NCBI GenBank assembly: GCA_025454755.1
Contig: JALONV010000001.1
Coordinates: 11,950 to 75,949 of the forward strand
Source of the DNA: Bacteroidales bacterium
Lineage (GTDB): Bacteria; Bacteroidota; Bacteroidia; Bacteroidales; VadinHA17
DNA length: 64,000 bases
Direction: 5' to 3'
Shown here: positions 1 to 64,000 of the stretch, one piece after another
How the letters are laid out: every line of letters begins with the position of its first letter
Position numbering within the stretch: position 1 is the stretch's first letter
Notes under the pieces: generated by a model
What the model was told of the DNA's origin: nothing
What the model saw: only the letters and a program-made list of their open reading frames with translations
Database searches by the model: none
Program-made: the position numbers and the translations under genes

Positions 1-701
1 CTCTGAATTGTGGAATTGAAGAAGCTTCATGCAAATACATCATGAGAGTAGATCCGGACGATTATATTGATGAAAGAAGGATTGAGATTCAGTACAATTT
101 TTTGGAGAATAATCCTGATATAGATGTCCTGGGATCTAATTGTAAATATTACAATGAGAACTTAAATAAATATGTTGCCACATCAAATGTCAAAATTGGC
201 CATGATGAGATTGTAAGGCGATATGAAAATGGGGAACACGGAATGATTCATGGAACTATAATGTGCAGGAGGAATGTCTTAAAAACTGTCAAGTACAGCC
301 AGGAGAATTATCCTGCCGAAGAATTTGATATCTTCTCAAGGATGATAGTCGGAGGATATAAATTCCATAACCTCTCAACTCCGCTCTTGACCTACAGGAT
401 CCATAGTAGAAGCGTCTCCAATAAGATGCCTTTTGCGACTGTCAGGAAGATTTATGAACTTAATGAATTGTATTTCAAAAAGAAAAATTCCTTTTTGAAA
501 GTTTTGCGAATGTTTTTATTCCTGAGGCATTACAGAAGTTTCCTTGATGATAAATCGATTTTCAAAAGATATGGATCACTATTTATTTGTATTCTGGTAC
601 GACCTGAAAGTATCCTAAGCAGGATATGGACTGGTATTAAAATATTTTTTAAACATAATAAACAAACAAGAAATGAGGAGTTCAAAATTAGACCTGACTA
701 A
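1..701 (+). CDS. Glycosyltransferase family 2, C-terminal part (5' end outside the window)
   Basis: Frame 3 is open from nt 3. Translation 'LNCGIEEASCKYIMRVDPDDY' is the GT2 NxGxxxAxGxYIxxxDxDD (DxD) region. Track ORF 42..701 is the in-window part. Confidence 0.7.
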   Translation, partial: LNCGIEEASCKYIMRVDPDDYIDERRIEIQYNFLENNPDIDVLGSNCKYYNENLNKYVATSNVKIGHDEIVRRYENGEHGMIHGTIMCRRNVLKTVKYSQENYPAEEFDIFSRMIVGGYKFHNLSTPLLTYRIHSRSVSNKMPFATVRKIYELNELYFKKKNSFLKVLRMFLFLRHYRSFLDDKSIFKRYGSLFICILVRPESILSRIWTGIKIFFKHNKQTRNEEFKIRPD

Positions 702-1392
702 ATACAATACTGATAAAATTGAGTCAGGTTATTTGACACAGTATGATGAAGAATTTGCTTCTCTTGTTCAGGAAGATATTCGCCTGCTTGAATTAGGGAT
801 ACGTGATGGCGGATCATTATTGCTCTGGAAAGATTATTTCCCTGAATCTAAAATTGCAGGAATCGATATTAAATTGCCTGAGCAGTTTCAGTCTGTTCAG
901 GATATATTTCTTTATGAGGGGAGCCAGGCTGATCCGGTCTTTTTAAGCAATGTTGCATCAGAAGTGGCTCCAGACGGATTTGACATAATAATTGATGATG
1001 CTTCACATATAGGAGAACTGACCAGTAAAGCCTTCTGGCACCTCTTTGATAACCATTTAAAGAAAGGCGGAGTTTATGTCATTGAAGATTGGGGAACTGG
1101 CTATTGGTCAGATTGGCCTGATGGCAAAAGTTTCAGACCGCACAGATCATTTCTAAGAGATTTCCGGTTGAGCCTTATGTCAAAGTTTAATTCACTGCGT
1201 CATATACCTTTTAAAATGCCTGTCAGTTCACATAACTATGGGATGGTTGGATTCATAAAGAGTCTGGTTGATGAGCAGGGTGCCTCGGATCTTTCCAGAA
1301 TGAAAATGAGGGAGAAATCAACACGGAGCTCTAAATTTGCGAAGATGATAATATATCCGCACATTGTTTTTATTCACAAATCCAAACAATAA
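673..1392 (+). CDS. Class I SAM-dependent methyltransferase (CmcI/TylF-like)
   Basis: 239-aa ORF. 'LLELGIRDGGSLLLW' resembles SAM-binding motif I and 'IIIDDASH' a post-I/II acidic motif. It sits in the polysaccharide operon and overlaps the upstream gene by 29 nt. Confidence 0.6.
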   Translation: MRSSKLDLTKYNTDKIESGYLTQYDEEFASLVQEDIRLLELGIRDGGSLLLWKDYFPESKIAGIDIKLPEQFQSVQDIFLYEGSQADPVFLSNVASEVAPDGFDIIIDDASHIGELTSKAFWHLFDNHLKKGGVYVIEDWGTGYWSDWPDGKSFRPHRSFLRDFRLSLMSKFNSLRHIPFKMPVSSHNYGMVGFIKSLVDEQGASDLSRMKMREKSTRSSKFAKMIIYPHIVFIHKSKQ

Positions 1393-1468
1393 GTCTGTCC
1401 AAAACATCCTCATTAACACCTGACCTAAAGATTTTTTCAGCCGATGCAGAATGCTGGAAATAACATAA

Positions 1469-2575
1469 TTGTTTTCAATAATAACTTGCAATTTGTCTAA
1501 AATAAGATTGGCAATTATTGGGACACAAGGTGTCCCGGCCCAATATGGAGGTTTTGAGACTTTAGTTGAATATCTGGTTACTTATCTGGCTAAAGAGTTT
1601 GATATCACTGTTTTTTGCTCCTCAAAGATCTATGGGGAAAGGATATCAACCTATAATGGATGCAGATTAGAATATATCCCTATTTATCCAAATGGATATC
1701 AAAGTATTTTTTTCGATTTTTTTTCGATTCTTAAATCATTGAGAAAATGTGATAGAATCTTAATCCTGGGAGTCTCAGGTGGCATATTTTTCCCATTATT
1801 AAAGTCATTCAGCCATAAATTTATATTAAACATTGGTGGACTTGATTGGCAGAGATCAAAGTGGAGCACTTTAACGCAGCGATTTTTGAAATTGTCAGAA
1901 AAGCTGGCTATCTTAAATTCAAGAGACATCGTATCGGATAATTTGGGGATTAAAGACTATATCCAGAATGAATACAAAAGAGATAGTACAATAATAGCTT
2001 ATGGAGGCGATCAGGTCGCATTTTATTCATACAGTGATAATGATCTTGCGAAATATCCATTTCTGAATAGGGATTATGCTTTCTCTGTTGCCAGAATTCA
2101 ACCAGATAATAATATAGAATTGATTCTTGATGCCTTCATTAATAATACTGTTATACCAATTGTTTTTGTCGGAAACTGGAATAACTCAAAATATGGACGA
2201 AATATCAAAGACTATTATTCAAAATATGAAAATGTATTTCTTTTAAATGCAATTTATAATAGACACGAACTTGACATTTTGCGGTCTAATTGCAAGGTCT
2301 ATATTCATGGACATTCTGCAGGAGGTACAAATCCCGCACTGGTCGAAGCAATGAGCCTTGGTCTTCCTGTTTTAGCTTATTCTTCGATCTTTAATATCAA
2401 TACAACCCAAAATTCAGCTTTGTTTTTTGCGACCAGCGAGGAATTAAAAGAAAAGTTAATTATTAGGGATCAAGAAGTATATCAAAATATCGGTAAGTGT
2501 TTAAAAAATATTGCCAGAACTAATTATACATGGGAAATAATATCAAGCAAATATGCAGAAATAATAAAAAGATAG
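1469..2575 (+). CDS. Glycosyltransferase (GT1/GT4 fold) with DUF1972-like N-terminus
   Basis: 'LAIIGTQGVPAQYGGFETLVEYL' is typical of the DUF1972 N-terminal domain. The C-terminal 'GGTNPALVEAMSLGLPVLA' is a GT-B EX7E-type region. There is no ATG near the start; the TTG at 1469 or 1508 are candidates, so the start is uncertain. Confidence 0.65.
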   Translation: MFSIITCNLSKIRLAIIGTQGVPAQYGGFETLVEYLVTYLAKEFDITVFCSSKIYGERISTYNGCRLEYIPIYPNGYQSIFFDFFSILKSLRKCDRILILGVSGGIFFPLLKSFSHKFILNIGGLDWQRSKWSTLTQRFLKLSEKLAILNSRDIVSDNLGIKDYIQNEYKRDSTIIAYGGDQVAFYSYSDNDLAKYPFLNRDYAFSVARIQPDNNIELILDAFINNTVIPIVFVGNWNNSKYGRNIKDYYSKYENVFLLNAIYNRHELDILRSNCKVYIHGHSAGGTNPALVEAMSLGLPVLAYSSIFNINTTQNSALFFATSEELKEKLIIRDQEVYQNIGKCLKNIARTNYTWEIISSKYAEIIKR

Positions 2576-2578
2576 ATC

Positions 2579-3616
2579 ATGGGAATTATCAGAGTAGGAA
2601 TTATTGGATTAGGCCGTATGGGTATGACTCATTTTTCCATATTGAATCCAAGGAAAGATGTTGAAATTGTCGCGGTTGCCGAATCATCTGGCTTAATTAG
2701 ATCTATATTGGGTAAATATATACCAGATATAAAATTGTTTGAGGATTATAAAGAGTTGCTGGATGCAGGGATAGTTGACGCAATAATTGTATGTACTCCA
2801 CCTAATTACCATTATCCGGTTATTAAAATGGCAGGACAGAGGGGTATACACGTTTTTTCTGAGAAACCATTCACGACAAAATCAAGTGAAGGAAGTGAAC
2901 TTTCGAAGGATTTTATAGGGAAAGGATTGGTTAATCAGGTTGGATATGTTAATCGTTATAACGATATCTTTTTGAAAACCAGGGAGATATTAGAGTCGGG
3001 TATAATTGGACAGGTTATGAGATTCAGCTCCGAAATGTATAGTGCTACTGTCATCAAACCAGAGAGTGGTGATGGTTGGAGGTCCTCAACGAAACATGGT
3101 GGTGGAGTAGTTTATGAAATGGCATCCCATTCAATTGACCTGGTGAACTTCCTGATTGGGAAGCCCGACAAAGTGATCGGATCGGTTCTTAGCCGTGTAT
3201 ATTCAAAAAATGTTGATGATATCGTATCTTCAACATTTACGTATAAAAACGGAGTTGCGGGCACTATTTGCGTTAATTGGAGTGATTCGAGCTTCAGGAA
3301 ACCAACCAATAAAATTGAAATAGCAGGAACGGAAGGAAAAATACTGGCAGACCAGCATAGTTTAAAGATATTCCTAAGTTCTGAAAATCCTGCCCTAAAT
3401 CTTATCAAAGGTTGGAATACTTTTCATATTACTGACATATTTCGTCCGGTTCCATTTTATGTTCGTGGCAATGAATTTACCAGGCAATTATATGAGTTTA
3501 TTGATTGTATTCAGGGTGAAGCAAACAGAAATCTTTGCACTTTCGGCGATGGAGTTAATACCCTGCAGATAATTGAAGCAATATTTGAAGATTATTACAA
3601 AAACTCGACTCTGTAG
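2579..3616 (+). CDS. Gfo/Idh/MocA family NAD(P)-dependent oxidoreductase
   Basis: N-terminal Rossmann motif 'VGIIGLGRMG' and the 'VFSEKP' motif typical of the family. 345 aa. Confidence 0.8.
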   Translation: MGIIRVGIIGLGRMGMTHFSILNPRKDVEIVAVAESSGLIRSILGKYIPDIKLFEDYKELLDAGIVDAIIVCTPPNYHYPVIKMAGQRGIHVFSEKPFTTKSSEGSELSKDFIGKGLVNQVGYVNRYNDIFLKTREILESGIIGQVMRFSSEMYSATVIKPESGDGWRSSTKHGGGVVYEMASHSIDLVNFLIGKPDKVIGSVLSRVYSKNVDDIVSSTFTYKNGVAGTICVNWSDSSFRKPTNKIEIAGTEGKILADQHSLKIFLSSENPALNLIKGWNTFHITDIFRPVPFYVRGNEFTRQLYEFIDCIQGEANRNLCTFGDGVNTLQIIEAIFEDYYKNSTL

Positions 3617-3617
3617 G

Positions 3618-4496
3618 ATGGAAAAAATTGACAAAATAGTATTCGGTGATAATCAGTTCTTTGGGATCAATCACATGTCTCAGGAGAAAGCGCAACAGCT
3701 TTCTGAAAAATTTAGAGACCTAAACAGAATTATTGAAATCTATGATATAGCACTTGGCCTGGGGATTAATAGCATAATGTTAAATAGCAATGACAGGGCA
3801 AGAGAGATTTGTAACTACTTTCGGAATAATGCTTCCCGATATTCTGACATAAAATGGTATCCTTCAATACCATATCCTCATAAATATGCAAACCTTGTGG
3901 CTGAAAAAGGGATTGTTCAGACAATTAATGAGTTGGTATTTAAAGGCAATACTGTTTCTGACATATTAGGAATGATATCTAAAGGAGGAGCTGTTCTTTT
4001 TAATAAGGATGTTATTAAAATTATGAAGCTGCTTATCGATCTGGAGATGAGAATATTCGAAGGTTTAGACATTAAGGTGGTTTTTCTTCAAAATATAATT
4101 ACTGATCTTATACTTGGATTTAGCATTAGTGAGGTTTTTAAAGAGTATTGCAACTATATAAGAAAGCGCTATAAAGCAATTCCTGGTTTAATCACTCAAA
4201 ATATGCCATACCTGTTAGACAAACTTAATGAGTGGGGAATTGATAATGTTGTAATATGCAGCTCTTTCAATAAAATTGGATACCTAATGTCACCGGACAT
4301 TAATTCATATGTACTGGCATCAAAAAACAATAATCCGGAAAAGATCCAAATAATGGCCATGTCAACACTGGCTTCAGGAGCCATTCCTCCAAATGCAGCA
4401 TATGAATTTATAAACAGGCAAAATATTCAATCAGTCGTTTTCGGAGCTTCTTCAGAAAGAAATATTGAGGAAACGATGTCATTGATAAAACTCTGA
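3618..4496 (+). CDS. Hypothetical protein of the polysaccharide operon (no family recognised)
   Basis: Long ORF co-directional with and tightly packed against its neighbours. The ATG at 3618 lies 2 nt after the upstream stop; the track ORF starts at 3573, inside the upstream gene. No motif recognised. Confidence 0.5.
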   Translation: MEKIDKIVFGDNQFFGINHMSQEKAQQLSEKFRDLNRIIEIYDIALGLGINSIMLNSNDRAREICNYFRNNASRYSDIKWYPSIPYPHKYANLVAEKGIVQTINELVFKGNTVSDILGMISKGGAVLFNKDVIKIMKLLIDLEMRIFEGLDIKVVFLQNIITDLILGFSISEVFKEYCNYIRKRYKAIPGLITQNMPYLLDKLNEWGIDNVVICSSFNKIGYLMSPDINSYVLASKNNNPEKIQIMAMSTLASGAIPPNAAYEFINRQNIQSVVFGASSERNIEETMSLIKL

Positions 4497-4551
4497 ATCC
4501 GTGTAGATTTTACATATTGAAATGAAGCTTCTGGAATTAAAGTTATTTTAG

Positions 4552-6648
4552 ATGGAATTGCTTATCAGTAAAGATAGAAGGATTCAAATTGTAACTTATC
4601 TGTTCAATATTGGAATCCTTTGTTTTGTTTTTCGATCTGCATTACCTTTTCTGAAATATCCTTTTATGTTTCTTTTTTTAACTATTTCTTTATACGTCCT
4701 TGTTGCAGAACGTAAAGTGGCCGGAAAGAAATTGATCACTTTTATTAAAGATTATTACTTAGCATTAATTCTCGGCTTAATACTTATCGCTTATTTTTTC
4801 TTCTCAAATAAAATATACTTATTGGTTTTCAAAGATGTAATTAGTTTTACCATTCTTTTCATAACCTTCTTTATTTTAACAATTCTAAATCCAGGGAAAC
4901 TCCACCTTGAACACTGGATAAAAAGCTTTTCAATCCTCCTGGTAGTATTTGCTTTCATAATTTCAGTGAATGAACTGCTTCTTTTATTTAATATTCTGGC
5001 GCACAAGGTATTATATGCTGATTATCATATATATGAATATTTAAAAAAAGAACTGCAGTATGATTATAATTTTACTCAGGTTCCAGTGATATTTGGCATT
5101 GTTATATTACTTGATTTGATGATCAAGCCTCAGACCCCTAAAAGAAACCTTCTCTATAATATTCTAATACTTACGTTTTTTGTTTCAATCTTCTTTTCCG
5201 GATCAAAGCGTGCATTAATTATCCTGATAGTTACAATTATACTTTTCATAATTACTCAATTATGGAATTATATACGAAAAGGAAACAAAATTAAAATATT
5301 CTGCCAAAACACTAAATTCATCCTTCCGGCATTATTGCTTATCGGTTTGACGCTATATTCCTTTGCCTCCTATGTCCCATACAGATCAAAATGTCAGGTA
5401 TTTGAGCTCATTGGTTCAAAAAATGTCTCAGGTGCTTTTAATAATATTACAGCTAATCTTCTCCGATATTCTAATGCAATGAATAAAGGAATAACACATA
5501 AAGAACTTTTCATTAAGCTGTTTAAACCTGAGTATATGCCGGAGGATCCGGATTGTGGATGGGGAACCAGAATACATCTGACAGTTTTTCCCCTGAAGGG
5601 TGAAAACGTTGATATAGTTCCGGATGGAGCCAAAGGCTACTTGATGGATAAAACCTGTGATGCCCATACCTGGACTGGTAATGCATACTCTTTTACTGTA
5701 ATGGGGAAGGACAAAGTAAAAGCTACAAACATTTTATGTGCCTCCGCTTTTTGTTATGTTTCCGAAGATTTTAATGGAACATATACATTCTTATTTGCAG
5801 AAGGTGCTATAACTGGAGAGAGAGCAGTATATTATAATCTTGAAAAGAAAGGAACTTGGCAGAAATTAAATCTTGAATTGGATTGTACTGATGGAGAAGC
5901 ATTTGCATCAATGTATTTTTCAAAATTTGATGTTACTGATTTTTCCTCCTTAAAGGGATTCGTAATTTTTGCTTATCCGATATTCGAAATAAGAGAGAAG
6001 AAAAAGGTGGATTCAATTTCTTCAATCTCAGCTATACAAAGAAAAACTTTCATTCCCGGTTATCATGTTAGTTTTTTTTTCCATATATATGAATTAAATT
6101 TTGATTCGGGTTTATCTATAAATGTTGAAAAAGATCCCCTGCGAAAATTCGTCTCTAAGTTCATTTCGGAAGATACATCCTATTATGCTTACAGTAAGAA
6201 TCTGGATGTTGATACATTAGGAAGAACTTTTTTTGAATCACGTACCTTAAGATGGCAATTTTCATGGAAAATATTTACACAAGAATATAATATAAAACAA
6301 AAAATATTTGGTGGAGGATTTGATTTTCTAAACTGGTATGGCTTTTATTTTCTTAAAGACAAGACTGCTTCTGATTGGCCACATAATCCTTTCTTGTCAA
6401 TTCTACTATACTCTGGAATTGTTGGACTGATTTTCTATTTGTTATTGCTGTATAAAGTCTTCTATTACTATATAAAATATATCAAGAAATATTTGATTTT
6501 TTTCATCTTCTTCTTAATAACTTTCTCGTTCTCATTTTTCAGTGCAGGAAGCCCCTTCGATCCCCCGGTAATGGGTTTTTTTATCATACTGCCTTTCTTT
6601 TTTCATAGTATTCATAAAAATGACAAAAAATATCACAACATTCAATAG
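4552..6648 (+). CDS. O-antigen ligase/polymerase (Wzy/WaaL) family membrane protein with a very large extracytoplasmic insertion
   Basis: Multiple N-terminal TM helices. 'GSKRALIILIV' and the C-terminal 'FGGGFDFL...WPHNPFLSILLYSGIVGLIFY' match the Wzy_C-type signature (G.G.....HN..L..L...G..G). A Cys-containing soluble segment of about 300 aa lies between them. Confidence 0.6.
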   Translation: MELLISKDRRIQIVTYLFNIGILCFVFRSALPFLKYPFMFLFLTISLYVLVAERKVAGKKLITFIKDYYLALILGLILIAYFFFSNKIYLLVFKDVISFTILFITFFILTILNPGKLHLEHWIKSFSILLVVFAFIISVNELLLLFNILAHKVLYADYHIYEYLKKELQYDYNFTQVPVIFGIVILLDLMIKPQTPKRNLLYNILILTFFVSIFFSGSKRALIILIVTIILFIITQLWNYIRKGNKIKIFCQNTKFILPALLLIGLTLYSFASYVPYRSKCQVFELIGSKNVSGAFNNITANLLRYSNAMNKGITHKELFIKLFKPEYMPEDPDCGWGTRIHLTVFPLKGENVDIVPDGAKGYLMDKTCDAHTWTGNAYSFTVMGKDKVKATNILCASAFCYVSEDFNGTYTFLFAEGAITGERAVYYNLEKKGTWQKLNLELDCTDGEAFASMYFSKFDVTDFSSLKGFVIFAYPIFEIREKKKVDSISSISAIQRKTFIPGYHVSFFFHIYELNFDSGLSINVEKDPLRKFVSKFISEDTSYYAYSKNLDVDTLGRTFFESRTLRWQFSWKIFTQEYNIKQKIFGGGFDFLNWYGFYFLKDKTASDWPHNPFLSILLYSGIVGLIFYLLLLYKVFYYYIKYIKKYLIFFIFFLITFSFSFFSAGSPFDPPVMGFFIILPFFFHSIHKNDKKYHNIQ

Positions 6649-7530
6649 ATGACTGATGAAAAAATATTAATAACCGGTAGCCAGAGCTTCGTGGGAACTA
6701 ATTATATCAGGTATTCAAAATTCAGGAATATAGATGAGGTATCACTGTTTGAAAATACACCGAATGAAATTGATTATAAGAGTTATGATGTAGTAATCCA
6801 TCTTGTTGCAATAGTTCACCAGACTAGAAGAGCTAACGATTCTGAATATTTCAAGATAAACCGTGATCTCTGTATCGAAGTGGCAAAAGAAGCAAAAAGA
6901 GCAGGTGTAAAACAATTCTTATTTCTGAGCACAGTAAAAGTTTATGGAAGTTTTCACTCAAATTCGGAACCCTGGAATGAATCTTCTGCATGCTTCCCGG
7001 AAGACGCTTATGGAAAAAGTAAATATGAAGCAGAGAAAATTCTCAGAACGCTTGAGGATGAGAATTTTACAGTCTCAATAATCCGAACACCTCTGGTATA
7101 TGGCGAAGGAGTCAGGGCAAATATGAAAAGTATTATAAAACTAGTAGAAAAATCTATAATCCTTCCATTCAAGGATATCCGGAATAAAAGAAACTTTACT
7201 TCAGCAGAAAATCTTGTTGCATTTATTGACAGGATAATCGATCTTAATGCTTCAGGAACTTTCATTGCAATGGATAAAATTGCGATCTCAACCACAGATC
7301 TTGTTAAAATGATCTCAGAGAACCTTGGCAGGAAAATCTATTTATTCCGGACTCCCAATTTTATTATTAAAATTGGTATGATAATAATGCCTTCCTTTTT
7401 TGAAAGATTGTATGGATCTTATGAGATGGATAATTCTGACACACTTCGGATACTTGGCTTTGAGCCTCCATTTACTACTCAGGAAAGTATTAAAAAAATG
7501 ATTGGATCTTTAGGGGATGAATCAGCATAA
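6649..7530 (+). CDS. NAD-dependent epimerase/dehydratase (extended SDR)
   Basis: 'ILITGSQSFVG' glycine-rich NAD motif and 'YGKSKYEAE' (YxxxK catalytic motif). It lies directly upstream of the initiating transferase, a common arrangement. Confidence 0.8.
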   Translation: MTDEKILITGSQSFVGTNYIRYSKFRNIDEVSLFENTPNEIDYKSYDVVIHLVAIVHQTRRANDSEYFKINRDLCIEVAKEAKRAGVKQFLFLSTVKVYGSFHSNSEPWNESSACFPEDAYGKSKYEAEKILRTLEDENFTVSIIRTPLVYGEGVRANMKSIIKLVEKSIILPFKDIRNKRNFTSAENLVAFIDRIIDLNASGTFIAMDKIAISTTDLVKMISENLGRKIYLFRTPNFIIKIGMIIMPSFFERLYGSYEMDNSDTLRILGFEPPFTTQESIKKMIGSLGDESA

Positions 7531-8512
7531 ATTATTCCTGGCTGCATTACTATTTCTATCTTACCTTCTGACCTGGGTTACAAGAATAATTGCCCTTCGC
7601 AGGAAAATCATTGATATTCCCAACGACAGAAGCTCTCATATTGATCCAACGCCCAGAGGCGGTGGAATAGCAGTAGTTGTTACATGGTACGCTGGAGTTG
7701 CTTTCCTTTATTTCTGTGGCCTTCTCGAAAGTAACCTCTTTTTTGCTCTGCTTTCCGGGATAATACTTGCCATTGTAAGCTTGCTTGATGACATTATTTC
7801 ACTTAAGCCATTCTTACGCATGATATTCCAGATTTTAACCGCTCTCCTGGCGTTCTATTTTGTGGGAGGAATGAAACCTGTTGTATTGTTCAATGACATT
7901 GCATTACCGGCATTTGTGGTTTATCCAATAGCAATTATCGGAATTGTTTGGTTCATAAACCTTTATAATTTCCTTGATGGGATTGATGGTTATGCCTCCA
8001 TCGAAGCCATCTCACTTGGCGTAGCATTCTACTTGCTTACAGGTAATGTTTTAAATGCTGTAATTGTTGCCTCTGTTATGGGATTCCTGATCTGGAACTG
8101 GCCAAAGGCAAAAATCTTTATGGGCGATGTCGGGAGTACACAACTTGGCTTTATCCTGGTGATACTGGGCATCTATTACCACAATGAACAACAACTATCA
8201 ATCATGTGGTGGCTTGTACTGACTATACCATTCTGGTTCGATGCCACATTAACTCTTTTCCGCCGCTGGAGAAACAAGGAGAAACTGAGTCAGGCACATC
8301 GGAAACATATATACCAGAGGCTGGTACAGTCAGGCTTTTCCCATCTGAAGGTCGATTGTTTTTTAATCCTGATTAATACAATCCTGATAATCAGTGTTTT
8401 TCTGCTGAAGGATAACGAAAACCTTCAACTTCCGGTTTTGATCCTCTCCTTTGGATTATTTTATGCAATTGCTATTTATACCGACAGGAGAAAACCATTC
8501 CCTCGTGATTGA
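7517..8512 (+). CDS. Polyprenyl-phosphate HexNAc-1-phosphate transferase (MraY/WecA/WbpL family)
   Basis: Polytopic membrane protein with 'LLDDIISL' and 'NLYNFLDGIDG' (NxxNxxDGxDG), the hallmark motifs of the family. Confidence 0.8.
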   Translation: MNQHKLFLAALLFLSYLLTWVTRIIALRRKIIDIPNDRSSHIDPTPRGGGIAVVVTWYAGVAFLYFCGLLESNLFFALLSGIILAIVSLLDDIISLKPFLRMIFQILTALLAFYFVGGMKPVVLFNDIALPAFVVYPIAIIGIVWFINLYNFLDGIDGYASIEAISLGVAFYLLTGNVLNAVIVASVMGFLIWNWPKAKIFMGDVGSTQLGFILVILGIYYHNEQQLSIMWWLVLTIPFWFDATLTLFRRWRNKEKLSQAHRKHIYQRLVQSGFSHLKVDCFLILINTILIISVFLLKDNENLQLPVLILSFGLFYAIAIYTDRRKPFPRD

Positions 8513-8533
8513 AATGTGTTCTGCCTCCAGGTA

Positions 8534-9829
8534 ATGAACAAGCCATATACATATTTTTCAAACCTTTTTCTCAGATCAGAACTCTTACGAAGTGCTACTG
8601 TTCTGATATCAGGAACACTCATCGCCCAATTGATATCAATTCTCCTTCAGCCACTCCTGAGAAGACTTTTTACTCCTGAAGCGTTTGGTGTTTATTCCGT
8701 CTATTTAAGTCTTGTAGGTATAATAGTTATTGCTTCGGCGCTCCGTTACGATGATGCCATTGTCCTCCCGAAACATGATAAGGAATCTACTAACCTTCTT
8801 GGACTTTCCCTTATCATAAATATAATTATTAATACTTCCATCTTAATTATTTTACTGTCAGCACGGGATAGTGTCATTGCATTTCTTAATCTACCTGAAA
8901 ATTTTCCGGCCTCACTTCTGGTATTGATCCCGGTCGGCGCTTTTTTATTCACCATGTATGGATCTCTTAACGCCTGGTTGATAAGAAGAAAGAAATATGT
9001 AGCCATATCTGTAAATAAACTCATCCGCAGGAGCATGGAAGGTGCATCCCAGGTGGGACTTGCTCTTCTGAAAATACCTAATGGTCTTATTTACAGTGAT
9101 ATGATCGGACAGACTGCAAATGTCGCAACAGTCGCCGTCCAATCTAGAAGGAATGGTCTCAACCTGAAACTGGTCAGCTATACAAAGCTTAAATATGTAT
9201 TTCACAAATATTCCGAATTCCCGAAATATAATCTGGTACCTGCATTGATGAGTACATGCAGCTGGCTCCTTCCCCCAATATTTATAAATAAATACTTTTC
9301 ACCGGAATCAGCAGGTTTTTTTGATCTCTCAAAACTGGTATTATCAATCCCTCTTGCTTTTGTAGCAGCTTCTCTGACAAATGTCATTCTGCAGAAAGTT
9401 TCCGAAAAATTTAACAAAAGAGAGAGCTTTATTATGGACCTCAAACCGGTAGTAATTATTGTTGGATTAATTGCAGCAGCAGAAATATTGCTGATCTTGT
9501 TATTTGGAGAAGACCTTTTCAGGATCGTTTTCGGGAGACAATGGATTAATTCAGGTGCAATTTCCAGGATAATGGTATGGTCATTCGCGATTAATTTTAT
9601 AGTAGCCTCATTTTCAACCATATTTGTTGCAATGAGAAGAATTAAAACTTACAGTATATGGCAGTTTTGTTATTTTCTTGCAATCATCTCACTTGTCTTT
9701 TTCAAGCATCTGCCACTGGATGATTTTCTCAGAACTTATGTACTGATCGAAGTGATCTGCTACCTGTTTGCAGCACTTATGCTGACTGCCATCATCTATC
9801 GCTACGAGTCAGGGCTGAAGAGCTCCTGA
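8534..9829 (+). CDS. Wzx-type oligosaccharide flippase (MOP superfamily)
   Basis: Hydrophobic protein of about 430 aa with at least 10 predicted TM segments inside a polysaccharide operon. The track ORF starts at a GTG at 8516; the first ATG is at 8534. Confidence 0.65.
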   Translation: MNKPYTYFSNLFLRSELLRSATVLISGTLIAQLISILLQPLLRRLFTPEAFGVYSVYLSLVGIIVIASALRYDDAIVLPKHDKESTNLLGLSLIINIIINTSILIILLSARDSVIAFLNLPENFPASLLVLIPVGAFLFTMYGSLNAWLIRRKKYVAISVNKLIRRSMEGASQVGLALLKIPNGLIYSDMIGQTANVATVAVQSRRNGLNLKLVSYTKLKYVFHKYSEFPKYNLVPALMSTCSWLLPPIFINKYFSPESAGFFDLSKLVLSIPLAFVAASLTNVILQKVSEKFNKRESFIMDLKPVVIIVGLIAAAEILLILLFGEDLFRIVFGRQWINSGAISRIMVWSFAINFIVASFSTIFVAMRRIKTYSIWQFCYFLAIISLVFFKHLPLDDFLRTYVLIEVICYLFAALMLTAIIYRYESGLKSS

Positions 9830-9872
9830 ACAATCTATATCTTTCCTTACATGTACAGTCTTACCTTCGTTT

Positions 9873-11084
9873 ATGAGTTTTAAGCTTCTCTCATTAAGCA
9901 CAATGTACACCGGATCTTTAAATCATTTCTACCGTAACAGGTCCGGATTGGAGTCTCTGACTTATGATGAGCATCTGGCATTAATTCTAAGCGAATCGAC
10001 GGAATTTGCCGGATCCTATAACAAATATTTCAGACTGAAAGGAATAGAGGCTGACTGCGTCATTGCAAACGATAAGATCCTTCAGGCAAAGTGGTGCATG
10101 GAGAATGGAATAAAGACCAGGAGTGATGCAGAAATACTTTTAGAACAGGTCAAATACTATAAACCTGAAGTATTGTGGATTGAGAATCTAAGTCTTGTAA
10201 AGGGGTCATGGCTTTCTGAGGCAATGGCTCAGGCTAAAAGTATCAGGCTTGTAATAGGATATCATTGTTCTCCGATATACTCAACGATAAGCGATAGCAT
10301 CGCAGGAATGGATCTTATTATCACCTGTACTCCCGGATTAAAATCACTTTTTGAATCATCCGGTAAGAATGCATTTCTGGTTTATCATGGATTTGATACC
10401 GGCATTTTAGCATCATTGAAACCGGCCGATATTAAGGAAAAAGCAGATCTTGTGTTCTCGGGATCACTCACCACCGGTGATAATTTTCATCAGGACAGGA
10501 TCAGGTTAATTGAGGAAATTCTTAAAAGTGGGATTGACCTGAAATTATATGCAAATCTTGAAAGCATGTCCAGAATCAGGGCCAAGCAGTCTCTGTACCT
10601 TGTTAATTCATTCTTTAATCGAGTTGGCTTGTCAGGATTTGCAGATAAGATAAGAATTCTTGAACATGGCAGGACAAAGATTGAAAGTTATTCCGGCAGA
10701 CTTCTGAGCAAAACATTGCCACCTCTCTTTGGCATAGATATGTACGAGCTGTTACAAAAATCAAAAATTGTACTTAATTATCATATTGGGATTGCAGGCA
10801 ATTATGCAGGCAACATGCGAATGTTCGAAGTTACCGGGATGGGAAGCTGCCTTCTTACAGACAATAAGAATAATATAAATGACCTGTTTTCACCTGGAAA
10901 GGAAGTCGTTGTTTATGATAATTATGAAGATTGTATTGCCAAAATTAAGTGGCTTCTGGAGAATGAGGTTGAAAGACAAGAAATTGCCAGGGCAGGAAGG
11001 GAGAAAACTCTTAAATATCACACTGTTGAAAACAGATGCGGTTCAATAATTGAAATTATTCAAAACCAGCTGAACAAAGTCTGA
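9873..11084 (+). CDS. Glycosyltransferase, CgeB-like (Glyco_trans_1_2-type C-terminal domain)
   Basis: The C-terminal 'NMRMFEVTGMGSCLLTD...LENEVERQEIARAGREKTLKYHT' resembles CgeB/DUF3880-type glycosyltransferases. Confidence 0.5.
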   Translation: MSFKLLSLSTMYTGSLNHFYRNRSGLESLTYDEHLALILSESTEFAGSYNKYFRLKGIEADCVIANDKILQAKWCMENGIKTRSDAEILLEQVKYYKPEVLWIENLSLVKGSWLSEAMAQAKSIRLVIGYHCSPIYSTISDSIAGMDLIITCTPGLKSLFESSGKNAFLVYHGFDTGILASLKPADIKEKADLVFSGSLTTGDNFHQDRIRLIEEILKSGIDLKLYANLESMSRIRAKQSLYLVNSFFNRVGLSGFADKIRILEHGRTKIESYSGRLLSKTLPPLFGIDMYELLQKSKIVLNYHIGIAGNYAGNMRMFEVTGMGSCLLTDNKNNINDLFSPGKEVVVYDNYEDCIAKIKWLLENEVERQEIARAGREKTLKYHTVENRCGSIIEIIQNQLNKV

Positions 11085-11159
11085 TGATTCAGGTAAATCC
11101 CTTTCCTTCTGCTCATGCAGGAATGTCAATAAGCATGATGATTTCGGGCAGAGACTATT

Positions 11160-11981
11160 ATGTTAATAAATTTGTTCACTCTGAAGACTTTTAATTTCCG
11201 GTCCATGCTCCGTAAATTATTGCCTGATTGGATCAGGATGAGGATTACGGGATTTTTTTATGGATGGCATGGAAATTATCCGTCATGGGAAGATGCTAAG
11301 AAAAGGAGCAGAGGTTATGATTCAGAAGAAATCATAAGAAAGGTGTCATCCTCTGCAGCTGCTGTCCGTGACGGACTAAAGCCATATGAAAGAGATTCAG
11401 TACTGTACAGTGAAATTCAATACTCTTTCCAGTTATTGTCAATCCTGATGCTGGTTGCTGCACAGCGAAAAGGGACTCTCAATGTTATGGATTTTGGGGG
11501 AGCACTGGGCAGCACCTACTTCCAGAATAAGAAGTTTCTTGATACACTGCAGGAAGTAAACTGGAGTATTGTAGAACAACCGCGTTTCACGGAAATTGGC
11601 ATAAGAGAATTTTCAACAGACAGACTGCATTTCTTTAATACAGCCGATGATTGTTACAACTCCTTTACACCTGATATTATACTGCTGTCAAGTGTCCTGC
11701 AATATATTGAAGAGCCTTATAAGCTGCTGGATTCGTTGATTTCAAGGAAACCAGAATATATTCTTTTTGACAGGACTCCATTCATTAATGGAAAGGACCG
11801 AATAACAATACAGAAAGTACATCCGGCGATTTACAATGCGACTTATCCCTGCTGGTTCTTCAATAAAAGTAAATTCCTGGATTTTATGAACCGGTCGTAT
11901 AAACTCATTTTTGAATTTGATGCGCTTGATAAGGCAAACATTTCATCTGAGTTTTTGGGATTCCTGTTCAGGATTAAATAA
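11160..11981 (+). CDS. Methyltransferase, TIGR04325-like family
   Basis: 'FFYGWHGNYPSWEDAKK' matches the characteristic N-terminal F.G.Y.SW.EA motif, and 'VMDFGGALGSTY' is a SAM motif I. The start could instead be the internal ATG at 11205. Confidence 0.6.
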   Translation: MLINLFTLKTFNFRSMLRKLLPDWIRMRITGFFYGWHGNYPSWEDAKKRSRGYDSEEIIRKVSSSAAAVRDGLKPYERDSVLYSEIQYSFQLLSILMLVAAQRKGTLNVMDFGGALGSTYFQNKKFLDTLQEVNWSIVEQPRFTEIGIREFSTDRLHFFNTADDCYNSFTPDIILLSSVLQYIEEPYKLLDSLISRKPEYILFDRTPFINGKDRITIQKVHPAIYNATYPCWFFNKSKFLDFMNRSYKLIFEFDALDKANISSEFLGFLFRIK

Positions 11982-12965
11982 ATGGAAAATTTTTGCACAC
12001 TCTTTGACTCGAGCTACTTAAGCAGAGGACTGTTATTGTATGAGTCCCTGAGAAGAAATAGTAAAGATTTTCACATCTACATATTTGCATTTGATGCACT
12101 GACTTACAATATTCTTCAGGATCTTGATCTCCCTGATGCCACTATTGTTTCACTTAAAGAATTTGAGAACGAGAAACTGCTTGGCGTCAAACCTTCACGA
12201 ACAAAGGCTGAGTACTGCTGGACCAGTACATCATCCGCAATAGCCTATGTGATTGATAATTATAAAGTTCCTTTCTGCACATATCTTGACGCAGATCTTT
12301 TCTTTTATGGTTCACCGGGAATATTATTAGGTGAACTTAAAGATGGTAAGAACATTTTGATCACTCAACACAGGTTCTCTGATTTTGCCAGAATATTTGA
12401 ACAGAGAAGGGCAGGTCGTTTTTGCGTTCAATTCATTACATTCGCTAACCAGGGCGATAGCTTAAAAGTGCTTGATAAATGGAAAAACCAGTGTATTGAC
12501 TGGTGCTACGCAAAGTATGAGGACGGTAAATTCGGCGACCAGAAGTATCTCGAAAACTGGCCTGAAGAATACCCTAATGTTCATGTACTTGAACATCCTG
12601 GTGGAGGAATTGCGCCATGGAATGCCCGCCGGTTTCGATTTGTTGCGGAAAATGAAAAAATATATGTACTTATTCCAGGGGCAAAAGAAAAGTTCGAAAT
12701 CGTGTTTTTCCATTTTCATTATGTGAGAATAGGAAAGTCTGGCTTTGCAGATATTGGATGGAACAGGCTTACAAAAAGCATTATTGACCTCTTTTATAAA
12801 CCCTATATTAGAAGAATAATTGAAAAAGAAAAATATCTTGAGGGGAGATTCCCTGAATATAAAAGACCGGTTTTTATCGAAAAACCAATAGAAATAAAAG
12901 AAAAAGTTAAATTTTCCTTTAAGAGGCTGACAGGCTTCAATATCATTAAAATTCCAACTGATTAA
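11982..12965 (+). CDS. Putative nucleotide-sugar glycosyltransferase (GT-A/GT8-like)
   Basis: The N-terminal 'FCTLFDSSYLSRGLLLYESL' and a DxD-like 'YLDADLFF' suggest a GT-A fold. Start codon abuts the upstream stop. Confidence 0.45.
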   Translation: MENFCTLFDSSYLSRGLLLYESLRRNSKDFHIYIFAFDALTYNILQDLDLPDATIVSLKEFENEKLLGVKPSRTKAEYCWTSTSSAIAYVIDNYKVPFCTYLDADLFFYGSPGILLGELKDGKNILITQHRFSDFARIFEQRRAGRFCVQFITFANQGDSLKVLDKWKNQCIDWCYAKYEDGKFGDQKYLENWPEEYPNVHVLEHPGGGIAPWNARRFRFVAENEKIYVLIPGAKEKFEIVFFHFHYVRIGKSGFADIGWNRLTKSIIDLFYKPYIRRIIEKEKYLEGRFPEYKRPVFIEKPIEIKEKVKFSFKRLTGFNIIKIPTD

Positions 12966-12966
12966 T

Positions 12967-13335
12967 ATGGCCCGGTTAATTGATCTTAAGACATTTACTG
13001 ATTCAAGAGGCAACCTCACGGTGATTGAGGACGCTCTTCCATTCACCATTAAAAGGATATTTTATATTTATGGTGTTGATGGATCCCGACGGGGAGGTCA
13101 TCGTCACCATAAAACCATTCAGGCAGCGGTTTGCATAAAAGGCAGGTGCAAGATCAGGAACAATGACGGGACCGTAAAAGAGGTATTTGAATTGCGAAAA
13201 CCTTCCCAGTGTCTTATACTGGAACAACGGGACTGGCATGAAATGTTTGATTTCTCAAAAAATGCCATCCTGATGGTACTTGCATCTGAAAAATTTATGG
13301 AAAGCGACTATATTTTTGATGAATATGATAATTGA
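12967..13335 (+). CDS. Sugar 3,4-ketoisomerase (FdtA / WxcM-like cupin)
   Basis: '[28 protein letters not shown]...[18 protein letters not shown]' matches the FdtA/WxcM C-terminal domain pattern. 122 aa is the typical size. Confidence 0.7.
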
Positions 13336-14410
13336 ATATGAAAATCTTTACAAGGTAAATCAACCTTACCTCGGCAAATTCAAAAAATCATTCGATGAAG
13401 TCCTGAGATCAGGCTGGTTTATACTTGGTGAGAAAGTTAGACAATTTGAAACAGCTTTTGCAGCATATAATAATGTAAAATACTGTTCAGGGGTAGCTTC
13501 AGGGCTGGATGCACTTACATTGTCGCTTACTGCCCTGAATATTGAAAAGGGTTCTGAAGTAATTGTTCCCTCAAATACTTATATAGCCTCCATCTTGTCT
13601 ATTCTACATTCAGGCCACATTCCTGTACTTGTGGAGCCCGACCTGCAAACATATAATATTGATCCACAGAAGATTGAATCAGCAATAACCTCAAGGACAA
13701 AAGCGATAATGGTTGTTCATCTGTATGGAAAACCATGTGAAATGGATCCAATAACCGAAACCTGCAGGAAACATAACCTTTTGCTCATTGAAGATTGTGC
13801 CCAGGCACATGGCGCAGAATATAAGGGCAGGAGGGTAGGTGGTTTCGGTGATCTTGCGGGTTTCAGTTTTTATCCTACAAAGAATCTTGGATGTCTTGGA
13901 GACGGAGGAGCAGTAGTCACAAATGACCAGAACCTTGACGAAAGGGTCAAAAAGTTGCGAAATTACGGCTCATTTAAGAAATACTATAATGAATACCCCG
14001 GGATCAATTCACGGCTTGATGAGATCCAGGCTGCATTTTTGTTGACAAAACTTGAATCGCTCGACAAAATTAACGATCATAAAAGAGAACTGGCAAAGAT
14101 CTATTTATCAAATCTTAAGGAAGATTTTATACTGCCTGTAATTCATATGGATTATTTTGATGTCTACCATATTTTTAATGTGCGGCACAAAAAAAGAGAT
14201 GTACTCAGGGAATACCTGAAAAAGAACAATATTCTTACAGAAATCCATTATCCTGTACCTCCGCATAAACAAAAAGCCCTCTCCTTTCTCTCAGAAGGTA
14301 GTTTTCCGGTATCGGAAGAAATTCACAGTACCACACTTAGCCTGCCTGTATCTGCATTTCATACACCAGACGAGATTTATAAGGTTGTAGAAGTTATGAA
14401 CCGTTTCTAG
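13319..14410 (+). CDS. DegT/DnrJ/EryC1/StrS family aminotransferase (FdtB-like)
   Basis: 'EDCAQAHGA', '[10 protein letters not shown]' (PLP lysine region) and '[12 protein letters not shown]' are family signatures. The track ORF starts at a TTG at 13280; ATGs at 13319 and 13325 overlap the fdtA-like stop and are more likely. Confidence 0.8.
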
Positions 14411-15618
14411 TGGAAAAGAAATTCCTTCTGATTTCCCAGGTTTTCTATCCTGATGAAGTTTCGACAGCAAGTCTCTTTACTGGGTTGTGCACTTCTCTTG
14501 TGAAACAAGGCGTTCCCGTAGAAGTATGGGCCGGACAACCGAGCTATACCAAATTGACACGCCAGCCCGGGATTGTTAATCACAACGGCATGACAATCCG
14601 CTACCTCGCCTCTACAAACTTTCACAAAAGCTCATTACCCGGGCGTTTCCTGAATATACTTTCTTTTACATTCAGTGTTTGTTTAAAATTATTGTTTGAA
14701 CGGGAAAAAACACCTGTATGGGCACATACCACTCCTCCTTTTACAGGGATATTTGCATCAGCAGTATGCCATTTAAGAAACAGGAAATTCATCTATATTC
14801 TTCTGGATATATTCCCGGAAGGATTAGTCCGTCTTGGGAAATTATCCGGAAGAAATCCTTTTGTGAAATTATGGGAATGGATGTTCATTAAGGCTCTGGA
14901 CGGAAGCGAAAAAATCATTGCAATCGGAAGAGATATTAAAGAGCTGGTTGGAGAGAAAAACAGGGCACTAACCGATAAAACAGAATATATTCCTCACTGG
15001 CATGATGATGATGCCATTTTTCCGATAGAAGTCGAAAAAAATCACCTCATATCAGAATTTGGACTAAATGATAAGTTCCTGGTTCAATACTCAGGTAATA
15101 TGGGTTTATGGAATGAAATGAAGACAATTGGCATGGCAGTGAACAAGACGAGAGACGACGTCGTATTTATTTTCGTGGGAGGTGGAATGAGAAAACCGGA
15201 ACTTATCAATGAATTTTCAGTTCAGAATCCGGCAAATGTCATTATGCTGCCATTTCAGGAAGACAGAAAATTCAATGAGTCTTTAAATGCTTCACATGTA
15301 CATCTGGTGACATTGAAGGATAATCTTGAAGGAATTGCCGTTCCATGCAAGATTTATGGAATTCTTGCTGCGGGGAAACCTGTTATTGGTATGGTGCCGG
15401 AAAATTCAGAAATCGGGCTTGTCATAAAAGAAGAAAAGTGTGGCATTCTTCTGCATCCGGATGATCTGCAGGGATTATTGAACGCAATAACCTTTCTGAA
15501 AGAGAATGACGGAGCAAGGCATGAGATGGGTATAAACAGTCGTCGTGCTTTTGAAAGAAAATATAAAGTAGGGCTAATTTCAGAAAGATATAAAACGCTT
15601 CTCGATACTATTTATTAG
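14410..15618 (+). CDS. Glycosyltransferase family 4 (WcaI-like GT-B)
   Basis: 'LLISQVFYPDEVSTASLFT' N-terminus, typical of WcaI-like GT4 enzymes, and a C-terminal GT-B domain. GTG start overlaps the upstream stop by 1 nt. Confidence 0.65.
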   Translation: MEKKFLLISQVFYPDEVSTASLFTGLCTSLVKQGVPVEVWAGQPSYTKLTRQPGIVNHNGMTIRYLASTNFHKSSLPGRFLNILSFTFSVCLKLLFEREKTPVWAHTTPPFTGIFASAVCHLRNRKFIYILLDIFPEGLVRLGKLSGRNPFVKLWEWMFIKALDGSEKIIAIGRDIKELVGEKNRALTDKTEYIPHWHDDDAIFPIEVEKNHLISEFGLNDKFLVQYSGNMGLWNEMKTIGMAVNKTRDDVVFIFVGGGMRKPELINEFSVQNPANVIMLPFQEDRKFNESLNASHVHLVTLKDNLEGIAVPCKIYGILAAGKPVIGMVPENSEIGLVIKEEKCGILLHPDDLQGLLNAITFLKENDGARHEMGINSRRAFERKYKVGLISERYKTLLDTIY

Positions 15619-15674
15619 ATCAATTTATCCTGATATACAGTATCTTACAGAATATTCTTTTTTAGAAGTTAAAT

Positions 15675-16691
15675 ATGGAAAGATTGAAATTTGCGATTGT
15701 CGGTTGCGGGAAAATAGCTGATCGTCACGCTGAACAAATAAGCGATCTGGCTCAGCTTAAAGCAGTTTGTGACATTGTGGAAGCAAGAGCTGTTAATCTT
15801 GGAAAAAAGTATGGTACGAAGCCATACACTGATTATGACAAGATGCTCTCTGAGGAAAAAGACATTGATGTGATATCAGTATGCTCACCAAATGGATTGC
15901 ATGCTAAGCATTCTGTAAAAGCATTCCGGAAGGGGTTCCACGTTGTATGCGAAAAACCAATGGCAATAAGTGTTTTTGACTGCGGAGAAATGATCAAGGA
16001 GGCTGAAAAAGCCAATAGAAGGCTTTTTGTAGTTAAACAAAACAGATATAATCCGCCTGTGGTTGCATTGAAGCAGGCTCTTGAGGATAACAGGCTGGGA
16101 AAAATATTAAGTGTACAGCTGAACTGTTTCTGGAACAGGAATCCGGAATATTATTCTCAATCTGACTGGAAAGGGACTCTTAAACTTGACGGAGGAACAC
16201 TTTTTACCCAGTTCAGCCATTTTATTGACTTGCTCTACTGGATGTTAGGCGATGTAAAGCATTGTCATGCTTATACAAGGAACTTAAATCACAAGGATCA
16301 GATTGAATTTGAAGACTGCGGTGTTGTGATCCTGGAATTCTTTAATGGAGTTATCGGTACAATTAATTTTACAATTAACAGTTTCAATAAAAATATGGAA
16401 GGCTCGCTTACTGTATTTGGAGAATCGGGAACTGTCAAGATAGGAGGACAGTATCTTAATGAGCTTGAATATCAGAACATAAAGGATTATAGGATAAGTG
16501 ATCTGCCACCCGGTAATCCTCCTAACAATTACGGTCAGTATACAGGTTCTATGTCAAATCATAACATGGTTTACAGGAATGTCATCGATGTTCTTAAAAA
16601 CAATGGAATTATTGGCACTAATGGTTTTGAAGGTCTGAAGACCGTTGAGATTATCGATAAAATATATTCAGCATCCAGATCAATATTATAG
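15675..16691 (+). CDS. Gfo/Idh/MocA oxidoreductase (WbpB-like sugar 3-dehydrogenase candidate)
   Basis: 'FAIVGCGKIADRHA' Rossmann motif and 'VVCEKP'. Its pairing with a downstream DegT aminotransferase mirrors WbpB/WbpE. Confidence 0.7.
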   Translation: MERLKFAIVGCGKIADRHAEQISDLAQLKAVCDIVEARAVNLGKKYGTKPYTDYDKMLSEEKDIDVISVCSPNGLHAKHSVKAFRKGFHVVCEKPMAISVFDCGEMIKEAEKANRRLFVVKQNRYNPPVVALKQALEDNRLGKILSVQLNCFWNRNPEYYSQSDWKGTLKLDGGTLFTQFSHFIDLLYWMLGDVKHCHAYTRNLNHKDQIEFEDCGVVILEFFNGVIGTINFTINSFNKNMEGSLTVFGESGTVKIGGQYLNELEYQNIKDYRISDLPPGNPPNNYGQYTGSMSNHNMVYRNVIDVLKNNGIIGTNGFEGLKTVEIIDKIYSASRSIL

Positions 16692-16718
16692 ATTCCTAAA
16701 GGCCTAAGAAAATTAATT

Positions 16719-17819
16719 ATGATACCTCTGGTTGATTTGCATGCTCAGTATCTGGGCATAAAGAATGAGATTGATAAAGCTGTGCAGGATTGTATCAGTC
16801 AGTCACATTTCATTAAAGGAGAAGCAGTGTCACGCTTTGAAAATGCTTTTGCGGAATATGTGGGTTCGAAGCATTGCGTTGGTTGCGGAAATGGTACTGA
16901 TGCCCTTGAGATCATCCTTAAGTCGTTAGGAATAGGTCCCGGAGATGAAGTCATTGTTCCGGCTTTGTCATGGATATCAACTGCAGAGTCGGTAAATAAT
17001 GTCGGAGCAGAACCTGTTTTTGCTGATGTGAAATTGAATACATACACAATCGATCCGGAGAAGCTGGAAAAATTAATTTCAAGGAGAACCAAAGCTATAA
17101 TTCCTGTGCATTTATACGGTCTGCCGGCAGAGATGGATGAGATTATGTCGTTTTCAGCTAAACATAAGTTATTTGTCGTGGAGGACTGTGCTCAGGCACA
17201 TGGTGCTGTTTATAAAGGTAAAAAGATTGGGACGTTCGGCATTGCTTCAGCTTTTAGTTTTTTTCCCACAAAAAACCTTGGGGCTTACGGTGATGCGGGA
17301 GCAATAATTACTGATGATATCGATATTAGTCAGAAAGCCAGGAAGATAGCGAATCATGGTCAGCTATTGACCAAACATATTCATGATTTAACCGGCAGGA
17401 ACAGCAGGCTTGATACCATTCAGGCTGCAGTGCTTGAGGTAAAATTGAAGCACCTGGATAAATGGAATGGTGATCGTATAAGGCTCGCAAAGCAATATAT
17501 GCTTAGATTAAAAGAACTGGATAATTATTCATTACCTTTTATTCCATCTGAGAGAACCCATGTTTTTCACCTCTTCGCAGTCCGTTTGGAAAGGAGAGAG
17601 GATCTGATTTCGGTTTTTAATAAAAACGGAATTGGGTGGTCTGTACATTATCCCACACCATTGCCGCATTTAGGTGCATATAAGTACAAGAATCATAATT
17701 ATGGGGATTTTCCGGTTGCAGAAAAGATATGCAAAGAAATTATTTCGCTGCCACTTTTCCCTGAACTTACAGAAGATCAGCTTAATATTATTTGCGATAC
17801 AATAATAGAGAACAATTGA
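16719..17819 (+). CDS. DegT/DnrJ/EryC1/StrS family aminotransferase (WbpE-like)
   Basis: 'EDCAQAHGA', 'FSFFPTKNLGAYGDAG' and 'GRNSRLDTIQAA' signatures. Confidence 0.8.
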   Translation: MIPLVDLHAQYLGIKNEIDKAVQDCISQSHFIKGEAVSRFENAFAEYVGSKHCVGCGNGTDALEIILKSLGIGPGDEVIVPALSWISTAESVNNVGAEPVFADVKLNTYTIDPEKLEKLISRRTKAIIPVHLYGLPAEMDEIMSFSAKHKLFVVEDCAQAHGAVYKGKKIGTFGIASAFSFFPTKNLGAYGDAGAIITDDIDISQKARKIANHGQLLTKHIHDLTGRNSRLDTIQAAVLEVKLKHLDKWNGDRIRLAKQYMLRLKELDNYSLPFIPSERTHVFHLFAVRLERREDLISVFNKNGIGWSVHYPTPLPHLGAYKYKNHNYGDFPVAEKICKEIISLPLFPELTEDQLNIICDTIIENN

Positions 17820-19102
17820 TGGCGAATAAAATTTCCTATTGGCTGGAAATAGCCCGAATAAAGGGCCTCTCATATATAATTTTACTATTGGTAATGGCAG
17901 TTATGCCTTTGAACAACCGTTATCTGCCCCCAGTAATGATATTGTTATTTTTAAGCTGGCTGAATGATAACTATAAAGCTTTTAATGTGCTATTTAAGTC
18001 AAAGGGAAACGGAAGAACTCTGTTTTTACTTTTCCTGGCTCTGTTTATCTGGCAGGCTATAGGGCTTTTCTACTCTGAAAATACCAGCATGGCATGGAGA
18101 AATTTATCCAGCCGCCTGGCTTTTCTCATGTTCCCGCTAATTTTGTTTAACCCGGCAACGAAGATAAAATCGGGGATGAATAATCTTTTAAGGGTATTTT
18201 CAGTTGCTGCATCAGCCTATCTTATTTCCTGCTTTGTTTTTGCCCTGTACCGGTCAGTTAACTTCCAGGATGGCGCACTGCTTTTCAATTCACATCCTCC
18301 GGAAGCTGACTGGGATAATTATTTCTATAGCGATCTTCTTACATATTCAGTGCATCCCTCTTATATGGCGATGTACACAATCCTTGGATTTTTTATTTCA
18401 CTTGAATCAGCTAAAGACAAATTGTTAAAGAAATCGGCAAGGATTATATGGCTTATTTCAGGTTTATTTCTTCTCGTTTCGCTCTATTTTATTTCATCAA
18501 GGGCTGCTTTGCTGGCAATGATAATAATTGTACCATTTTACATAATCTACAATCTGATAATCTTTAAACGCTCAAAATATATCGGGATAAGTCTTATCGT
18601 GCTGATTCTTGTATCGGTTCCATTAATCCTGAAGAATGAACGATATAAAAGTTTCATTGACTTCTTTAAAAGGGATAAAAATTCTGAGCTGCAGTTTAAG
18701 GATGACAGGATCATAATATGGAATTCGGCTTTCAAGGTGGTACAGGATAATATTATTTTTGGAGCAGGCATCGGTGATGTCAGAGACGAACTTGTGAAAG
18801 TATATGACCAGATTGCAGCAGAAAGATTGAGCACCAACAGGACCAATGCCCATAATCAGTTTCTTGAGGTTTTACTTGAAAGTGGAATAATCGGATTACT
18901 ATTCTTTCTGGCAATAATCAGCTTTATGATATATATAGCAATAACAGGGAAGAACCTGGTCTACGGATTCTTTATTATCACGATGCTTGTCTTCTTTATG
19001 TTTGAATCTGCCCTGTACAGGTTTGCAGGGGTCTCTTTCTTTTCCCTGTTCTCATTCTTACTTATTTATGACAAGAATATAAAAGGACTTATGAAAGAAT
19101 AA
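17819..19102 (+). CDS. O-antigen ligase/polymerase (Wzy/WaaL) family membrane protein
   Basis: Polytopic protein with 'SSRAALLAMIII', 'FGAGIGD' and 'NAHNQFLEVLLESGIIGLLFF' (Wzy_C signature). The ATG at 17819 overlaps the upstream TGA by 1 nt; the track ORF starts at 17792. Confidence 0.65.
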   Translation: MANKISYWLEIARIKGLSYIILLLVMAVMPLNNRYLPPVMILLFLSWLNDNYKAFNVLFKSKGNGRTLFLLFLALFIWQAIGLFYSENTSMAWRNLSSRLAFLMFPLILFNPATKIKSGMNNLLRVFSVAASAYLISCFVFALYRSVNFQDGALLFNSHPPEADWDNYFYSDLLTYSVHPSYMAMYTILGFFISLESAKDKLLKKSARIIWLISGLFLLVSLYFISSRAALLAMIIIVPFYIIYNLIIFKRSKYIGISLIVLILVSVPLILKNERYKSFIDFFKRDKNSELQFKDDRIIIWNSAFKVVQDNIIFGAGIGDVRDELVKVYDQIAAERLSTNRTNAHNQFLEVLLESGIIGLLFFLAIISFMIYIAITGKNLVYGFFIITMLVFFMFESALYRFAGVSFFSLFSFLLIYDKNIKGLMKE

Positions 19103-19128
19103 GATTGATATTGAATTGCCGTATAATC

Positions 19129-19152
19129 AAAGGGAGCTTATGGGCTCCCTTT
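19129..19152. terminator. Bidirectional intrinsic-terminator-like hairpin between convergent genes
   Basis: 'AAAGGGAGC' (19129-19137) pairs with 'GCTCCCTTT' (19144-19152) and is followed by 'TGTTTT'. It lies between the stop at 19102 (+) and the stop at 19158 (-). Confidence 0.6.
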
Positions 19153-19157
19153 TGTTT

Positions 19158-20144
19158 TCAATATTTTATAAAGATTTCTTTCAGCCTTTTCCTGTTATGG
19201 ATAAATAGAAGAATCAGAAATGTAATACCCAAAAATATCGGGATCACCTTTTTAATATAAAAAAGGGTTCCGTTTTTCCTCCTCCCCGGAATTGAGAAGT
19301 CGCTTAGTACCGTTACAATGTCTTTGTACAGCATGCCACTGGCTTCAAGCGATTGTTTCCTTTCAAGCAGATCATATATATCTTCGTATATAAGTTGTGT
19401 TTTTTGTTCCTGAAGGAATACCATTTGTCCGTTGCCTGGCTGGTTCATCCTCTGTGTTTCTTCAAAGTATTTAATCTTCTGAAGACTGTCGAGCTGGGAG
19501 ATGTCAAATTCCAGTCTCGAAATTAACTCTTTGTTTTGTTTCAGCCTTACCCTGTTGCGCTGTTGGAAAAGTGAGTCTGAGATAATAAACTGAATTATAC
19601 CTTTCTTGATCAGATGCAATTCCTGTGGATTCTTAACCTTGACTCCAATATTCATCCTGTCCAGCATTCGAACATTAATGGTATCATGGACATCATGTTT
19701 ATTCATATAATCAACATTATCAGCAATGCCGTCTGCTCCACGATCAATAATCCAGTATACGCTTATATCAATTATGTTCCTTGCCTGAGCCTCATTTATG
19801 GATAAGGACTCCATTAATGCACTTAGATTTTTGTCCCTGCAAAAATAATACAGCCGGGTGACATGCGCAATATAATCTGAGGCTGGAGGAGTGTTTGTCC
19901 TGAGAACCATTTCAGAAATAAAAATTGGAGCAGATGTACTTCTAAGCAGATATGAAGCACCTCCTCCAAGAACAATGCTTACTAAAAGAGGAAGCCAGTT
20001 CCTCAGAATAAAAACAATCGAAATCAGTAACCATCTTCCGAGAAAGATGAACATCTTTCCCAGGCTGTTTCCCATCCTTTTAAAAATGTCAAGAAGATCT
20101 ATCTCATCATCCCTGACGTTTTTTGAATTTGTAGTTTCCGACAT
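19158..20144 (-). CDS. Wzz-like (polysaccharide co-polymerase / chain-length determinant-like) membrane protein
   Basis: The topology is an N-terminal TM region, a soluble segment of about 230 aa with coiled-coil-like sequence, and a C-terminal TM helix ('VIPIFLGITFLILLFI'). It lies adjacent to the polysaccharide locus. The assignment rests on architecture only. Confidence 0.4.
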   Translation of the reverse strand: MSETTNSKNVRDDEIDLLDIFKRMGNSLGKMFIFLGRWLLISIVFILRNWLPLLVSIVLGGGASYLLRSTSAPIFISEMVLRTNTPPASDYIAHVTRLYYFCRDKNLSALMESLSINEAQARNIIDISVYWIIDRGADGIADNVDYMNKHDVHDTINVRMLDRMNIGVKVKNPQELHLIKKGIIQFIISDSLFQQRNRVRLKQNKELISRLEFDISQLDSLQKIKYFEETQRMNQPGNGQMVFLQEQKTQLIYEDIYDLLERKQSLEASGMLYKDIVTVLSDFSIPGRRKNGTLFYIKKVIPIFLGITFLILLFIHNRKRLKEIFIKY

Positions 20145-20216
20145 TTAAATTGTTTTTACAGGTTAGTGATACAAATATACCCAAATTACTAAATCATTCA
20201 AATCTTAAGATAGAAC

Positions 20217-21080
20217 TCAGATAGTGTTAAGCACTTTGCATGCTAAATCCATTATAAGCGGCTTGTAATCATTAATAAAGACCCCCGACACCCTGTTCCC
20301 GATTACCAGACAGATTGTCAGGGCTTTATGTCCGAGCATACCCGAAAGTCCGTAGATGGCAGAGCTTTCCATTTCATAGTTGGCTATAAACCTTCCCCTG
20401 AATGAAAACTCCGAAAGCTTATTGTTTATTTCACTGTCAAAGGTATTAAGTCTTAGACTCCTGCCCTGAGGTGCATAAAACCCCGGAGCTGAGATAGTGA
20501 TGCCTTTTATAAAATTCTCATTCTTGAAGAGCTCTATAAGCTCCTTGCTTGCATTTACGGCATAAGGGTAGGAGAGAGTGTCAGGCCACTCAAGATACTG
20601 CACCAGCACATCTGAAAGTGTTGTGTCGAGCAGCCAGTCATAACCTTCATAGAAATGCAGGAGACCGTCAAAACCGATTGCTGTCTCAGTGAGAACAGAT
20701 GAACCGGCAGGAACGTCTTCTCTCAGCCCCCCTGATGTTCCCAGTCTTACAAATGTCAGGGAAACCGGCTCTTCTTTGGCAATTCCTGTCTTAAGGTCGA
20801 TATTTACCAGCGCATCAAGTTCGTTAATAAGGATGTCGATATTATCTGTGCCAATGCCTGAAGAAATTATGGTTATCTCCCTGCCTTCATAGTTACCTGT
20901 GACAGTTCTGAACTCGCGGTTTTGCTTGCTTACACGAATATCTGTAAGGAGTGTTGAAAGCATATCCACACGACCGGGATCTCCCACTATTATTATCTTA
21001 TCTGAGATATCTGCCGGAAGCAGGTTTAAATGAAAGATGCTTCCGTCACTGTTGGTTATCAGTTCGGTTTTTTTCTGCAT
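20217..21080 (-). CDS. Nucleoside phosphorylase (PNP/UDP family 1)
   Basis: 'IIIVGDPGRV', 'ISSGIGTDNIDILINEL' and 'RLGTSGGL' are typical of uridine/purine nucleoside phosphorylase family proteins. Confidence 0.7.
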   Translation of the reverse strand: MQKKTELITNSDGSIFHLNLLPADISDKIIIVGDPGRVDMLSTLLTDIRVSKQNREFRTVTGNYEGREITIISSGIGTDNIDILINELDALVNIDLKTGIAKEEPVSLTFVRLGTSGGLREDVPAGSSVLTETAIGFDGLLHFYEGYDWLLDTTLSDVLVQYLEWPDTLSYPYAVNASKELIELFKNENFIKGITISAPGFYAPQGRSLRLNTFDSEINNKLSEFSFRGRFIANYEMESSAIYGLSGMLGHKALTICLVIGNRVSGVFINDYKPLIMDLACKVLNTI

Positions 21081-21123
21081 ATTGCTGATTTGAGGAGCAA
21101 ATTTAAGAAAATCCCACTAACCG

Positions 21124-22446
21124 CTACCGGTAATAATCCAATATTCTTCCAGATATAAGATTCAATGAGATCTCTGCCAGCTTTGTCTGGTATTGCACTG
21201 AAAGGAGACTCTCCCTTGCATCAAGAAGACTTTTCTGGACTTCGCGAAGTTCAATGCCGGAGAGACTGCCAAGTTTATACCGTTCCATTGCTATTGTAAG
21301 GTTCTCAGTAGCTGTCGCGAGATTCTGCTGCTCCAGCTCTATGAGCCTCAGATAATTGCTGTAGGCACTGTAAATTGTTATGAGATCGGCCTTTACTCCC
21401 TGTTCGATTTCCTGGTATTTAAGTTCCTTATTCTGAACTTCAATTGATGAGTTTCGGATGCTCCGGCGCTGATTGAGTCCATCGAAGATATTAAATCCCA
21501 TTGTCACCCCATAACTCAGTCCATTGGTCTGTTGATTTGTTGTTGAGCTGCTTGAATATGTGTTGTAATAATAGTTATAGCCTGATGTAGCAGTTATGTA
21601 TGGATAAGACCTTGATTTTGCCAGTCTGTAATCGTATTCTGATATTGTCTTGTTTCTTGAGGCAATAAGCAGGCTGGTATTCTTTGACAGCGTTTCCTCA
21701 AGCAGTTTTTGATAAAGAAGATTATGATCAACCTCAATCGTTGTATCCCTTGTCACAAACTGACCGCTAAGGTCCTCAACAGCCATTAGCTCGTTAAGTC
21801 TTATCTGGGCAGCCCTCACAATCTCACACTGCTTTGAAAGCCTGGAACTGTCTGCATTCAGGTAAACCTTTGATTGTAAAACCTGAAGCTTGGAGTTGGA
21901 ACCGAGCAGGTACCGGTCTTCATCGATCCTTAGTCGTTCTTTTGACAGTATGACTGCATATACAAGATTGTTAAGGAGCTTTACCTGCTGAATATAATTA
22001 TAATAACCAGATACAATGTCTGCCACGAGGTTCTCCACAGCCATTTGCGTATTAAGTTCTCCGACTTTTTTTAACTCACCAAGCTTCCTATAGGTCGTTG
22101 AAACACTAAAGCCATCAAAAATAGTCAGTCCGAGAGTTAGCTGAGCGTTGCTTGCTGTGTTATACACATCATCTGTGAAACTGCCTGTAGTATCTCCAGG
22201 GTTTGTTCTGGTGTCGTTCAGAGTGCCGCTGTGTCTGCTGCTCAGATCAAGAGTCGGAAGGAATCCTGCATTCCCGGCAGTGTGGTTGTTCTTTGCAATT
22301 GCTTCACTGTTTCTTGTAATTAAAAGTGAATAGTTCTTCTCCAGACCTGTTTGTATACAATCTTTGATATCATAGACTTTCTGTGGGAAAGCCGATGTAC
22401 CTGTCATTACCAGGAGAAGACTAAACGGCAACAACCTCATTTTCAT
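21124..22446 (-). CDS. TolC-family outer membrane efflux protein
   Basis: Signal peptide 'MKMRLLPFSLLLVMTGTSAFPQ'. The two-repeat OEP architecture is inferred from length and the operon with RND/MFP genes. The track start at 22500 lies inside the RND gene, so the ATG at 22446 or 22440 is preferred. Confidence 0.85.
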   Translation of the reverse strand: MKMRLLPFSLLLVMTGTSAFPQKVYDIKDCIQTGLEKNYSLLITRNSEAIAKNNHTAGNAGFLPTLDLSSRHSGTLNDTRTNPGDTTGSFTDDVYNTASNAQLTLGLTIFDGFSVSTTYRKLGELKKVGELNTQMAVENLVADIVSGYYNYIQQVKLLNNLVYAVILSKERLRIDEDRYLLGSNSKLQVLQSKVYLNADSSRLSKQCEIVRAAQIRLNELMAVEDLSGQFVTRDTTIEVDHNLLYQKLLEETLSKNTSLLIASRNKTISEYDYRLAKSRSYPYITATSGYNYYYNTYSSSSTTNQQTNGLSYGVTMGFNIFDGLNQRRSIRNSSIEVQNKELKYQEIEQGVKADLITIYSAYSNYLRLIELEQQNLATATENLTIAMERYKLGSLSGIELREVQKSLLDARESLLSVQYQTKLAEISLNLISGRILDYYR

Positions 22447-25400
22447 CACTCTTCTTTTTTGTTTCACTTGATATGAAAGTATAGATTGCGGGAACAACAA
22501 AAAGTGTCAGGAACGTTGCGAAGATCATCCCTCCGACAACTGCAATACCCATTGCAACACGGCTTTGAGCTCCTTCTCCAAAACCAAGTGCAAGTGGTGA
22601 GATTCCAAGTATTGTTGCAAGGCTGGTCATCAGGATTGGACGGAAGCGTGCAGCCGCTGCATATTTAATGGCTTCTAATTTTGACATTCCTGCACTTTTC
22701 CTCTGATTGGCAAATTCAACTATCAGGATTCCATTCTTTGAAACAAGACCGATAAGCATGATCAGTCCGATCTGACTGAAGATGTTCATGGTAATATCGA
22801 AATACCACATGAATGCAAGAGCTCCGGTAAGAGCAAGCGGAACTGTCATCATAACGATAATAGGATCCTTGAAGCTCTCAAACTGGGCCGCAAGCACCAG
22901 GAAGATGAGTACAAGTGCAAGAGAAAATGCAAACATGAGACTTGATGAACTTTCGACGAAATCCTTTGAATCGCCTGCAAGTGCCGTTCTGAAAGAATCG
23001 TCAAGTACCTCCTTTGCGATTCGGTCCATCTCATCGAGTCCTTCACTTATAGTTTTCCCCTTAGCAAGACCTGCAGATATGGTGGCAGCTACGAACCTGT
23101 TATAGCGGTAAAGTTGCGGAGGCGCTGTCTCTTCTGACAGTGTGACGAGATTATCGAACTGTATCATCTCTCCCTGGTCATTTCTTACATATAGCGATTT
23201 CAGGTCAAGCGGTTTGTTGCGATCTTCCCTGGCAAGTTCTCCGAGTATCTGGTACTGTTTGCCATTCATAAAGAAGTATCCGAACCTCTGACCACTGAGT
23301 GCCAATTGAAGCGTTTGACCTATATTTTGTGTGGAAACACCCAGTGTTGTGGCTTTGTCGCGGTTAATATGTATCCTTAATTCGGGTTTTGTGAATTTCA
23401 GGTTTACGTCAGCCATCTGGAGAACATCGCTTTCACTTACTTTTGCCATAAATTCCGGCAGAACTCCTCTCAGTTTCTCGATACTGGTTGCCTGGAGAAC
23501 ATACTGTACAGGCATACCGGCTCTTCTGCCTCCAAAAGTTGACTGCTGCTGAACAAAAGAGCGGGCTTTTGTCTTGGTCCGCAGGTCGATTGCAAGTTGA
23601 TCAGCTATTTCCTGTTGCGTGCGGTATCTCTCGTCAGGTTTGTTTAGCATTATTCTGATCATTGCAAAGCTTCCTCCCCTGATCATTTGTGTGTAACGTA
23701 GTCTTTCTGGCACTTTTTGCTCAACTAATCTTGCTATATCGTTGGAATAGTCCAGTATATATTCATAGGTTGCTCCTTCTGGTGCTGACATGTTGATAGA
23801 TATTTGCGAACGGTCTTCCAGAGGAGCCATCTCAGCAGGTATGGTTTTCCAGAGAAGGACAATCAGAACAAGCGACACTACAAGAATAACGAACGCCCAT
23901 CTTCTGTGATTAAGAAAAGATTCCAGCGCTTTCCTGTACCATTTGTTGAGCCTTTCGAAGAATCTTTCTGTTTTTCTGAAAAACCAGCTGTGCCGTTTTT
24001 CATGCCTGAGAAGTTTCGTCGACACCATGGGTGTTAAGGAGAGCGCCAGAAAAGCCGATATAATAACTGCCCCAGCCATGACGATGCTGAATTCCCTGAA
24101 AAGGCGCCCTGTTATGCCCTGAAGGAAAACGATGGGGAAGAAGACAGAAACAAGGGTGATAGTTGTTGAAATGATTGCAAAATAGATCTCTTTGGAACCT
24201 TTGAGCCCGGCTTCAAGAGGTGGAATTCCTGACTCTACCTTCACATATATATTTTCCATGACAACAATAGCATCATCTACAACAATCCCGATCGCCAGCA
24301 CTATGGCGAGAAGTGTAAGAACATTTATTGTAAATCCCGCTAAATACATAATAAAGAAGGAACCAACCAGCGAAATTGGAATTACAAGAATAGGTATCAG
24401 CGTTGCCCTCCAGCTTCGGAGGAAGAAATAGATTATCACCACCACAAGGCAAAATGCAACATAAATAGTATTCTTTACCTCCTTGATTGAAGACCGGATA
24501 TACTCAGTATTATCATAGTTTATATTGATCCTGACATCATCAGGAAGGTTTTTCCTTATGTATTCAAGACGACGGTATACCTCATCGACAATATCAATAT
24601 GGTTTGAGCCTGGCTGGGGGATCATTGCGATCTGTACCATAGGCACACCGTCCCTCTTTAATATGCCCCTGATATCTTCAGGTCCAAGCTCGGCTCTGCC
24701 TATATCCCTGAACCTCACGACCTGATCACCTGACATTTTTATAATCAGATCGTTAAACTCCTTTGGAGTTGTCATGAGGCCGAGTGTCCTTATCGTTAGT
24801 TGTGTATTGGTGCCCTCAATCGAACCTGATGGAAGCTCCACATTTTCACGGGATATAGCACTTCTTACATCCATGGGGGTGAGACCGTAGCCAGCAAGTT
24901 TTAACGGGTCGATCCATAGTCTCATTGAATATCTCTTCTCTCCAAAAATACTTACCGCACTAACACCTGAAATTGTCTGAAGCTGTTCCTTCAGAGTAAG
25001 ATCGGCAATCTCGGAGAGCTGAAGTAATGATCTCTTACTGCTTTCTACGGTAAGAAATAGTATGGGATTTGCGTCGGCGTCTGCTTTGGCAACAGTTGGC
25101 GGATCACAATCGCGGGGTAATAGTCTTGTAGCCTGTGACACCTTATCCCTTACATCGTTTGCTGCAGTCTCCAGATCGACGGACAACTCGAATTCAACTG
25201 TAATATTACTTCCTCCCTGGCGGCTGACACTGGTAAGTGTACGGACGCCGGGAATACCATTGATATTCTGCTCGAGAGGTTCGGTTATCTGGGTTTCAAT
25301 TACATCAGAATTTGCTCCCGGATATGAGGTACTCACTGTAATGATTGCAGGATCGACACTTGGGAATTCCCTTACACCCAGATAGGTCAATCCGACAAAT

Positions 25401-25474
25401 CCGAATAGCAATATAATAATTGCAAATACTGTAGCCAGTACCGGTCTGTTGATGCTTGTTGATGAAAGACTCAT
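22421..25474 (-). CDS. RND efflux pump permease (AcrB/AcrD/AcrF family)
   Basis: 1017 aa. The N-terminal 'SINRPVLATVFAIIILLFG' and 'VVDDAIVVMENI' are typical HAE1 RND motifs, in a 12-TM architecture. Confidence 0.95.
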   Translation of the reverse strand: MSLSSTSINRPVLATVFAIIILLFGFVGLTYLGVREFPSVDPAIITVSTSYPGANSDVIETQITEPLEQNINGIPGVRTLTSVSRQGGSNITVEFELSVDLETAANDVRDKVSQATRLLPRDCDPPTVAKADADANPILFLTVESSKRSLLQLSEIADLTLKEQLQTISGVSAVSIFGEKRYSMRLWIDPLKLAGYGLTPMDVRSAISRENVELPSGSIEGTNTQLTIRTLGLMTTPKEFNDLIIKMSGDQVVRFRDIGRAELGPEDIRGILKRDGVPMVQIAMIPQPGSNHIDIVDEVYRRLEYIRKNLPDDVRININYDNTEYIRSSIKEVKNTIYVAFCLVVVIIYFFLRSWRATLIPILVIPISLVGSFFIMYLAGFTINVLTLLAIVLAIGIVVDDAIVVMENIYVKVESGIPPLEAGLKGSKEIYFAIISTTITLVSVFFPIVFLQGITGRLFREFSIVMAGAVIISAFLALSLTPMVSTKLLRHEKRHSWFFRKTERFFERLNKWYRKALESFLNHRRWAFVILVVSLVLIVLLWKTIPAEMAPLEDRSQISINMSAPEGATYEYILDYSNDIARLVEQKVPERLRYTQMIRGGSFAMIRIMLNKPDERYRTQQEIADQLAIDLRTKTKARSFVQQQSTFGGRRAGMPVQYVLQATSIEKLRGVLPEFMAKVSESDVLQMADVNLKFTKPELRIHINRDKATTLGVSTQNIGQTLQLALSGQRFGYFFMNGKQYQILGELAREDRNKPLDLKSLYVRNDQGEMIQFDNLVTLSEETAPPQLYRYNRFVAATISAGLAKGKTISEGLDEMDRIAKEVLDDSFRTALAGDSKDFVESSSSLMFAFSLALVLIFLVLAAQFESFKDPIIVMMTVPLALTGALAFMWYFDITMNIFSQIGLIMLIGLVSKNGILIVEFANQRKSAGMSKLEAIKYAAAARFRPILMTSLATILGISPLALGFGEGAQSRVAMGIAVVGGMIFATFLTLFVVPAIYTFISSETKKKSDENEVVAV

Positions 25475-25492
25475 AGATTGGGTATTGGCTGA

Positions 25493-26605
25493 TTATTGTT
25501 TCTTTATCAGGGTGTCGAGCACAACAGGAAGGTTATGACGCAGCTGCAGAATGCCTGATGTGATAAGCGTATCACCAAACTTTAGTCCGTCAGTGATCTG
25601 AACCATCGATTCGGTTCGAAGCCCTGTGCTGATTTTGACAGATGTCGCTTTCCCACTCCGGTATACATACACCATTTCTCCATCCATTTCAGGGGTGATG
25701 GCTTCGCTGGGAATAGAAACAGCATTCTCAATTTTTGACAGTAAAAGCGTGACTGTCGCAAAATGTCCGGATTTCAGTTCTTCGTTCTTATTTGGATAAA
25801 TTGCCCTTATTACAATGGACCTGGTCTCTTCAACGATCCTTGGATCGACTGCATATACAGCAGCCTGGTATAACTCATTGCTGCCTTCAATTGCAAATGT
25901 CACAGGATAACCTATATTGACCTGGTTTGCATAACGCTCAGGGATTGAAAAGTCAAGTTTCAGCGGGCTTACTTTCACCAGCTTTGCTATTTTGGTGGAT
26001 GGATTGGCGTAGCTTCCTTCGCTAAGATAGCGAACGCCAATTGTTCCGTCGAAAGGAGCACGCATCTCTGTTTCAGATATCCTGGCTCTTATAAGATTTA
26101 TATCAGCCTGGATTGTCTGGAGTTCTGTAACTATTTGATCATAACTCTCCTGGCTTATTGCGTCCTTATCAAGAAGGGAACGCTGTCTGAACTCTTTTTC
26201 CCCGACCAGTTTTTTTTGTGCCTGAAGCTTCTGAAGCTGTGCCTGGAGAGGCCTGTCATTTATTTTAGCAAGCAAATCCCCTTTCCTTACACGTTTACCC
26301 TCTGTAAAATTTATTCCTACGATTTTCCCCGATGTTTCAAAAGATAAATCAACTTCTTCATCCGGGCGTGTCGAACCAGTGCTTTTATATAGATCGCTCA
26401 TATTGGCCGGTTCTATAAGAAATCCGCTGACACTCAGAATCTGGCGACCCTGACCGCTACCAGGGCCACGTCCTGCTGAAGGACCGGAAGTGTTTTGTTT
26501 CCCGGAAAGTGATGCTAAAAGCGGTTTTATCTTTGGATAAAAGATTACGACAGCCAGCAGTACAATTATTAAAACCGATATGGTAATCTTCAGACCTTTC
26601 TTCAT
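25493..26605 (-). CDS. RND efflux periplasmic adaptor (MFP/HlyD family)
   Basis: N-terminal anchor, a lipoyl-like 'VRKGDLLAKI', a coiled-coil 'LQAQLQKLQAQKKL', and a beta-barrel C-terminus. First gene of the efflux operon. Confidence 0.9.
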   Translation of the reverse strand: MKKGLKITISVLIIVLLAVVIFYPKIKPLLASLSGKQNTSGPSAGRGPGSGQGRQILSVSGFLIEPANMSDLYKSTGSTRPDEEVDLSFETSGKIVGINFTEGKRVRKGDLLAKINDRPLQAQLQKLQAQKKLVGEKEFRQRSLLDKDAISQESYDQIVTELQTIQADINLIRARISETEMRAPFDGTIGVRYLSEGSYANPSTKIAKLVKVSPLKLDFSIPERYANQVNIGYPVTFAIEGSNELYQAAVYAVDPRIVEETRSIVIRAIYPNKNEELKSGHFATVTLLLSKIENAVSIPSEAITPEMDGEMVYVYRSGKATSVKISTGLRTESMVQITDGLKFGDTLITSGILQLRHNLPVVLDTLIKKQ

Positions 26606-26856
26606 ATATTGAGATATATTAACGACCGCATATCATATTTGCAGTCAGTTTATTTTGTCGTTTCTAAATAAAGGTTAGCCTGTTGTTCCGGCAATTGACA
26701 AATGTAGATAATTTGCACGTTAAAAGGATTCCGGTCATTTTGAAAATATGTTAAATTATCATAAAAGTTCCGTAGCCGCGTTATTCGGTTTGCTGAGGTC
26801 TTAAAAGGTTTTTTAAAATAAAAACCATTAATTTTACAACTAAATAATAGCGGAAA

Positions 26857-27324
26857 ATGATCCAGCGGATTCAAACACTTTACTTGATATTGACAACAAT
26901 ACTGTCAGTTTTATTCCTTAACGGACATATTATTAAATATGCTGAAGGATCCGAAAATATTCTTTCCATTGGTTCTGGAGTGATCAGGATAATGAATAAT
27001 ACCGGAGGATATGAAACTGTATGGATACTGGTATTGCTTGCTTCTCTGGTTATATTAATATTCCTTATTTCAGTTATTTCAATATTCTTCTACAGGAAAA
27101 GAAAGATCCAGATCAAAATGGCAGCAACCATTATTATCCTTGTCTGCCTTCTGATACTTGCCTCAGCATATTATTATATTTCTGTGGCAAGAGAATACAA
27201 TGGTGGGATCAAGCCAGGCATAAATGTAATTATACTTCCGGTGATGCTGCTGTTTTCTTATCTTACTTTCAGGGGAATAAGGAAGGACGAGGAACTAGTT
27301 AAATCGTATGACAGGCTGCGCTAA
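26857..27324 (+). CDS. DUF4293-like small membrane protein
   Basis: The 'MIQRIQTLYLILTTIL' N-terminus and a 4-TM layout are typical of the Bacteroidota DUF4293 family. Confidence 0.6.
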   Translation: MIQRIQTLYLILTTILSVLFLNGHIIKYAEGSENILSIGSGVIRIMNNTGGYETVWILVLLASLVILIFLISVISIFFYRKRKIQIKMAATIIILVCLLILASAYYYISVAREYNGGIKPGINVIILPVMLLFSYLTFRGIRKDEELVKSYDRLR

Positions 27325-27782
27325 ATTATCTGAAGATTTTCCTGGTCTGTTATCTTCTCGCAGTAGTGGCACTTCAGCGCAACATTTTTCTTTGAAACAA
27401 CTTTGAAGCGTGTCATAACATGCTCAAAGTTGGTGATGCATTTTGGATTCATGCATCTGGCTATTCCGGTAATCGTATCAGGCACTTCGACAACTTTCTT
27501 TTCCACCACCTCGTAATCCCTGATGATATTCAGCTTGGCATCAGGAGCAACAAGGGCGATCCTGTTTATATCGTCATCAGCAAAGAATTTCTCCGAGATC
27601 TTTATGATTGCCTTCTTTCCGAGTTTCTTGCTATCGAGGTTTGTTCCAAAGGTTATCTGCTGATCGATCTTGTCCAGGCCAAGTATCTGGATAACTTTGA
27701 AAAGGTGCTTTGCAGGGATATGATCAATAACAGTTCCGTTCTGTATTGCGCTTACGCTTAATTGTTTTGGTTCCTTTTTCAT
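27321..27782 (-). CDS. pyrI: Aspartate carbamoyltransferase regulatory subunit
   Basis: 'LSVSAIQNGTVIDHIPA' and the C-terminal zinc motif 'CMNPKC...CHYC'. It lies immediately downstream of pyrB. The ATG at 27782 is preferred over the track start at 27821, which overlaps pyrB. Confidence 0.85.
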   Translation of the reverse strand: MKKEPKQLSVSAIQNGTVIDHIPAKHLFKVIQILGLDKIDQQITFGTNLDSKKLGKKAIIKISEKFFADDDINRIALVAPDAKLNIIRDYEVVEKKVVEVPDTITGIARCMNPKCITNFEHVMTRFKVVSKKNVALKCHYCEKITDQENLQII

Positions 27783-27796
27783 AATTCTGCCCTCCG

Positions 27797-28705
27797 TCAG
27801 TTTATTCCTAGAAGTGTGCAAAGTATAGCTTGCCTGGTAAATACACCGTTCAGTGCCTGTTCAAAGTAATATGCCTTTGGATTGGTGTCGACATCGGTAT
27901 TTATCTCATTTACCCTGGGCAGAGGATGAAGGATACGCATATTATGCTTCGTATTGCCCAGCATTGAGTTTCTCAGCACATATACATTCTTTACCTTTTC
28001 ATATTCAATAGGGTCTGAAAATCTCTCTTTCTGAACCCTTGTCATGTAAATAATGTCGGCTTTGGAGATTATATCAGTGAAATCAGTATGCTCATAATAC
28101 TTGAGTCCAAGATTATCGAGATATAGCTTGAATTCATCAGGCATCCGGAGCTCCTCAGGAGAGATGAAATTGAATGTAGCATTCCATCTAGACATTGCCA
28201 TCATCAGTGAATGAACGGTTCTGCCGTATTTCAGGTCGCCGACCATGAAAATGTTCAGGTTGTCAAGTGTGCCCTGTGTTTTCCTTATGGAATATAGATC
28301 CAGAAGTGTCTGTGTGGGATGTTGATTGGCACCGTCTCCTGCATTAATTACCGGCACCGAAGCGACTTCACTGGCGAATCTTGCACTACCTTCAATGGGA
28401 TGTCTCATAACTATAAGATCGCTGTAGCTGCTCACCATCTTTATGGTGTCGTGAAGTGTTTCCCCCTTTGTCACACTGGTACTTGATGAATCTGAAAAGC
28501 CAACAATTTTGCCTCCAAGACGGTTGATTGCGCTTTCAAAGCTTAGGCGTGTACGGGTTGAAGGCTCAAAAAAAAGTGTCGCAATTACTTTGCCTTCCAG
28601 TAACTTTCTGACAGGTTGTTTTTCAAACCCTTCTGCCATGTCAAGTATTTTGAGTGTCTCCTCTTTTGAGAAATCGTCAATTGAAACTAAACTCCTGGTT
28701 TTCAT
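27797..28705 (-). CDS. pyrB: Aspartate carbamoyltransferase catalytic subunit
   Basis: '[13 protein letters not shown]' (the STRTR carbamoyl-phosphate motif), 'HPTQ' and 'HPLPR' motifs. Confidence 0.95.
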
Positions 28706-28821
28706 TGGATTGGCACATTAAGAAAATGATACTGAACTTATGATAAAAGTACTCAAGATTAGGCAAAGTGTAAGACAGATGTTGATAATTAATTAACAAC
28801 TTTTGACTGCCTGCTAATATC

Positions 28822-29436
28822 CTATTTTTCAGAAAGGAATTTGTATTTAAGTCCTTCAATCCTGGAAAAGCGTGCCAATATCCTCTCTGTGGCAGAACGT
28901 CTGATGTGAATTGTAATCCGGCATTCCATGTCAAAAGAATGCCCTGATTGTCCGATATCTTCCTCCTTGATTATCTTCATTACGGTATTCATGGACGTAT
29001 AAGTGTAAAGTATCTCATACGATTCCATTATTATGTGCTCTGTTATCTCTGCATTGCTTAACGCGTTTTCTGCGGCAGTGCGGTAAGCGTTGATCAAACC
29101 GCTTACCCCCAGTAAAGTTCCTCCAAAATACCGTGAGACAACTATCAAAACATTAGTCAGCCCCGATGATCTGATCTGGCCTAAAATAGGTCTGCCTGCC
29201 GTGCCGGAGGGTTCTCCGTCGTCATTGGCTCTCCATGTTTCTCCCGTGGCACCGAGGATATAAGCATAGCAATGATGCCTTGCTTCATGGCGTTCTTTTC
29301 TGATCTCTTCAAGAACAGATTTGACTTCTGCTTCTGCGGCAATATGGAAGGCAGCAGAAACAAACCTGCTTCCCTTCTCTTTATATAGCCCGGAAGATGC
29401 AGATTTGATAGTCTTGTATGTATCAGATTCTGCCAA
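28822..29436 (-). CDS. yigZ: YigZ / IMPACT family protein
   Basis: 'KGSRF...', 'ARHHCYAY' and 'DDGEPSGTAGRPIL' are the UPF0029/IMPACT signature. Confidence 0.8.
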   Translation of the reverse strand: MAESDTYKTIKSASSGLYKEKGSRFVSAAFHIAAEAEVKSVLEEIRKERHEARHHCYAYILGATGETWRANDDGEPSGTAGRPILGQIRSSGLTNVLIVVSRYFGGTLLGVSGLINAYRTAAENALSNAEITEHIIMESYEILYTYTSMNTVMKIIKEEDIGQSGHSFDMECRITIHIRRSATERILARFSRIEGLKYKFLSEK

Positions 29437-29525
29437 AGTAGATCAATCTGCAATATTAATAAAACCAGCCGTGGAATTTCCCTATTCGGTAAAAAAACAT
29501 AAATTTGTTGTAATTGGAGGAAGAG

Positions 29526-29909
29526 ATGAGTGTATTACTGGATGAAAAAGATCTGCAGAAGCTTATTGTAATAGGCGACAGGATCCTTATTAAACCAAAA
29601 ACGCCTCAATCAAAAACAAAGAGCGGATTATACCTGCCTCCTGGTGTAAATGAGAATGAAAAGGTTCAGATCGGATATGTCTTGAAGGTTGGGCCGGGGT
29701 ATCCAATTCCTTCGGTAAATGATAATGATGAACCATGGAAGAACAGAACAGATGAGCCGAAATATGTGCCGCTTCAGCCTAAAGAGGGAGATCAGGCAGT
29801 ATACCTCCAGAACAGCGCCATTGAGATAGAATTCAATAAAGAGAAATATATGGTTGTACCCCACTCTGCAATACTGCTGCTTCTCAGGGATGACGGGCTT
29901 TTTGAATAA
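29526..29909 (+). CDS. GroES/Cpn10-like family protein
   Basis: 'IGDRILIKPK...KSGLYLP' resembles the Cpn10 N-terminal strand and mobile-loop pattern. It is longer and more divergent than canonical GroES and no groEL follows. Confidence 0.5.
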   Translation: MSVLLDEKDLQKLIVIGDRILIKPKTPQSKTKSGLYLPPGVNENEKVQIGYVLKVGPGYPIPSVNDNDEPWKNRTDEPKYVPLQPKEGDQAVYLQNSAIEIEFNKEKYMVVPHSAILLLLRDDGLFE

Positions 29910-29920
29910 TACACAAAGGA

Positions 29921-30301
29921 ATGAATTCTGAACTTCTGAAAGACAAGAAAATACTGATCGTCGAGGATGATTTGTCGAGCCGGTTATACCTCAACAAGAT
30001 ACTAGAGAGGACGGGAGCTATACTGTTGAATGCCGGTGACGGGATAGAAGCTATTGAAATGGTAACAGATGTCCCGGGAATAAATGTGATACTGATGGAT
30101 ATTCAGCTGCCGGTGATGGATGGATATACTTCTGCAAAAAAGATCAGGGAACTGGGCCTCGATTTAAAGATTATAGCACAGACAGCCTACGGACTTTCCG
30201 GGGATATGGAAAACATTCTTACATCAGGTTTTGACGATTATATTGTTAAACCTATCTATTCCGGGCAGCTTATTGAAATGCTCGAATCATGCCTTAGATA
30301 A
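29921..30301 (+). CDS. Stand-alone response-regulator receiver domain (CheY-like)
   Basis: 'ILIVEDD', 'ILMDIQLPVMDG' (phospho-acceptor Asp) and 'IAQTA...K' motifs. 126 aa with no output domain. Confidence 0.85.
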   Translation: MNSELLKDKKILIVEDDLSSRLYLNKILERTGAILLNAGDGIEAIEMVTDVPGINVILMDIQLPVMDGYTSAKKIRELGLDLKIIAQTAYGLSGDMENILTSGFDDYIVKPIYSGQLIEMLESCLR

Positions 30302-30320
30302 CTGAGTCCCGGAATATTCA

Positions 30321-31493
30321 CTAAGAATAAGCAGAAAATTCCTGAAATTCTTTTCTGAATTCTTCAATTTCACATTTCCATCGTTCCTTTTCTGTTTTTA
30401 TGTCATCTCTGTTAATGAGTACTGTCCTGATGCCTGAATCTCCCGATAGTATATCAAAAGGCATCAGTTTTTCTTCATACTCATAAGGAGGCTCCTTGAA
30501 TTTCAGAGATCCGGGGGCAGAAGTTTCAATAATTGCATCAAAGATCTCCATAGCCACAGCTACCGGGAAATACCTGGCCGGATCCGTAACATGAATCTGA
30601 ATTCCATGGCAGACGAGATCTCTGTATTTATTGAATGTAGGAATGAAATCATGCTTTCTGAATCTGCATCCTTCGACATTTCTGTTTTCAAGGTTTCTGA
30701 TAAGTTTATCGGAATTCAGGAAAGGAGCTCCAAAAAGTTCGAATGGGATGGTGGTGCCTCTGCCCTCGGATAGATTAAGACCTTCGATCAGAACAGTTCC
30801 CGGATAAACAATTGCAGTCTGAGGTGTTGGCATGTTGGGAGAGGGGAGTACCCATGGCAAACCAGTTTCATGATATAATGTATCTCTGATCCAGCCTTCC
30901 ATCCAGACAATATTAAGGTCGCACGATGGATAATACTTTGTTTTTATCCAGAGAGCCATCTCTCCAATAGTCATTCTGTGGCAGAGAGGTATTGAGGCCC
31001 CTCCGACAAAAGTAAAAAAATCCTCTTTCAGAACGGGTCCGTCACACGGAATCCTGCCAATGGGATTTGGCCGGTCGAGAATCCAAACAGGGATACTTGC
31101 CTCAGAACATGCCTCAATGCAAAGCTTGACGGTCCAGACATATGTATAAAGACGTGCACCAACATCTTGAAGATCAATAATAAAAGCATCAAGATCCTTC
31201 AGCATAAATGGGGCAGGTTTTCTGTGCTTGCCATATAGGCTGAACAAAGGTACTCCATATATTGGATGCTTTCCTCCTTCCCACTCAATCATGTTATCCT
31301 GGGTCTGGCCGTATATGCCGTGCTGCGGTCCGAAAATAGTGGTCAAACGGCAATCTTTCCGGTCCGAAAAGAAGTCAATGATATGAACGAAATCTTTTGT
31401 TATACTGGAGGCATGACAGAGTACACCAATATTTTTGCCAGCCAGCTTGCCTGGCAATTTGCCGGATATTATATCGAGGCCTGTCTTTACCAT
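30321..31493 (-). CDS. DUF1343 family protein (NamZ-like exo-beta-N-acetylmuramidase candidate)
   Basis: 'GVLCHASSI', 'IFGPQHG' and 'IDLQDVGARLYTY' are typical DUF1343 motifs. Confidence 0.7.
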   Translation of the reverse strand: MVKTGLDIISGKLPGKLAGKNIGVLCHASSITKDFVHIIDFFSDRKDCRLTTIFGPQHGIYGQTQDNMIEWEGGKHPIYGVPLFSLYGKHRKPAPFMLKDLDAFIIDLQDVGARLYTYVWTVKLCIEACSEASIPVWILDRPNPIGRIPCDGPVLKEDFFTFVGGASIPLCHRMTIGEMALWIKTKYYPSCDLNIVWMEGWIRDTLYHETGLPWVLPSPNMPTPQTAIVYPGTVLIEGLNLSEGRGTTIPFELFGAPFLNSDKLIRNLENRNVEGCRFRKHDFIPTFNKYRDLVCHGIQIHVTDPARYFPVAVAMEIFDAIIETSAPGSLKFKEPPYEYEEKLMPFDILSGDSGIRTVLINRDDIKTEKERWKCEIEEFRKEFQEFSAYS

Positions 31494-31586
31494 TATCTCA
31501 CATCTTTCTTTACAAAGATATAATATTCAACGTTGCACACTTTTCGATTATCTTTTTTATGTTTATGGCACGAAATACATGAAGCT

Positions 31587-33353
31587 ATGAATTACCAGGA
31601 CTTAAGGAATTTTTTGATGATCATCCTTTTGATATTTTCCTCCTCATGCGGGAAAAAATCAACCAGTAGCATAGTTATACTGGAAACCACAGATATCCAT
31701 GGGGTTATAATGCCATTTGATTATATTGAAAAAAAGCCGCTGGATGCTTCTCTGGCAAACTCCGTAACCTATATAAGATATCTGCGGAACCAGGAAGAAC
31801 CCGTTTTTCTTCTTGATAATGGCGATAATCTGCAAGGCCAGCCAGCTGTATATTATTACAATTATATTGATACCGTTTCACCGCACTTTCTGTCGGAAGT
31901 GATGAACTGGCTGATGTTTGATGCAGGGACAGTCGGAAATCATGACATTGAGGCAGGCCACGCTGTATATGACAGATTATCAGATGATTTCAAATTTCCT
32001 CTGCTTGCCGCAAATGCTGTTGACGTCAAAACCGGTCAGCCCTATTTTACTCCTTTTGTGATCATTGAGAAAAACAATATAAGGATAGCTGTTCTTGGAT
32101 TAATAACTCCTGCTGTCCCGACATGGCTTCCTGAGAAATTATATTCGGGCATTGAATTCATGGATATGGTTGAAACAGCACAAAAATGGATGCCTGAGAT
32201 TTTAAAACAAAATCCAGACCTTGTGGTCGGGCTATTCCATTCCGGTTGGGACAGGAATGAAGGCGGCTCAGAAACCTGGGATTCAATGAGGGAAAATGGC
32301 GCAGCTGCAGTTGCATACAATGTTCCGGGATTCGATATAATTTTCTGCGGGCACGATCACAGGGTGGCCAATGAGAGATACACTTGTAAAAATGGAGATT
32401 CAGTGCTCATTCTTAATGGAGGGAGCCGATCTGAGCACCTTGCACAGGCCAATGTAACATTTTGCAGAAATCCGATAACCCGCAAAATCCGGATACAATC
32501 GTCCGGGAAAATTATAAATGTCAATGAATTCACGCCAGATAAAGATTTTGTCAATGCGTTTATCGGCCAGGACCAGGAAATAAAAAAATATGTGAATAAG
32601 GTTATTGGCAATTCTACAGCCGATATCTCTTCAAGAGATGCCTATTTCGGTCCTTCAGCATATGTTGATATGATCCATTCGATGCAGCTTGAAATCGCGG
32701 AAGCCGACATTTCCTTTGCTGCACCCTTATCATTTGATGTACAAATATCGAAAGGACCACTTACAGTCGGGGATCTGTTCAAACTTTACAGGTTTGAAAA
32801 CATGCTTTACACAATTGAGCTTACAGGAGCAGAGATAAAGAAATATCTGGAATATTCATATTCTGAATGGCTTAATACAATGCATAACGCCGGCGATTAT
32901 CTCCTGAAATACAGGATCGGGCAGAACGGAAAGCCTGTACTTACCAATAATAGAGCCTGGTTGAGGAACCAGCCCTATGATTTTGATTCAGCTGCGGGAC
33001 TGGATTACATTGTTGATGCAAGCAAACCTGACGGAGAGAGGATAACCATTATCGCTTTGACTGGCGGAGGGAAGTTTGATCTTAATGAAAAGTACAGGGT
33101 AGCAGTCAACTCCCACAGGGGAAGTGGCGGAGGCGGCCATCTGACTGAAGGTGCAGGGTTAAAAAGCAATGAACTGAGATCGAGACTTCTTTCGTCTACC
33201 AAACGGGATCTGAGATATTATATCATGCAATCTATTGAAGAAAAGAAGACAATAGAACCATCCTCGCTGAATAACTGGAGAATAATTCCTCAGAACTGGG
33301 CAGAGGCTGCAGCTGCCAGGGAATATGTACTTCTTTTTGGTGCAAGCAGGTAA
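31587..33353 (+). CDS. Bifunctional metallophosphatase / 5'-nucleotidase lipoprotein
   Basis: Lipobox-like 'LIFSSSCG'. Metallophosphoesterase motifs 'TTDIHG', 'DNGDNLQG', 'GNHD' and 'GHDH', plus a C-terminal 5'-nucleotidase-like domain. The ATG at 31587 is preferred over the track start at 31533. Confidence 0.8.
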   Translation: MNYQDLRNFLMIILLIFSSSCGKKSTSSIVILETTDIHGVIMPFDYIEKKPLDASLANSVTYIRYLRNQEEPVFLLDNGDNLQGQPAVYYYNYIDTVSPHFLSEVMNWLMFDAGTVGNHDIEAGHAVYDRLSDDFKFPLLAANAVDVKTGQPYFTPFVIIEKNNIRIAVLGLITPAVPTWLPEKLYSGIEFMDMVETAQKWMPEILKQNPDLVVGLFHSGWDRNEGGSETWDSMRENGAAAVAYNVPGFDIIFCGHDHRVANERYTCKNGDSVLILNGGSRSEHLAQANVTFCRNPITRKIRIQSSGKIINVNEFTPDKDFVNAFIGQDQEIKKYVNKVIGNSTADISSRDAYFGPSAYVDMIHSMQLEIAEADISFAAPLSFDVQISKGPLTVGDLFKLYRFENMLYTIELTGAEIKKYLEYSYSEWLNTMHNAGDYLLKYRIGQNGKPVLTNNRAWLRNQPYDFDSAAGLDYIVDASKPDGERITIIALTGGGKFDLNEKYRVAVNSHRGSGGGGHLTEGAGLKSNELRSRLLSSTKRDLRYYIMQSIEEKKTIEPSSLNNWRIIPQNWAEAAAAREYVLLFGASR

Positions 33354-33455
33354 ATGTAATATCCCGGGATTCAGAAGATAAAATATATCCCCTGGTTATT
33401 TCGTTTATAAGTTTGTAATATTACTTGTGTTTTTGATTTTATAAGCCTGATCAAA

Positions 33456-34082
33456 GTGGGAGAAAAGCAAAAGAAAGATTTTGGGATTGAATTGCCGCTT
33501 GTGGAGGAGTTCTATTCCATACAGGGAGAAGGATATCACACAGGCAAATCGGCATATTTCATACGCCTCGGAGGCTGTGATGTGGGATGCAGCTGGTGCG
33601 ATTCACGTTTTGCATGGGATCCGGAATTGCATCCGCTGGTAAAAACAGAAATACTTGTAGAACGTGTAGTGAGTTCTGGTGCTGATTCAGTGGTAGTTAC
33701 GGGTGGCGAGCCATTAATGTGGAACCTTGATCTGCTCTGTGAAAGATTAAAAAGGAATAATATTTGCACATTCATTGAGACATCGGGGGCATATCCTGTA
33801 AGCGGTAAATGGGACTGGATATGCCTTTCGCCGAAGAAGAAAATGCCGCCAAAAGGCAAAATATGCCGGATGGCTGATGAACTTAAAATTATAATTGAAG
33901 AGAAAAGTGATCTTGATTGGGCGGAAAAATACAGGAAGCTGGTCAGAAAAAAATGTCATCTCTACCTTCAGCCTGAATGGAGCAGGTTCGAAACCATCAT
34001 CCCTGAAATTGTCACATATGTCAGGAATAACACAGAATGGAGAATTTCCCTGCAGATTCATAAATACATGCATATACCATAG
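33456..34082 (+). CDS. queE: 7-carboxy-7-deazaguanine synthase (radical SAM)
   Basis: 'EEFYSIQGEG...FIRLGGCDVGCSWCDS' is the QueE N-terminal region and CxxxCxxC cluster motif. 208 aa. GTG start. Confidence 0.8.
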   Translation: MGEKQKKDFGIELPLVEEFYSIQGEGYHTGKSAYFIRLGGCDVGCSWCDSRFAWDPELHPLVKTEILVERVVSSGADSVVVTGGEPLMWNLDLLCERLKRNNICTFIETSGAYPVSGKWDWICLSPKKKMPPKGKICRMADELKIIIEEKSDLDWAEKYRKLVRKKCHLYLQPEWSRFETIIPEIVTYVRNNTEWRISLQIHKYMHIP

Positions 34083-34089
34083 TACAAAA

Positions 34090-36024
34090 ATGAAGCATTA
34101 TCTCGCAATATTAATATTTCTGGCATCCTGCAGTGTTTCACGCGACAGCTTTTCACAAGGCCTTCATACATCTTCAAGCAGGGCAGTAAAACTATATACT
34201 GAGGGGATGAATCATTATGATTATAACGAGATTTCAAAGGCAGAAGCTTTCTTCAAAGAAGCGCTTTCGATTGACAGCAGTTTCTATGAAGTGCATATGA
34301 TTCTTGGAGAACTTTACACAAAAACCAGAAACTATTCAGAAGCTGCAAAAAGCTATAGTGCTGCAGTGAACATCGATTCAACTTCGTACCGTCCGGTATT
34401 CTTCAGTCTGGCAAATGCAGAAATGATGATCGGGGATTATGCGAATGCTCTTATTCATTATAAAACCTACCTTAAAAGCAAAGGGGGATCGGAGAAAAAC
34501 AGAAAAATCGCCCTGAAGAACCTTACGAACTGTGAATTTGCTGTTGAAGCAGTTAAAAATCCGGTATCCTTTAATCCGGTCAACATAGGATCAAATATAA
34601 ATACCGCGGACGATGAATACTGGCCATCAATAACTGCGGATGGACAGACGCTGATGTTCACAAGACAGGTATATTCTGACTATTATCCCTCAGGTATGGC
34701 TTCAAGTCAGGAAGATTTTTACGTGAGTTTTCTTAACGATACCGGCTGGGGTCAGGCAGTAAATGCAGGAGAACCGCTTAACACACGTTCCAATGAGGGA
34801 GCTCAGACTCTCTCTTCAAACGGGAATTATATGTTTTTTACTGCCTGTGAGCGCTCCGGAGGACTGGGTAGCTGCGACATATATTTTTCTGCATTTAAAA
34901 ATGGGAAATGGTCCGTTCCATATAATCTGGGCTGGCCGGTGAATACACCTGCGTGGGAATCAACACCATCGATAAGCGCTGATGGCACAATGCTTTTTTT
35001 TACCAGCAGCCGGCAGGGTGGAAAAGGAGGGAAGGATCTCTGGTATTCCATTATCAGAAATGGTAAATGGTCGAATCCTGTGAATCCTGGCAATAACATC
35101 AATACTGATGGCGATGAAATGTCTCCTTTCATACATTTTGATGGAAAAACACTATACTTTGCTTCTGATGGTTTACCAGGCATGGGTGGCTTTGATATTT
35201 TTATGACCAGGATGAAAGAAGACAGCACCTGGTCAGAGCCAAGGAACCTGGGGTATCCTATTAATACAGCGAGTGATGAGACAGGACTTGTGATTGATGC
35301 AAACGGACAAAAAGCATATTTCTCTTCAAAACGGGATAACAAGAATGGCAAGGATATATTTTATTTTTCACTTGATGAATCGGTAAGGCCTGATCCTGTT
35401 GCCTATCTCAAAGGCAAGGTTACGGACAAAGAAACAGGCAAGCTGCTTAAAGCAGACTATGAACTTATAAACCTTTCTTCCAATAAGGTTCAGGTGAAAA
35501 GCACTACTGATGAAAACGGCAACTTCCTGGTTTGCCTGCCATCTGGATACAACTATGGCATAAATGTTACAAAATCAGGTTATCTTTTTTATTCCGAGAA
35601 CTTCATGTTTGAAGGGATTCATTCTGTTATGGAACCGATGGTAAAACGAATAAACCTTAGTCCTGCAAGAGTGGGAGAGAAGATGCTGCTATCGAACGTT
35701 TTTTATGAGGTTGATTCCTGGGAATTGAAACCGGAGTCAGTGGAAGAGCTTGACAATCTTGCAGAGCTTATCCTTTATAATAAGGATATAGTCGTAGAGA
35801 TCGGCGGATATACTGATTCAACAGGCACTGACCAGCATAACCTGGTTTTGTCGGAAAAAAGAGCTTTGTCGGTTGTTAAATACCTGATCGGCAAAGGAAT
35901 TTCCGGGGACCGTCTGCAGCATAAAGGCTATGGAAACACGTCTCCAATAGGCGATAATGTTACAATTGAAGGAAGGAAACTGAACAGGAGAACAGAGGTC
36001 AAGGTTGTCGCCCGCAGTCAATAA
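34090..36024 (+). CDS. OmpA-family protein with TPR, PD40 (TolB-like beta-propeller) repeats and a C-terminal OmpA domain
   Basis: Signal/lipobox 'LAILIFLASCS'. Repeated 'N(T/S)..DE..P.I(S/T).DG..L.F(T/A)S.R' PD40 motifs. C-terminal 'GYTDSTGTDQHNLVLSEKRA...NRRTEV' OmpA peptidoglycan-binding motif. The track ORF start at 33895 overlaps queE and was rejected. Confidence 0.8.
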   Translation: MKHYLAILIFLASCSVSRDSFSQGLHTSSSRAVKLYTEGMNHYDYNEISKAEAFFKEALSIDSSFYEVHMILGELYTKTRNYSEAAKSYSAAVNIDSTSYRPVFFSLANAEMMIGDYANALIHYKTYLKSKGGSEKNRKIALKNLTNCEFAVEAVKNPVSFNPVNIGSNINTADDEYWPSITADGQTLMFTRQVYSDYYPSGMASSQEDFYVSFLNDTGWGQAVNAGEPLNTRSNEGAQTLSSNGNYMFFTACERSGGLGSCDIYFSAFKNGKWSVPYNLGWPVNTPAWESTPSISADGTMLFFTSSRQGGKGGKDLWYSIIRNGKWSNPVNPGNNINTDGDEMSPFIHFDGKTLYFASDGLPGMGGFDIFMTRMKEDSTWSEPRNLGYPINTASDETGLVIDANGQKAYFSSKRDNKNGKDIFYFSLDESVRPDPVAYLKGKVTDKETGKLLKADYELINLSSNKVQVKSTTDENGNFLVCLPSGYNYGINVTKSGYLFYSENFMFEGIHSVMEPMVKRINLSPARVGEKMLLSNVFYEVDSWELKPESVEELDNLAELILYNKDIVVEIGGYTDSTGTDQHNLVLSEKRALSVVKYLIGKGISGDRLQHKGYGNTSPIGDNVTIEGRKLNRRTEVKVVARSQ

Positions 36025-36025
36025 A

Positions 36026-36052
36026 AAATGGCCGTCTTGGTGACGGCCATTT
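36026..36052. terminator. Bidirectional intrinsic-terminator-like hairpin
   Basis: 'AAATGGCCGTC' (36026-36036) pairs perfectly with 'GACGGCCATTT' (36042-36052) across a 5-nt loop. A/T runs flank it. It lies between convergent stops at 36024 (+) and 36097 (-). Confidence 0.65.
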
Positions 36053-36096
36053 ATACTCATGCTTGACAAAAATCAGACATTGCAACAAATTGAATT

Positions 36097-36933
36097 TCAG
36101 ATTGCGATCATGGAATTGACAAATTTGTTTATGTTGATATCCGAGCCTTCCGCTGTTTCCTTTGCGGGAACTGAAAAGTAGATGCCGGTGCCGGTGAGCC
36201 CGTTGCATTCAATCCAGACAGCTCCGCCCAGAATTGAAATAATTTTCTTGGCCAGGGTAATGTTAATCGCTGAAACTGTATCATTGTATTTGGCAAGCGA
36301 TCCATTCAGATCTTCAGTATGAAGAAATTCTTTGCATTTGAAATAACCCTGGCCGGAGTCCAAAACATAGAAGGTTACTTTTTCGTCCCTGAATTCATAA
36401 CCTATCTTTATATACCCTGAATTTGTATTTTGCAGCGCATTCTGAAACAGGATGCGAATTACCCTGAATACCCTGTCAGAATCAATAATAACATCAGTTG
36501 GATCGGGGCAGCTTTCTGTCACGAGAACAACATCCTGCTGACCTTCTCTTTTGATCATATCCCTGAATTCAGCGAGAAGTTCATCCAGAACATTGGTGAG
36601 TTTGCATATTCTCAGATCAGTTGTTAGTTTGCCCGATTCAATGATTGCAGAATCAAGAAAATTGTCCAGTAATCCTATCAGCTGTTCACACGAAGCAAGT
36701 ATCTGATTGCTGAATTCCTCTCTTTCGGAATCATTGTTTGAGTTCCGGTTCATGAGGTATGAAAACGCCACGATTGCATTCATGTGGGTTCTCACTTCGT
36801 GCGACATCCCGGTCAGGATAGTTGGACAATTTATCATACTTAGATTTGTTGAAACATCGACCTTACGAGTACCGTCCTTATTATCAGCATTATCTGATCC
36901 CAAACCCATCGTATGTAATGTAAGGTTTCTCAT
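36097..36933 (-). CDS. Histidine kinase core (HisKA + HATPase_c) without a recognisable sensor or TM domain
   Basis: H-box 'SHEVRTHMNAI', N-box 'LFQNALQNT', G1 'VLDSGQG', G2 'GLTGTG'. Only about 40 residues precede the H-box. Confidence 0.85.
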   Translation of the reverse strand: MRNLTLHTMGLGSDNADNKDGTRKVDVSTNLSMINCPTILTGMSHEVRTHMNAIVAFSYLMNRNSNNDSEREEFSNQILASCEQLIGLLDNFLDSAIIESGKLTTDLRICKLTNVLDELLAEFRDMIKREGQQDVVLVTESCPDPTDVIIDSDRVFRVIRILFQNALQNTNSGYIKIGYEFRDEKVTFYVLDSGQGYFKCKEFLHTEDLNGSLAKYNDTVSAINITLAKKIISILGGAVWIECNGLTGTGIYFSVPAKETAEGSDININKFVNSMIAI

Positions 36934-36952
36934 GTTGTGGAAAACGATTTAA

Positions 36953-37699
36953 TTACCTTATTCTTTTCAAAACTTTTCTTGCATCTTTCCTGTATATGCT
37001 TTCCGAATTAATTATCATTTTCAACTGCTCAATAGCACTCTCTTGTTCATCTGTCTGTATAAAACATAAGGCAAGATACCATTGTGCATCTTCAATGTAC
37101 AGGTTGCTGTTATTATCCACGATAGTTGTAAAGGATTGTTTAGCTACCGGGTAGTCTTTTTGTTCAAACTTTGATACGCCATACAACATGGTTGATTCCA
37201 TATCTGCAGGATTGTTCTTCAGTACCTTACTGAAATATGTGGCTGCAGTGCTGTAATCGCGGATGTTATAATAGTCCAGTCCTGTTTTAAAATCATCGTT
37301 GGCTATACTCTCTAAAGATCTTGAAGGAGAAATTCCTTCAAAATGGGTGCTGAACTTCTCGAGAATCTCATTGCCCGACATATTTCTCCCGTTATACAGA
37401 AGAAAGCTGCCAAGAAGTATAAAGACTGAGATAACTGCAGCATATTTTATCGCAGAATGCTTCCCGGGATTCTTTGCAGTTACAGCTTCTGCTCTCTGCC
37501 TTTCTATCTCACGAAGCTTGCTTCTCAGAAGAAGCGATGGATGATTCGAAAGAACCTTGTCTGTTCTGAGCCTCAGCGAAACTTCATCACGAAGTTTCTC
37601 GTTTCCTTCAAGTTCCTTTCGGAACCATTGTTTTTCAGCGTCATTCATCTCACCGGCATTATACCTTTCGATGAAATAGGAAAAATCAATTGTTTTCAT
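36953..37699 (-). CDS. Single-pass membrane protein with a C-terminal (predicted periplasmic) TPR domain; anti-sigma-factor-like architecture
   Basis: A charged N-terminal domain of about 90 aa, the TM helix 'AIKYAAVISVFILLGSFLLY', then TPR-like repeats ('YYNIRDYSTAATYFSKVLKNNP', 'FEQKDYPVAKQSFTTIV', 'AQWYLALCFIQTDEQESAIEQLKMI'). The functional label is inference from architecture. Confidence 0.55.
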   Translation of the reverse strand: MKTIDFSYFIERYNAGEMNDAEKQWFRKELEGNEKLRDEVSLRLRTDKVLSNHPSLLLRSKLREIERQRAEAVTAKNPGKHSAIKYAAVISVFILLGSFLLYNGRNMSGNEILEKFSTHFEGISPSRSLESIANDDFKTGLDYYNIRDYSTAATYFSKVLKNNPADMESTMLYGVSKFEQKDYPVAKQSFTTIVDNNSNLYIEDAQWYLALCFIQTDEQESAIEQLKMIINSESIYRKDARKVLKRIR

Positions 37700-37852
37700 A
37701 GAATTATCTTATTTGTTTTTTAACTCATTATTATCAAATCAAAAATCTATATTCTTATATGTCATTGCAAATCAATAACATGCAATCCATAGAACACACA
37801 TTATTTCATATATTCATTCATACCGGGCCATTTAACCCGCATCACCTGTTGT

Positions 37853-37873
37853 ATCATCCGGATCCCGGATGAT
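37853..37873 (-). terminator. Perfect 9-bp stem / 3-nt loop hairpin downstream of the GG-leader peptide gene (attenuator/terminator candidate)
   Basis: 'ATCATCCGG-ATC-CCGGATGAT'. It lies 52 nt after the peptide stop on the minus strand. No clear U-tract follows, so its function is uncertain. Confidence 0.35.
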
Positions 37874-37924
37874 TGTTTATTCCTGGTTATCCTGTCCTCA
37901 TGTCCAGGAATATCATATTCTTGC

Positions 37925-38062
37925 TCAGATCTTTACCGGGGGAATAGGAGGTTTAACAATCGGTTCATCCATATTGCCTCCGCGTACTTTAATCATTTCT
38001 TCCATTGACAGTGCAAACGCAGCAAAAAGTTCAGTCGTGTTTTTGAAATTCAGGGTTTTCAT
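37925..38062 (-). CDS. 45-aa double-glycine (GG) leader peptide precursor: MKTLNFKNTTELFAAFALSMEEMIKVRGG / NMDEPIVKPPIPPVKI
   Basis: Translated by hand from the minus strand (ATG 38062-38060, TGA 37927-37925). The ORF is below the track's length cut-off. Residues -12..-1, 'LSMEEMIKVRGG', fit the L-S-x-x-E-(L/M)-x-x-(I/V)-x-G-G leader consensus for C39-peptidase ABC exporters. Such an exporter is encoded at 41908..44094. Confidence 0.75.
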   Translation of the reverse strand: MKTLNFKNTTELFAAFALSMEEMIKVRGGNMDEPIVKPPIPPVKI

Positions 38063-38220
38063 TTTTTAAAGTTTTTTAATTATAAATACTAAATTCAGGG
38101 TATTTCTTTCAATCGTTTTTCAATAATACATGTAATAACTACCCGATTTGTGACACGAAAAAATCAATTATTTTTAAAATATTTTTTTAATACTTGAATA
38201 TCAATAATATACAGAGGCGT

Positions 38221-38267
38221 TATTTTTGAAACAGAAACGTTAAATTTGATATTTCCGGATATTTTTG
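38221..38267 (+). promoter_or_regulatory. Three TAnnTTTG (-7-box-like) motifs upstream of the TPR-CHAT gene
   Basis: 'TATTTTTG' at 38221-38228, 'TAAATTTG' at 38241-38248 and 'TATTTTTG' at 38260-38267. The Bacteroidetes primary-sigma -7 consensus is TAnnTTTG. The region is AT-rich, so chance matches are plausible. Confidence 0.3.
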
Positions 38268-38299
38268 AGATCTTTCAAGGGGAAAAACAGCAGTTTTTG

Positions 38300-41293
38300 A
38301 TGCTTAAAATGATTTTTATATATGGAATTTCATTCTGGGCTGCCCTGTCCGGAAATGATTCCGATCAGTTCCGGCGGCTGGCGGGCAGGATATCTGACCT
38401 TAATAATGCCGGTAATACAAATGCACTATTAATGATATCTGACAGCCTGCATCGTGCTTTAAACTTGCATCATTCTGACACTGCATCGCTGGCTGAGATC
38501 TATTATTATTCAGGAGTATGTAATCTGCTTGCTCAAAAGCAGGAAAATGCACTTGTTGACTTAAATAACTGTATTTATGCAAAGAGACAAGTTGGCATTA
38601 TGGATGAGAATTATGCCAAAGCTCTTTTTAATGCTGGTTTGTCATGCTATCAGCAGGGAGACTTTATTCAGTCGATCTCGTTTATGAAAGATTACGAGAA
38701 TCTGGCAATATCAAGATATGGTGAATACAGCGGAAACCTCGCTGAGGCCTATTCAGTATTGGCCGGGGCTTCAATAGAGTATATTGACTATGAGGGATTT
38801 GTTGATTATGCATTTAAGGCTCTCAATATAATAGGAAGGAATAAGGATGCCCTTGATGGCAATCAGCTTAGCAATCTTTATAGTACTATAGGTGTCGGCT
38901 ATATCAGGATGGCAGATTTTGCAAAGGCAAAGCTTTATCTTGAAAAGTCCGAATCGTTGATTAAGGAATTCAATATCCCTCATGATGCAAACTATATAAA
39001 CCTTATAAACAGCCTTGCATATACCTATGGAGTGCTCGGTCTTCACGATGAGGAGAAAGCATACTTCAAGAAAGGTATAGATCTCGCTGTTAATAATACT
39101 TCCAGTCTGGCTTTCAATCTAATTCATTCATATGCAATAGATATTGGTAAGGCAGGTAATGTTGACAAAGGAGAAGCACTTCTGTCGGAAGTGGTTAATA
39201 AAGCACAAAACGTATATGGAACTGATTCAAGGTTTTATATGGAGGTGCTTAATAATTATGCTAAATATCTGGTTTTATTCAGATATAAGACCGGGAATGC
39301 ACTGGAAATTTATAAAGCACTCCTTGTATATGTTTCAGAGCATCAGAACGATCTCAGCCTGAGAATGGAGGTTTTATTGGGTTTTGCAAGAGCACTTCAT
39401 GAAACTGGAAATAGTGAGAATGCCCTTAGAATCATACATGACCTGCTCTTTCAATCTACATCGGTTGAGCCGGCTGATCTATTTTCAAATCCTGCACCCG
39501 ATATTGTTCCTGCTGACAGAAGCTCGCTGAGGATTATCCAGTTTAAGCATGAAATCCTTAAGAGCTTATATCAAAAAACGCAGAACAGGGATATTTTAAT
39601 TGCTTCGGCCGAAACATCTGAGCTGATAGTGGCACTGATCGGGGAAATCCGGTTAAACATCTCTGAAGAAGAAAGCAGGCTGATTCTTGGCGACCGCTAC
39701 AGGGATTCATATTTGCTGGCAATACATGATTTTGAACAATGCTACAGAATAACTGGCGAACGCAGATTCCTTGAAAAGGCTTTTGAATTTGCTGAGAGAA
39801 GCAAAGTGGCAGGTTTGCTGGCGGCAACGCGGCAGATGAAAGCCGTGGAATTCCACATCCCTCAGAATCTGGCAGAACGCGAGAAACTGTTTCAGAATGA
39901 GATTGGATTCTATAACTCCAGGATATCTGCGGAGAATGAAAAAGAAAAGCCTGATCAGACTTTGCTTGCTCAATGGACAGAGAACCTTCTTTTAAAAGTT
40001 GCTGCCCGTGATTCTCTTGTACTGACATTTGAAAGAGATTTTCCCGATTATTTCACACTCAAGTATAATACAAAGGTGCCGCTGATGAAGGAAGTATCTT
40101 CAATCACCGGAAGAAGTCATACATATATTAACTATGTAGTTGCAGATTCTGTTTTGTATGTTTTTCTGATAAACAGGAAATATCAGGAATTGATTACAAT
40201 CAAGACCGATTCATCATTCATTAAAAACCTTGCCGATTTCAGGAGTCTGCTCTCTGATCCGTCACAGTCAGAAGACGCCAGAAAGAAATTTGAGAGTTTT
40301 CAGAGTATTGGTTATGACCTCTTCAAAATTCTCATTGAGCCTGTAAAACAATTTCTCATAAGCGATAACTTGCTTATATCCCCCGATAATATCCTCTCAT
40401 ATCTTCCATTTGAAACATTTCTTACTTCAAAATATGCCGGTAATGATATTTTATACCGTAAGCTGAAATACCTGATGAATGATTATAATATATCCTATGC
40501 ATATTCAGCAACATTTATGAGGGAGACAGTAAACAGGGATATACCAGAAAGAAACAGGCTGGTTGCTTTTGCGCCTTCATATCCGCTCTATTTGAATCTC
40601 GACTCCCTTTTAACCGAGCGGCAGGCAGGATATACCATTAAAGATATTCCATTCGCCCGGCAGGAGGCTGAGTATGTTGCCGGTACTACCCACGGCTCAC
40701 TTTATCTGAATTATGAGGCAAACGAATCTGAATACAAATCGGAAGCATCCAAATATAACCTGATCCACCTGGCGATGCATACTGTTGTGAACGATCAGAA
40801 TCCTATGAATTCGGCAATGGTCTTTGCACAGGTAAAGGATTCTGTTAATGATGGTCTGCTATATACTTATGAGGTCTATGGAATACCTCTAAAGGCAAAA
40901 ATGGTAGTTTTGAGTTCCTGCAACACCGGGAGCGGAACACTTTCTTCCGGAGAAGGTATTCTCAGCCTTGCCAGAGGATTTCTTTATTCCGGCAGCGAAT
41001 CTGTGGTAATGTCACTCTGGAAGATAGAAGACAGATCAGGTACGGACATAGTTAAGAAGTTCTACGACAATCTTAGAAAAGGAATGTCGAAGAGCAAGGC
41101 ACTGAGAAAAGCAAGATATGGTTATCTTAAAAAGGCGAGTCAGCTGAAGTCGCACCCGTATTTCTGGTCAACGCTTGTGATCTTTGGCGACAATGCGCCG
41201 GTTTTCTTTCCCTGGAAAATGATTGCTGGTTCCGGACTGGTGATAATTCTCGCTGCGATTTTACTTTTCCTTTATCTCTGGAAACGCAGATAA
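38300..41293 (+). CDS. TPR-repeat / CHAT (caspase-like protease) domain protein with an N-terminal hydrophobic segment and a C-terminal TM anchor
   Basis: The CHAT dyad context is 'LIHLAMHT' (His codon 40778-40780) and 'VVLSSCNTGSG' (Cys codon 40919-40921), followed by 'ARGFLYSGSESVVMSLW'. About 800 aa of TPR-like helical repeats lie upstream. The C-terminus is 'GLVIILAAILLFLYLWKRR'. The track ORF begins at a TTG at 38246; the first ATG is 38300 ('MLKMIFIYGISFWAALSG'). Confidence 0.85.
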   Translation: MLKMIFIYGISFWAALSGNDSDQFRRLAGRISDLNNAGNTNALLMISDSLHRALNLHHSDTASLAEIYYYSGVCNLLAQKQENALVDLNNCIYAKRQVGIMDENYAKALFNAGLSCYQQGDFIQSISFMKDYENLAISRYGEYSGNLAEAYSVLAGASIEYIDYEGFVDYAFKALNIIGRNKDALDGNQLSNLYSTIGVGYIRMADFAKAKLYLEKSESLIKEFNIPHDANYINLINSLAYTYGVLGLHDEEKAYFKKGIDLAVNNTSSLAFNLIHSYAIDIGKAGNVDKGEALLSEVVNKAQNVYGTDSRFYMEVLNNYAKYLVLFRYKTGNALEIYKALLVYVSEHQNDLSLRMEVLLGFARALHETGNSENALRIIHDLLFQSTSVEPADLFSNPAPDIVPADRSSLRIIQFKHEILKSLYQKTQNRDILIASAETSELIVALIGEIRLNISEEESRLILGDRYRDSYLLAIHDFEQCYRITGERRFLEKAFEFAERSKVAGLLAATRQMKAVEFHIPQNLAEREKLFQNEIGFYNSRISAENEKEKPDQTLLAQWTENLLLKVAARDSLVLTFERDFPDYFTLKYNTKVPLMKEVSSITGRSHTYINYVVADSVLYVFLINRKYQELITIKTDSSFIKNLADFRSLLSDPSQSEDARKKFESFQSIGYDLFKILIEPVKQFLISDNLLISPDNILSYLPFETFLTSKYAGNDILYRKLKYLMNDYNISYAYSATFMRETVNRDIPERNRLVAFAPSYPLYLNLDSLLTERQAGYTIKDIPFARQEAEYVAGTTHGSLYLNYEANESEYKSEASKYNLIHLAMHTVVNDQNPMNSAMVFAQVKDSVNDGLLYTYEVYGIPLKAKMVVLSSCNTGSGTLSSGEGILSLARGFLYSGSESVVMSLWKIEDRSGTDIVKKFYDNLRKGMSKSKALRKARYGYLKKASQLKSHPYFWSTLVIFGDNAPVFFPWKMIAGSGLVIILAAILLFLYLWKRR

Positions 41294-41838
41294 TCCTGAT
41301 ATTCAGGATCTTCTTTAATCTTCTCCATCAGGGCTTCCTTGCTGAGATATTTCTTTCGCCTGGCATAATTCTCATTTTTCATTTTCATTTTTTTTGCGAT
41401 TACCTCATAAGAATTTCCTTCTGAAAAAAGTGTCAGTATTGTCTGATACTCCGGAGTAAGTTTTTCATATGCTTTGCTTACAATCCTCTCAAACAATGAT
41501 TCATTTGACTCGTCATTGCTTGTATCATCCGGAATATCTTCACGAATTTCATCTGTTTCCTTTCTCGTCCGGAGATTATTATTCCAGATATTCCTGGCAA
41601 TGCCGAAAAAATAGCCTTTAAGGTCTGTGGTCAAGACCAGGGTATTGTCACAGATCTGATTGTACAGGACAATTATTGAGTCCTGGAATACATCAGAAAC
41701 ATCATCCGTAGAACCGCTGTTTTTGATTACATGGCTTTTTACTGGCTGATAATAATTATCATATAGCCAGTTAAGGGTTTTATCATCCTGATTTTTAATA
41801 CCCTCGATAATGTTTCTATCTGATAATTTTTTAAACAA
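41272..41838 (-). CDS. Sigma-70 family RNA polymerase sigma factor (ECF-like size, regions 2 and 4)
   Basis: 188 aa. The region-2-like stretch is 'DVSDVFQDSIIVLY...YFFGIARNIWNN'. The region-4 HTH is 'LTPEYQTILTLFSEGNSYEVIAKKMKM'. TTG start. The 3' end overlaps the convergent CHAT gene by 22 nt. Confidence 0.8.
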   Translation of the reverse strand: MFKKLSDRNIIEGIKNQDDKTLNWLYDNYYQPVKSHVIKNSGSTDDVSDVFQDSIIVLYNQICDNTLVLTTDLKGYFFGIARNIWNNNLRTRKETDEIREDIPDDTSNDESNESLFERIVSKAYEKLTPEYQTILTLFSEGNSYEVIAKKMKMKNENYARRKKYLSKEALMEKIKEDPEYQDYLRFQR

Positions 41839-41907
41839 CCCCGTGTGGATAGCGAATCAAACCGCAAATATAAATATCTTTACTCATTAAACTTCCGGCG
41901 GAACCAA

Positions 41908-44094
41908 ATGACATTTCCTTTTGTCAAACAACCTGATGCCATGGATTGCGGTCCTTCATGCCTTAAAATGGTGGCAGCTTATTATAAGAAGAACTTTTCT
42001 CTCGACACAATCCGGAAGAAATGCTATATAACAAAAGAGGGTGTCTCTTTTCTGGGACTTTCCGAAGCTGCCGATTCTCTGGGTTTCCGTACAATTGGTG
42101 TAAAGATCACTTTCGAGATGCTGGCCGAAAGCGTACCACTTCCATTTATTGTTCACTGGCGGCAGAAGCATTTTATTGTTGTATACAAAGTCAAAGATGA
42201 TAAAGTCTGGGCTGCAGATCCCGCATTGGGACTTGTTAAGTTATCCCGTGAGGAATTTCTGAAAAACTGGGCATCTACAATTTTTGAAGAAAAACCTGCA
42301 GGACTTGTGCTTATAATTGAACCTACTCCGGCTCTGCTTGAGCAGGAGGAGGAACAGGAAAAATCACGCGGGTTCAGGTTTCTTTTCAAATACCTGAAAC
42401 TATACGACAAATATGTTATCCAGCTTATTCTTGGCCTTTTTCTGGGAAGCTTAATCCAACTTGTCATTCCATTTCTCACACAAGCAGTTATTGACATTGG
42501 GATAAATTCGAACAACCAGAAACTCATATACCTTATACTCTTTGCACAACTTGCCCTGGTGATCGGCAGGATGTCTGTAGAGTTCATCAGAGGCTGGCTC
42601 CTGCTTTATATCGGGACCAGAGTTAATGTGTCAGTTATCTCAGGATTTCTTCAAAAGCTGATGGCGCTTCCAATTGCATTTTTTGATACCAGGCTGACCG
42701 GAGATATTCTCCAGCGTATTGATGATAATAACAGGATTGAGGAATTTCTTACTTCGGCAAGCCTCAATATGCTGTTCTCAATCTTTAACCTTGTTATTTT
42801 TGGTATAGTCCTGGCTATTTACAGCGCAAAAATATTCCTTTTATTCATGGTCGGAGCATGTCTTTATGTCCTGTGGGTTTCCCTATTCATGAAGAAAAGA
42901 GCAAGACTTGATCAGCAGCGTTTCAGGCAGATGTCTGCTGCCGGAACGAAGATGATTACAATAATTAACGGCATGCAGGAGATCAAGCTTACTCAGAGCG
43001 AAACGAGTATGCGATGGGACTGGGAAAGAGTACAGGCTTCACTTTTCGGGCTTAAAACCAAAGCTCTTGGACTTATCCAGTATCAATCTGCAGGGGCGAC
43101 ATTCATTAATGAGGTTACAAATATTGGAATTACGGTGATCGCCGCAACTTCTGTCCTTAAAGGAGAAATGACTCTGGGCATGATGCTTGCTGTTCAGTTC
43201 ATTATCGGTCAGCTTAATGTTCCACTGAGCCAGATCATAGGATTTTTCCGTGTTTCACAGGACGCAAGGATGAGCCTGGACAGATTGTCGGAAGTGCACG
43301 AAATGCAGGATGAAGAGCCTGAACCTGAAATGAAAGTCACGAAACTGCCCGAACGGAAGAGGATCTTTATTAATAATGTTTCATACCAATATGAAGGTCC
43401 GCGCTCGCCGTTTGTCCTGAAAGATGTTGACCTTGTAATAGAAGAGAACCAAACCACTGCAATCGTAGGGTCAAGTGGAAGCGGTAAAACCACTCTTCTC
43501 AAGCTTCTTCTGGGTTTTTATCAGCCTGTAAGCGGAGAAATACTCGTTGGCAATACCCGGCTCTCAAACCTGAGTTTAAAATTATGGAGAGAAAAGACCG
43601 GAGCTGTAATGCAGGATGGTTTCCTTTTTCCGGAAACAATAGCATACAACATTGCCCCTGGCATTTCTCCAATAAATGAAGAGAGACTGATGATGGCTGT
43701 TGAGATTGCAAATATTAAAGGCTTAATTGAATCGCTGCCACTGGGGTACAATACCAGGATAGGAATAGACGGACATGGATTAAGTGAGGGACAAAAGCAG
43801 AGGCTGCTTATTGCCAGGGCAGTCTACAAGAATCCGGAGATTCTAATATTCGATGAAGCAACAAATTCGCTTGATGCCGGAACTGAAAAGGTAATTGTTG
43901 AAAACCTGTCGGGGTTTTTTACAGGAAAAACAGTCATCATTGTTGCACACAGGCTTAGCACGGTGAAGGATGCAGGAAAAATTCTGGTCATGGATGGAGG
44001 AAGGATTGTGGAAACCGGAACTCATTCTTCACTTATTGACAGCCATGGTGCTTATTATAATCTTGTGAAGAACCAGCTTGAACTTGGATCATAA
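41908..44094 (+). CDS. Peptidase C39 domain-containing ABC transporter (double-glycine peptide-cleaving exporter)
   Basis: C39 catalytic context: 'QPDAMDCGPSCLKMV' (Cys), 'WRQKHFIVVYKV' (His), 'AADPALG' (Asp). Six-TM ABC membrane domain. Walker A 'GSSGSGKTT', signature 'LSEGQKQR', Walker B 'ILIFDEAT'. The ATG at 41908 is preferred over the GTG at 41845. Confidence 0.95.
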   Translation: MTFPFVKQPDAMDCGPSCLKMVAAYYKKNFSLDTIRKKCYITKEGVSFLGLSEAADSLGFRTIGVKITFEMLAESVPLPFIVHWRQKHFIVVYKVKDDKVWAADPALGLVKLSREEFLKNWASTIFEEKPAGLVLIIEPTPALLEQEEEQEKSRGFRFLFKYLKLYDKYVIQLILGLFLGSLIQLVIPFLTQAVIDIGINSNNQKLIYLILFAQLALVIGRMSVEFIRGWLLLYIGTRVNVSVISGFLQKLMALPIAFFDTRLTGDILQRIDDNNRIEEFLTSASLNMLFSIFNLVIFGIVLAIYSAKIFLLFMVGACLYVLWVSLFMKKRARLDQQRFRQMSAAGTKMITIINGMQEIKLTQSETSMRWDWERVQASLFGLKTKALGLIQYQSAGATFINEVTNIGITVIAATSVLKGEMTLGMMLAVQFIIGQLNVPLSQIIGFFRVSQDARMSLDRLSEVHEMQDEEPEPEMKVTKLPERKRIFINNVSYQYEGPRSPFVLKDVDLVIEENQTTAIVGSSGSGKTTLLKLLLGFYQPVSGEILVGNTRLSNLSLKLWREKTGAVMQDGFLFPETIAYNIAPGISPINEERLMMAVEIANIKGLIESLPLGYNTRIGIDGHGLSEGQKQRLLIARAVYKNPEILIFDEATNSLDAGTEKVIVENLSGFFTGKTVIIVAHRLSTVKDAGKILVMDGGRIVETGTHSSLIDSHGAYYNLVKNQLELGS

Positions 44095-44103
44095 TCTATA
44101 AGG

Positions 44104-44673
44104 ATGAAGGATAATAAATTTGAAATATTGTACTCTGATCATGTAAACGATATTATCTCAAAACCTCCAAGAAAAATTGTAAGGTGGGGAACCGTCGTTA
44201 TTTTTTCAGTTTTCACACTTTTTGTATTGCTTGCCTGGATTATCAAATATCCTGATGTAATATCCGCCCCTGTGGTAATTTCGAAATCAGGTCTTCCAGC
44301 CGGGTCCGTCTCTCAAATAACAGGGGATAAGGTACCAGAAAATTCCTGCGGGTATATTGGAAGAATAAGCCTGGGAATTGAAAGATCAGGCAAGGTTGCT
44401 GTTGATCAAAAAGTAAATATCAAGGTAAGCGCATACCCGTTTTTCGAATATGGAATCTTAGAAGGGACCATCAGGTCCAAAACATTTGCTGAGTCAAGCA
44501 ATACATATGATCTGGAAGTAACACTTAATCAGGGTCTTAAAACAACTTATGGAATAACTATCGAATTCACACAGAATATGCAGGGGAGTGCAGATATACT
44601 TACAAATGATAAAAGGTTTTTGCAAAGGATCATTAATCCGCTCAGACATCAGATCACTAAAAACATCAAATGA
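44104..44673 (+). CDS. HlyD-family secretion adaptor, unusually short (189 aa; central coiled-coil/lipoyl region apparently absent)
   Basis: The N-terminus 'PPRKIVRWGTVVIFSVFTLFVLLAWIIKYPDVISAPVVI' and C-terminus 'GKVAVDQKVNIKVSAYPFFEYGILEGTI...MQGSADILTNDKRFLQRIINPL' match the two ends of Bacteroidota bacteriocin-exporter HlyD proteins. Those are normally about twice this length. Confidence 0.7.
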   Translation: MKDNKFEILYSDHVNDIISKPPRKIVRWGTVVIFSVFTLFVLLAWIIKYPDVISAPVVISKSGLPAGSVSQITGDKVPENSCGYIGRISLGIERSGKVAVDQKVNIKVSAYPFFEYGILEGTIRSKTFAESSNTYDLEVTLNQGLKTTYGITIEFTQNMQGSADILTNDKRFLQRIINPLRHQITKNIK

Positions 44674-44859
44674 TCATTTATTGCTGTCTGCATAAGGCTC
44701 ATAATCATCATCTTCCGATTTTGAAGAAAATTTCGAACGGGAATCGGAACTTTGATTCCGGCTGGTACCCTCAGCATTTTTCTTCATATACTTCCTGTAA
44801 AGACTGTACGCTACAGCCACAAGACAGGCTACAAGAATGATAATATCTTTTGTTTCCAT
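44674..44859 (-). CDS. Small single-TM protein with a charged, Ser-rich tail (hypothetical)
   Basis: 61-aa ORF with the TM helix 'IIILVACLVAVAYSLY' followed by a low-complexity acidic tail. No family recognised. Coding status is uncertain. Confidence 0.4.
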   Translation of the reverse strand: METKDIIILVACLVAVAYSLYRKYMKKNAEGTSRNQSSDSRSKFSSKSEDDDYEPYADSNK

Positions 44860-45056
44860 TTATTGATGATAAATCCGGCATAAAGATACTAAATTTTCGT
44901 CTTTAATCCTCATTTCTTCGAAATCTGCGAATAACTCAATTATTTCTCTAAAACTTTGAGTTTTAATAATATTTCAATATTTTCGTACCTTTAAAATTTT
45001 ATGCTGGTTTAGCCGGCAACGAATACAAATGAGAGCGAAACTAGAAAGGATTGGAA

Positions 45057-47051
45057 ATGACAAAGAAAAATCCGGATGACTCTGTTCTTGATGAACAATC
45101 CGGGGCATTTGACAATGCTTCCGGAACTGAGGAAAATACACAAGCTGAAAAAGCGCATGAATCTGATTCGCCGGCAGAAACTGAAAAAACCGAAGAGGTT
45201 TCGGGCGAAACAGAAGTAAAAGCAAAAAAGAGACCACGCAAAACTCGCACCGCTGCTGATGAAGAAACAGCAGAGGAACCGGAAAATGCCGAAGGCCATG
45301 ATCTGGACGAAATCGTGCTGCCACCTGTAGATTATTCAGGTTACTCAAAGAGTGAGCTTGTGGATACGGTGAAACTGATTATCGAACACAGGCCGCCAGC
45401 AGAGATAAGAAGCGATGTTGATCGTATTAAGATTCTTTTTTACAAGAAGCTTAAACAGGAATCTGAAGAGAGAAAAAATAAATTTCTGGAGGGCGGAGGA
45501 AAGATCGAAGAATACCGCGCATGGATAGATCCTTCTGAAGCACAGATAAAACATCTTCTTGAGAAATACAAGGCAAAGAAATCCGACTTCAACAAAGTTC
45601 AGGAAGCTGAAAAATACGAAAACCTCAGGAAGAAATATGAGATAATCGAAAAGATCAAAGAGCTTGTCAATCGCGAGGAATCAATCAACAAAACATTTCA
45701 TGAATTCAGATCGCTTCAGAATGAATGGCATTCCATTGGCATTGTTCCTCAGAATTCACTGAAAGACCTGTGGGAAAATTATCATCACAACGTTGAGATC
45801 TTTTACGACTATATAAAAATAAACAAGGAGCTCAGGGATCTTGATCTTAAGAAAAACCTTGAAGCTAAGGTTCTCCTGTGTGAAAAAGCTGAAGAGCTGC
45901 TTCTTGAACCCAATCCGGTTAATGCATTCAGATTCCTGCAGGATTTTCACAATCAGTGGAGAGAAATAGGCCCTGTTCCTCAGGAATCGAAAAATGAGAT
46001 CTGGGAAAGATTCAAGGAAGCCACATCTCAGATTAACAAGAGGCATCATGAGTATTTTGAGAAACAGAAGGAAGATCAGCGTAAGAATCTGGAGGCCAAG
46101 ATAGCACTCTGCCAGGAAGTCGAAGCTATCAACAAGCTTGAAATGAATAATTTCAGGGAGTTTGATGAAAAAGCCGACAAGGTGGTTGCACTTCAGAAAA
46201 TGTGGAGAACAATCGGTTTTGCTCCAAAAAAACAGAACAATAAGATATATCAGAGATTCCGGGATGCCTGCGATGCATTCTTTGAAAAGAAAAGAGGCTT
46301 CTATGCCGACAACAAGGAGATGCAGCAAAATAACCTGCAGCTGAAGATAGATCTTTGCATTCAGGCTGAAGCTCTTCAGGAAAGCACAGACTGGAAAATA
46401 ACTTCCGATGCACTCATCAAACTCCAGAAGGAATGGAAGGAGGTAGGCCCTGTCCCCAGAAAACAATCCGAGAAAAGCTGGAAAAGATTCAGGAAAGCCT
46501 GCGACCATTTCTTTGAACGTAAAACAGATCACTTTAATGAGCTGGATACATCTTATGAGGATAATCTCAAGGCAAAAATTGCGGTTATAGAAGAACTTGA
46601 AAATTTTGAACCAGGGACCGATGTACAGGCCGCATTCGACAGACTGAAAGAACTGCAGAGGAAATGGACCGAAATAGGATTTGTTCCATTCAGTAAGAAG
46701 GATGAGATCACAAACAGGTACAGGAATTCCCTTAACAAGGAATTTGACAAGCTGAAGATCGGCGATGAAGATAAAAGTATCCTGAAATATAAAAATAAAC
46801 TCGACAACCTGAAAACAAATCCCAAGTCATCGAGGAAGATCCGTAATGAACGCGAGAAATTCTTTACAAAGATCAAACAGCTTGAGAGCGATATCGTCCT
46901 GTGGGAAAATAATATTGGTTTCTTCGCCAAATCGATAAACGCTGATACTATGATACGCGAGGTGGAAGAGAAAATTGAGAACGCAAAGAAAATGATAAAG
47001 ATGCTGGAGGAAAAAGTCAAGATGATCGACCAGTCCGGCCTCGATGAATAA
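45057..47051 (+). CDS. DUF349 repeat protein
   Basis: At least five repeats of the pattern 'W(K/R).(I/V)G.(V/A)P......(I/L/S)W.RF(K/R).A.D.FF', e.g. 'NQWREIGPVPQESKNEIWERFKEA' and 'KEWKEVGPVPRKQSEKSWKRFRKACDHFF'. Acidic N-terminal tail. The ATG at 45057 lies two codons after the track's TTG. Confidence 0.8.
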   Translation: MTKKNPDDSVLDEQSGAFDNASGTEENTQAEKAHESDSPAETEKTEEVSGETEVKAKKRPRKTRTAADEETAEEPENAEGHDLDEIVLPPVDYSGYSKSELVDTVKLIIEHRPPAEIRSDVDRIKILFYKKLKQESEERKNKFLEGGGKIEEYRAWIDPSEAQIKHLLEKYKAKKSDFNKVQEAEKYENLRKKYEIIEKIKELVNREESINKTFHEFRSLQNEWHSIGIVPQNSLKDLWENYHHNVEIFYDYIKINKELRDLDLKKNLEAKVLLCEKAEELLLEPNPVNAFRFLQDFHNQWREIGPVPQESKNEIWERFKEATSQINKRHHEYFEKQKEDQRKNLEAKIALCQEVEAINKLEMNNFREFDEKADKVVALQKMWRTIGFAPKKQNNKIYQRFRDACDAFFEKKRGFYADNKEMQQNNLQLKIDLCIQAEALQESTDWKITSDALIKLQKEWKEVGPVPRKQSEKSWKRFRKACDHFFERKTDHFNELDTSYEDNLKAKIAVIEELENFEPGTDVQAAFDRLKELQRKWTEIGFVPFSKKDEITNRYRNSLNKEFDKLKIGDEDKSILKYKNKLDNLKTNPKSSRKIRNEREKFFTKIKQLESDIVLWENNIGFFAKSINADTMIREVEEKIENAKKMIKMLEEKVKMIDQSGLDE

Positions 47052-47073
47052 AGTATGCCATCAGATGCTATAA

Positions 47074-48696
<1,623 letters not shown>

Positions 48697-48737
48697 TATT
48701 GCGTTGTTATATATAAGGTTATAATTTAAAGGAAAGA

Positions 48738-50717
48738 ATGGATAAGAATACTATAATCGGGATAGTCCTGATTTTTTTAATTTTCGTCGGCTTCAGTCTT
48801 TTTAATAATTCCAGGTCGAAGAAAGGTTATAATGAAGCCATTACGGCGGCTAAAAAGGAAATAGATAGCGGCAATATCGAGAGGGCAAAAACGCAATATG
48901 TAAACGCCCTCAGGTTTAAACCGAATGATCCTGCTGTACTTAAGGAAATAGAAGAACTCGACAAAAAGTCTAAGGAATCTTCTGAATCTCAACCTGCAGA
49001 TACCCTGACTTCAAAGCTTACTGCTGTTCAGCCTGCTGCATTACCCCAGAAGACAGCAATTCCCGACTCTACTGTATATGGCCCTTTTGCCGGCGCTATG
49101 CAAGGTGAGAATGAGTTCATTACAATTGAAAATAGTAAAATCAAACTTAAGATATCACCGAAAGGAGGCCGGGTATTTTCAGCTCTGATCAAGGATTATG
49201 TAACACATGATTCCCGTCCCCTGATCCTGTTCTCAGGCGATTCAACAGTTTTTGGCTTTAACTTTTTTACGGTTGATAACAGGGTGATACAAACCAATAA
49301 CCTCTTCTTCAGTCCTGTCACTGAAGAGAAGTCAATTGTTGTTACGGACAAACCACAGACGGTTATTCTGAAGTTACATGCTACGGAGGATAAATACATT
49401 GAATACAGGTACACCCTGGCACCAGACAAATACAGCCTTGATTTTGATGTTACTTTTAAAAACCTGGAAGGGATACTGCCTTCGAATCAGACCAACATCT
49501 CTCTGGATTGGAAGATGTATGTTCCACAGCAGGAAAAAGGCAGGGATAATGAGAATAATTATACTACAATAAAATATAAGTATTTTGAGGATGAAGTCGC
49601 AGGATTGCGGCTGAGATCTCAGAAAGATATTGATACTGAAGACATAGCGTCAAAACTGAGCTGGGTGGCTTTCCAGGATCAGTTCTTCTCTTCAGTTGTG
49701 ATCACTGACAATTTCTTTCAGAGCGGATCGGTATCATCAACCAGGTTGCTTACATCAGAGAAATATTTACGATATTTTACATCAGAACTTTACGTACCCT
49801 TTACTCCCGGCAGTGAATCGAAAATCAACCTGAAACTATATTACGGACCAAACCACATTTCCACACTCAGGAAAGAAGGAATGCAGCTCGAAAAACTTGT
49901 ATTCCTTGGCAAGAATATAATAGGATGGATAAGCAGGTTCATTATAATTCCTGTCTTTAACTGGCTGGAAAAATATATAGGGAGCTACGGACTTATCATT
50001 CTGATTCTGACAATTCTGATTAAAATAGTTTTATTTCCGCTTACATACAAGTCGTACCAGTCGACTGCAAAAATGGCGATCCTGAAGCCCATGGTGGATG
50101 AAATTGGCAAAAAGTATCCAAAACAGGAGGATTCAGTGAAGAAGCAGCAGGCTACCATGGAACTGTATAAACGGGCCGGGATCAATCCAATGGGAGGCTG
50201 TTTGCCAATGTTACTTCAGTTCCCCATACTTTTTGCGATGTTCAGATTCTTCCCTGTTTCCATAGAGCTTCGTCAGGAGCATTTCCTCTGGGCCACCGAC
50301 CTGTCGACATATGACAGTATTCTTTCATGGAAAGCAACGATCCCCATACTGAGCAATATCTATGGGAATCATGTGAGTCTTTTCACCTTGCTGATGACAG
50401 CATCATCTCTTCTGACTATGAAGATGAGCGGGACTCCTCAGGGTGCCGATCAGCCAGGGATGAAGATAATGATGTGGATGATGCCGATAATGTTCCTTTT
50501 TGTAATGAACAAGTTTTCTGCAGGCCTTACATATTATTATTTCCTGGCAAACATGCTTACCTGGGTCCAAAACCTTGTGATGAAGAGGTTCATAGATGCT
50601 GACAAGGTTCTTGCAACACTTGAGGCTAACAAGAAGAAACCTGTGCCAAAATCGAAGTGGCAGCAAAGGCTTGAAGCTGCTGCGAAACAGCGTGGAATCA
50701 ATCCTCCAAGGAAATAG
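48738..50717 (+). CDS. yidC: Membrane protein insertase YidC (long Bacteroidota form)
   Basis: N-terminal TM, a large periplasmic domain, and a conserved C-terminal core: 'LIILILTILIKIVLFPLT', 'GINPMGGCLPMLLQFPILFAMF' and 'GLTYYYF'. Confidence 0.9.
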   Translation: MDKNTIIGIVLIFLIFVGFSLFNNSRSKKGYNEAITAAKKEIDSGNIERAKTQYVNALRFKPNDPAVLKEIEELDKKSKESSESQPADTLTSKLTAVQPAALPQKTAIPDSTVYGPFAGAMQGENEFITIENSKIKLKISPKGGRVFSALIKDYVTHDSRPLILFSGDSTVFGFNFFTVDNRVIQTNNLFFSPVTEEKSIVVTDKPQTVILKLHATEDKYIEYRYTLAPDKYSLDFDVTFKNLEGILPSNQTNISLDWKMYVPQQEKGRDNENNYTTIKYKYFEDEVAGLRLRSQKDIDTEDIASKLSWVAFQDQFFSSVVITDNFFQSGSVSSTRLLTSEKYLRYFTSELYVPFTPGSESKINLKLYYGPNHISTLRKEGMQLEKLVFLGKNIIGWISRFIIIPVFNWLEKYIGSYGLIILILTILIKIVLFPLTYKSYQSTAKMAILKPMVDEIGKKYPKQEDSVKKQQATMELYKRAGINPMGGCLPMLLQFPILFAMFRFFPVSIELRQEHFLWATDLSTYDSILSWKATIPILSNIYGNHVSLFTLLMTASSLLTMKMSGTPQGADQPGMKIMMWMMPIMFLFVMNKFSAGLTYYYFLANMLTWVQNLVMKRFIDADKVLATLEANKKKPVPKSKWQQRLEAAAKQRGINPPRK

Positions 50718-50829
50718 TGAGGAATCTGCTTATTGCCCACTATTTAAATCATTTTTTGTTAAAAATCATTAAATAGATTTTGCTATCTAAAAAATACTCT
50801 AAATTTATTTTCTCATTCAAAACGGGGAA

Positions 50830-51864
50830 ATGTCTAAAAAAATAAAGAACAAAGATTTAGCTTCCAGATTAGGTGTATCAGGTACTCTGGTCTCATTGGT
50901 GCTTAACAATAAAGCTGATCAGCATGGCATAAGCAAGGAAACTCAGGAGAAAGTTCTCATGATGGCCAGGCAAATGGGATATTTTAATTATTTGGCAGAA
51001 AACAATGTTGTTTCACCTGTCGAAGATACGCCGGGAGTTATAGGAATGGTTGTGACTTCAGCATGCGATTATTTCATTTACGGTATTACACCATATCTTC
51101 AGACAGCATTTTCAAGCATAGGAATGGGATTCTCCATCATCACCAAGGATCCTGATGATCAAAGGTTTGACAGAATGATAAATGCTTTTCGAAAATTCTA
51201 CAGCGGATTGATACTCGTGGGCAGTGCTGCTGATGATGACACTGTCAGGGCTCTCAGATCAACGGATTATCCTTTTATTCTTCTCGAAAACAACAATATG
51301 CAGGGACGATTAAACTCTGTAACAACAGATAATATAGCAGGTGCAGGTCTTATTGCAAAACATGTACATAAGCTCGGATATAAAAACGTTGTGATTGCCA
51401 CTGATAAATCAATGTCCAGGATGTACCGTGAACAGATAGGCCAGATGGAGGATGCACTCTCACAGATGCACAGTGTTATGAAGCCTGTAACCATCGAACT
51501 CGACAGGACAGCATCTGATGACGATTATAACTTTATGCAGCTTGAAACATTTCTCCGTCCTCCTTTCCGTGCAGATATCGTTATCACCATGCAGTCAAAG
51601 CTGGTTTATCCTGTAATGAACCTGTTCAGGAAAAAGAAACTGAGGGTTCCTCAGGACATTGCTCTGATCTCTGCAGAAGAAGGTATCGGCTTCGATATTA
51701 TGTACTCGCCTGTAACCTGCATCAACAGGCCGTTTGCCTCAATGGCAACAAAAGTCGCCAATATGATGTGGACCGAAATAAAAAACTCGGGGAAGGGTAA
51801 ATTCAAGAGACAGGTAACAATTGTACCTGAACTGGTGATCCGGAATTCCTGCGGAACTCTTTAG
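50830..51864 (+). CDS. LacI family transcriptional regulator
   Basis: N-terminal HTH 'IKNKDLASRLGVSGTLVSLVLNNK' and a C-terminal periplasmic-binding-protein-like sugar-binding fold. Confidence 0.85.
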   Translation: MSKKIKNKDLASRLGVSGTLVSLVLNNKADQHGISKETQEKVLMMARQMGYFNYLAENNVVSPVEDTPGVIGMVVTSACDYFIYGITPYLQTAFSSIGMGFSIITKDPDDQRFDRMINAFRKFYSGLILVGSAADDDTVRALRSTDYPFILLENNNMQGRLNSVTTDNIAGAGLIAKHVHKLGYKNVVIATDKSMSRMYREQIGQMEDALSQMHSVMKPVTIELDRTASDDDYNFMQLETFLRPPFRADIVITMQSKLVYPVMNLFRKKKLRVPQDIALISAEEGIGFDIMYSPVTCINRPFASMATKVANMMWTEIKNSGKGKFKRQVTIVPELVIRNSCGTL

Positions 51865-51974
51865 ATTTCTCGGTTTATCTTCATTATTCCTTAACTAGTT
51901 TTCAACACCTGTTAATATAATCCTTAATGTTATTCTGTACTACATTTATTATTAAATGTATCTTTGTCATGTTT

Positions 51975-52165
51975 TGGTGTTGCAGTGAAATAAAATCACT
52001 GCGATGAAAAGGGAATGCGGTCAGAATCCGCGACAGTACCCGCTGCTGTGATGCCCGATCGTTCTAACGATGATGGTTTTATGATCACCTGCCACTGTTC
52101 CGCGCAGCGGAATGGGAAGGCTTCATAAAACCGGGACAAGTCAGAAGACCTGCCAGAAAACGCCA
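51975..52165 (+). promoter_or_regulatory. Cobalamin (B12) riboswitch aptamer upstream of the TonB-dependent receptor operon
   Basis: The conserved core is 'AAAAGGGAATGCGGTCAGAATCCGCGACAGTACCCGCTGCTGT'. Other conserved elements are 'GCCACTG', 'GGGAAGGC' and the B12 box 'AAGTCAGAAGACCTGCC' (52138-52154). The candidate P1 is 'TGGTGT' (51975-51980) pairing with 'ACGCCA' (52160-52165). Downstream genes are B12-uptake-like. Confidence 0.8.
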
Positions 52166-52269
52166 TATTCTCAGCTTTCGGGAAAAAAAGCGCCGGATCA
52201 CAAACCGATTCCATCCGTTATTTTCCTGCAAATCTTGATAATGGCAATTAACCTGTAAATTGACATTTG

Positions 52270-54204
52270 ATGCTGAAGCTAAGCAGTTTGAAAATCCAAC
52301 CCTCCCGGTTTGTCCTGTTATTGAACATTCTTTTTTCGTTTGCCCCCGGCCTGTTGTCAGGTCAATCTACCCAGCAGGACGATACTCTCAAGATTGAAGA
52401 GGTAGTAATAACACGGAAGCAGATTAGCTCTGAACAACCAGGTTTTAAATTCTATTCAATAGACACAGACCTGTTAAAAAGCTACGATCATTTTTCTCTG
52501 AATGATGTGCTCAGAGATGCTACTCCTTTGTTTATGAAGGAGTATGGAGCCGGTCTTACGGCAACATCATCATTCAGGGGAACCTCGGCAGGGCATACAC
52601 AGGTAACATGGAATGGGATCAACATCAACGATCCTATGCTCGGGCAAACTGATTTTTCACTTATTCCATCGGGAATGATTGATAATGTGATTGTTAGCTT
52701 CGGAGGTGCCTCAATGGATCTTGGAAGCGGGGCTATAGGGGGGATAATCAACCTTGGCAATGAACCTTCTTGGAGGAAGGAAACTGTAATTTTGGTTGCA
52801 CCAGGTTTGGGAAGCTATGGGAGATACAATGGTCTCATAAAAGCAAGTACCGGAAACGAAAAGTTTCAATCCGTAACAAAAGCCTTTTTGAATATCGCAG
52901 AAAATAATTTCATATTTCTTGATACTGAGATGGCCGTGCCGGAATGGAAATATCGTGAGCATAATAAGACCAGTCAGAGAAGCATTATGCAGGAATTCTA
53001 CATGAGAAAATCCGCAGATGTTCTGTCTGCAAGATTCTGGTACCAATCAACATCACGCAATCTTCCAGGCTCAATCTTATACGGCTATTCCGGAGAAAAG
53101 CAATACGATGAATCATTGAGAAGTCTCATAACCTGTGATGCCGTAAGAGGAAAGATGGAGTTCTTTTCTTCGGCTGCATGGATGCTGACAGATATGCGCT
53201 ACTCAAGCTTCTGGGATACGACGGGCTCGGATAATAAAGTAAACACTTTTATTCTTAAGGGTGGGATGAACTTGCTTCTGAGCGGGGCAACAACAGTCAA
53301 AATAGTACTGAATGACGAGCTCAATCTTGTAGAATCAAATTATTACTCCGGCAATATCAATCATAACAATGCATCGCTTACTATTTCAGCTGAGCGAAAA
53401 AAAGGCAAATGGTTCGGAGCAGCACTTCTCCTGAGAGAAACCCTTGATGACAAATCCTTTCTGGTTCCTGACTTTTCAGCAGGATTTGAACTCAGAACAA
53501 TAAGGGGAGAAGAACACTATATTAAATTAAACCTGTCGAGAAACTCTAAAATTCCATCACTGAATGACCGCTTCTGGAATCCGGGAGGTAATCCTGACCT
53601 GAAAAACGAATATGCCTATTCACTTGAGTCAGGTTATAAACTGTCTCACACAATGGGCTCAAGATTTAAAATCAGCTCAGAGCTTAACTATTTCAACAAT
53701 CACATAAGGAATATGATACAATGGTATCCTGAGACAGAGTTTATCTGGGTAGCCGGTAATATAGGCAGTGTAAATACGTCAGGATTTGAGACATCAGCTT
53801 CGCTTGGATATACGGCAAATAAATTTTCTGCCGGCTGGGATGCGGCATATTCCTTTACAAGGGCAAGGGACATTTCCACAGAAGGAACATCAGACAAACA
53901 ACTGGCATACATTCCAAAACACCTGGCGAACAGTACGCTTCAGATTTCTTACAGGAATTTCTACTCAACTCTGGTGACAAACTTCACAAACCGTATATAT
54001 ACATCATCTGATAATACCGGATATATTGACGGTTATGCAGTCAACAGCCTTACAGGAGGGTATAAGCTGAACTTCAGGGGAAATTCTGCTGACATAAGGC
54101 TTAAAGCAGATAATATCTTCAATGCCGCATATCAGACGATTGCATATTATCCGCAGCCCGGCAGATCCTGGCTATTTGTTCTATCATTGAGGTTTAAGGT
54201 GTAG
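52270..54204 (+). CDS. TonB-dependent outer membrane receptor (BtuB-like, riboswitch-controlled)
   Basis: Signal peptide and a plug domain ('LRDATPLFMKEYGAGLTATSSFRGTSAGHTQVTWNGININD'), followed by a long beta-barrel with alternating-residue strands. It follows the cobalamin riboswitch. Confidence 0.85.
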   Translation: MLKLSSLKIQPSRFVLLLNILFSFAPGLLSGQSTQQDDTLKIEEVVITRKQISSEQPGFKFYSIDTDLLKSYDHFSLNDVLRDATPLFMKEYGAGLTATSSFRGTSAGHTQVTWNGININDPMLGQTDFSLIPSGMIDNVIVSFGGASMDLGSGAIGGIINLGNEPSWRKETVILVAPGLGSYGRYNGLIKASTGNEKFQSVTKAFLNIAENNFIFLDTEMAVPEWKYREHNKTSQRSIMQEFYMRKSADVLSARFWYQSTSRNLPGSILYGYSGEKQYDESLRSLITCDAVRGKMEFFSSAAWMLTDMRYSSFWDTTGSDNKVNTFILKGGMNLLLSGATTVKIVLNDELNLVESNYYSGNINHNNASLTISAERKKGKWFGAALLLRETLDDKSFLVPDFSAGFELRTIRGEEHYIKLNLSRNSKIPSLNDRFWNPGGNPDLKNEYAYSLESGYKLSHTMGSRFKISSELNYFNNHIRNMIQWYPETEFIWVAGNIGSVNTSGFETSASLGYTANKFSAGWDAAYSFTRARDISTEGTSDKQLAYIPKHLANSTLQISYRNFYSTLVTNFTNRIYTSSDNTGYIDGYAVNSLTGGYKLNFRGNSADIRLKADNIFNAAYQTIAYYPQPGRSWLFVLSLRFKV

Positions 54205-54207
54205 CAT

Positions 54208-55359
54208 ATGAGACACACGGGAATCCCCTTTATCTTACTGTCACTGGCTGTTGCCGTGTCGTGCACAGGCCATCGGGAAACGAGGCTGTTAAATGAACAC
54301 TCTGCCTCCAGGACAGGGCCTTCCATGGCTCAGCGGTTTAAAATTGAAAAAAAAGACAGCTGCACGATACTCACAATCACTGAGCCATGGCAGGGTGCAA
54401 AAGGAATCAGCCAGGTATTCTATCTGGTAAAAAGAGGAACGAAGTTTATGCCTGAATCTGAGGCTTCAGGACTAATATATGTTCCTGTCAGGAAGATAAT
54501 TTGCATGTCGTCAACGCATATTGCCATGATTTCGGCATTAGGTGAAGAACAATCCATATGCGGCATCTCAGGCACAAACTATATCTATGATCCGAAGATC
54601 AGGTCAAGAGCTGACAGCGCACTGATCGCTGAAATAGGATATGACTCAGGAATAAACCGGGAGCTTATACTCAGCATTAATCCCGATCTTATTATGATGT
54701 ATGGAATCGGAAGCGAATCTTCAGGGTATGTAAGCAAGATCACTGATCTCGGAATAAAAGTGATGTACGATGCTGACTACCTTGAAACAGATCCGCTGGC
54801 AAAAGCAGAGTGGATTAAGGTGTTTGGCGCTCTCTACTGCAAAGAGGAAATGGCCGGAATGATATATGATGAAGAGGCTACAGAATATAATTATGTTAAA
54901 TCAATCATCAGTGAAAAGGCACGCAAGAAATCCTCTGTGCTGCTTGGACTTCCTTACAGGGATACATGGTTCATTTCGCCGGGCAATTCCTATATTAGTA
55001 CGCTTATCAGAGATGCCGGAGGGGATTATCTGTGGAAGGATACTGAATCAGCATACTCGATGCCTTACAGCTTCGAAAGCGTTTTTATGAAATCACTTAA
55101 TGCCGATTACTGGCTCAATGTGGGCACTATAAACACAAAAAGTGAAATTTCATCTTTTGATGCCAGGCTTGAAAAGTTTTCCGCCTTTCTTTCAGGAAAT
55201 ATCTATAACAATACAAGCAGGATTTCATCCGGGGGAGGCAACGATTACTGGGAAAGCGGCACACTTAATCCACACATTATCCTGAAGGATATAGCATCGA
55301 TTTTACATCCGGGTATATTTGGCGATTACGAGCTTGTTTACTATAAGAAGATTGAATAA
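54208..55359 (+). CDS. ABC transporter periplasmic substrate-binding lipoprotein (BtuF/FhuD-type, Peripla_BP_2-like)
   Basis: Lipobox 'LSLAVAVSCTG'. It lies between the receptor and the FecCD permease. 'PDLIMMYG' is typical of class III binding proteins. Confidence 0.75.
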   Translation: MRHTGIPFILLSLAVAVSCTGHRETRLLNEHSASRTGPSMAQRFKIEKKDSCTILTITEPWQGAKGISQVFYLVKRGTKFMPESEASGLIYVPVRKIICMSSTHIAMISALGEEQSICGISGTNYIYDPKIRSRADSALIAEIGYDSGINRELILSINPDLIMMYGIGSESSGYVSKITDLGIKVMYDADYLETDPLAKAEWIKVFGALYCKEEMAGMIYDEEATEYNYVKSIISEKARKKSSVLLGLPYRDTWFISPGNSYISTLIRDAGGDYLWKDTESAYSMPYSFESVFMKSLNADYWLNVGTINTKSEISSFDARLEKFSAFLSGNIYNNTSRISSGGGNDYWESGTLNPHIILKDIASILHPGIFGDYELVYYKKIE

Positions 55360-55368
55360 GAAGAACTT

Positions 55369-56430
55369 TTGAAAGCTGCTTCAGACATAGGGAAGAACAA
55401 TCATCAGATCAGAGATTATACATTGATATTCTCTATCATGTTTTTATTACTGGTCGTTTTTTTCCTCCTTGATCTGTTCCTCGGATCAGTAAGCATAAAA
55501 GCCTCAGATGTCTTTAAAGCAATCTTCAGTGACGCCGGTCGTGATATAGAGACCATAGTAATGAATTTCCGTTTTCCGAAAGCCGTCACTGCCCTGGTTG
55601 TCGGGATAGCTTTATCGCTGAGCGGACTTCAGATGCAAACTCTTTTCAGGAATCCTCTTGCAGGTCCATATGTTCTTGGTGTTAGCGCTGGCGCGAGCCT
55701 GGGAGTAGCGACAGTCATTCTGGGATTCTCAACAGGCCTTACCGTGATGAACCTGCAGGGTCTGGGCAACTGGATTCTTGTGATCTCGGCATGGATTGGA
55801 GCAGGGCTGGTGATGCTGCTTATTATGTTCATCTCTTCACGGGTGAGGGATATTATGACAATCCTGATCCTGGGCATGATGCTTGCCAGCGGCCTTTCAG
55901 CGATTGTCAGCATTATGCAATATTTCAGCAGCGAAACAATGCTTAAAGCATATGTGATCTGGACCATGGGAAGTCTTGGAAACCTGTCCTCAGGTCAGCT
56001 GAATGTGCTGGTAATATCAGTTTTGGCCGGTACATTGCTGAGCATTTTCTCAATAAAGATGCTGAATGTCTTGTTGATAGGAGAGAACTATGCCGGAAGC
56101 ATGGGACTCAATATTAAACTTTCGCGGACACTTATTTTTGCGTGTACGAGCATCCTTGCAGGCAGTGTAACAGCATTTTGCGGACCAATCGGATTTATAG
56201 GCATTGCAGTTCCGCATATAGCCAGGAACATATTCCGGACATCAGACCATGCAATACTGATACCTGGAAGCATCCTTACCGGTGGCATAGTCATGCTGAT
56301 AAGCGATATTGTTTCTCAACTGCCGGGCTCAGAAAGCATCTTGCCTGTAAATTCAGTCACTTCGCTTATTGGAATTCCCATTGTAATCTGGGTAATCCTT
56401 AGAAACAGACGCAATTCAGGATCGTTCTGA
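55369..56430 (+). CDS. FecCD-family ABC transporter permease (BtuC-like)
   Basis: Hydrophobic protein of about 10 TM helices with 'RNPLAGPYVLGVSAGASLG' and 'GPIGFIGIAVPHIAR', both characteristic FecCD motifs. Confidence 0.9.
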   Translation: MKAASDIGKNNHQIRDYTLIFSIMFLLLVVFFLLDLFLGSVSIKASDVFKAIFSDAGRDIETIVMNFRFPKAVTALVVGIALSLSGLQMQTLFRNPLAGPYVLGVSAGASLGVATVILGFSTGLTVMNLQGLGNWILVISAWIGAGLVMLLIMFISSRVRDIMTILILGMMLASGLSAIVSIMQYFSSETMLKAYVIWTMGSLGNLSSGQLNVLVISVLAGTLLSIFSIKMLNVLLIGENYAGSMGLNIKLSRTLIFACTSILAGSVTAFCGPIGFIGIAVPHIARNIFRTSDHAILIPGSILTGGIVMLISDIVSQLPGSESILPVNSVTSLIGIPIVIWVILRNRRNSGSF

Positions 56431-57233
56431 TGAAAGAAAAAGAAGCTACGATATTATCGTTTGATGCTCTCGGGATAGGCTACGGATCAGGTGCCCGGAG
56501 AAAGATATTGCTTCCACCGCTGACTGCTTCGGCCAGGAGGGGGGAGCTCGTTGCAATAATTGGCAGGAATGGCATCGGAAAAAGTACATTGCTTCGAACT
56601 ATGATTGGATTGCATACTGCATTCGGGGGACAAGTATTGATCCAGGGTGAGAATCTTTTAAAAATTCCTCGCATGGAACTTGCCCGCAGGATTGGATATA
56701 TTTCGACTGAGATCATCAGGACAAGCAATATGACTGTTTTTGACCTGGTTGCGCTGGGCAGATTTCCTCATACCAACTGGATTGGCCGAATTGATAACAG
56801 GAGCAGGGAGGTTATCGATGACGCCATTGAAAAAACAGGTATGAGCAATTTTACAGGCAGGTATATTGCAGAGCTGTCAGATGGCGAAAGACAGCGGGCT
56901 ATGATTGCAAGAGTGCTTGCTCAGGATGCTGCGATTATGGTCATGGATGAACCGCTCGCATTCCTTGATCTGCCGGGTAAGTATGAAATAGCAAACCTTA
57001 TCAGAAATCTATCACGGACGGGAAAAACAATTGTTTTTTCAACGCACGATCTTGATATTGCGGTAAAGATTGCTGACCGGATATGGCTGATGCTCAGGGA
57101 AGGCCTTACCGAAGGATCTCCTGTAAAACTTATTGCAAATGGTTCTTTTGATGCGATGTTTGAATCCCAGGTATCTCTGACCGGTCCATTTTCAGTCTCT
57201 TCAGCAAGTGGCTATTTGAAAAATTTCCTGTAA
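56430..57233 (+). CDS. ABC transporter ATP-binding protein (BtuD/FepC-like)
   Basis: Walker A 'GRNGIGKST', signature 'LSDGERQR', Walker B 'IMVMDEP'. The start overlaps the permease stop. Confidence 0.9.
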   Translation: MKEKEATILSFDALGIGYGSGARRKILLPPLTASARRGELVAIIGRNGIGKSTLLRTMIGLHTAFGGQVLIQGENLLKIPRMELARRIGYISTEIIRTSNMTVFDLVALGRFPHTNWIGRIDNRSREVIDDAIEKTGMSNFTGRYIAELSDGERQRAMIARVLAQDAAIMVMDEPLAFLDLPGKYEIANLIRNLSRTGKTIVFSTHDLDIAVKIADRIWLMLREGLTEGSPVKLIANGSFDAMFESQVSLTGPFSVSSASGYLKNFL

Positions 57234-58630
57234 TTATCAATAAAACCGGCGATATCTTCAACTGCCAGCTTCTTTGCGATAATCTTCTTATTCCTGTCCA
57301 GAATATATACAATAGGCGTTGACTGTATATTATAATAATAGTCATAATGTGTTGCCCTGTCAGGGTCCCATCCATTTATCCAGGTCAGTTTATTCTCTTC
57401 AATATATTTAGCCCATTCAGTGCGATCGCTGATCGTGCAGACTGCAAATACTTCGACACTATACTCTTTTTCCTTATTATAATATTCCTTAAGCCTCGGA
57501 GTTGCTTCCTTGCAATGACCACAGTTAGGTTCCCAGAAATAGAGTATTGTGAAATCCTTCTCAATATCGTGTAGTGAAACAAAGATACCCCGGTAAGAGT
57601 CCATAACCAGATCCTGTGCTTTCATACCTATAAGGTTGAATCTCAGAAGCTCAACATCTTTTTTCAGCTTATCCTTGAAATCCTGGGTTACCCAATCGGC
57701 TTTTCCCGAAAGATAAACATCATCGGCAATCTTAACGAGGACAGCATCATGTCCCATTATTTCACTTTCACGGTAATGATTGAAGAGATACATTGACACA
57801 TACTGGAAGACTTTTTGGTTTGGTTCACATTTTTTCAGGATCTTTTCAACCTGTGCATTTATCGAATCTGGTGACTGCATGACTACATTGGTGAAGAAGG
57901 CATTAAGCCTGGCATGCAATATTGGCGTCCTGAGGAGCCTTTCATCTGTCAGGTCGAGGTTATCAAAGAAGTGATCCTTGTTATAATTATATTTACGGAT
58001 CCATTTTACTGAGTCCGGATTATGAGTTCCTGCTGGAACATCAAACTCAGGGACATTGACCGGCAGCATTGATTTCACAAGCATAGAAAGCAAATTGCCC
58101 TGATTCTCATCTATAACTTTATGGAGGTAGTTTATCTTCGACTGCTCCTGCAGTTTTTGCATTCCGGTAAGCAGTTTCAATGAATCGCTGTTCTGCTTAT
58201 TAGCTTGCATGCGGCGTGCAATGGAAGCTGATTCCTGCTGCATCGCAACCCACTTCCGCTGATACCTGATAAAATACGAATTCTCCTCCGAACCCTTGAA
58301 CTCCAGGGTGTTATAAAAATCCTTATATGAACATGTCACAGCAAATTGCTGATCGTCCGAAATTAATATCTCAAAATAGGTCCTGCCAGGAAGTACAATC
58401 ATATAAATTCCATGCGGCAAGCTTTCGGCATCGCTGAAGATACCTGTGCCCTTAGCATCAAGTATCACTGAATCGCGTAAATATTGCTTATCCCCAAAAT
58501 GATAGGCGAGGTAGATCGTTGAATCCCTTAAACCGGAGACCGTAACGGATATTTTATAGACAATCCCGGCCTGGCTGAATAATTGGGCCGATAGAATGAC
58601 AAACAGAAGTCCAAAAATGCTTTTTTTCAT
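57212..58630 (-). CDS. Thioredoxin-fold protein (TlpA/AhpC-TSA-like) with an N-terminal extension
   Basis: Signal peptide 'MKKSIFGLLFVILSAQLFSQ'. Thioredoxin motif 'FWEPNCGHCKE' (CxxC) in the C-terminal domain. The ATG at 58630 is preferred over the track start at 58699. Confidence 0.75.
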   Translation of the reverse strand: MKKSIFGLLFVILSAQLFSQAGIVYKISVTVSGLRDSTIYLAYHFGDKQYLRDSVILDAKGTGIFSDAESLPHGIYMIVLPGRTYFEILISDDQQFAVTCSYKDFYNTLEFKGSEENSYFIRYQRKWVAMQQESASIARRMQANKQNSDSLKLLTGMQKLQEQSKINYLHKVIDENQGNLLSMLVKSMLPVNVPEFDVPAGTHNPDSVKWIRKYNYNKDHFFDNLDLTDERLLRTPILHARLNAFFTNVVMQSPDSINAQVEKILKKCEPNQKVFQYVSMYLFNHYRESEIMGHDAVLVKIADDVYLSGKADWVTQDFKDKLKKDVELLRFNLIGMKAQDLVMDSYRGIFVSLHDIEKDFTILYFWEPNCGHCKEATPRLKEYYNKEKEYSVEVFAVCTISDRTEWAKYIEENKLTWINGWDPDRATHYDYYYNIQSTPIVYILDRNKKIIAKKLAVEDIAGFIDNYRKFFK

Positions 58631-58747
58631 CAAAAGGATGTTTCTGAATATGGCAAAAATAGTTAATGCAATTTCTTTGCCAAAGTGAAAACGGGACAAT
58701 ATTGGAAATATGTTGTATTTTTGACTGTTAATTCCTGGGTAGATCTT

Positions 58748-59689
58748 ATGACAATATCACTGCTTGTTCCGGTTTGTGATTATGACATTGTTGCGATAGT
58801 ATACAGCATGAAGAGCTGTATCGGAACAATTCCGGAATTTATCGAGATACTTATCGGCGATGACGGGTCAACCCCTGAGAACAAGGCAAAGTACAAATCT
58901 CTTGAAGGAGATGGAGTACGATTGATCAGCTATGAAAAGAATATTGGCAGATCAGCGATAAGAAACAGGCTAGCACTGGAAGCGAAAGGTGAGTATCTTC
59001 TCTTCATCGATGCTGACACTATGGTTCCCGGGACTGCAGAAGCTTTTATGCAGAAATGGCTGAATTCAGCTGGATTGGCCCGGGTCATATCAGGCGGGAT
59101 TTTATATCATGAATCGCCTCCCGGCGATCCTGATAAAATCCTTCGTTGGAAAAACGGCAGAAGACGCGAACAAAAAAAAGCATCTTACAGGAACAAGCAT
59201 CCTTATTCATCATTCTCTACATTTAATGTCTTGATTGACAGGACAATATTCGAGAAACTCAGATTTAATGAGGAGATAAAACAGTACGGACATGAAGACA
59301 GCCTGTTCAGCTACCAGTTACATAAGGCAGGTATCGATGTTGCACATATTGATAATGGCCTCATACATGATGGAATAGAGACAAACAGGGATTTTATTAA
59401 TAAGACGAAACTTGGCATTGAGAACCTCAGCAGGCTCTATGATTGCGTTACCGACAAAAAGACATTTGCCGCTACAGTCAAGATGGTAAGAGATTACCGA
59501 TGGTTAAGTTTATTCAGACTAACCCTTGTTCTTGCCGGACTCTTTATTCGTTTCAGGGAGAGGATGGAACTCAGGATCGATAGTTCAAATCCGCCTTTAT
59601 GGCTTTTCGATGCATATAAAATTTCGATGTTCTGCACATACCGTGAAATTCACAGGCGGAAGAAAATAATTCCTTCATTCATCCTATAG
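58748..59689 (+). CDS. Glycosyltransferase family 2
   Basis: 'ISLLVPVCDYD', 'ILIGDDGST' and 'YLLFIDADT' (DxD) motifs. The ATG at 58748 is preferred over the track start at 58685. Confidence 0.7.
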   Translation: MTISLLVPVCDYDIVAIVYSMKSCIGTIPEFIEILIGDDGSTPENKAKYKSLEGDGVRLISYEKNIGRSAIRNRLALEAKGEYLLFIDADTMVPGTAEAFMQKWLNSAGLARVISGGILYHESPPGDPDKILRWKNGRRREQKKASYRNKHPYSSFSTFNVLIDRTIFEKLRFNEEIKQYGHEDSLFSYQLHKAGIDVAHIDNGLIHDGIETNRDFINKTKLGIENLSRLYDCVTDKKTFAATVKMVRDYRWLSLFRLTLVLAGLFIRFRERMELRIDSSNPPLWLFDAYKISMFCTYREIHRRKKIIPSFIL

Positions 59690-59886
59690 ATCAATCTTCA
59701 CCAGGTCGATATTACTATCGAGCTTTTTTTACCTTTCAGGACGAAGTCAAACCTGAGGCAAATTCAAGAATTTCTACTTTCATTTTTAATATTTTCGTTG
59801 TTAAAATAACAATTTTAATTACACACCATAAAGCTTTTTGTATATTTGAATAAAGTTATATTAAGGTATATTAGACTATTCAGAAA

Positions 59887-61230
59887 ATGGCAAATCCCGT
59901 ATCATGGGCATTCAACCAGATTAAAAAGTGGAACGATGCAATATGGCACACGCCACTCTCCGAATTATCCAAAAGAAAAAGCTTTTTGATTAAGCAGGTC
60001 AGGATCATTGTTATTGCAGCCAGAGGATTTTTAAACGATAAAGTCCAGATACGTGCGGCTGCACTTACTCTCTATACCCTTCTCTCAATTATTCCCTTTG
60101 TAGCTATTGCACTTGCCATAGCCAAAGGTTTTGGGCTCGATCAGAACCTCGAATCAATAATAACCATGTCGAAGGAGTTCCAGTCTTACAGCGGAGTATT
60201 ACAGCCACTGCTTGAGAAAGCAAAAGAAACTGTACAATCTACGCGGGGAGGATATATCGCCGGAGTAGGTGTAATAATATTGTTCTGGTCTGTGATCTCA
60301 CTGCTTAATCAGATCGAAACTTCATTTAATCATATCTGGCAGATATCGAATCCGAGAGCATGGTACAGGAAGTTCACCGACTATCTGACAATCATGCTTA
60401 TTGCCCCCGTATTGCTGATCGTTTCAAGCAGTTTGACAGTCTTTGTTAGCACTGAACTGACTGAATTCATGGATAAAGCCCGGATCCTTACATTCTTTAA
60501 GCCGATAATAGGCTTCCTCATCAAATTGTCGCCATATCTTCTTACATGGATGATCCTGACTCTGATATTCATAATAATGCCAAATGCCAGGGTAAAATTC
60601 ATGCCGGCTCTTGTTTCAGGAATTATTACCGGAACAGTTATCCAGGTGCTTGGATGGCTCTATCTCGACCTTCAGTTCGGTATTACCAGGCTGAGTGCAA
60701 TCTACGGAGGTTTGGCTGCCATACCTCTGTTTATAATACTTCTCCAGACCAGTTGGCTGGTTATACTCCTGGGCGCAGAATTATCTTTCGCCAACCAGAA
60801 TATCTCACGGTACGAATTTGAATCGGGCGCACTTAATATAAGCCACTTTCAAAAACGCGCACTTGTGCTGATGATTATGCACATGATAATCAGGAATTTT
60901 AATATAGGCGAAAAACCGATAAGTGCGGAAAAAATCAGCAAATCATTAAAGATACCGGTACGCCTTGCACGAGATATACTGCAGGATTTGAGTAGTTCAA
61001 ACCTCGTTTCAATCATTCACGAGCATGAGAGTAAAGAAGAATTATACCAGCCGTCGCTCGATATTAATAAGCTCACAGTCACTTATGTCCTGTCCCGCCT
61101 CGAAAGGAAAGGAACAGATCAGAAAATAGTTGTCAGGCATGAGGAATACGGCAGGATAGTATCAATACTCGAAAAATTCGAGAAACTTTCAGTTAAATCA
61201 GATTCCAATATCCTTATTAAAGATCTGTAG
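59887..61230 (+). CDS. YihY/BrkB (virulence factor BrkB / former 'RNase BN') family membrane protein with a C-terminal soluble extension
   Basis: 'AAALTLYTLLSIIPFVAI', 'YGGLAAIPLFIILLQTSWLVILLGAELSFA' and a six-TM layout are typical of YihY proteins. Confidence 0.8.
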   Translation: MANPVSWAFNQIKKWNDAIWHTPLSELSKRKSFLIKQVRIIVIAARGFLNDKVQIRAAALTLYTLLSIIPFVAIALAIAKGFGLDQNLESIITMSKEFQSYSGVLQPLLEKAKETVQSTRGGYIAGVGVIILFWSVISLLNQIETSFNHIWQISNPRAWYRKFTDYLTIMLIAPVLLIVSSSLTVFVSTELTEFMDKARILTFFKPIIGFLIKLSPYLLTWMILTLIFIIMPNARVKFMPALVSGIITGTVIQVLGWLYLDLQFGITRLSAIYGGLAAIPLFIILLQTSWLVILLGAELSFANQNISRYEFESGALNISHFQKRALVLMIMHMIIRNFNIGEKPISAEKISKSLKIPVRLARDILQDLSSSNLVSIIHEHESKEELYQPSLDINKLTVTYVLSRLERKGTDQKIVVRHEEYGRIVSILEKFEKLSVKSDSNILIKDL

Positions 61231-61951
61231 CAACAGGGGTTGTTGCATCCTTTTTGGTATATGATCTTTTCTTTTTGTGGCTTTCGACAAATCTTATGAA
61301 TTCGCTGTATGATGCCCAGTTATGGAAGAAGTAATGCGGCATTGGGAGTGTGATATGGCGTGTAGCCTTTTGTTTCTTCCAGTACAGGTTCATGTTGTCT
61401 TTAGGGAATACGCGATCGATCTCGCTTGTGACTGCGTAATCCCACCTGAATCCTGGTTCCGACCGCTCCATCATTCTGTTATACATCCACCTGAGTTCAT
61501 CATGAAGTGATTTGATAGTGCGCTGAGGCACCTTATCCTTATTCAGCTCAAAGGTTTTTTTGTCGCCGAACATCCTCAGGTAGAATTTTTCAATGTTGAC
61601 TTCGGTAATATTATTGAGCGTACCTTCAAAAACGTGAAGAGGGATCCCATATTTGTCATCAGCCGGTATTGGAGTCCCGTTGACGGCAATTGTCACATCT
61701 GCCTTTATTCCTGTTTTAGGGGAGAGATATTCCGCTGCCCATACTCCAAGAGACCATCCGATTAAAACGATCTTCTTATATGTCTTCATTTCGGGAAGGA
61801 CAAGGGGTTCGTCGGCAGAATAGTTTGAAAAGAGAATAAAATCAAATTCATCATTGCAGAACGGTGCGAAGAAATTCTCGTCGGTACCCCATCCTCCGTA
61901 CATGACAACAAGCTGGTTGTTAATTTCTTTTCTCCTGATGTAGGTTTTCAT
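61217..61951 (-). CDS. DUF452 family alpha/beta hydrolase (BioG-like pimeloyl-ACP methyl ester esterase candidate)
   Basis: 'LVVMYGGWGTD', 'IVLIGWSLGVWAA' (nucleophile elbow GxSxG variant), 'AVNGTPIPADDKYGIP' and 'F..TL' resemble H. influenzae BioG as I recall it. No other bio genes are in the window. Confidence 0.6.
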   Translation of the reverse strand: MKTYIRRKEINNQLVVMYGGWGTDENFFAPFCNDEFDFILFSNYSADEPLVLPEMKTYKKIVLIGWSLGVWAAEYLSPKTGIKADVTIAVNGTPIPADDKYGIPLHVFEGTLNNITEVNIEKFYLRMFGDKKTFELNKDKVPQRTIKSLHDELRWMYNRMMERSEPGFRWDYAVTSEIDRVFPKDNMNLYWKKQKATRHITLPMPHYFFHNWASYSEFIRFVESHKKKRSYTKKDATTPVATDL

Positions 61952-62043
61952 TATACGGGCTGCTGAATTTTATGAAACAGAGGCAGATTCAGCAACAGAA
62001 TCACAAAGATAGTGTATTTATCGATTGGGTAACCACAAAAAAA

Positions 62044-62228
62044 ATAAGAGGAGAAAGGGTGGTTGTGAAAATCAGGGAGCGGGTTTTTTAATTCCCGTGT
62101 CTACTGTCTGATAAAAGGATGGAACCATGGTAAGCTGGCGCTATTCCTCAGGCTCCAGATGTGAAAGTCAATGTCTGCAATACAATCCTTTTGATTTTCA
62201 CTCCCAACCCTTACTCATCTCCTCTTAT
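62044..62228. repeat. 185-bp element bounded by long imperfect inverted repeats (structured RNA or MITE-like element; function unknown)
   Basis: The left arm is 62044-62074, 'ATAAGAGGAGAAAGGGTGGTTGTGAAAATCA'. The right arm is 62192-62228, whose reverse complement is 'ATAAGAGGAGATGAGTAAGGGTTGGGAGTGAAAATCA'. They pair in blocks of 11 bp, 6 bp and 12 of 14 bp. The element lies in a 421-bp intergenic region. Confidence 0.7.
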
Positions 62229-62337
62229 ACCAATAGCATGAGCTGGAAACAAATTTATTATAATAAAATCAAAACTGCAAATATTTCATGAAAAAAAATA
62301 TTAAATCATACTGCTTCGGAAATTGGTTAATTAAATG

Positions 62338-62345
62338 TAAATTTG
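62338..62345 (+). promoter_or_regulatory. TAnnTTTG -7-box-like motif upstream of the AraC-family gene
   Basis: 'TAAATTTG' lies 28 nt upstream of the ATG at 62373. No convincing -33 TTTG is seen at the expected spacing. Confidence 0.25.
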
Positions 62346-62372
62346 ATAGGCATCGAAAGCTGAATTATACCT

Positions 62373-63221
62373 ATGGTTGCCGAACTGGAACAGATATCAT
62401 ACAAGGATAACGGAGGGTTCGTTGCTGAATATATAAGCGATACGGGAGGATTATGGCACTTTCACCCGGAATATGAGATCGTCCTTAATATGAAAAGCAA
62501 TGGAACACGCATTATAGGTGATAGTGTGGAACTCTTCGACCAGTACGACATGGTGCTGATAGGCGGTAAAATACCTCATTCCTGGAATTACTACAAAACA
62601 GAAAAAGGGCTGCCCGAGAAACACGGGATCATGGTCCATTTCAGACAAGCATCGCTTGGAGATGCTCTTCTTGCCCAGCATGAGCTCCATTGCGTTCGCG
62701 ATCTGATGAACCAGGCTGAAAGAGGGATAGTATTTTCAGTGGATGATGCCCGGAAGGCGGAGAAACATCTGGCCCAGATGGTCAGCAATACCGGGATTGA
62801 TAAAATGATTGATTTTTTCAATATCCTCCGAATCATGTGCAGCTCCGAGAAGAAAGCACTGCTCTGTTCAGAAAACTACAAACAGGCTTATGATGAAAGA
62901 GGGAACAAGAGGATGGCAGAGGTATACACTTATATAAAGGAAAACTATTTCAAGCCTGTGACTCTTGAAAAAATATCCAAGATAGCCCACATGAGCCCGT
63001 TTGCCTTCAGCCGTTTCTTCAAGAAAAACTGTGGCGCCGGATTTGTCGAATACCTTAACCGTGTCAGAACCAACAAAGCCTGCTATCTTCTGCGCGAAAC
63101 TGATTACCAGGTCCACAACATAGCTGTAGAATGCGGTTTTGGCAGTATCTCGAATTTCAACAAGCAATTCCGTAAAACTGAGGGCATTTCTCCGCGTGAC
63201 TACAGGGCTCAGTTTAAGTAA
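62373..63221 (+). CDS. AraC family transcriptional regulator (cupin-like N-domain + HTH_18)
   Basis: The C-terminal dual HTH is 'LEKISKIAHMSPFAFSRFFKKNCG...FVEYLNRVRTNKACYLL...NIAVECGFGSISNFNKQFRKTEGISPRDYR'. Confidence 0.9.
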   Translation: MVAELEQISYKDNGGFVAEYISDTGGLWHFHPEYEIVLNMKSNGTRIIGDSVELFDQYDMVLIGGKIPHSWNYYKTEKGLPEKHGIMVHFRQASLGDALLAQHELHCVRDLMNQAERGIVFSVDDARKAEKHLAQMVSNTGIDKMIDFFNILRIMCSSEKKALLCSENYKQAYDERGNKRMAEVYTYIKENYFKPVTLEKISKIAHMSPFAFSRFFKKNCGAGFVEYLNRVRTNKACYLLRETDYQVHNIAVECGFGSISNFNKQFRKTEGISPRDYRAQFK

Positions 63222-63301
63222 TAATCCTGTAACATACTTAAGAATCAGCAACCAGAAACCAGTAACATTGCTTATTTATTTCTGCAACTAATATTCAAAC
63301 T

Positions 63302-64000
63302 ATGGCCATGACACTTCTTGAAAAAATACTTGCCTCACATTCAAAATTCGATTCCGTTAAACCAGGTCAAATTGTGGATATTGATATTGATGTCCGTGCG
63401 GCACGAGATTTCGGAGGCGCAAATGTTGTGAAAAATATCAGGGATCATGGGCTTTCTGTTGCAGATCCCGGAAAGACGCTTTTTACTTTCGACTGCAATC
63501 CTACCGGATCGGATCAGAAATATGCCGTAAACCAGCATGCCTGCCGCTTATTTGCACGTGAAAACGGAATAAATGTATATGATATTGACGCTGGCATAGG
63601 AACCCATATCATGATTGACCTGGGTTATGTTGTCCCTGGCTCAACAGCAGTGTCTACTGACTCTCATGCTAACATACTTGGCGCTGTTGGCTCTTTTGGA
63701 CAGGGAATGGGAGACATGGACATCGCTGCGGCCTGGAATTCAGGGAAGATCTGGTTCAAAGTGCCGCCATCTGTAAGGATTAATTGTTCAGGTGAAATCA
63801 GCAGGGATTTATCCGCAAAAGATTTTGTGCTCAATCTGCTCGGTAAATTTGGCGCAAATACCCTTCTCGGGTATTCAATTGAACTATATGGCAATTGCAT
63901 CGATAAAATGACTCTTGATGAGAGAATTACAGTTTCATCGATGGCAACTGAAATGGGAGCCATTATAATACTCTTCCCTCCTTCAGAGGAAGTGATCCTG
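63302..64000 (+). CDS. Aconitase-family dehydratase large subunit (3-isopropylmalate / homoaconitate dehydratase LeuC-like); 3' end outside the window
   Basis: Translated by hand; the reading frame stays open to the window end and is not in the track. 'MTLLEKILASHS', 'GTHIMIDLGYVVPGSTAVSTDSHANILGAVGSFGQGMGDMDIAAAW' and 'DERITVSSMATEMGA' match aconitase-family large subunits. Confidence 0.8.
   Translation, partial: MAMTLLEKILASHSKFDSVKPGQIVDIDIDVRAARDFGGANVVKNIRDHGLSVADPGKTLFTFDCNPTGSDQKYAVNQHACRLFARENGINVYDIDAGIGTHIMIDLGYVVPGSTAVSTDSHANILGAVGSFGQGMGDMDIAAAWNSGKIWFKVPPSVRINCSGEISRDLSAKDFVLNLLGKFGANTLLGYSIELYGNCIDKMTLDERITVSSMATEMGAIIILFPPSEEVIL

Follow-up and report, generated by a model that had tools for sequence, protein, structure and literature searches.

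A seven-gene locus of an uncultured Bacteroidales bacterium resembles a peptide-responsive gene switch of a kind not yet described. The locus, which lies in a window of 64,000 nucleotides (the whole stretch of DNA analysed), encodes a soluble histidine kinase, a TPR membrane protein (TPR248), a double-glycine (GG) precursor peptide, a TPR-CHAT protease (CHAT), a sigma factor, a Peptidase-C39 ABC exporter (PCAT) and an HlyD-family adaptor. An ORF check of the window found all seven genes in the positions and orientations given by the first-pass annotation, which had proposed that they form one composite module (Table 1). The existence and strand of every ORF were confirmed, but the start codon of the exporter was later than called, and most likely that of CHAT as well. 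The proposal as a whole was partly supported: its components and the linkage of sigma factor, TPR248 and CHAT (the triad) held, whereas its readings of the kinase, the short HlyD protein and the RRNPP likeness did not.

Table 1. Genes and sequence elements of the locus (window positions)
Feature	Position	Strand	Description
Terminator-like hairpin	36026..36052	-	11-bp stem and T run; closes the unit peptide > TPR248 > kinase
Soluble histidine kinase	36097..36933	-	HisKA and HATPase_c; H-box SHEVRTH present
TPR248	36953..37699	-	248 aa; probable single-pass anti-sigma factor
R127 codon of TPR248	37319-37321	-	part of SRS in the linker
Two hairpins	37853..37912	-	directly 3' of the peptide stop codon; stem co-varies among relatives
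Double-glycine precursor peptide	37925..38062	-	45 aa; annotated as a gene in two further assemblies
Bipartite promoter-like element	38128..38154	-	GTCACAA-N-ACATGT (GTCAC-N16-ACATG), ~66 nt upstream of the peptide ATG
TPR-CHAT caspase-like protease	38300..41293	+	997 aa; Sec-type signal peptide, TPR, middle region, CHAT
ECF-type sigma factor	41272..41838	-	188 aa; convergent with CHAT, 22-bp overlap of the CHAT 3' end
Sigma/exporter divergent promoter region	41839..41907	.	two conserved blocks in alignment, ~140 bp in relatives
Peptidase-C39 ABC exporter (PCAT)	41908..44094	+	728 aa; ORF 41845-44094
HlyD-family adaptor	44104..44673	+	189 aa; C-terminal third only (TIGR01843 positions 319-417)
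61-aa protein	44674..44859	-	one N-terminal TM; convergent with HlyD; detectable in 46/63 loci

Conservation of the locus and the dispensable kinase

The members of the lineage were uncultured MAGs throughout. Wherever the contig reached far enough, the core genes were present in every related locus, namely TPR248 (73/73), the peptide (75/75), CHAT (76/76), sigma factor (79/79), exporter (72/72) and HlyD (63/63). The housekeeping flanks QueE (65/65), OmpA-like (66/66), DUF349 (60/60) and PyrG (55/58) were equally conserved, so synteny within the lineage is no proof of function. As a sign of joint function, conserved gene order therefore failed inside the lineage, and it was in other Bacteroidota that the triad was found linked. 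The arrangement is beyond chance, since the six core genes were always present and parts of the combination recur in unrelated contexts.

The histidine kinase contained no sensor, no TM and no hydrophobic segment. It is probably co-transcribed with TPR248, as judged from a gap of 19 bp between the two genes. The kinase had been placed at the output of the module; it is instead a dispensable accessory neighbour with no linked response regulator, and 6 of 71 related loci as well as every Cytophagales version lack it. A stand-alone receiver gene was located 6 kb upstream, and its presence did not co-vary with that of the kinase.

Sigma factor, TPR248 and the TPR-CHAT protease

The sigma ORF matched the sigma70-ECF model TIGR02937 with 52.5 bits (cut-off 42.9), and scored 16 bits (E=0.007) with the III-E sigma model, for which the cut-off is 100. 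In one contig (L082) the sigma factor was more divergent (46%), yet CHAT was still convergent and the exporter divergent.

TPR248 was composed of an N-terminal helical domain (residues 1–75), a TM (residues 83–104) and a periplasmic three-repeat TPR domain (residues 135–247), and the domain search matched its C-terminal half to TPR_6/TPR_16. The first 50 residues were almost invariant among orthologues. The N-terminal domain had no Pfam or PDB sequence match, and AlphaFold2 modelled it confidently as a helical bundle (pLDDT 84.9). When this model was compared with the PDB by Foldseek, anti-sigma domains, namely those of RslA, RsiW and DdvA-Nt, made up 10 of the 13 matches, with weak E-values of 0.56–7.7. 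RslA and RsiW were aligned locally with rmsd values of 1.3–2.1 Å over 43–50 columns, and DdvA-Nt with 4.0 Å. The anti-sigma-like control suggested earlier for this locus thus gained a structural counterpart, and TPR248 is probably the anti-sigma factor. Its TPR part resembled YbgF and peptide-binding three-repeat TPR modules. The juxtamembrane linker was disordered (pLDDT below 50) and contained S126-R127-S128, which was invariant in 26 inspected orthologues and retained in at least 90% of all 48; 9 of 11 sequences drawn from different orders retained the arginine. This SRS is a candidate cleavage site.

The CHAT ORF (38246-41293, plus strand) contained TPR_12 and CHAT domains (E=5e-56), and its start is most likely ATG 38300, which gives 997 residues as in P0001. 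The dyad of the CHAT domain, H827/C874, was intact and invariant in orthologues, and no sequence similarity to solved CHAT structures was detectable. The C-terminus held a TM (residues 975–993) followed by a WKRR tail. Nearly all orthologues shared the Sec-type signal peptide, the C-terminal TM and the basic tail, and these features predict a periplasmic CHAT with an inner-membrane anchor. The TPR domains of both TPR248 and CHAT are therefore predicted to lie outside the cytoplasm, as the first-pass annotation had held.

Distant homologues of the three proteins were found together in all eight Cytophagales plasmid loci compared (five from Chondrinema, one from Emticicia and two from Aureibacter). 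The gene orders and flanks of these loci all differed, and in one of them the sigma, anti-sigma and CHAT genes followed each other in this order as an operon whose stop and start codons overlapped. The sigma gene was absent from both cyanobacterial CHAT loci (2/2). The triad thus recurred as a linked set in other Bacteroidota, independent of its flanks, and very probably forms one functional unit. Neither a GG-peptide nor a PCAT was found near 7 of the 8 Cytophagales triads, so the triad is not coupled to a peptide as a rule. The remaining locus, Aureibacter plasmid pAT7, provided one independent example of the larger combination, with the triad placed back to back with a GG-peptide, a PCAT, HlyD and TolC. 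Plasmid pAT7 is only 15 kb in size, so that the adjacency of its genes is partly forced.

GG-peptide, exporter and promoter

The peptide consisted of the leader MKTLNF...LSMEEMIKVRGG and, after cleavage behind the GG, a predicted mature 16-mer, NMDEPIVKPPIPPVKI. In the relatives the core ended in [ED]P..[KL]P..PP[VI][KR]I. The 78 distinct peptide sequences had a net charge of -3 to +1, no conserved Cys and specificity-like variable positions; in the lineage of the window the core was 12–21 residues long, neutral to acidic and without a modifying enzyme. The gene was tandemly amplified in one locus (L056). The peptide ORF proved to be real and conserved; its leader is of the canonical double-glycine type, and a C39 exporter is encoded nearby.

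The exporter was composed of Peptidase_C39, ABC_membrane and ABC_tran domains, with its true start at ATG 41908. Its catalytic pair is likely C14 in DCGPSC and H88 in KHF. The HlyD protein was 429–431 residues long in 62 of 69 relatives and 189 in the window, where about 240 residues, with the coiled-coil hairpin region, had been lost through an in-frame deletion inside the gene. The deletion is real, as it recurs in the closest relative and in an assembly made independently, and the "mini-HlyD" is accordingly a derivative of a 429-residue protein rather than a design feature. The window locus encoded no TolC. An obvious immunity gene had been reported as lacking, but the conserved 61-residue membrane protein that adjoins the exporter may have an immunity or accessory role; its membership of the module is uncertain.

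The element GTCAC-N16-ACATG was preceded by a T run and had fixed spacing in 76 of 76 sites. It occurred once in the 64-kb window (0.02 expected) and, in 1.6 Mb of related loci, only before peptide genes. The element is a candidate target of the ECF sigma factor. Sigma factor, CHAT and exporter appear, from their upstream boxes, to be expressed from housekeeping-type promoters. The Bacteroidetes promoter -7 consensus is TAnnTTTG, and boxes of this type were present upstream of all three. In the divergent region, the reverse complement of block GGCAAATATAGTATTTCC held TATATTTG, a housekeeping -7 box for the sigma gene, and block TATAAATATCTTTAC was a -7-like box for the exporter; upstream of CHAT the box was TAAATTTG. 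A housekeeping-driven sigma gene is atypical for ECF sigma factors, and counts against the main model. The hairpins between the peptide gene and TPR248 are candidates for an attenuator or a terminator.

The same element could instead be an operator bound by a transcription factor from another part of the genome, such as a response regulator partnering the neighbouring orphan kinase in the manner of the Gram-positive ComDE/BlpHR circuits, with a different regulon for the sigma factor. The element does not have the textbook ECF pattern AAC ... CGT, a near-housekeeping -7-like box, TAGTATTG, overlaps its 3' end in many loci, and the kinase belongs to the same transcription unit. However, the element was unchanged in the six loci without the kinase, where ACATGTA was kept and the -7-like box was not, and the receiver gene upstream was distributed independently of the kinase. 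Two short invariant blocks at a fixed 16-nt spacing are typical of -35/-10 recognition by a single sigma factor, and the domain search of the module proteins found no DNA-binding regulator. An operator is therefore judged unlikely, and the element is treated below as a candidate promoter.

Co-variation of the peptide with other parts was analysed by partial Mantel tests over 52 loci. The peptide core correlated with the TPR region of CHAT (r=0.27–0.34, p=0.0005), the CHAT middle region (r=0.21–0.29) and the periplasmic domain of TPR248 (r=0.20–0.26), with values of ~0 for the CHAT protease domain, sigma factor, exporter and TPR248 N-terminus. The leader correlated with the C39 domain (r=0.31–0.46) and showed no correlation with the TPR regions. 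These values are modest, and an unrelated envelope protein, the OmpA-like flank, reached r=0.10–0.20.

Peptide and exporter are somewhat more probably than not tied functionally to the triad. According to the opposite explanation, a GG-peptide/PCAT/HlyD cassette and a sigma/anti-sigma/CHAT switch are independent units, juxtaposed once in the lineage ancestor and kept together merely by inheritance in a rearrangement-poor region. The equally conserved housekeeping flanks, the absence of PCAT from most triads elsewhere and the lack of a regulatory motif common to the peptide promoter and the exporter, CHAT or sigma genes agree with such a history. The two units nevertheless interleave, in the order TPR248 - peptide - CHAT - sigma - exporter, with the peptide gene flanked by those for anti-sigma and CHAT and with a divergent promoter region common to sigma factor and exporter. 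Furthermore, the combination occurs a second time, independently, on pAT7, which belongs to a different class of Bacteroidota, the peptide promoter is non-housekeeping and the sole alternative sigma factor nearby is that of the module, and the co-variation is specific to the core and the TPR regions. Mere inheritance is thus quite improbable.

Comparison with known systems and proposed mechanism

The closest described system is DdvA/DdvS of Myxococcus xanthus, and by analogy the locus is in effect DdvA split into two polypeptides. DdvA combines an anti-sigma domain and a periplasmic TPR-CHAT in one transmembrane protein that acts on the ECF sigma factor DdvS; its TPR-CHAT is a proposed site-1 protease that cuts a flexible membrane-adjacent linker before RseP-type cleavage, and the fused architecture occurs only in Myxococcota and one Comamonas (PMC11506125). 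Both systems have an ECF sigma factor held by a single-pass anti-sigma with a small N-terminal helical domain, and DdvA-Nt was among the few fold matches of TPR248. In contrast to DdvA, the Bacteroidota locus has two proteins (ASD-TM-TPR of 248 and TPR-CHAT of 997 residues), a complete His/Cys dyad where the DdvA active site is described as incomplete, no CHCC zinc site, and linkage to genes for a GG-peptide and its export rather than to CBASS/CRISPR. No cas genes or CRISPR array were found among the module genes.

In the type III-E Craspase, Cas7-11 works with the TPR-CHAT protein Csx29, which cleaves Csx30, the holder of the sigma factor RpoE (PMC10028731). There too an activated TPR-CHAT protease is proposed to release an ECF-like sigma factor by proteolytic removal of its inhibitor, but that system is cytoplasmic and RNA-guided, whereas the protease here is predicted to be periplasmic. 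DegS-RseA-sigmaE (and AlgW-MucA-AlgU) also has a periplasmic site-1 protease, activated by capture of a C-terminal peptide motif, that cuts a single-pass anti-sigma and leads to release of an ECF sigma factor. It uses a serine protease, a PDZ sensor and a misfolded porin C-terminus as ligand, in place of a clan CD (CHAT) protease, candidate TPR sensors and a dedicated exported ribosomal peptide as candidate ligand.

The peptide side resembles ComC-ComAB-ComDE and BlpC-BlpAB-BlpHR of Firmicutes in its short unmodified GG-leader peptide of pheromone size, whose members differ at few positions, its C39-ABC transporter and HlyD-like accessory, and its dedicated inducible peptide promoter, a candidate here. 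Those systems sense the peptide with a polytopic histidine kinase that works with a LytTR response regulator; the only kinase of the present locus is soluble, sensor-less and dispensable, the candidate transducer is sigma / anti-sigma / protease, and there are two membranes. The RRNPP receptors (Rap, NprR, PlcR, PrgX, Rgg), to which the locus had been likened, also use TPR-type repeats to bind short linear peptides. That analogy failed on topology, as they are cytoplasmic, depend on Opp peptide re-import and are themselves the regulators or phosphatases, whereas both TPR domains here are predicted periplasmic and would act, if at all, through proteolysis.

A peptide-coupled switch of regulated proteolysis, built from sigma factor, TPR248 and CHAT, would operate as follows. 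The exporter and HlyD would remove the leader after the GG, as is established for these families, and export a proline-rich peptide of 12–21 residues ending in PP[VI][KR]I-COOH. CHAT and/or TPR248 may recognise this peptide through their periplasmic TPR surfaces, and CHAT so activated would cut the disordered linker of TPR248, with SRS as the candidate site. Intramembrane proteolysis of TPR248 would then free the sigma factor, which would transcribe the peptide gene from GTCAC-N16-ACATG, and read-through of the hairpins may extend transcription to TPR248 and the kinase. This full model falls a little short of an even chance, and the assignment of the peptide as inducing ligand and of CHAT as site-1 protease is more tentative. 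A peptide of ~1.7 kDa that has passed the outer membrane would need a return route to meet periplasmic sensors, and the adaptor of the window's own subclade is without the hairpin domain; both observations count against the model.

The peptide could also be an effector under sigma control rather than the ligand, with the triad sensing another envelope cue. Such a cue might come, for instance, from a competitor, from phage or damage, or from a neighbouring secreted protein, and the peptide would serve as an antimicrobial, an anti-phage agent or a surface-active compound. In 7 of 8 Cytophagales loci the triad has genes for unrelated secreted proteins or lipoproteins beside it, which suggests a generic sensor with variable cargo; the pAT7 peptide core (29–34 residues, helix-like) is closer to a class II bacteriocin; the special promoter is restricted to the peptide gene; DdvA/DdvS governs a defence island (PMC11506125); and a potential immunity protein adjoins the exporter. 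On the other hand, a neutral to acidic core of 12–21 residues fits an unmodified bacteriocin poorly and a pheromone-sized GG-peptide well, and its co-variation with two periplasmic TPR regions only is unexpected without physical contact. Defence families matched none of the module proteins, save generic ATPase-domain matches to the nucleotide-binding domain of the exporter. An effector role is therefore rather unlikely.

If the peptide-coupled switch is true, the locus would constitute a positive loop driven by the peptide, with resupply of the anti-sigma factor built in.

Gene content and conservation of the locus

The ORF map of the locus, which came from an uncultured Bacteroidales MAG, gave the same order and strands that the first-pass annotation had assigned to seven genes when it proposed a composite module at 36097-44673, and the domains were confirmed by Pfam and NCBIfam scans. 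The CHAT protein was then used for a scan with one genome per species, which returned 200 relatives, and the best 80 of the 200 loci (43-67% identity) were compared together with their 10-kb flanks.

Features of the locus, with their occurrence in lineage loci where the contig reaches
Feature	Position	Strand	Basis or remark	Present
Stand-alone receiver gene	29921-30301	+	6 kb upstream
Strong terminator	36026-36052
HisKA + HATPase_c soluble kinase	36097-36933	-	Pfam + NCBIfam	65/71
TPR248, 248 aa, one TM, C-terminal TPR domain	36953-37699	-	Pfam + NCBIfam	73/73
GG-peptide ORF, 45 aa, ending in LSMEEMIKVRGG and NMDEPIVKPPIPPVKI	37925-38062	-	ORF map	75/75
11-mer ACCCTGAATTT, coding copy	38046-38056	-
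11-mer ACCCTGAATTT, peptide 5' UTR copy	38091-38101	-
GTCAC-N16-ACATG element	38128-38154	-	~66 nt upstream of peptide ATG
TPR + CHAT protein, 997 aa	start 38300	+	domain scans; gene calls of other assemblies	76/76
CHAT/sigma gene overlap, 22 bp	41272-41293
ECF-type sigma factor	41272-41838	-	TIGR02937 above cut-off	79/79
Peptidase_C39-ABC exporter, 728 aa	start 41908	+	domain scans; gene calls of other assemblies	72/72
HlyD-type adaptor, 189 aa	44104-44673	+	last third of HlyD only matched	63/63
61-aa single-TM protein	44674-44859	-	convergent with HlyD

The peptide ORF was conserved, as the proposed module demanded, in all 75 related loci where it was observable. Synteny, which had been put forward as a test of the module, gave no evidence of function: the core was intact throughout the lineage, and the flanking genes QueE (65/65), OmpA-like (66/66), DUF349 (60/60) and PyrG (55/58) were likewise retained. 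Because the flanks were as conserved as the module, collinearity within the lineage alone is no argument for function. The matches of three protein homologue searches were saturated by orthologues from within the lineage. In one kinase-less subclade (L024-L026), PyrG no longer adjoined DUF349 and the core module was intact; this synteny break was among the few near the module.

The kinase had no TM and no sensor domain by Pfam and topology prediction, which agreed with its description as sensor-less, but its place as a required member of the module was lost: it was absent from six of 71 loci (L012, L014, L024-L026 and L070), where the OmpA-like gene abutted TPR248, and these losses mark it as dispensable. 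The module contained no response regulator. The stand-alone receiver gene was considered as a kinase partner and rejected, as it showed no co-occurrence with the kinase (39 loci with both, 18 with the kinase only, 3 with the receiver only and 1 with neither).

The triad of sigma factor, TPR248 and TPR-CHAT protease

The sigma factor had the composition of an ECF sigma factor, with sigma-2 and sigma-4 only in about 190 aa, and scored 52.5 bits against TIGR02937 (cut-off 42.9); its orthologues carried Sigma70_r2 and Sigma70_r4_2. Among the listed subfamily and equivalog sigma models, none attained its own cut-off with the window sigma factor. The sigma gene was convergent with the CHAT gene and overlapped it, with a median overlap of 9 bp in 79 related loci, and an overlap was also present on the divergent metagenome contig L082. 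This arrangement suggests possible transcriptional interference or coupling.

TPR248, the candidate anti-sigma factor, had 787 homologues, of which nearly all were about 248 aa among the 120 matches listed; the first 50 residues were almost invariant and the remainder diverged. A single TM (aa 83-104) was followed by the TPR domain (aa 135-247), as in the TM-sensor part of a class I single-pass anti-sigma factor. In the AlphaFold2 model, four N-terminal helices preceded the TM helix, and three TPR-like helix pairs followed it after a disordered linker with pLDDT below 50 at residues 124-131. As a whole, the model matched YbgF/CpoB and three-repeat peptide-binding TPR modules, among them Hop TPR2A in complex with MEEVD. 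When the N-terminal 80 residues were modelled alone (pLDDT 84.9), 10 of 13 Foldseek matches in the PDB were anti-sigma domains (RslA, RsiW and DdvA-Nt), with rmsd values of 1.3-2.1 Å over 43-50 columns for the local matches to RslA and RsiW and 4.0 Å for DdvA-Nt. The model is suggestive of an anti-sigma fold, short of proof because the E-values were weak (0.56-7.7), and neither the Pfam scan nor the PDB profile search gave any sequence match for this domain. The zinc ligands of ZAS domains (HxxxCxxC/CHCC) were absent: residues 1-80 contained no Cys in any of the 40 sequences listed of 48 aligned, nor in any of the 17 aligned in A4. In the linker, S126-R127-S128 was invariant in the 26 orthologues inspected, and at least 90% of the full set of 48 had it.

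Nearly all CHAT orthologues began with a Sec-type signal peptide, and the protein had a C-terminal TM and a basic tail; it should therefore be a periplasmic protein with an anchor in the inner membrane. The two TPR domains, which the first-pass annotation had placed outside the cytoplasm, were both periplasmic by sequence-based topology prediction. Residues H827 and C874 of the CHAT protein were invariant, and in the sequence comparison with solved CHAT structures only the TPR region was matched.

A translated search of a plasmid collection returned distant TPR-CHAT homologues (24-31% identity) from the order Cytophagales, in Chondrinema litorale (five plasmids), Emticicia oligotrophica (one plasmid) and Aureibacter tunicatorum (two plasmids). 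In all eight loci a sigma-70-family gene was found a few genes at most from the CHAT gene, and the gene immediately after sigma encoded a protein of 233-253 aa. These proteins were TPR248 homologues (best E=1.8e-10, near full length), which retained the N-terminal motif I-x-x-Y-x-x-G...E...F...L, the TM and the juxtamembrane Y..YE....SR[SG]; the juxtamembrane Arg was kept in 9 of 11 aligned TPR248-type sequences. The candidate anti-sigma gene was thus directly behind sigma in 8/8 Cytophagales loci and two genes from it in the window. The sigma factors were homologous to that of the window (best 33% identity, E=7e-30), and the CHAT proteins had a C-terminal TM in 8/8 and a hydrophobic, signal-peptide-like N-terminus in 7/8. 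Gene orders, orientations and flanks (SusC/D, IS66, ParA/rep and others) all differed among these triads, and one locus was an operon of sigma, a 252-aa protein and CHAT with overlapping stop and start codons. The recurrence of homologous triads in such different contexts makes it highly probable that the triad is a functional unit across Bacteroidota orders, whatever its neighbourhood. Chondrinema litorale carried five triads on five plasmids. A single metagenome scan with the nearest outgroup sigma as query returned only L082, a 1.4-kb contig with a more divergent sigma factor (46%), a convergent CHAT gene and a divergent C39 exporter gene. In cyanobacterial CHAT plasmid loci, the sigma gene was absent in 2/2.

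The GG-peptide, its exporter and its promoter-like element

The 82 peptide genes encoded 78 distinct sequences, in which the leader (LSMEEMIKVRGG in the window) was of the canonical double-glycine type; L(-12), M(-7) and GG were the same throughout, and E(-8) and V/I(-4) almost throughout. The mature part, or core, was predicted to have 12-21 residues, mostly 15-17 (NMDEPIVKPPIPPVKI in the window), in which an acidic/Gly linker led into a C-terminal motif of 13 residues, [ED]-P-[ITV]-[IVL]-[KL]-P-x-x-P-P-[VI]-[KRI]-[IL]-COOH. Its net charge was -3 to +1 and its Pro content 26%, with no conserved Cys. Class II (unmodified) bacteriocins, in contrast, are cationic or amphiphilic peptides of about 30-60 aa with a dedicated immunity gene. 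Judged from the general features of the two families, the size and composition of the core would match pheromone-type GG peptides better. In one related locus (L056, 8656-10001), the peptide gene (MKTLNLTIDLLNEFTLSNDEMIAVRGGDGDPIVMPTQPPIII) was repeated in tandem between TPR248 and CHAT, in five identical copies, and another (L080, 9023-10001) contained two diverged paralogues.

The exporter had the architecture of a PCAT, with Peptidase_C39 (E=8e-37), ABC_membrane and ABC_tran domains by Pfam, was aligned over its full length by TIGR01193 and TIGR03796, and carried the DCGPSC and KHF motifs with the likely catalytic Cys and His of C39. In the PCAT family, the leader is removed after GG and the core is exported, and a gene with a double-glycine leader was present nearby. 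The adaptor was 411-443 aa long in 69 related loci (429-431 aa in 62 of them), whereas the window HlyD aligned only to the first ~75 and the last ~115 residues of its relatives; about 240 residues were missing in frame, including the coiled-coil hairpin, which normally contacts the outer-membrane channel. An adaptor of 188/189 aa was also present in the nearest relative (85% identical CHAT, different sample) and in an independent assembly of the same organism, so that the deletion is real and common to a small subclade. The occurrence of the same length in these two assemblies ruled out an assembly artefact. The "mini-HlyD" is thus a derived in-frame deletion of a full-length protein and not a designed short adaptor. 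The hairpin-less ORF was nevertheless retained in the window. No TolC gene was found in the window module. The first-pass annotation had seen no obvious immunity gene; the conserved 61-aa protein adjoining HlyD, which has a single TM helix at its N-terminus and a tail rich in acidic residues and Ser, was the sole candidate. It was detectable in 46/63 related loci, had no family match, and is a possible immunity or accessory protein.

Upstream of each peptide gene lay an invariant element, TTTTTTnGTGTCACAAA-N-GACATGTA, whose GTCAC-N16-ACATG spacing was fixed in 76/76. This element occurred once in the 64-kb window against 0.02 expected, and in 1.6 Mb of related loci it was located before peptide genes only; the exceptions were a coding coincidence in the H-box of the kinase and a few isolated matches. 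A scan of five Cytophagales loci (L086-L090) did not find it. The housekeeping promoter of Bacteroidetes reads TTTG ... TAnnTTTG, and the element does not fit this consensus. The sigma and exporter genes each had a conserved housekeeping-type box upstream (TATATTTG and TATCTTTA, respectively), and another (TAAATTTG) lay upstream of CHAT in the window sequence; no promoter motif common to the module genes was found. The region upstream of sigma lacked GTCAC-N16-ACATG, unlike that of an autoregulated ECF gene. The peptide gene was followed by co-varying hairpins and then by TPR248, the kinase gene and the terminator, and no known RNA family was matched in the region. In the simplest reading, the sensor and export proteins are made constitutively, and an alternative sigma factor drives the peptide gene, with read-through into the anti-sigma gene; we infer that this is the adjacent ECF sigma factor. 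The element could otherwise be an operator for an unlinked regulator, a reading that is disfavoured because the element was unchanged in the loci where the kinase was lost and its spacing was fixed. An inverted-repeat reading was rejected, as the G of the putative GACA half-site varied and ACATGTA was invariant. The 11-mer ACCCTGAATTT occurred twice, and its coding copy encoded peptide residues 3-6 (KTLNF region); the UTR copy (CCCTGAAT) was conserved in most related loci. This repeat may be regulatory or a relic of tandem duplication.

Co-variation of the peptide with the other parts was examined by a mirror-tree test on 52 complete lineage loci, in which phylogeny was controlled by the housekeeping flanks, the other module parts, or both. 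The core co-varied with the CHAT TPR region (partial r 0.27-0.34, p 0.0005), the CHAT middle region (0.21-0.29, p 0.0005-0.001) and the periplasmic domain of TPR248 (0.20-0.26, p 0.0005-0.001). Its values were about 0 and not significant for the CHAT protease domain, sigma, the exporter and the TPR248 N-terminus. The leader co-varied with the C39 domain (0.31-0.46, p 0.0005) and showed no significant co-variation with the TPR regions. Because the effect was modest and the control, core against the OmpA-like flank, was not zero (0.10-0.20, p 0.01-0.11), the core/TPR signal is taken as no more than supportive of a tie between peptide and triad.

Outside the lineage, the PCAT was absent from the shown flanks of seven Cytophagales triads, and no GG-peptide was found in the five loci scanned for small ORFs. 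The PCAT-less triads (L086-L091 and L093) adjoined secreted proteins or lipoproteins without known function, some of them Cys-rich. These variable neighbours suggest exchangeable "cargo" or ligands. In the eighth locus, on the 15-kb plasmid pAT7 of Aureibacter tunicatorum (L092, 1197-10928), sigma, an anti-sigma-like ASD-TM-TPR protein and CHAT were followed convergently by a 49-aa GG-peptide (MKDLNHKEQVMIDGG-MIDGG-YIGRQ...), a C39-ABC exporter, HlyD (388 aa) and TolC. pAT7 is a second, independent co-occurrence of triad and peptide exporter, in another class. The co-localisation expected of the module across Bacteroidota was upheld for the triad (8/8 Cytophagales loci); a GG-peptide together with a PCAT was seen beside it in pAT7. 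An upstream "HTH domain" ORF of pAT7 (10605-10928) ended in a perfect GG leader and a 17-aa core (MPKEMSATDMYHINGG and STLRSFANAGHIFFNFS), and this tail may represent a fusion or a second peptide of pheromone size.

Two other accounts of the peptide bear on these results. A mere juxtaposition of export cassette and triad is disfavoured, given the interleaved gene order, the private promoter of the peptide gene, the co-occurrence in pAT7 and the core/TPR co-variation. The main rival to a peptide signal is that the triad responds to some other cue and has the peptide as its output, or effector, which would suit both the varying cargo beside the Cytophagales triads and the bacteriocin-like peptide of pAT7.

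Proposed circuit and relation to known systems

Sequence and comparison established the genes of the locus, the topologies predicted for their products, active sites that are intact, the conserved peptide with its private promoter-like element and the recurrent triad, and the peptide-signal model builds on these. From the known activity of its family, the exporter would trim the leader after GG and export the core. Periplasmic TPR surfaces may then bind the peptide, whose invariant C-terminus is reminiscent of the C-terminal ligands of TPR clamps and of the DegS PDZ domain. CHAT would cut TPR248 at the SRS next to the membrane, the release of sigma would be completed by an RseP-type protease, and the freed sigma factor would transcribe the peptide gene and resupply the anti-sigma factor. 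The complete autoinducer circuit, in which an exported ribosomal peptide acts through a periplasmic TPR on a CHAT protease that cuts a separate anti-sigma factor and frees an ECF sigma factor for the peptide gene, would be new and is offered tentatively, with the odds somewhat against it. It has three open problems: an exported peptide of ~1.7 kDa must reach the periplasmic sensors of other cells, the locus is without TolC, and the adaptor is truncated in the subclade of the window. Speculatively, the truncated adaptor might release the peptide into the producer's own periplasm.

The nearest known system is DdvA/DdvS of Myxococcus, in which a periplasmic TPR-CHAT is fused to the anti-sigma factor as a proposed site-1 protease; by its authors' account, no other anti-sigma factor with a TPR-CHAT domain has been characterised, and the fused architecture was found only in Myxococcota and one Comamonas (PMC11506125). 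As in DdvA, a predicted-periplasmic TPR-CHAT was paired with an ECF sigma factor in 79/79 lineage and 8/8 Cytophagales loci. However, DdvA carries the anti-sigma domain, TM and TPR-CHAT on one polypeptide, whereas the window has two separate genes, and its CHAT protein has a signal peptide, its own C-terminal TM and no anti-sigma domain. Type III-E CRISPR Craspase has a Cas7-11/gRAMP effector and a CRISPR array beside TPR-CHAT, Csx30/Csx31 and RpoE, whereas no cas gene was found among the module genes by Pfam and NCBIfam. PADLOC gave no match to CHAT, sigma or TPR248 and no defence system, apart from generic ATPase matches to the exporter. ComDE/BlpHR systems use a polytopic kinase sensor and a LytTR regulator, whereas the window kinase is soluble and has no response regulator in the module. 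The analogy first drawn with RRNPP receptors did not survive: those are cytoplasmic, are fused to a regulator or serve as one, and have their peptide re-imported, whereas both TPR domains here are predicted to be periplasmic and have no HTH domain. In the literature searched, no paper was found that describes the split triad in Bacteroidota, and none that brings a GG-peptide/PCAT, TPR-CHAT and an ECF sigma factor together. The parts are rated as being of known kinds (ECF regulated proteolysis and GG-peptide export) and their combination as new, and there is a substantial chance that the locus represents a signalling architecture of a new type.

ECF sigma factors form the "third pillar" of signalling in bacteria, and to our knowledge few of their site-1 proteases and triggering ligands are known; we are also aware of essentially no charted peptide-based cell-cell or self-signalling in Bacteroidota. 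The locus is compact and testable, with a predicted ligand (16-mer), an exporter, two candidate receptors, a caspase-like protease whose active site is intact, a candidate SRS site and a predicted output promoter. It extends DdvA-type anti-sigma control to a split form with a complete catalytic dyad in several orders of another phylum, and this suggests that bacterial caspase-like proteases are general triggers of sigma release outside CRISPR and defence. The triad and promoter could possibly serve as an orthogonal peptide-inducible switch for Bacteroidota. If the model is true, peptide signalling in this Gram-negative lineage would proceed through anti-sigma proteolysis and not through a two-component system or an RRNPP receptor, and Bacteroidota would have in the sigma/ASD-TM-TPR/TPR-CHAT triad a widespread device for signalling, the inputs of which can be exchanged.

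What the first reader, a model, noticed from the sequence alone, without database searches (positions are those of the whole stretch)
37925..38062. Unannotated 45-codon gene for a double-glycine-leader peptide with a proline-rich 16-residue core
The ORF is absent from the supplied track because it is under 60 aa. On the minus strand, ATG (38062-38060) to TGA (37927-37925) encodes MKTLNFKNTTELFAAFALSMEEMIKVRGG|NMDEPIVKPPIPPVKI. The last 12 leader residues, LSMEEMIKVRGG, match the canonical double-glycine leader position by position: L(-12) S(-11) x x E(-8) L/M(-7) x x I/V(-4) x G G. This leader is recognised by C39-peptidase ABC exporters of class II bacteriocins and competence pheromones. An exporter with an intact Cys/His/Asp context lies 3.8 kb away. 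The predicted mature product has 5 Pro in 16 residues and no Cys, Ser or Thr, and no modifying enzyme is nearby. An unmodified linear peptide (signal or proline-rich antimicrobial) is therefore more likely than a RiPP.
Basis: partly seen in the sequence, partly recalled or inferred. Interest (0 to 1): 0.85.

Follow-up and report, generated by a model that had tools for sequence, protein, structure and literature searches.

The report
Secreted signal-type peptide gene in Bacteroidales
This is a real, conserved 45-codon gene for a small secreted-type peptide that always sits in a seven-gene block with its likely exporter, a caspase-like protease and a sigma factor in uncultured Bacteroidales. 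It looks like a peptide signalling circuit of a kind not yet described in that phylum.

Summary
The ORF at 37925-38062 (-) is exactly as described and is a real protein-coding gene. It is intact in 103 of 104 related loci at 41-49 aa. Variation is concentrated at third codon positions, and the GG codons vary only synonymously. The antisense 66-aa ORF is broken in 6 of 15 orthologues. It is not strictly unannotated: NCBI lists it as hypothetical protein MCU0460431.1.

A profile search finds about 110 clusters sharing one pattern: a GG leader (MKTLN..F.LS.EEMI.VRGG), an acidic linker, then P..P..PP[IV]K[IL]-COOH.

The gene always lies in one block: HlyD-type adaptor, C39-ABC exporter (catalytic residues intact), ECF sigma factor, TPR-CHAT protease (fold like separase and DdvA), the peptide, a single-pass TPR membrane protein, and a soluble histidine kinase. 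One distant locus keeps the block with a different flank on the one side that could be examined. There is no maturase; the nearby radical-SAM gene matches QueE models.

Best reading: an unmodified exported signalling peptide for this envelope module. A bacteriocin or RiPP is less likely.

Unexpectedly, the peptide mRNA leader and codons 2-6 are complementary to conserved sites inside the kinase gene, with synonymous-site constraint and some compensatory changes.

Export, cleavage, the receptor and the RNA pairing are all inferred.

The parts
37925..38062 (-). 45-codon precursor peptide gene. The leader is residues 1-29 (37976-38062). The 16-residue core NMDEPIVKPPIPPVKI is at 37928-37975, and the stop codon is at 37925-37927.
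   Evidence: Translation. 21 close clusters and about 110 clusters by profile search. ORF intact in 103 of 104 loci. Codon-position entropy is 0.76/0.63/1.34. Mean pN/pS is 0.41.
38128..38155 (-). Conserved two-block promoter or operator motif, TGTCAC-N16-ACATGT. It is preceded by a T-run and followed by a TAnnTTTG-like box (TATTATTG, about 38127-38120).
   Evidence: The motif occurs once in the window. It occurs exactly once per locus in 89 of 104 loci, always 60-95 nt upstream of the peptide ATG, including distant members L100-L104. Its function as a promoter is inferred.
38091..38105 (-). 5' leader copy A of the ACCCTGAAT motif (AAATACCCTGAATTT). It is complementary to sites inside the kinase gene.
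38047..38056 (-). Copy B of ACCCTGAATT, covering codons 2-6 (K T L N F). It is invariant at synonymous sites.
   Evidence: AAA ACC CTG AAT TTC is conserved at the nucleotide level in 14 of 15 orthologues. Third-position entropy is low in codons 1-5.
37853..37912 (-). Two stable hairpins just after the stop codon (UAUUCCUGG...CCAGGAAUA and AUCAUCCGG-GAU-CCGGAUGAU). They may act as a terminator or processing signal between the peptide and the next gene.
   Evidence: The fold of 37700-37930 has z = -3.4. The hairpin at 37853-37873 was picked up only by the + strand terminator scan. There is no U-tract on the peptide strand, so a terminator function is uncertain.
36953..37699 (-). 248-aa single-pass membrane protein. 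It has a helical N-terminal part of about 80 residues, a hydrophobic segment at 83-104, and a C-terminal 3-TPR domain. It is a candidate anti-sigma factor and/or peptide receptor.
   Evidence: Pfam TPR hits. Hydrophobic segment. AF2 model with pLDDT 81, whose TPR domain matches YbgF and peptide-binding TPRs such as Hop TPR2A. Always directly downstream of the peptide. No anti-sigma domain was detected by Pfam.
36097..36933 (-). 278-aa soluble histidine kinase (HisKA + HATPase_c, no membrane segment).
   Evidence: Conserved in the module.
36386..36569 (-). Four sites in the kinase coding strand that read (A/T)ATTCAGGG(T/A), complementary to the peptide leader motif. Site 1 is at 36560-36569, site 2 at 36454-36470, site 3 at 36412-36424 and site 4 at 36386-36395. 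Site 3 is a perfect 13-nt complement of leader copy A.
   Evidence: TTCAGGG is seen 118 times against 32 expected under synonymous shuffling. At the three Phe-Arg sites together, Phe is TTC in 121 of 123 cases, and Arg is AGG in 49, 47 and 37 sequences against 3, 4 and 4 AGA. Five of the 11 most synonymously constrained kinase codons lie in these sites.
38297..41293 (+). TPR-CHAT caspase-like protease of about 998 aa. It has an N-terminal hydrophobic signal-like segment and a C-terminal membrane helix followed by WKRR. It is divergent from the peptide gene.
   Evidence: Pfam CHAT at 5e-56. His (IHLAMHT) and Cys (LSSCNTG) are invariant in 36 homologues. AF2 pLDDT is 82, and the top PDB fold matches are separase and the anti-sigma factor DdvA, E about 1e-12. 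Hydrophobic segments.
41272..41838 (-). 188-aa ECF-type sigma factor. It is convergent with the CHAT gene (3' ends overlap by 22 nt) and divergent from the exporter gene.
   Evidence: TIGR02937 at 52.5 bits, above the cut-off of 42.9. Conserved in the module.
41908..44094 (+). Peptidase-containing ABC transporter (C39 peptidase + transmembrane domain + ATPase), 728 aa from the ATG at 41908.
   Evidence: Pfam hits. TIGR01193 and TIGR03796 hits. The C39 domain aligns to LahT, PCAT1 and ComA with Gln, Cys, His and Asp conserved. It is 75-84% identical across orthologues.
44104..44673 (+). Shortened HlyD-family adaptor of 189 aa. It keeps the N-terminal membrane anchor and the C-terminal beta-barrel, but lacks roughly residues 75-316 of the 430-aa orthologues.

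Best explanation
The ORF is a translated gene for a double-glycine-leader precursor.

The neighbouring C39-ABC exporter most likely removes the 29-residue leader after GG and exports a roughly 16-residue, unmodified, proline-rich peptide (NMDEPIVKPPIPPVKI) with a conserved free C-terminus, PP[VI]K[IL].

The peptide is the diffusible or periplasmic ligand of the co-inherited envelope signalling module. I propose that it is bound by a TPR domain, either that of the single-pass 248-aa TPR protein or that of the membrane-anchored TPR-CHAT protease. I further propose that this controls caspase-like cleavage and hence the activity of the ECF sigma factor. The sigma factor, or another dedicated regulator, would drive the conserved TGTCAC-N16-ACATGT promoter in front of the peptide, TPR-protein and kinase genes.

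A second control layer is superimposed. The peptide mRNA leader and its first codons base-pair with three or four sites in the kinase coding region, linking peptide and kinase expression.

Shown here: the gene is real and under protein-level selection; it has the GG-leader pattern; the exporter's catalytic residues are intact; the seven-gene block is fixed; the CHAT protein has a separase/DdvA-like fold; the promoter motif is conserved; and the complementarity is conserved.

Inferred: cleavage, export, lack of modification, the identity of the receptor, the anti-sigma role of the TPR protein, the periplasmic location of the protease, and RNA pairing in vivo.
For: Coding evidence:
- 103 of 104 ORFs are complete, at 41-49 aa.
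- Third-position entropy is 1.34 against 0.76 and 0.63 at positions 1 and 2.
- The invariant GG, E and M residues show free synonymous change.
- The antisense frame is broken in 6 of 15 orthologues.

Family:
- About 110 clusters at 50% identity share the leader, an acidic linker and P..P..PP[IV]K[IL]-COOH.
- The leaders give sub-threshold hits only to GG-leader families: TIGR04149 in 29 of 73 members, lichenicidin A2 in 20 of 73, and class II bacteriocin models.

Exporter:
- The C39 catalytic residues are intact.
- The exporter is as conserved as housekeeping neighbours.

Module:
- Adaptor, exporter, sigma factor, CHAT, peptide, TPR protein and kinase are syntenic in every locus long enough to tell.
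- L102 keeps the block although the flank beyond the adaptor gene differs; its contig ends just after the kinase gene, so the other flank is unknown.

Absence of a maturase:
- None is present in the block. The radical-SAM gene has its best matches to QueE models, below their cut-offs.
- The core has no conserved Cys, Ser or Thr.

Candidate receptors and the protease:
- The 248-aa protein's C-terminal domain is a 3-TPR module resembling TPRs that bind C-terminal peptides.

Promoter:
- The motif occurs once per locus in 89 of 104 loci.

RNA layer:
- The kinase gene holds the best duplex partner of the leader in 15 of 18 loci scanned over 12-20 kb.
- A 15-pair helix was specified. 73% of cells are paired in register against 22-44% when slid, and typically 11-16 bp form per orthologue.
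- Cognate duplexes are stronger than non-cognate ones (-27.45 against -25.68 kcal/mol, permutation p = 1.5e-4).
- Compensatory replacements are seen in L102, L086 and L092.
- Loci that lost both leader copies lack all four kinase sites (3 of 3, against site 1 present in 46 of 49).
Against: - There is no experimental or transcriptomic evidence, and all carriers are uncultured MAGs.
- The window peptide does not reach any curated GG-leader HMM cut-off (12 bits against 25).
- No anti-sigma domain could be detected in the 248-aa protein.
- The kinase has no obvious role in the proposed sigma pathway, and no cognate response regulator was identified.
- In the window lineage the adaptor lacks its central 240 residues. 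Export beyond the periplasm is therefore doubtful here.
- The synteny is largely vertical inheritance within one clade. Only one locus (L102) separates the block from a flank, and only on one side.
- The covariation signal is modest. By the count tool's own caveat, related sequences can exceed all shuffles without any structure.
- A comparable observed/expected ratio for the 7-mer was seen in one control gene (DUF349, 28 against 8.4).
Confidence: 0.55

Rival explanations
1. The peptide is a class II-type (unmodified) bacteriocin or other antimicrobial, exported by the peptidase-containing ABC transporter to kill competitors. The neighbouring regulators merely control its production.
For: GG leader plus dedicated exporter and adaptor. 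Family leaders give weak hits to class IIb and other bacteriocin models. A small 61-aa membrane protein at 44674-44859 next to the adaptor could in principle be an immunity protein.
Against: - The core is only 13-18 residues, with net charge about 0 or negative, and is not amphipathic.
- It is single-copy and vertically inherited with fixed synteny, rather than patchy or mobile.
- The core motif is conserved across about 110 clusters, instead of diversifying.
- The 61-aa protein is absent from L102, the one locus where the flank changes.
- The adaptor is internally deleted in the window lineage, yet the peptide is intact.
Confidence: 0.12
2. The peptide is a RiPP precursor whose core is modified by an enzyme encoded elsewhere or by an unrecognised enzyme in the block. 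The CHAT protein could be one, or proline- or lysine-directed chemistry could be involved.
For: The best, though sub-threshold, HMM match is to TIGR04149, a family of radical-SAM-modified peptides of Bacteroidota. A radical-SAM gene lies 4 kb away. The strict conservation of the Pro-Pro-[VI]-K-[IL] C-terminus would also fit an enzyme recognition site.
Against: - The match covers the leader only and scores 12 bits against a cut-off of 25.
- The radical-SAM protein matches five QueE models and no maturase model.
- No SPASM, lanthipeptide, cyclodehydratase, ATP-grasp or sulfotransferase gene is in the block in any locus.
- The core has no conserved Cys, Ser, Thr or Tyr.
Confidence: 0.1
3. The peptide acts on the adjacent TPR-CHAT protease as its substrate or pseudosubstrate inhibitor (securin-like), not as an intercellular signal. 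The conserved acidic residues followed by Pro just after GG would occupy the active site.
For: The peptide and CHAT genes are divergent neighbours sharing one intergenic region in every locus. The CHAT protein's best fold matches are separases, which are held inactive by securin. The [DE]-x-[DE]-P stretch after GG is conserved. The resemblance to the securin pseudosubstrate is recalled from memory and was not tested.
Against: The most conserved part of the core is the C-terminus, not the acidic stretch. No complex prediction or assay was possible. This reading is compatible with, and partly a sub-case of, the best explanation.
Confidence: 0.15
4. The inverted repeats between the peptide leader and the kinase gene act at the DNA level, as recombination sites of a 1.6-kb invertible segment (phase variation, common in Bacteroidales). 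On this view they are not RNA pairing sites.
For: The repeats are inverted on the DNA, are 11-16 bp long, bracket the peptide gene, the TPR gene and half of the kinase gene, and co-vary between lineages. A-C and G-T mismatches are about equally common, so wobble tolerance does not favour RNA.
Against: - About 60 independently assembled loci that include both CHAT and peptide all have the same orientation.
- No recombinase gene is in or next to the block.
- There are several dispersed sites (two in the leader region, three or four in the kinase gene), rather than one pair.
Confidence: 0.1
5. The region is only a regulatory RNA leader of the TPR-protein/kinase operon. On this view the ORF is not translated, and its conservation reflects RNA constraints.
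For: There is nucleotide-level constraint on codons 1-6 and complementarity to the kinase gene.
Against: Outside codons 1-6 the variation is codon-periodic. Invariant residues show free synonymous change, indels are in whole codons, and the frame is open in 103 of 104 loci.
Confidence: 0.03

Closest known systems
Double-glycine leader peptides exported by peptidase-containing ABC transporters (ComC/ComA, class II bacteriocins, LahT and PCAT1 substrates)
   Same: A leader of about 29 residues ends in GG, with V(-4), M(-7), E(-8) and L(-12). The adjacent exporter has a C39 domain whose Gln, Cys, His and Asp align to LahT, PCAT1 and ComA.
   Different: - The host is a Gram-negative Bacteroidales bacterium.
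- The core is a 16-residue neutral proline-rich peptide.
- There is no membrane receptor kinase of the ComD type; the kinase here is soluble.
- The peptide does not reach curated leader HMM cut-offs.
RaxX/RaxB/RaxA of Xanthomonas oryzae (10.1101/442517; PMC6637879)
   Same: It is a Gram-negative GG-leader precursor, processed and secreted by a peptidase-containing ABC transporter with an adaptor. It yields a short peptide that acts as a signal rather than a toxin. That RaxX is proline-rich is from memory.
   Different: RaxX needs the RaxST tyrosine sulfotransferase and a Tyr residue. Here there is no sulfotransferase and no conserved Tyr. RaxX targets a plant receptor. No ECF sigma factor or CHAT protease is involved there.
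DdvA/DdvS of Myxococcus xanthus (PMC11506125)
   Same: An ECF sigma factor is combined with a membrane-anchored separase/craspase-type TPR-CHAT domain that has a His-Cys dyad. The window protein's second and third best PDB fold matches are DdvA (8rot, 8rw5). The activating signal of DdvA is unknown, and its authors suggest a protein or peptide.
   Different: - DdvA carries the zinc anti-sigma domain, the membrane helix and TPR-CHAT in one chain.
- Here TPR-CHAT has no cytoplasmic domain (signal-like N-terminus, C-terminal helix plus 4 residues).
- A separate 248-aa TPR protein is the only candidate anti-sigma factor, and this is unproven.
- The DdvA regulon is CBASS/CRISPR defence. Here the block holds a peptide and its exporter.
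Type III-E CRISPR craspase (TPR-CHAT Csx29 cleaving Csx30 to release an RpoE-type sigma factor; PMC10028731 listed)
   Same: The logic is the same: a TPR-CHAT protease sits next to an ECF-type sigma factor. The window sigma factor has a faint hit to the III-E associated sigma model (E = 0.007).
   Different: There are no CRISPR genes. Activation there is by target RNA, in the cytoplasm. The protease here is predicted to be extracytoplasmic.
HetC of Nostoc (PMC10986499)
   Same: It is a peptidase-containing ABC transporter of a Gram-negative bacterium, implicated in exporting a regulatory peptide rather than a toxin. In the same developmental pathway HetF is the founding CHAT protease (from memory).
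   Different: The HetC substrate is unknown, and the genes are not organised as one block. There is no sequence relationship to the peptide here.
Dual-function peptide-coding regulatory RNAs (for example RNAIII/hld of the agr system, or prgQ RNA of pCF10) - from memory
   Same: An mRNA for a small signalling-related peptide also carries a conserved base-pairing region directed at the mRNA of a regulator in the same circuit.
   Different: Here both partners are on the same strand and possibly on one transcript. Whether pairing is in cis or in trans, and what effect it has, are unknown. No transcript data exist.

Membership tests
Double-glycine leader peptide (substrate of a peptidase-containing ABC transporter) | N-terminal leader of 15-30 residues ending in GG/GA/GS, with hydrophobic residues at -4, -7 and -12 and an acidic residue at -8 | tested here: met
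   VRGG with V-4, M-7, E-8 and L-12. G28, G29, V26, M23, E22 and L18 are invariant or nearly so in 22 and in 86 sequences.
Double-glycine leader peptide (substrate of a peptidase-containing ABC transporter) | Score above the cut-off of a curated GG-leader HMM (TIGR01847, TIGR04149 and similar) | tested here: not met
   The window peptide hits only TIGR04149, at 12 bits against a cut-off of 25. Across the family, 29 of 73 members hit TIGR04149 and 3 of 73 hit TIGR01847 at E<=1, best 7e-6. These short models are weak tests.
Double-glycine leader peptide (substrate of a peptidase-containing ABC transporter) | Cognate exporter with a catalytically intact C39 domain encoded nearby and co-conserved | tested here: met
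   for the domain. Co-conservation.
Double-glycine leader peptide (substrate of a peptidase-containing ABC transporter) | Cleavage after GG coupled to export | not testable with these tools
   This needs an in vitro C39 assay or mass spectrometry.
TIGR04149 radical-SAM-modified RiPP of Bacteroidota | HMM score at or above the cut-off, and an adjacent radical-SAM/SPASM maturase | tested here: not met
   12 bits against 25. The only radical-SAM gene within 10 kb matches five QueE models. No maturase is in the block in any locus.
Class II bacteriocin | Cationic or amphipathic mature peptide of about 25-60 residues with a dedicated immunity gene | tested here: not met
   The core is 16 residues with 2 acidic and 2 basic residues. 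Family cores are 13-18 residues with an acidic N-terminus. The only candidate immunity gene (61 aa, 44674-44859) is not retained in L102.
Proline-rich antimicrobial peptide | Strongly cationic with repeated Pro-Arg-Pro type motifs | tested here: not met
   No Arg, net charge about 0, and an acidic N-terminal stretch.
ECF sigma / TPR-CHAT anti-sigma system (DdvS/DdvA type) | ECF-family sigma factor in the locus | tested here: met
   TIGR02937 at 52.5 bits, above the cut-off of 42.9.
ECF sigma / TPR-CHAT anti-sigma system (DdvS/DdvA type) | Separase/craspase-type TPR-CHAT domain with a His-Cys dyad | tested here: met
   Pfam CHAT at 5e-56. His and Cys are invariant in 36 homologues. AF2 model with pLDDT 82 matches separase and DdvA, E about 1e-12.
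ECF sigma / TPR-CHAT anti-sigma system (DdvS/DdvA type) | Cytoplasmic anti-sigma domain and TPR-CHAT on the same transmembrane polypeptide | tested here: not met
   The CHAT protein has only a signal-like N-terminal segment and a C-terminal helix followed by WKRR. It is therefore not a DdvA orthologue.
ECF sigma / TPR-CHAT anti-sigma system (DdvS/DdvA type) | A recognisable anti-sigma domain somewhere in the module (candidate: residues 1-80 of the 248-aa TPR protein) | tested here: inconclusive
   The model shows a helical N-terminal domain followed by a membrane helix. There is no Pfam match for five N-terminal sequences at E<=10. Sigma binding is not testable here.
Gram-positive type peptide quorum sensing (ComC/ComAB/ComDE) | Membrane receptor histidine kinase that senses the exported peptide | tested here: not met
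   The 278-aa kinase has no hydrophobic segment and no sensor domain.
Base-pairing regulatory RNA / dual-function mRNA | Conserved complementarity to a specific target, with covariation | tested here: met
   The kinase gene holds the top duplex partner in 15 of 18 loci. 73% of cells are paired in register against 22-44% when slid; 16 cells changed on both sides against 7.5 +/- 2.2, and 0 of 500 shuffles reach this. Cognate exceeds non-cognate, p = 1.5e-4. Phylogenetic non-independence remains a caveat.
Base-pairing regulatory RNA / dual-function mRNA | Demonstrated transcript and regulatory effect on the target | not testable with these tools
   No transcriptome data were available. There is no Rfam match in 35900-38400.

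The most novel reading that the evidence does not exclude
The block is a self-contained peptide signalling circuit of Bacteroidota. The exported 16-mer would be an autoinducer whose conserved C-terminus is read by a periplasmic TPR domain. It would switch on a membrane-anchored caspase-like TPR-CHAT protease, which clips the TPR anti-sigma protein and frees the ECF sigma factor. That would be the first defined ligand for a TPR-CHAT/anti-sigma pathway and the first peptide quorum-sensing-like system in this phylum. In addition, the peptide mRNA would be a dual-function RNA that base-pairs with the kinase mRNA of the same circuit.
Probability: 0.2. Interest if true: 0.85.

Novelty: new variant of a known kind. 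Interest (0 to 1): 0.66.

Why it matters
Peptide-based cell-cell signalling is well known in Firmicutes but essentially undescribed in Bacteroidota.

The activating signals of extracytoplasmic TPR-CHAT proteases are also unknown. For DdvA, the only characterised anti-sigma factor of this type, the authors state that the signal is still missing (PMC11506125).

This block offers a concrete, synthesisable candidate ligand of 16 residues. It sits next to its exporter, a TPR-CHAT protease, a TPR membrane protein and an ECF sigma factor, so the question can be tested with a few purified parts.

The conserved pairing between a peptide-coding mRNA and a kinase coding region would add a rare example of a dual-function mRNA, in a phylum that lacks Hfq and ProQ (from memory).

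It also shows that sub-60-codon genes labelled 'hypothetical' in MAGs can define whole regulatory modules.

Tried and rejected
- **Pfam on the peptide and the antisense ORF:** no hits.
- **Antisense 66-aa ORF (37869-38069 +):** rejected as a gene. Its frame has stops in 6 of 15 orthologues.
- **Radical-SAM gene at 33456-34082 as a peptide maturase:** rejected. Its best matches are five QueE models, all below their curated cut-offs.
- **Rfam scan of 35900-38400 at E<=1:** nothing.
- **Anti-sigma domain in the 248-aa protein:** no Pfam match in five N-terminal fragments. Foldseek of the full model returned only TPR matches.
- **Sequence search of the CHAT protein against PDB:** only designed TPR proteins. 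A fold search was needed.
- **First metagenome scan with the broad alignment A2:** It was repeated with A3, which returned only orthologous loci of the same clade. Distant contexts therefore came from exact-sequence look-ups, two of which were too short to be informative.
- **A third copy of the motif in the sigma gene (D-K-T-L-N codons):** enrichment is weak (11 against 5.9), so it was dropped.
- **7-mer enrichment as stand-alone evidence:** down-weighted, because DUF349 shows a similar ratio. I relied instead on per-site codon counts, the duplex scan and the cognate versus non-cognate test.
- **DNA inversion:** considered. No inverted assembly was seen among about 60 loci. It is not excluded.
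- **sigma-70 consensus promoter and terminator scans:** uninformative for Bacteroidota.
- **Literature searches for this peptide family or block:** no description found.
Full report
**1. The observation**

The minus strand of 37925-38062 reads ATG...TGA and translates to MKTLNFKNTTELFAAFALSMEEMIKVRGGNMDEPIVKPPIPPVKI. Counting back from the GG, the residues are V(-4), M(-7), E(-8), S(-11) and L(-12). The 16-residue core has five Pro and no Cys, Ser or Thr.

A scan of all ATG-initiated ORFs of 25-120 aa in the window found this as the only ORF with a GG-leader pattern. In 100 second-order Markov simulations of the window, the strict pattern never arose. A loose pattern arose 0.53 times per window. 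So the motif alone is suggestive but not decisive.

The gene is not truly unannotated. The identical protein is NCBI MCU0460431.1, 'hypothetical protein MUF36_00235 [Bacteroidales bacterium]', on a 78,925-bp MAG contig. JGI and Logan gene callers also call it.

**2. It is a real protein-coding gene**

- A word-indexed search found 21 clusters of 44-47 aa.
- A full HMMER profile search of 1.84 billion representatives found 110 clusters at E<=1e-3, 31 of them at E<=1e-10.
- I collected 104 loci. Of these, 103 have a complete ORF, giving 86 distinct coding sequences of 41-49 aa.
- Outside the first six codons, mean column entropy is 0.76, 0.63 and 1.34 bits at codon positions 1, 2 and 3.
- The two Gly codons, the Val and the Arg before them have zero or near-zero entropy at positions 1-2 and 1.5-1.6 bits at position 3.
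- Nei-Gojobori mean pN/pS is 0.41 over 15 orthologues. The closest informative pairs have dN/dS of 0.09-0.7.
- Length differences are whole codons in the linker.
- The antisense frame that holds the 66-aa ORF 37869-38069 carries stop codons in 6 of 15 orthologues.

**3. The family**

All members share three parts:
- a leader, MKTLN-x8-F-x-(E)F-x-L(S/T)-x-EEMI-x-VRGG;
- a short acidic or Gly-rich linker, usually ending in [DE]-P;
- a C-terminus, P-x-x-P-P-[VI]-[KRI]-[ILV]-COOH.

Neither Pfam nor NCBIfam has a model that captures them. The window peptide hits only TIGR04149, at 12 bits against a cut-off of 25, over the leader only. Scanning 73 members individually gave sub-threshold hits solely to GG-leader families: TIGR04149 in 29, the lichenicidin A2 leader in 20, and a few class II bacteriocin and TIGR01847 hits. 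The leader therefore belongs to the general GG-leader class. The core is a family of its own. All carriers are uncultured Bacteroidales or Bacteroidia MAGs from fens, sediments and similar habitats.

**4. The neighbourhood is a fixed seven-gene block**

In window coordinates the block reads:
- soluble HisKA/HATPase kinase, 36097-36933 (-);
- 248-aa TPR protein, 36953-37699 (-);
- peptide, 37925-38062 (-);
- TPR-CHAT protein, 38297-41293 (+);
- ECF sigma factor, 41272-41838 (-);
- C39-ABC exporter, 41908-44094 (+);
- HlyD-family adaptor, 44104-44673 (+).

tblastn of these proteins against every locus shows the same order and orientation wherever the contig is long enough. Much of this is vertical inheritance, because QueE, a PorE-like OmpA protein and a DUF349 gene are also syntenic.

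One locus with a divergent peptide core (L102, peptide P0065) keeps adaptor, exporter, sigma factor, CHAT, peptide, TPR protein and kinase. Beyond the adaptor, however, it has LamB/YcsF, carboxyltransferase and Nramp genes instead of DUF349. Its contig ends just after the kinase gene, so the other flank is unknown. On this evidence the seven genes appear to be the unit. Another distant member (P0067) also has the block. A short contig with P0077 shows the peptide followed by the TPR protein.

**5. The parts**

*Exporter.* The C39 domain aligns with LahT (6mpz), PCAT1 (4ry2) and ComA (3k8u). It has the oxyanion Gln, the catalytic Cys (MDCGPSC), His (KHFIVV) and Asp (AADP).

*Adaptor.* In the window it is 189 aa. 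It matches residues 1-74 and 317-427 of the 430-aa orthologue of L003. The central lipoyl and hairpin part, about 240 residues, is deleted in frame in this sub-lineage.

*Sigma factor.* It passes the TIGR02937 ECF model at 52.5 bits against a cut-off of 42.9.

*TPR-CHAT protein.*
- It has a strong Pfam CHAT match.
- His and Cys are invariant in 36 homologues.
- It has a signal-like N-terminal hydrophobic segment and a C-terminal hydrophobic helix followed by WKRR.
- By the positive-inside rule the bulk would be extracytoplasmic. This is an inference.
- Its AF2 model (pLDDT 82, pTM 0.77) finds separases and the Myxococcus anti-sigma factor DdvA (8rot, 8rw5) as best PDB matches, E about 1e-12.

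*248-aa protein.*
- It has a helical N-terminal part of about 80 residues, one membrane helix at 83-104, and a C-terminal 3-TPR module.
- The TPR module superposes on YbgF and on TPR domains that bind C-terminal peptides, such as Hop TPR2A-MEEVD.
- I could not detect an anti-sigma domain in its N-terminus. 'Anti-sigma factor' is therefore an architectural guess.

*Kinase.* It has no membrane or sensor domain.

*Maturase.* None is present. The radical-SAM gene at 33456-34082 has its best matches to five QueE models, all below their curated cut-offs.

**6. A dedicated promoter-like element**

The upstream region contains a T-run, TGTCAC, 16 nt, ACATGT, and then a box resembling the Bacteroidota -7 element. 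The pattern TGTCAC-N14-18-CATGTA occurs exactly once per locus in 89 of 104 loci. It always lies 60-95 nt upstream of the peptide ATG, including in the most distant members. It occurs nowhere else in the window. I read it as the binding site of a dedicated sigma factor or regulator. That it is the target of the block's ECF sigma factor is plausible but untested.

**7. An unexpected nucleotide-level feature**

Codons 2-6 (AAA ACC CTG AAT TTC) are invariant at synonymous sites in 14 of 15 orthologues, whereas other Leu and Thr codons vary freely. The same 10-mer, ACCCTGAATT, occurs about 40 nt upstream in the leader.

*Sites in the kinase gene.*
- The reverse complement of the 10-mer occurs four times in the sense strand of the kinase gene.
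- In the window, site 3 (36412-36424) is a perfect 13-nt complement of the leader copy.
- In most orthologues the leader CGAATTACCCTGAA pairs with kinase TTCAGGGTAATTCG, which encodes V-F-R-V-I-R.

*Constraint at those sites, across 52-54 distinct orthologues.*
- TTCAGGG occurs 118 times in the kinase gene against 32 expected under synonymous-codon shuffling.
- At the three Phe-Arg sites together, Phe is TTC in 121 of 123 cases against 45% gene-wide. Arg is AGG in 49, 47 and 37 sequences against 3, 4 and 4 AGA.
- Five of the 11 most synonymously constrained kinase codons lie in the four sites.

*Pairing tests.*
- In a duplex scan of each locus (12-20 kb), the best partner of the leader region (-60..+30) lies in the kinase gene in 15 of 18 loci. 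Energies are -22 to -28 kcal/mol against a background of -8 +/- 3.
- Cognate leader-kinase pairs are more stable than non-cognate ones (-27.45 against -25.68 kcal/mol, permutation p = 1.5e-4).
- For a fixed 15-pair helix, 73% of cells pair in register against 22-44% in slid registers. Cells changed on both sides number 16 against 7.5 +/- 2.2, and 0 of 500 shuffles reach that.

*Compensatory cases.*
- L102 pairs leader GUAACCCGAUU with kinase AAUCGGGUUAC.
- L086 pairs GUAAAGCAUUA with UAAUGCUUUAC.
- L092 pairs ACCCUGAAUGA with UCAUUCAGGGU.
- The three loci that lost the motif in both leader copies lack it at all four kinase sites. Where a copy is present, site 1 carries it in 46 of 49 loci.

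*Caveats.*
- The sequences are related, so shuffle tests overstate significance.
- One control gene (DUF349) shows a similar observed/expected ratio for the 7-mer.
- A-C and G-T mismatches are similarly frequent, so RNA is not distinguished from DNA.
- No Rfam family matches.

I favour RNA-RNA pairing, either within a peptide/TPR-protein/kinase transcript or between a short peptide transcript and the kinase mRNA. All roughly 60 independently assembled loci show one orientation, and no recombinase is nearby. A DNA inversion switch is still not excluded. Two stable hairpins follow the peptide stop codon. Whether they terminate transcription is unknown.

**8. How it most likely works**

Steps that are shown:
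- the gene is real;
- it has a GG-type leader;
- an intact cognate-type exporter is co-conserved with it;
- there is no maturase;
- the block is fixed and contains an ECF sigma factor, a separase/DdvA-like TPR-CHAT protein and a TPR membrane protein;
- the promoter motif is dedicated to this gene;
- the complementarity to the kinase gene is conserved.

Steps that are inferred:
- The exporter removes the leader after G29 and exports the 16-mer.
- The strongly conserved free C-terminus is read by a TPR domain, as TPR modules typically read C-terminal peptides (established knowledge; the fold resemblance is).
- Binding changes the activity of the extracytoplasmic CHAT protease towards the TPR membrane protein or itself.
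- The ECF sigma factor is thereby released, by analogy with the model proposed for DdvA and with craspase/Csx30/RpoE (PMC11506125; PMC10028731).
- The promoter in front of the peptide closes a feedback loop.
- Leader-kinase pairing couples peptide and kinase expression.

A variant in which the peptide is a substrate or pseudosubstrate of the CHAT protease is equally compatible with the data.

**9. Rivals**

- *Bacteriocin:* disfavoured by the short neutral core, the conserved core motif, single-copy vertical inheritance and the lack of a retained immunity gene.
- *RiPP:* disfavoured by the absence of any maturase and of conserved modifiable residues.
- *Non-coding leader only:* contradicted by the codon-periodic variation.

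**10. Comparison with known systems, and novelty**

The peptide works like a GG-leader substrate of a peptidase-containing ABC transporter and meets that class's structural features. It fails curated HMM cut-offs and is not a member of TIGR04149.

The closest functional analogues are RaxX/RaxB (10.1101/442517; PMC6637879) and the presumed signalling peptide of HetC (PMC10986499). The closest analogue of the regulatory part is DdvA/DdvS. However, the defining fusion of an anti-sigma domain to TPR-CHAT is absent here, so this is not a DdvA-family member.

Five full-text searches found no description of this peptide family or of the seven-gene block. I rate it a new variant of a known kind: a new GG-peptide family, wired to an ECF sigma / TPR-CHAT module, with an added conserved RNA- or DNA-level element.

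Interest is moderate to high. If the proposed mechanism holds, it would supply a testable ligand for a TPR-CHAT pathway and a first candidate peptide signalling system in Bacteroidota. It is tempered by the complete lack of experimental or transcript evidence and by the absence of cultured hosts.

Noticed in passing
window 38047-38105 (-) and 36386-36569 (kinase coding strand, -): The peptide mRNA leader and codons 2-6 carry ACCCTGAATT twice. Its reverse complement occurs four times inside the downstream histidine kinase gene. This comes with extreme synonymous-site conservation (Phe TTC in 121 of 123 cases across the three Phe-Arg sites, Arg mostly AGG), top-ranked predicted duplexes in 15 of 18 loci, and compensatory replacements in L102, L086 and L092.
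   Followed up: yes
window 38120-38166 (-): The motif TGTCAC-N16-ACATGT, preceded by a T-run, is the most conserved non-coding element. It occurs once per locus in 89 of 104 loci, always 60-95 nt upstream of the peptide ATG. It is a candidate dedicated (ECF?) promoter or operator.
   Followed up: partly
window 44104-44673 (+): The HlyD-family adaptor is only 189 aa. Compared with the 430-aa orthologues, about residues 75-316 (lipoyl domain and alpha-hairpin) are deleted in frame in this sub-lineage (also L001, L002 and the P0002 contig). Export across the outer membrane may be lost or unnecessary here.
   Followed up: partly
window 44674-44859 (-): A 61-aa ORF with one N-terminal membrane helix and a Ser/Asp-rich tail lies between the adaptor and DUF349 genes. 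It is conserved in most loci (37-60% identity) but absent from L102. Its function is unknown; an immunity-like protein cannot be excluded.
   Followed up: partly
window 37682-37699 (-) versus 38045-38062 (-): The 248-aa TPR protein starts MKTIDF and the peptide starts MKTLNF. Both N-termini are nearly invariant in their families. Whether this reflects a shared translation-initiation context or ancestry was not examined.
   Followed up: no
window about 36325-36360 (kinase codons 192-203, SGQGYFKCKEFL): A second stretch of unusually low synonymous variability in the kinase gene lies outside the four motif sites (normalised entropy 0.37-0.45 against a mean of 0.66). It may be another pairing or regulatory site.
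   Followed up: no
window 41272-41293: The 3' ends of the convergent TPR-CHAT and ECF sigma genes overlap by 22 nt. The overlap is conserved in orthologues (for example L001 6633-6654 and L003 6680-6707), which suggests possible transcriptional interference or coupling.
   Followed up: no
L011, L034, L052 (peptide start): Some orthologues have a two-codon N-terminal insertion (MKTKTLNF...). The first ATG therefore lies 6 nt upstream of the aligned position. This explained an apparent ACG start in L011.
   Followed up: yes
window 33895-36024 (+): The gene flanking the block is a PorE/CHU_0125-like OmpA-PD40 outer-membrane protein (type IX secretion-associated family), just below the model cut-offs. 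It is syntenic in nearly all loci but probably not part of the block.
   Followed up: no

Follow-up and report, generated by a model that had tools for sequence, protein, structure and literature searches.

CHAT proteins are among the commonest uncharacterised caspase-fold proteins of bacteria, and the locus described here raises the question of what one of them is doing beside a sigma factor gene. In a 64,000-nucleotide stretch of a Bacteroidales genome (hereafter ‘the window’), a gene for a protein with TPR-like repeats and a CHAT domain runs directly into a sigma factor gene. A preliminary description of this DNA had read the pair as a possible stand-alone protease-gated sigma switch, parallel to the Craspase-Csx30-RpoE system. 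Public records name the CHAT protein only as a ‘CHAT domain-containing protein’ and its partner only as a ‘tetratricopeptide repeat protein’. The features of the locus are collected in Table 1.

Table 1. Features of the TPR-CHAT locus, with nucleotide positions in the window or residues of the TPR-CHAT protein
Feature	Position	Strand	Details and basis
Soluble histidine kinase core, HisKA + HATPase_c	36097..36933	-	19 nt downstream of anti-sigma-like gene; Pfam
Anti-sigma-like TM-TPR protein	36953..37699	-	248 aa; Pfam, AF2, homologues 3' of sigma gene
Double-glycine-leader peptide gene	37925..38062	-	45 aa; leader MKTLNFKNTTELFAAFALSMEEMIKVRGG, predicted exported core NMDEPIVKPPIPPVKI
Divergent control region between peptide and CHAT genes	38063..38299	.	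conserved blocks; putative function
TPR-CHAT protease gene	38300..41293	+	997 aa; ORF call, Pfam, AF2 model
Signal-like N-terminus of TPR-CHAT protein	aa 1-17 (38300-38350)	+	
TPR-like repeats (helix pairs)	aa 20-383	+	AF2 model of TPR-CHAT protein
Long-helix region, unlike TPR pairs	aa 407-603	+	AF2 model of TPR-CHAT protein
CHAT/caspase-like beta-containing region of TPR-CHAT protein	aa ~605-965 (Pfam 671-964)	+	
Catalytic His827 codon, LIHLAMHT	40778..40780	+	alignment of orthologues and distant relatives
Catalytic Cys874 codon, VVLSSCNTGSG	40919..40921	+	alignment of orthologues and distant relatives
C-terminal TM helix of TPR-CHAT protein, then KRR	aa ~972-994 (41213-41281)	+	
ECF-type sigma-70 family sigma factor	41272..41838	-	188 aa, TTG start; TIGR02937
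Peptidase-C39 ABC exporter (PCAT)	41908..44094	+	divergent from sigma gene; C39 + ABC_membrane + ABC_tran
HlyD-family adaptor	44104..44673	+	189 aa, in-frame internal deletion

The TPR-CHAT reading frame is present from position 38246, with the ATG at 38300 corresponding to the start in most orthologues. Its product matches the CHAT profile PF12770 over the full length of the profile (positions 4–289 of 289; E = 5.2e-56, 190.6 bits against a cutoff of 24), accompanied by a TPR_12 match (E = 4e-11). The codons of the histidine and cysteine that had been put forward as a catalytic dyad lie exactly where they were described, and H827 and C874 are invariant in 113 aligned orthologues and in 51 relatives at 26–41% identity. 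By profile, dyad and modelled fold, the protein is a member of the CHAT / clan CD caspase-like cysteine protease family, and it is predicted to be proteolytically active.

The AF2 model of the protein (pLDDT 85.3, pTM 0.80) confines TPR helix pairs to the first of the two helical regions listed in Table 1, so that the approximately 800 residues of TPR-like repeats first ascribed to it were an overestimate. A Foldseek comparison of this model, of the kind that the preliminary description had suggested, returned DdvA (8rw5/8rot), separase and Csx29 as the top PDB matches (E = 1e-13 to 1e-11; TM(target) 0.61–0.65 for Csx29), and the model has the TPR-CHAT fold of that type. No match to DdvA was seen at the level of sequence. 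The N-terminal hydrophobic stretch and the C-terminal transmembrane helix with its KRR tail, both previously remarked upon, recur in nearly all full-length orthologues. Among 121 distant 50%-cluster representatives, 103 display an N-terminal signal-like feature and 107 a C-terminal transmembrane feature. The family-wide conservation of a signal-like sequence together with a C-terminal helix and basic tail is consistent with the periplasmic orientation originally supposed, and the TPR and caspase-like domains are predicted to be, and probably are, periplasmic and membrane-anchored.

DdvA is both the best structural match and the sole characterised periplasmic TPR-CHAT protein (PMC11506125), which might suggest that the locus guards against phage or stress as DdvA-DdvS does, with the periplasmic TPR-CHAT protein detecting a protein from an invader and the sigma factor switching on genes for defence. 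We give this reading little credence. Apart from generic ATPase matches on the exporter, no module protein matches a PADLOC model, the window contains no CRISPR, CBASS or other defence genes, the neighbours of the locus are housekeeping genes, and its synteny is stable across the 80 genomes examined of 254 genome matches.

The neighbouring sigma factor is of the ECF type, having regions 2 and 4 alone and scoring 52.5 bits against TIGR02937 (cutoff 42.9; residues 25–166 of 188). Its score against Pfam Sigma70_r2 is below threshold, and it is therefore a divergent ECF (group 4) member. The sigma gene abuts the CHAT gene, as had been described, with their 3' ends overlapping by 22 nt; the two genes are convergent and so do not form one operon in the window, in which no sigma-dependent promoter could be assigned.

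Whether this adjacency reflects function can be judged from a distant set of 52 metagenomic CHAT loci. In half of these (26 of 52), a homologous ECF sigma factor and a homologue of the 248-residue TM-TPR protein are both encoded beside CHAT, usually as an adjacent sigma>TM-TPR pair. The commonest layout, ‘CHAT> <TM-TPR <sigma’, is found in 18 of the 52, whereas ‘<TM-TPR <sigma CHAT>’ and the split layout seen in the window are found in four each. Ten loci have one partner only (several of them on contigs cut near CHAT) and 16 have neither, about five of the latter being flanked by over 6 kb on either side. There are 34 sigma-family matches within 3 kb of CHAT, against none in an equal amount of sequence further off, and the CHAT and sigma distance matrices are strongly correlated (mirror-tree r = 0.94, Mantel p~0.001). 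The linkage to sigma factors and the co-occurrence of the two clades, both named at the outset as checks on a functional pairing, thus hold in distant clades. In L166, L098 and L099 the genes are arranged as in an operon or are translationally coupled. The order sigma>TPR>CHAT on one strand is that of Aequorivita marisscotiae, and the stop of CHAT and the start of sigma overlap in both L098 and L099.

These data bear on the simplest alternative, that the adjacency is inherited gene order and that CHAT and sigma are functionally uncoupled. Within the window clade the flanking housekeeping genes keep their synteny as well as the module does, the OmpA/PD40 and DUF349 genes being kept about as often as the module genes, and some CHAT homologues stand alone (one from Aquimarina, for example, lies between tRNA synthetase genes). 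Against this, the linkage persists at 24–40% protein identity through convergent, divergent, co-directional and overlapping layouts, and sigma matches are strongly enriched close to CHAT. We regard uncoupled inheritance as highly improbable and already disfavoured; as judged from these genomic comparisons, the CHAT-sigma link is real and extends beyond local synteny.

Another possibility is that the CHAT protein is an output of the sigma regulon, an envelope protease made once another signal has activated the sigma factor and itself standing outside the switch. Effector genes are often placed after the sigma/anti-sigma pair in ECF operons. CHAT occupies just such a position in the sigma>TPR>CHAT order of L166, and the peptide-CHAT units of distant clades are preceded by a promoter-like motif that is bipartite and of non-housekeeping type (GGTwAC-N17-wATwwAAC). 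The window clade did not yield this motif, however, and in the commonest layout CHAT is convergent with the sigma operon; the large sensor-like TPR region and the precedent of DdvA further favour a regulatory role, leaving the regulon-output reading distinctly unlikely.

The preliminary description had also pointed to an anti-sigma-like membrane protein nearby. The 248-residue product of that gene is modelled by AF2 as four N-terminal helices (residues 7–72), a single transmembrane helix (85–103) and a C-terminal domain of three TPRs (129–247), a predicted topology that fits a class I anti-sigma factor with a cytoplasmic helical N-domain and an extracytoplasmic TPR domain. Confidence in the model falls below a pLDDT of 50 at residues 124–127 of the linker; R127, which lies within this low-confidence stretch, and S128 (37316-37321) are both invariant. 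The TPR domain resembles YbgF and three-repeat TPR domains that have been solved with short peptides bound. A sigma gene followed on the same strand by its anti-sigma gene is the standard layout of such pairs, and in 22 distant loci, as in L166 and L167, the TM-TPR gene comes directly after the sigma gene and is co-directional with it; in the window clade the two are not adjacent, and the CHAT gene lies between them. On distant homologues, zf-HC2 scores just under its threshold at the expected position (21.6 and 19.5 bits against 22.2; E = 2e-4 and 1e-3); it does not match the window protein itself, and a family profile of the N-terminus found no anti-sigma factor in the PDB. We take the 248-residue protein as a candidate binding partner of the sigma factor. 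It could instead partner the soluble histidine kinase encoded immediately downstream, which is without a transmembrane or sensor domain: locus L167 carries two TM-TPR paralogues, one linked to sigma and the other to the peptide gene and adjoined by a homologue of that kinase, and the window protein is slightly nearer to the latter (95 bits) than to the former (78 bits).

Upstream of the CHAT gene, and divergent from it, lies a small gene whose leader ends in GG and follows an LSxxELxxIxGG-type pattern (ALSMEEMIKVRGG). It is kept in 78 of 84 orthologous loci, with an LSxxEMxxVRGG leader and a conserved xEPIxKPxxPPxKI core. Analogous GG-leader genes lie directly upstream of CHAT in approximately 19 of 34 testable distant loci, some of them co-directional with CHAT, and a strict form of the leader pattern, searched for in the 52 distant loci (~0.47 Mb of contigs), gave 11 matches, all 11 just upstream of CHAT. 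An acidic/Gly-rich head and an Ile/Val/Pro-rich tail are common to these cores. The region between the peptide and CHAT genes contains conserved blocks, TTCAGGGTAT (38094-38103, + strand) and TGTCACAAA-N13-ACATGT (38128-38155, - strand). Assignment to the rSAM-modified peptides of TIGR04149 was rejected (12 bits against a cutoff of 25; no rSAM/SPASM maturase in the module), and no modification enzyme of any kind was found in the module. The sole radical-SAM gene nearby (33456..34082) is outside the module, in the conserved flank.

On the far side of the sigma gene, a C39-peptidase ABC exporter (C39 E = 7.7e-37 by Pfam; TIGR03796/TIGR01193-like; mechanical ORF start at 41845), which is 72–85% identical across orthologous loci, would process the GG-leader peptide. 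The HlyD adaptor encoded after it has lost residues ~75–316 in frame and is 429 residues long in most relatives. Peptide gene and exporter had both gone unnoticed in the preliminary description, and appear to be part of the module. The sigma factor, the TM-TPR protein, the TPR-CHAT protein and the GG peptide apparently constitute a conserved, undescribed module of the Bacteroidota.

The position of the peptide gene offers a further alternative, in which the exported peptide, rather than the anti-sigma-like protein, is the main substrate or ligand of CHAT. Once in the periplasm, the peptide would be trimmed, matured or destroyed by the protease, or would inhibit it as securin does separase; the sigma/anti-sigma pair would respond to the product or simply share its regulation. 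No gene neighbours the 5' end of CHAT more closely or more consistently than the GG-leader gene, which in several clades is co-directional with CHAT and operon-like, and the two-part composition of the cores would suit a second cleavage. Moreover, control by a bound pseudosubstrate or substrate is known for CHAT-family proteases, in separase-securin and Csx29-Csx30 (PMC11506125, PMC10028731). This reading leaves unexplained, however, why a cognate sigma factor and an anti-sigma-like TM-TPR protein co-occur and co-vary with CHAT, and approximately 15 of the 34 testable distant loci are without a detectable peptide gene, several of these retaining sigma and anti-sigma. We consider it unlikely.

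We tentatively favour, at somewhat short of an even chance, a different arrangement, in which the CHAT gene is part of a four-part module, a ‘split DdvA’, whose protease cuts a TPR anti-sigma factor in trans and so frees the ECF sigma factor. The analysis itself shows the domain content, the invariant dyad, the class of fold and the conservation of both the topology signals and the gene linkage. The TPR-CHAT protein would be exported by its N-terminal signal and held on the inner membrane by its C-terminal helix, and at rest the anti-sigma-like protein would sequester the sigma factor. A periplasmic cue would then activate the protease, the most economical candidate being the exported proline-rich peptide, which one or other TPR domain would bind. 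The activated protease may cut the anti-sigma-like protein in its flexible linker next to the membrane, where the invariant Arg-Ser lies; once the TPR domain had gone, intramembrane proteolysis would be licensed and the sigma factor set free. We infer the periplasmic location, the binding of sigma by the 248-residue protein, what the peptide does, and the cleavage together with the place where it occurs. Of the stand-alone switch first proposed, the dyad, the topology signals and the sigma linkage are retained, none of the three corresponding refuting conditions having been borne out; the switch as then drawn left out the peptide gene and exporter, and its parallel with Craspase is loose.

A more specific version, possible although on balance doubtful, is that the module mediates a widespread and hitherto unrecognised form of peptide signalling in Bacteroidota, either between cells or of a cell to itself: a C39-exported core would be perceived by a periplasmic TPR receptor, leading to a site-1 cut of the TPR anti-sigma by CHAT and ECF release. 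Such a circuit would resemble quorum sensing, but with an ECF switch plus a caspase-fold protease in the place of a kinase and response regulator. We know of no ribosomal-peptide signalling route in Bacteroidota, and the module, if it works as proposed, would be the first candidate. It would also give a large share of the CHAT sub-family (12,492 clusters at E<=1e-30) a function as site-1 proteases for ECF sigma switches, and would extend the DdvA-type mechanism beyond Myxococcota, in a two-polypeptide form common in Bacteroidota. With a short and apparently unmodified peptide, known dyad residues and a carrier in culture, Aequorivita marisscotiae, the hypothesis is directly testable.

Comparison with Craspase, a type III-E CRISPR system of Cas7-11 and the TPR-CHAT protein Csx29 with the substrate Csx30 and an RpoE-like sigma factor (PMC10028731), shows a partial likeness. 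In both cases a TPR-CHAT protease of Csx29-type fold is genetically linked to an ECF-like sigma factor, which is (here, would be) released by proteolysis of its binding partner. Identity with Craspase was rejected. As the preliminary description had said, the window has no CRISPR array and no Cas7-11/gRAMP gene: we found no tandem repeats, no CRISPR RNA family, no Cas7-11 or Csx30/31 and no PADLOC hit to them, and its sole other ORF above 1000 residues encodes an AcrB pump. The sigma factor falls far short of the type III-E model NF041236 (16.3 bits, cutoff 100), and Craspase is cytoplasmic, RNA-guided and activated by Cas7-11, whereas the protease of the window is predicted to be periplasmic.

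DdvA of Myxococcus xanthus is the closer precedent. This transmembrane anti-sigma factor has a periplasmic TPR-CHAT region and a cognate ECF sigma factor, DdvS (PDB 8rot/8rw5); CHAT-mediated cleavage has itself only been proposed, dyad mutants having had no phenotype under the conditions tested, and DdvA-like fusions have been reported solely in Myxococcota and one Comamonas (PMC11506125). The two systems share a TPR-CHAT region that is periplasmic (here by prediction), an intact His-Cys dyad, an ECF sigma factor encoded alongside and a flexible juxtamembrane linker as the proposed cleavage target. They differ in that DdvA carries its zinc-binding anti-sigma domain, transmembrane helix and TPR-CHAT region on one polypeptide, each copy of which would cut the other in a dimer, whereas the CHAT protein of the window bears a signal-like N-terminus and an anchor at its C-terminus, is without an anti-sigma domain, and is accompanied by a separate anti-sigma-like protein with a small TPR domain. 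The window locus is also in a different phylum, the Bacteroidota, outside any defence island, and is associated with an exported GG-leader peptide and its exporter.

The proposed scheme likewise resembles the regulated intramembrane proteolysis of other ECF anti-sigma factors (RseA/DegS/RseP, RsiW/PrsW and RsiV) in its single-pass anti-sigma factor with an extracytoplasmic domain, its dedicated site-1 protease that answers to a signal from the envelope, and the release of sigma. Here, however, the site-1 step would fall to a CHAT cysteine protease, caspase-like in fold and equipped with a large TPR sensor, and not to a serine or metalloprotease; the module is without a site-2 protease, and an exported peptide of the cell's own making may be the cue. 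That last feature recalls the GG-peptide pheromone and bacteriocin systems (ComC/ComAB, BlpC/BlpAB and Bacteroidota RiPPs such as those of TIGR04149), with which the locus shares an LSxxELxxIxGG-type leader, a C39-ABC exporter and an HlyD-type adaptor, as well as a histidine kinase nearby in the window and LytTR proteins in the relative L167. In place of their membrane kinase and response regulator, the sensing neighbours of the peptide here are an ECF sigma factor, a TPR anti-sigma-like protein and a CHAT protease.

The open reading frame assigned to the CHAT protein in the preliminary description was borne out, encoding 997 residues counted from its ATG. A TTG codon at position 38246 offers an alternative start that would add 18 residues; the annotation of several orthologues includes extra N-terminal residues at this place (…IITDIFEIFxGEKQxxLM…), the sequence of which is conserved, as is the stretch 5' of the ATG in the window. 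That stretch may be non-coding, forming a conserved 5' leader. Pfam analysis identified a full-length CHAT domain (residues 671–964; E = 5.2e-56, 190.6 bits) together with TPR repeats. The catalytic dyad (H827 and C874) lies at the codons originally proposed, and both residues, as well as H823, are invariant in an alignment of 113 CHAT orthologues (45–86% identity); the H827 and C874 positions are also invariant in 51 far more distant relatives (26–41% identity). The hydrophobic N-terminus and the hydrophobic C-terminal helix with the basic residues that follow it, likewise noted before, were found in essentially all full-length orthologues (typical C-terminus ...YFRKRKYS), and in 103 and 107, respectively, of 121 distant representatives of 50% clusters. 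These terminal features are family traits, not accidents of the window sequence. A C-terminal sorting signal (PEP-CTERM, GlyGly-CTERM or similar) was considered in place of a simple anchor and rejected, as NCBIfam gave no match.

An AlphaFold2 model of the CHAT protein was confident (mean pLDDT 85.3, pTM 0.80) and did not uphold the suggestion that TPR-like repeats occupy about 800 residues: TPR-like helix pairs are present only between residues 20 and 383, followed by a different, long-helix region (407–603) and then by the beta-containing CHAT region. Comparison of the model with the PDB using Foldseek returned first the Myxococcus xanthus anti-sigma factor DdvA (8rw5, 8rot), then human and yeast separase, and then the type III-E protease Csx29 (chains 7y8t_B, 7x8a_D and 7y85_D; TM-score on target 0.61–0.65), all with E-values between 1e-13 and 1e-11. 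Searches of PDB sequences with the protein or its family profile matched TPR proteins only and no CHAT structure; it was fold comparison alone that tied the protein to DdvA, separase and Csx29, and sequence and profile searches reach only its TPR part. The CHAT protein belongs to the structural class of separase, Csx29 and DdvA, as a divergent member.

Features of the CHAT–sigma locus and other features of the window
Feature	Position	Strand	Details
Complete RND efflux operon	21124–26605	-	OEP outer-membrane factor, AcrB-type pump, HlyD-type adaptor
Soluble HisKA-HATPase core	36097–36933	-	domain match
248-aa anti-sigma-like protein (TM-TPR)	36953–37699	-	AF2 model, pLDDT 81
Inverted repeat TCCTG...CAGGA	37890–37909		~15 nt past the peptide stop
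Double-glycine-leader peptide, 45 aa	37925–38062	-	leader MKTLNFKNTTELFAAFALSMEEMIKVRGG, core NMDEPIVKPPIPPVKI
TTCAGGGTAT block	38094–38103	+	strongly conserved
TGTCACAAA-N13-ACATGT block	38128–38155	-	strongly conserved
Conserved stretch 5' of the CHAT ATG	38246–38299	+	possible 5' leader
TPR-CHAT protease	38300–41293	+	H827, codon 40778–40780; C874, codon 40919–40921
ECF-type sigma factor	41272–41838	-	TIGR02937 52.5 bits, cutoff 42.9
C39-peptidase ABC exporter	41908–44094	+	domain/profile match
HlyD-type adaptor	44104–44673	+	profile match
Cobalamin riboswitch	51958–52171	+	99.6 bits; 5' of the receptor gene; ordinary
TonB-dependent receptor	52267–54204

In the window the sigma factor and CHAT genes converge, with an overlap of 22 nt between their 3' ends. 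A scan of species-representative genomes found a CHAT orthologue in 254, and synteny was drawn from the best 80 of these 254 (all of them MAGs of uncultured Bacteroidales, Bacteroidia or Bacteroidota) plus four contig loci. The resulting 84 loci retain the sigma factor (83), the exporter (82), the 248-aa TM-TPR protein (78), the peptide (78) and the kinase (70), and also the unrelated flanking genes OmpA/PD40 (74) and DUF349 (65). We rejected this synteny as proof of linkage, because housekeeping flanks are kept equally. Since orthologue synteny was uninformative, metagenomes were scanned with an alignment of distant relatives. When the C-terminal 558 residues of the CHAT protein were searched against the full set of 1.84 billion cluster representatives, they revealed a very large family (12,492 clusters at E ≤ 1e-30), of which 51 distant members were aligned and used to scan metagenome contigs; HMMs of the window clade were then run over all ORFs of 80 metagenome loci, 52 of which we classed as distant (CHAT HMM below 800 bits).

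Among these 52 loci, 18 show the arrangement CHAT> <TM-TPR <sigma, four the arrangement <TM-TPR <sigma CHAT> and another four the split arrangement seen in the window; 10 have just one of the two partners, several of these lying on contigs that end close to CHAT, and 16 have neither; in about five of the 16 the flanks exceed 6 kb on each side. Matches to the sigma family numbered 34 within 3 kb of CHAT, whereas 196 kb of farther flank, the same length of sequence, gave 0. The complete genome of the cultured Aequorivita marisscotiae (CP122379.1, at about 624–637 kb) carries sigma, TPR protein and CHAT genes in that order on a single strand, and in two distant loci (L098 and L099) the stop codon of CHAT and the start of sigma overlap. 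Across 46 loci, identities between pairs of CHAT proteins correlate with those between the corresponding sigma factors (r = 0.94; 0.77 for between-clade pairs; Mantel p~0.001), with a contribution from species phylogeny. The linkage is thus conserved well beyond the window clade, and a meaningless CHAT–sigma synteny, with which the partnerless loci and lone CHAT homologues such as that of Aquimarina muelleri might be aligned, is scarcely credible against the 34-to-0 distribution of sigma matches.

The 248-aa protein has an architecture that fits an anti-sigma factor. Its model comprises four N-terminal helices (residues 7–72), a TM helix (85–103) and a compact TPR domain (129–247), preceded by a linker modelled at low confidence, in which R127 belongs to an invariant R127-S128 pair. 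In the canonical sigma/anti-sigma layout, a sigma factor gene is followed immediately by a same-strand gene for a single-pass membrane protein, and the location of this family directly 3' of sigma in 22 distant loci counts for an anti-sigma function. Its N-terminal motif, IExYLxGEMxxxExxxFxKELxxNxxL, coincides exactly with sub-threshold zf-HC2 matches in distant homologues (21.6 and 19.5 bits; cutoff 22.2); the window protein itself gave no zf-HC2 match, and a PDB profile search with the family N-terminus found no anti-sigma factor. In Foldseek comparisons the TPR domain dominates, resembling periplasmic YbgF and three-repeat TPR domains solved with short peptides, and leaves the N-terminal domain uninformed. 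Public annotation names all relatives simply TPR proteins. The best PDB match of the profile built from the alignment of family N-termini (A4) was a Nif11-domain protein (9zn4_A, E = 0.0099), which we dismissed as helical-motif noise; Nif11 domains are leaders of GG-cleaved peptides, and the match is probably a coincidental helical motif.

A related module (L167, positions 2100–10429, the locus of P0396) encodes two paralogous ASD-TM-TPR proteins, one (242 aa) directly after the sigma gene and the other (249 aa) between a GG peptide gene and the genes of a HisKA protein and two LytTR-only proteins. Alongside lies another ECF sigma factor, of the ordinary kind, with a small TM protein. Some clades may accordingly have a kinase/LytTR branch. 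The window protein, present as a single copy in its clade, is slightly closer to the peptide-linked paralogue (95 versus 78 bits), and a tblastn search of the window found no LytTR regulators of this type. The window protein could be either the sole anti-sigma factor or primarily the partner of the sensor-less kinase; we consider an anti-sigma role likely.

Between the anti-sigma-like and CHAT genes lies the peptide gene, not mentioned in the preliminary description and encoding a textbook double-glycine leader and a 16-residue proline-rich core. An ORF of 41–50 residues occupies the same place in 78 of 84 orthologous loci (tblastn), with the leader consensus MKTLNFxxxxDIFxEFALSNEEMIxVRGG and a core whose head is acidic or rich in Gly and whose tail follows PIxKPxxPPxKI; leader and proline-rich core are kept across about 79 related loci. 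When all small ORFs of the distant loci were screened with a strict leader pattern, 11 matched, each of them immediately upstream of a CHAT gene; inspection brought about eight further ones, several running in the same direction as CHAT. GG-peptide genes are therefore found in about 19 of 34 distant loci with enough upstream sequence, their cores being similar to that of the window (…GGSEPIIIIPPGV, …ASVIIIPKFKV, …EVVISIPKPPKV). Some distant modules, too, have a C39 exporter nearby (L090, L107, L119 and L127). The peptide therefore seems to belong to the module. A short inverted repeat shortly past its stop codon is conserved in the alignment of related loci and is possibly an attenuator between the peptide and anti-sigma-like genes.

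Roughly 75 nt upstream of peptide ORFs of distant clades we observed a bipartite, promoter-like motif, GGTwAC-N17-wATwwAAC, with a fixed 17-nt spacer (L105, L106, L109, L111, L112, L119, L127 and L144 in one set; L086, L091, L096, L098, L099, L108 and L125 in a second), some loci bearing a second, divergent copy. It is unlike the -33/-7 elements of Bacteroidota housekeeping promoters, and we take its AAC-containing -35 element to be ECF-like. A matrix from one subclade, applied to seven loci of another, ranked the expected site first to fifth of 6,500–37,000 positions in five. In the window clade the intergenic region came top in 2 of 75 loci, once in the predicted orientation; as the matrix fails to single out that region, we make no claim of a sigma-dependent promoter in the window. 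The two blocks conserved in the peptide–CHAT intergenic region of the window, TTCAGGGTAT and TGTCACAAA-N13-ACATGT (the latter found once in the window versus 0 expected), are possibly operator or promoter elements. The motif would suit a scheme in which CHAT is an output of the sigma regulon; we think this quite unlikely.

The best-supported reading, which we hold tentatively, is a two-polypeptide version of the DdvA idea. A periplasmic cue, most economically the exported peptide, would arrive; the membrane-anchored, predicted periplasmic TPR-CHAT protease would cut the TPR anti-sigma-like protein in its exposed juxtamembrane linker; and intramembrane proteolysis would then free the putatively sequestered ECF sigma factor to act on its regulon. 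Of this scheme, the set of parts, the invariant dyad, the fold class and the conservation of both topology signals and linkage are shown; location, sequestration of the sigma factor, the cleavage and where it falls, the part played by the peptide and the regulon are inferred. The compartments are coherent as predicted from sequence, with the peptide exported and both the bulk of the CHAT protein and the TPR domain of its partner in the periplasm. Alternatively, the peptide may be a substrate or inhibitor of the CHAT protease, which we consider rather unlikely. The HlyD-type adaptor of the window carries a clean in-frame deletion of residues ~75–316 (lipoyl and coiled-coil hairpin) relative to 429-aa orthologues, and the gene is similarly shortened in one related locus (L001); this may affect whether the peptide leaves through the outer membrane or is kept periplasmic. 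The RND operon could in principle supply an outer-membrane channel.

A DdvA-like phage sentinel would accord with the fold match; PADLOC gave no defence-system match for the module apart from generic ATPase hits on the exporter, the window holds no known defence gene, and we regard this role as very unlikely. The surroundings within the window are ordinary chromosomal sequence, encoding CTP synthase, YidC and an RND pump and including a cobalamin riboswitch with a TonB receptor. A full-text literature search returned no description of a Bacteroidota CHAT/ECF/anti-sigma/GG-peptide module, an absence from the literature searched that is not proof of absence, and CHAT goes unmentioned in the main text of the ECF reclassification paper. 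A peptide-triggered ECF circuit is plausible as the more novel reading of the module.

The parallel initially drawn to Craspase, the type III-E CRISPR complex of Cas7-11 and Csx29, stands in part: the fold and the logic of a protease that frees a sigma factor are alike and are all that the two have in common, whereas every feature of membership tested failed (PMC10028731). As first reported, the window contains neither a CRISPR array nor Cas7-11. Although the defining feature of DdvA, an anti-sigma domain fused to TPR-CHAT, is absent from the window module, it is the DdvA–DdvS system (PMC11506125) that the module would work most like.
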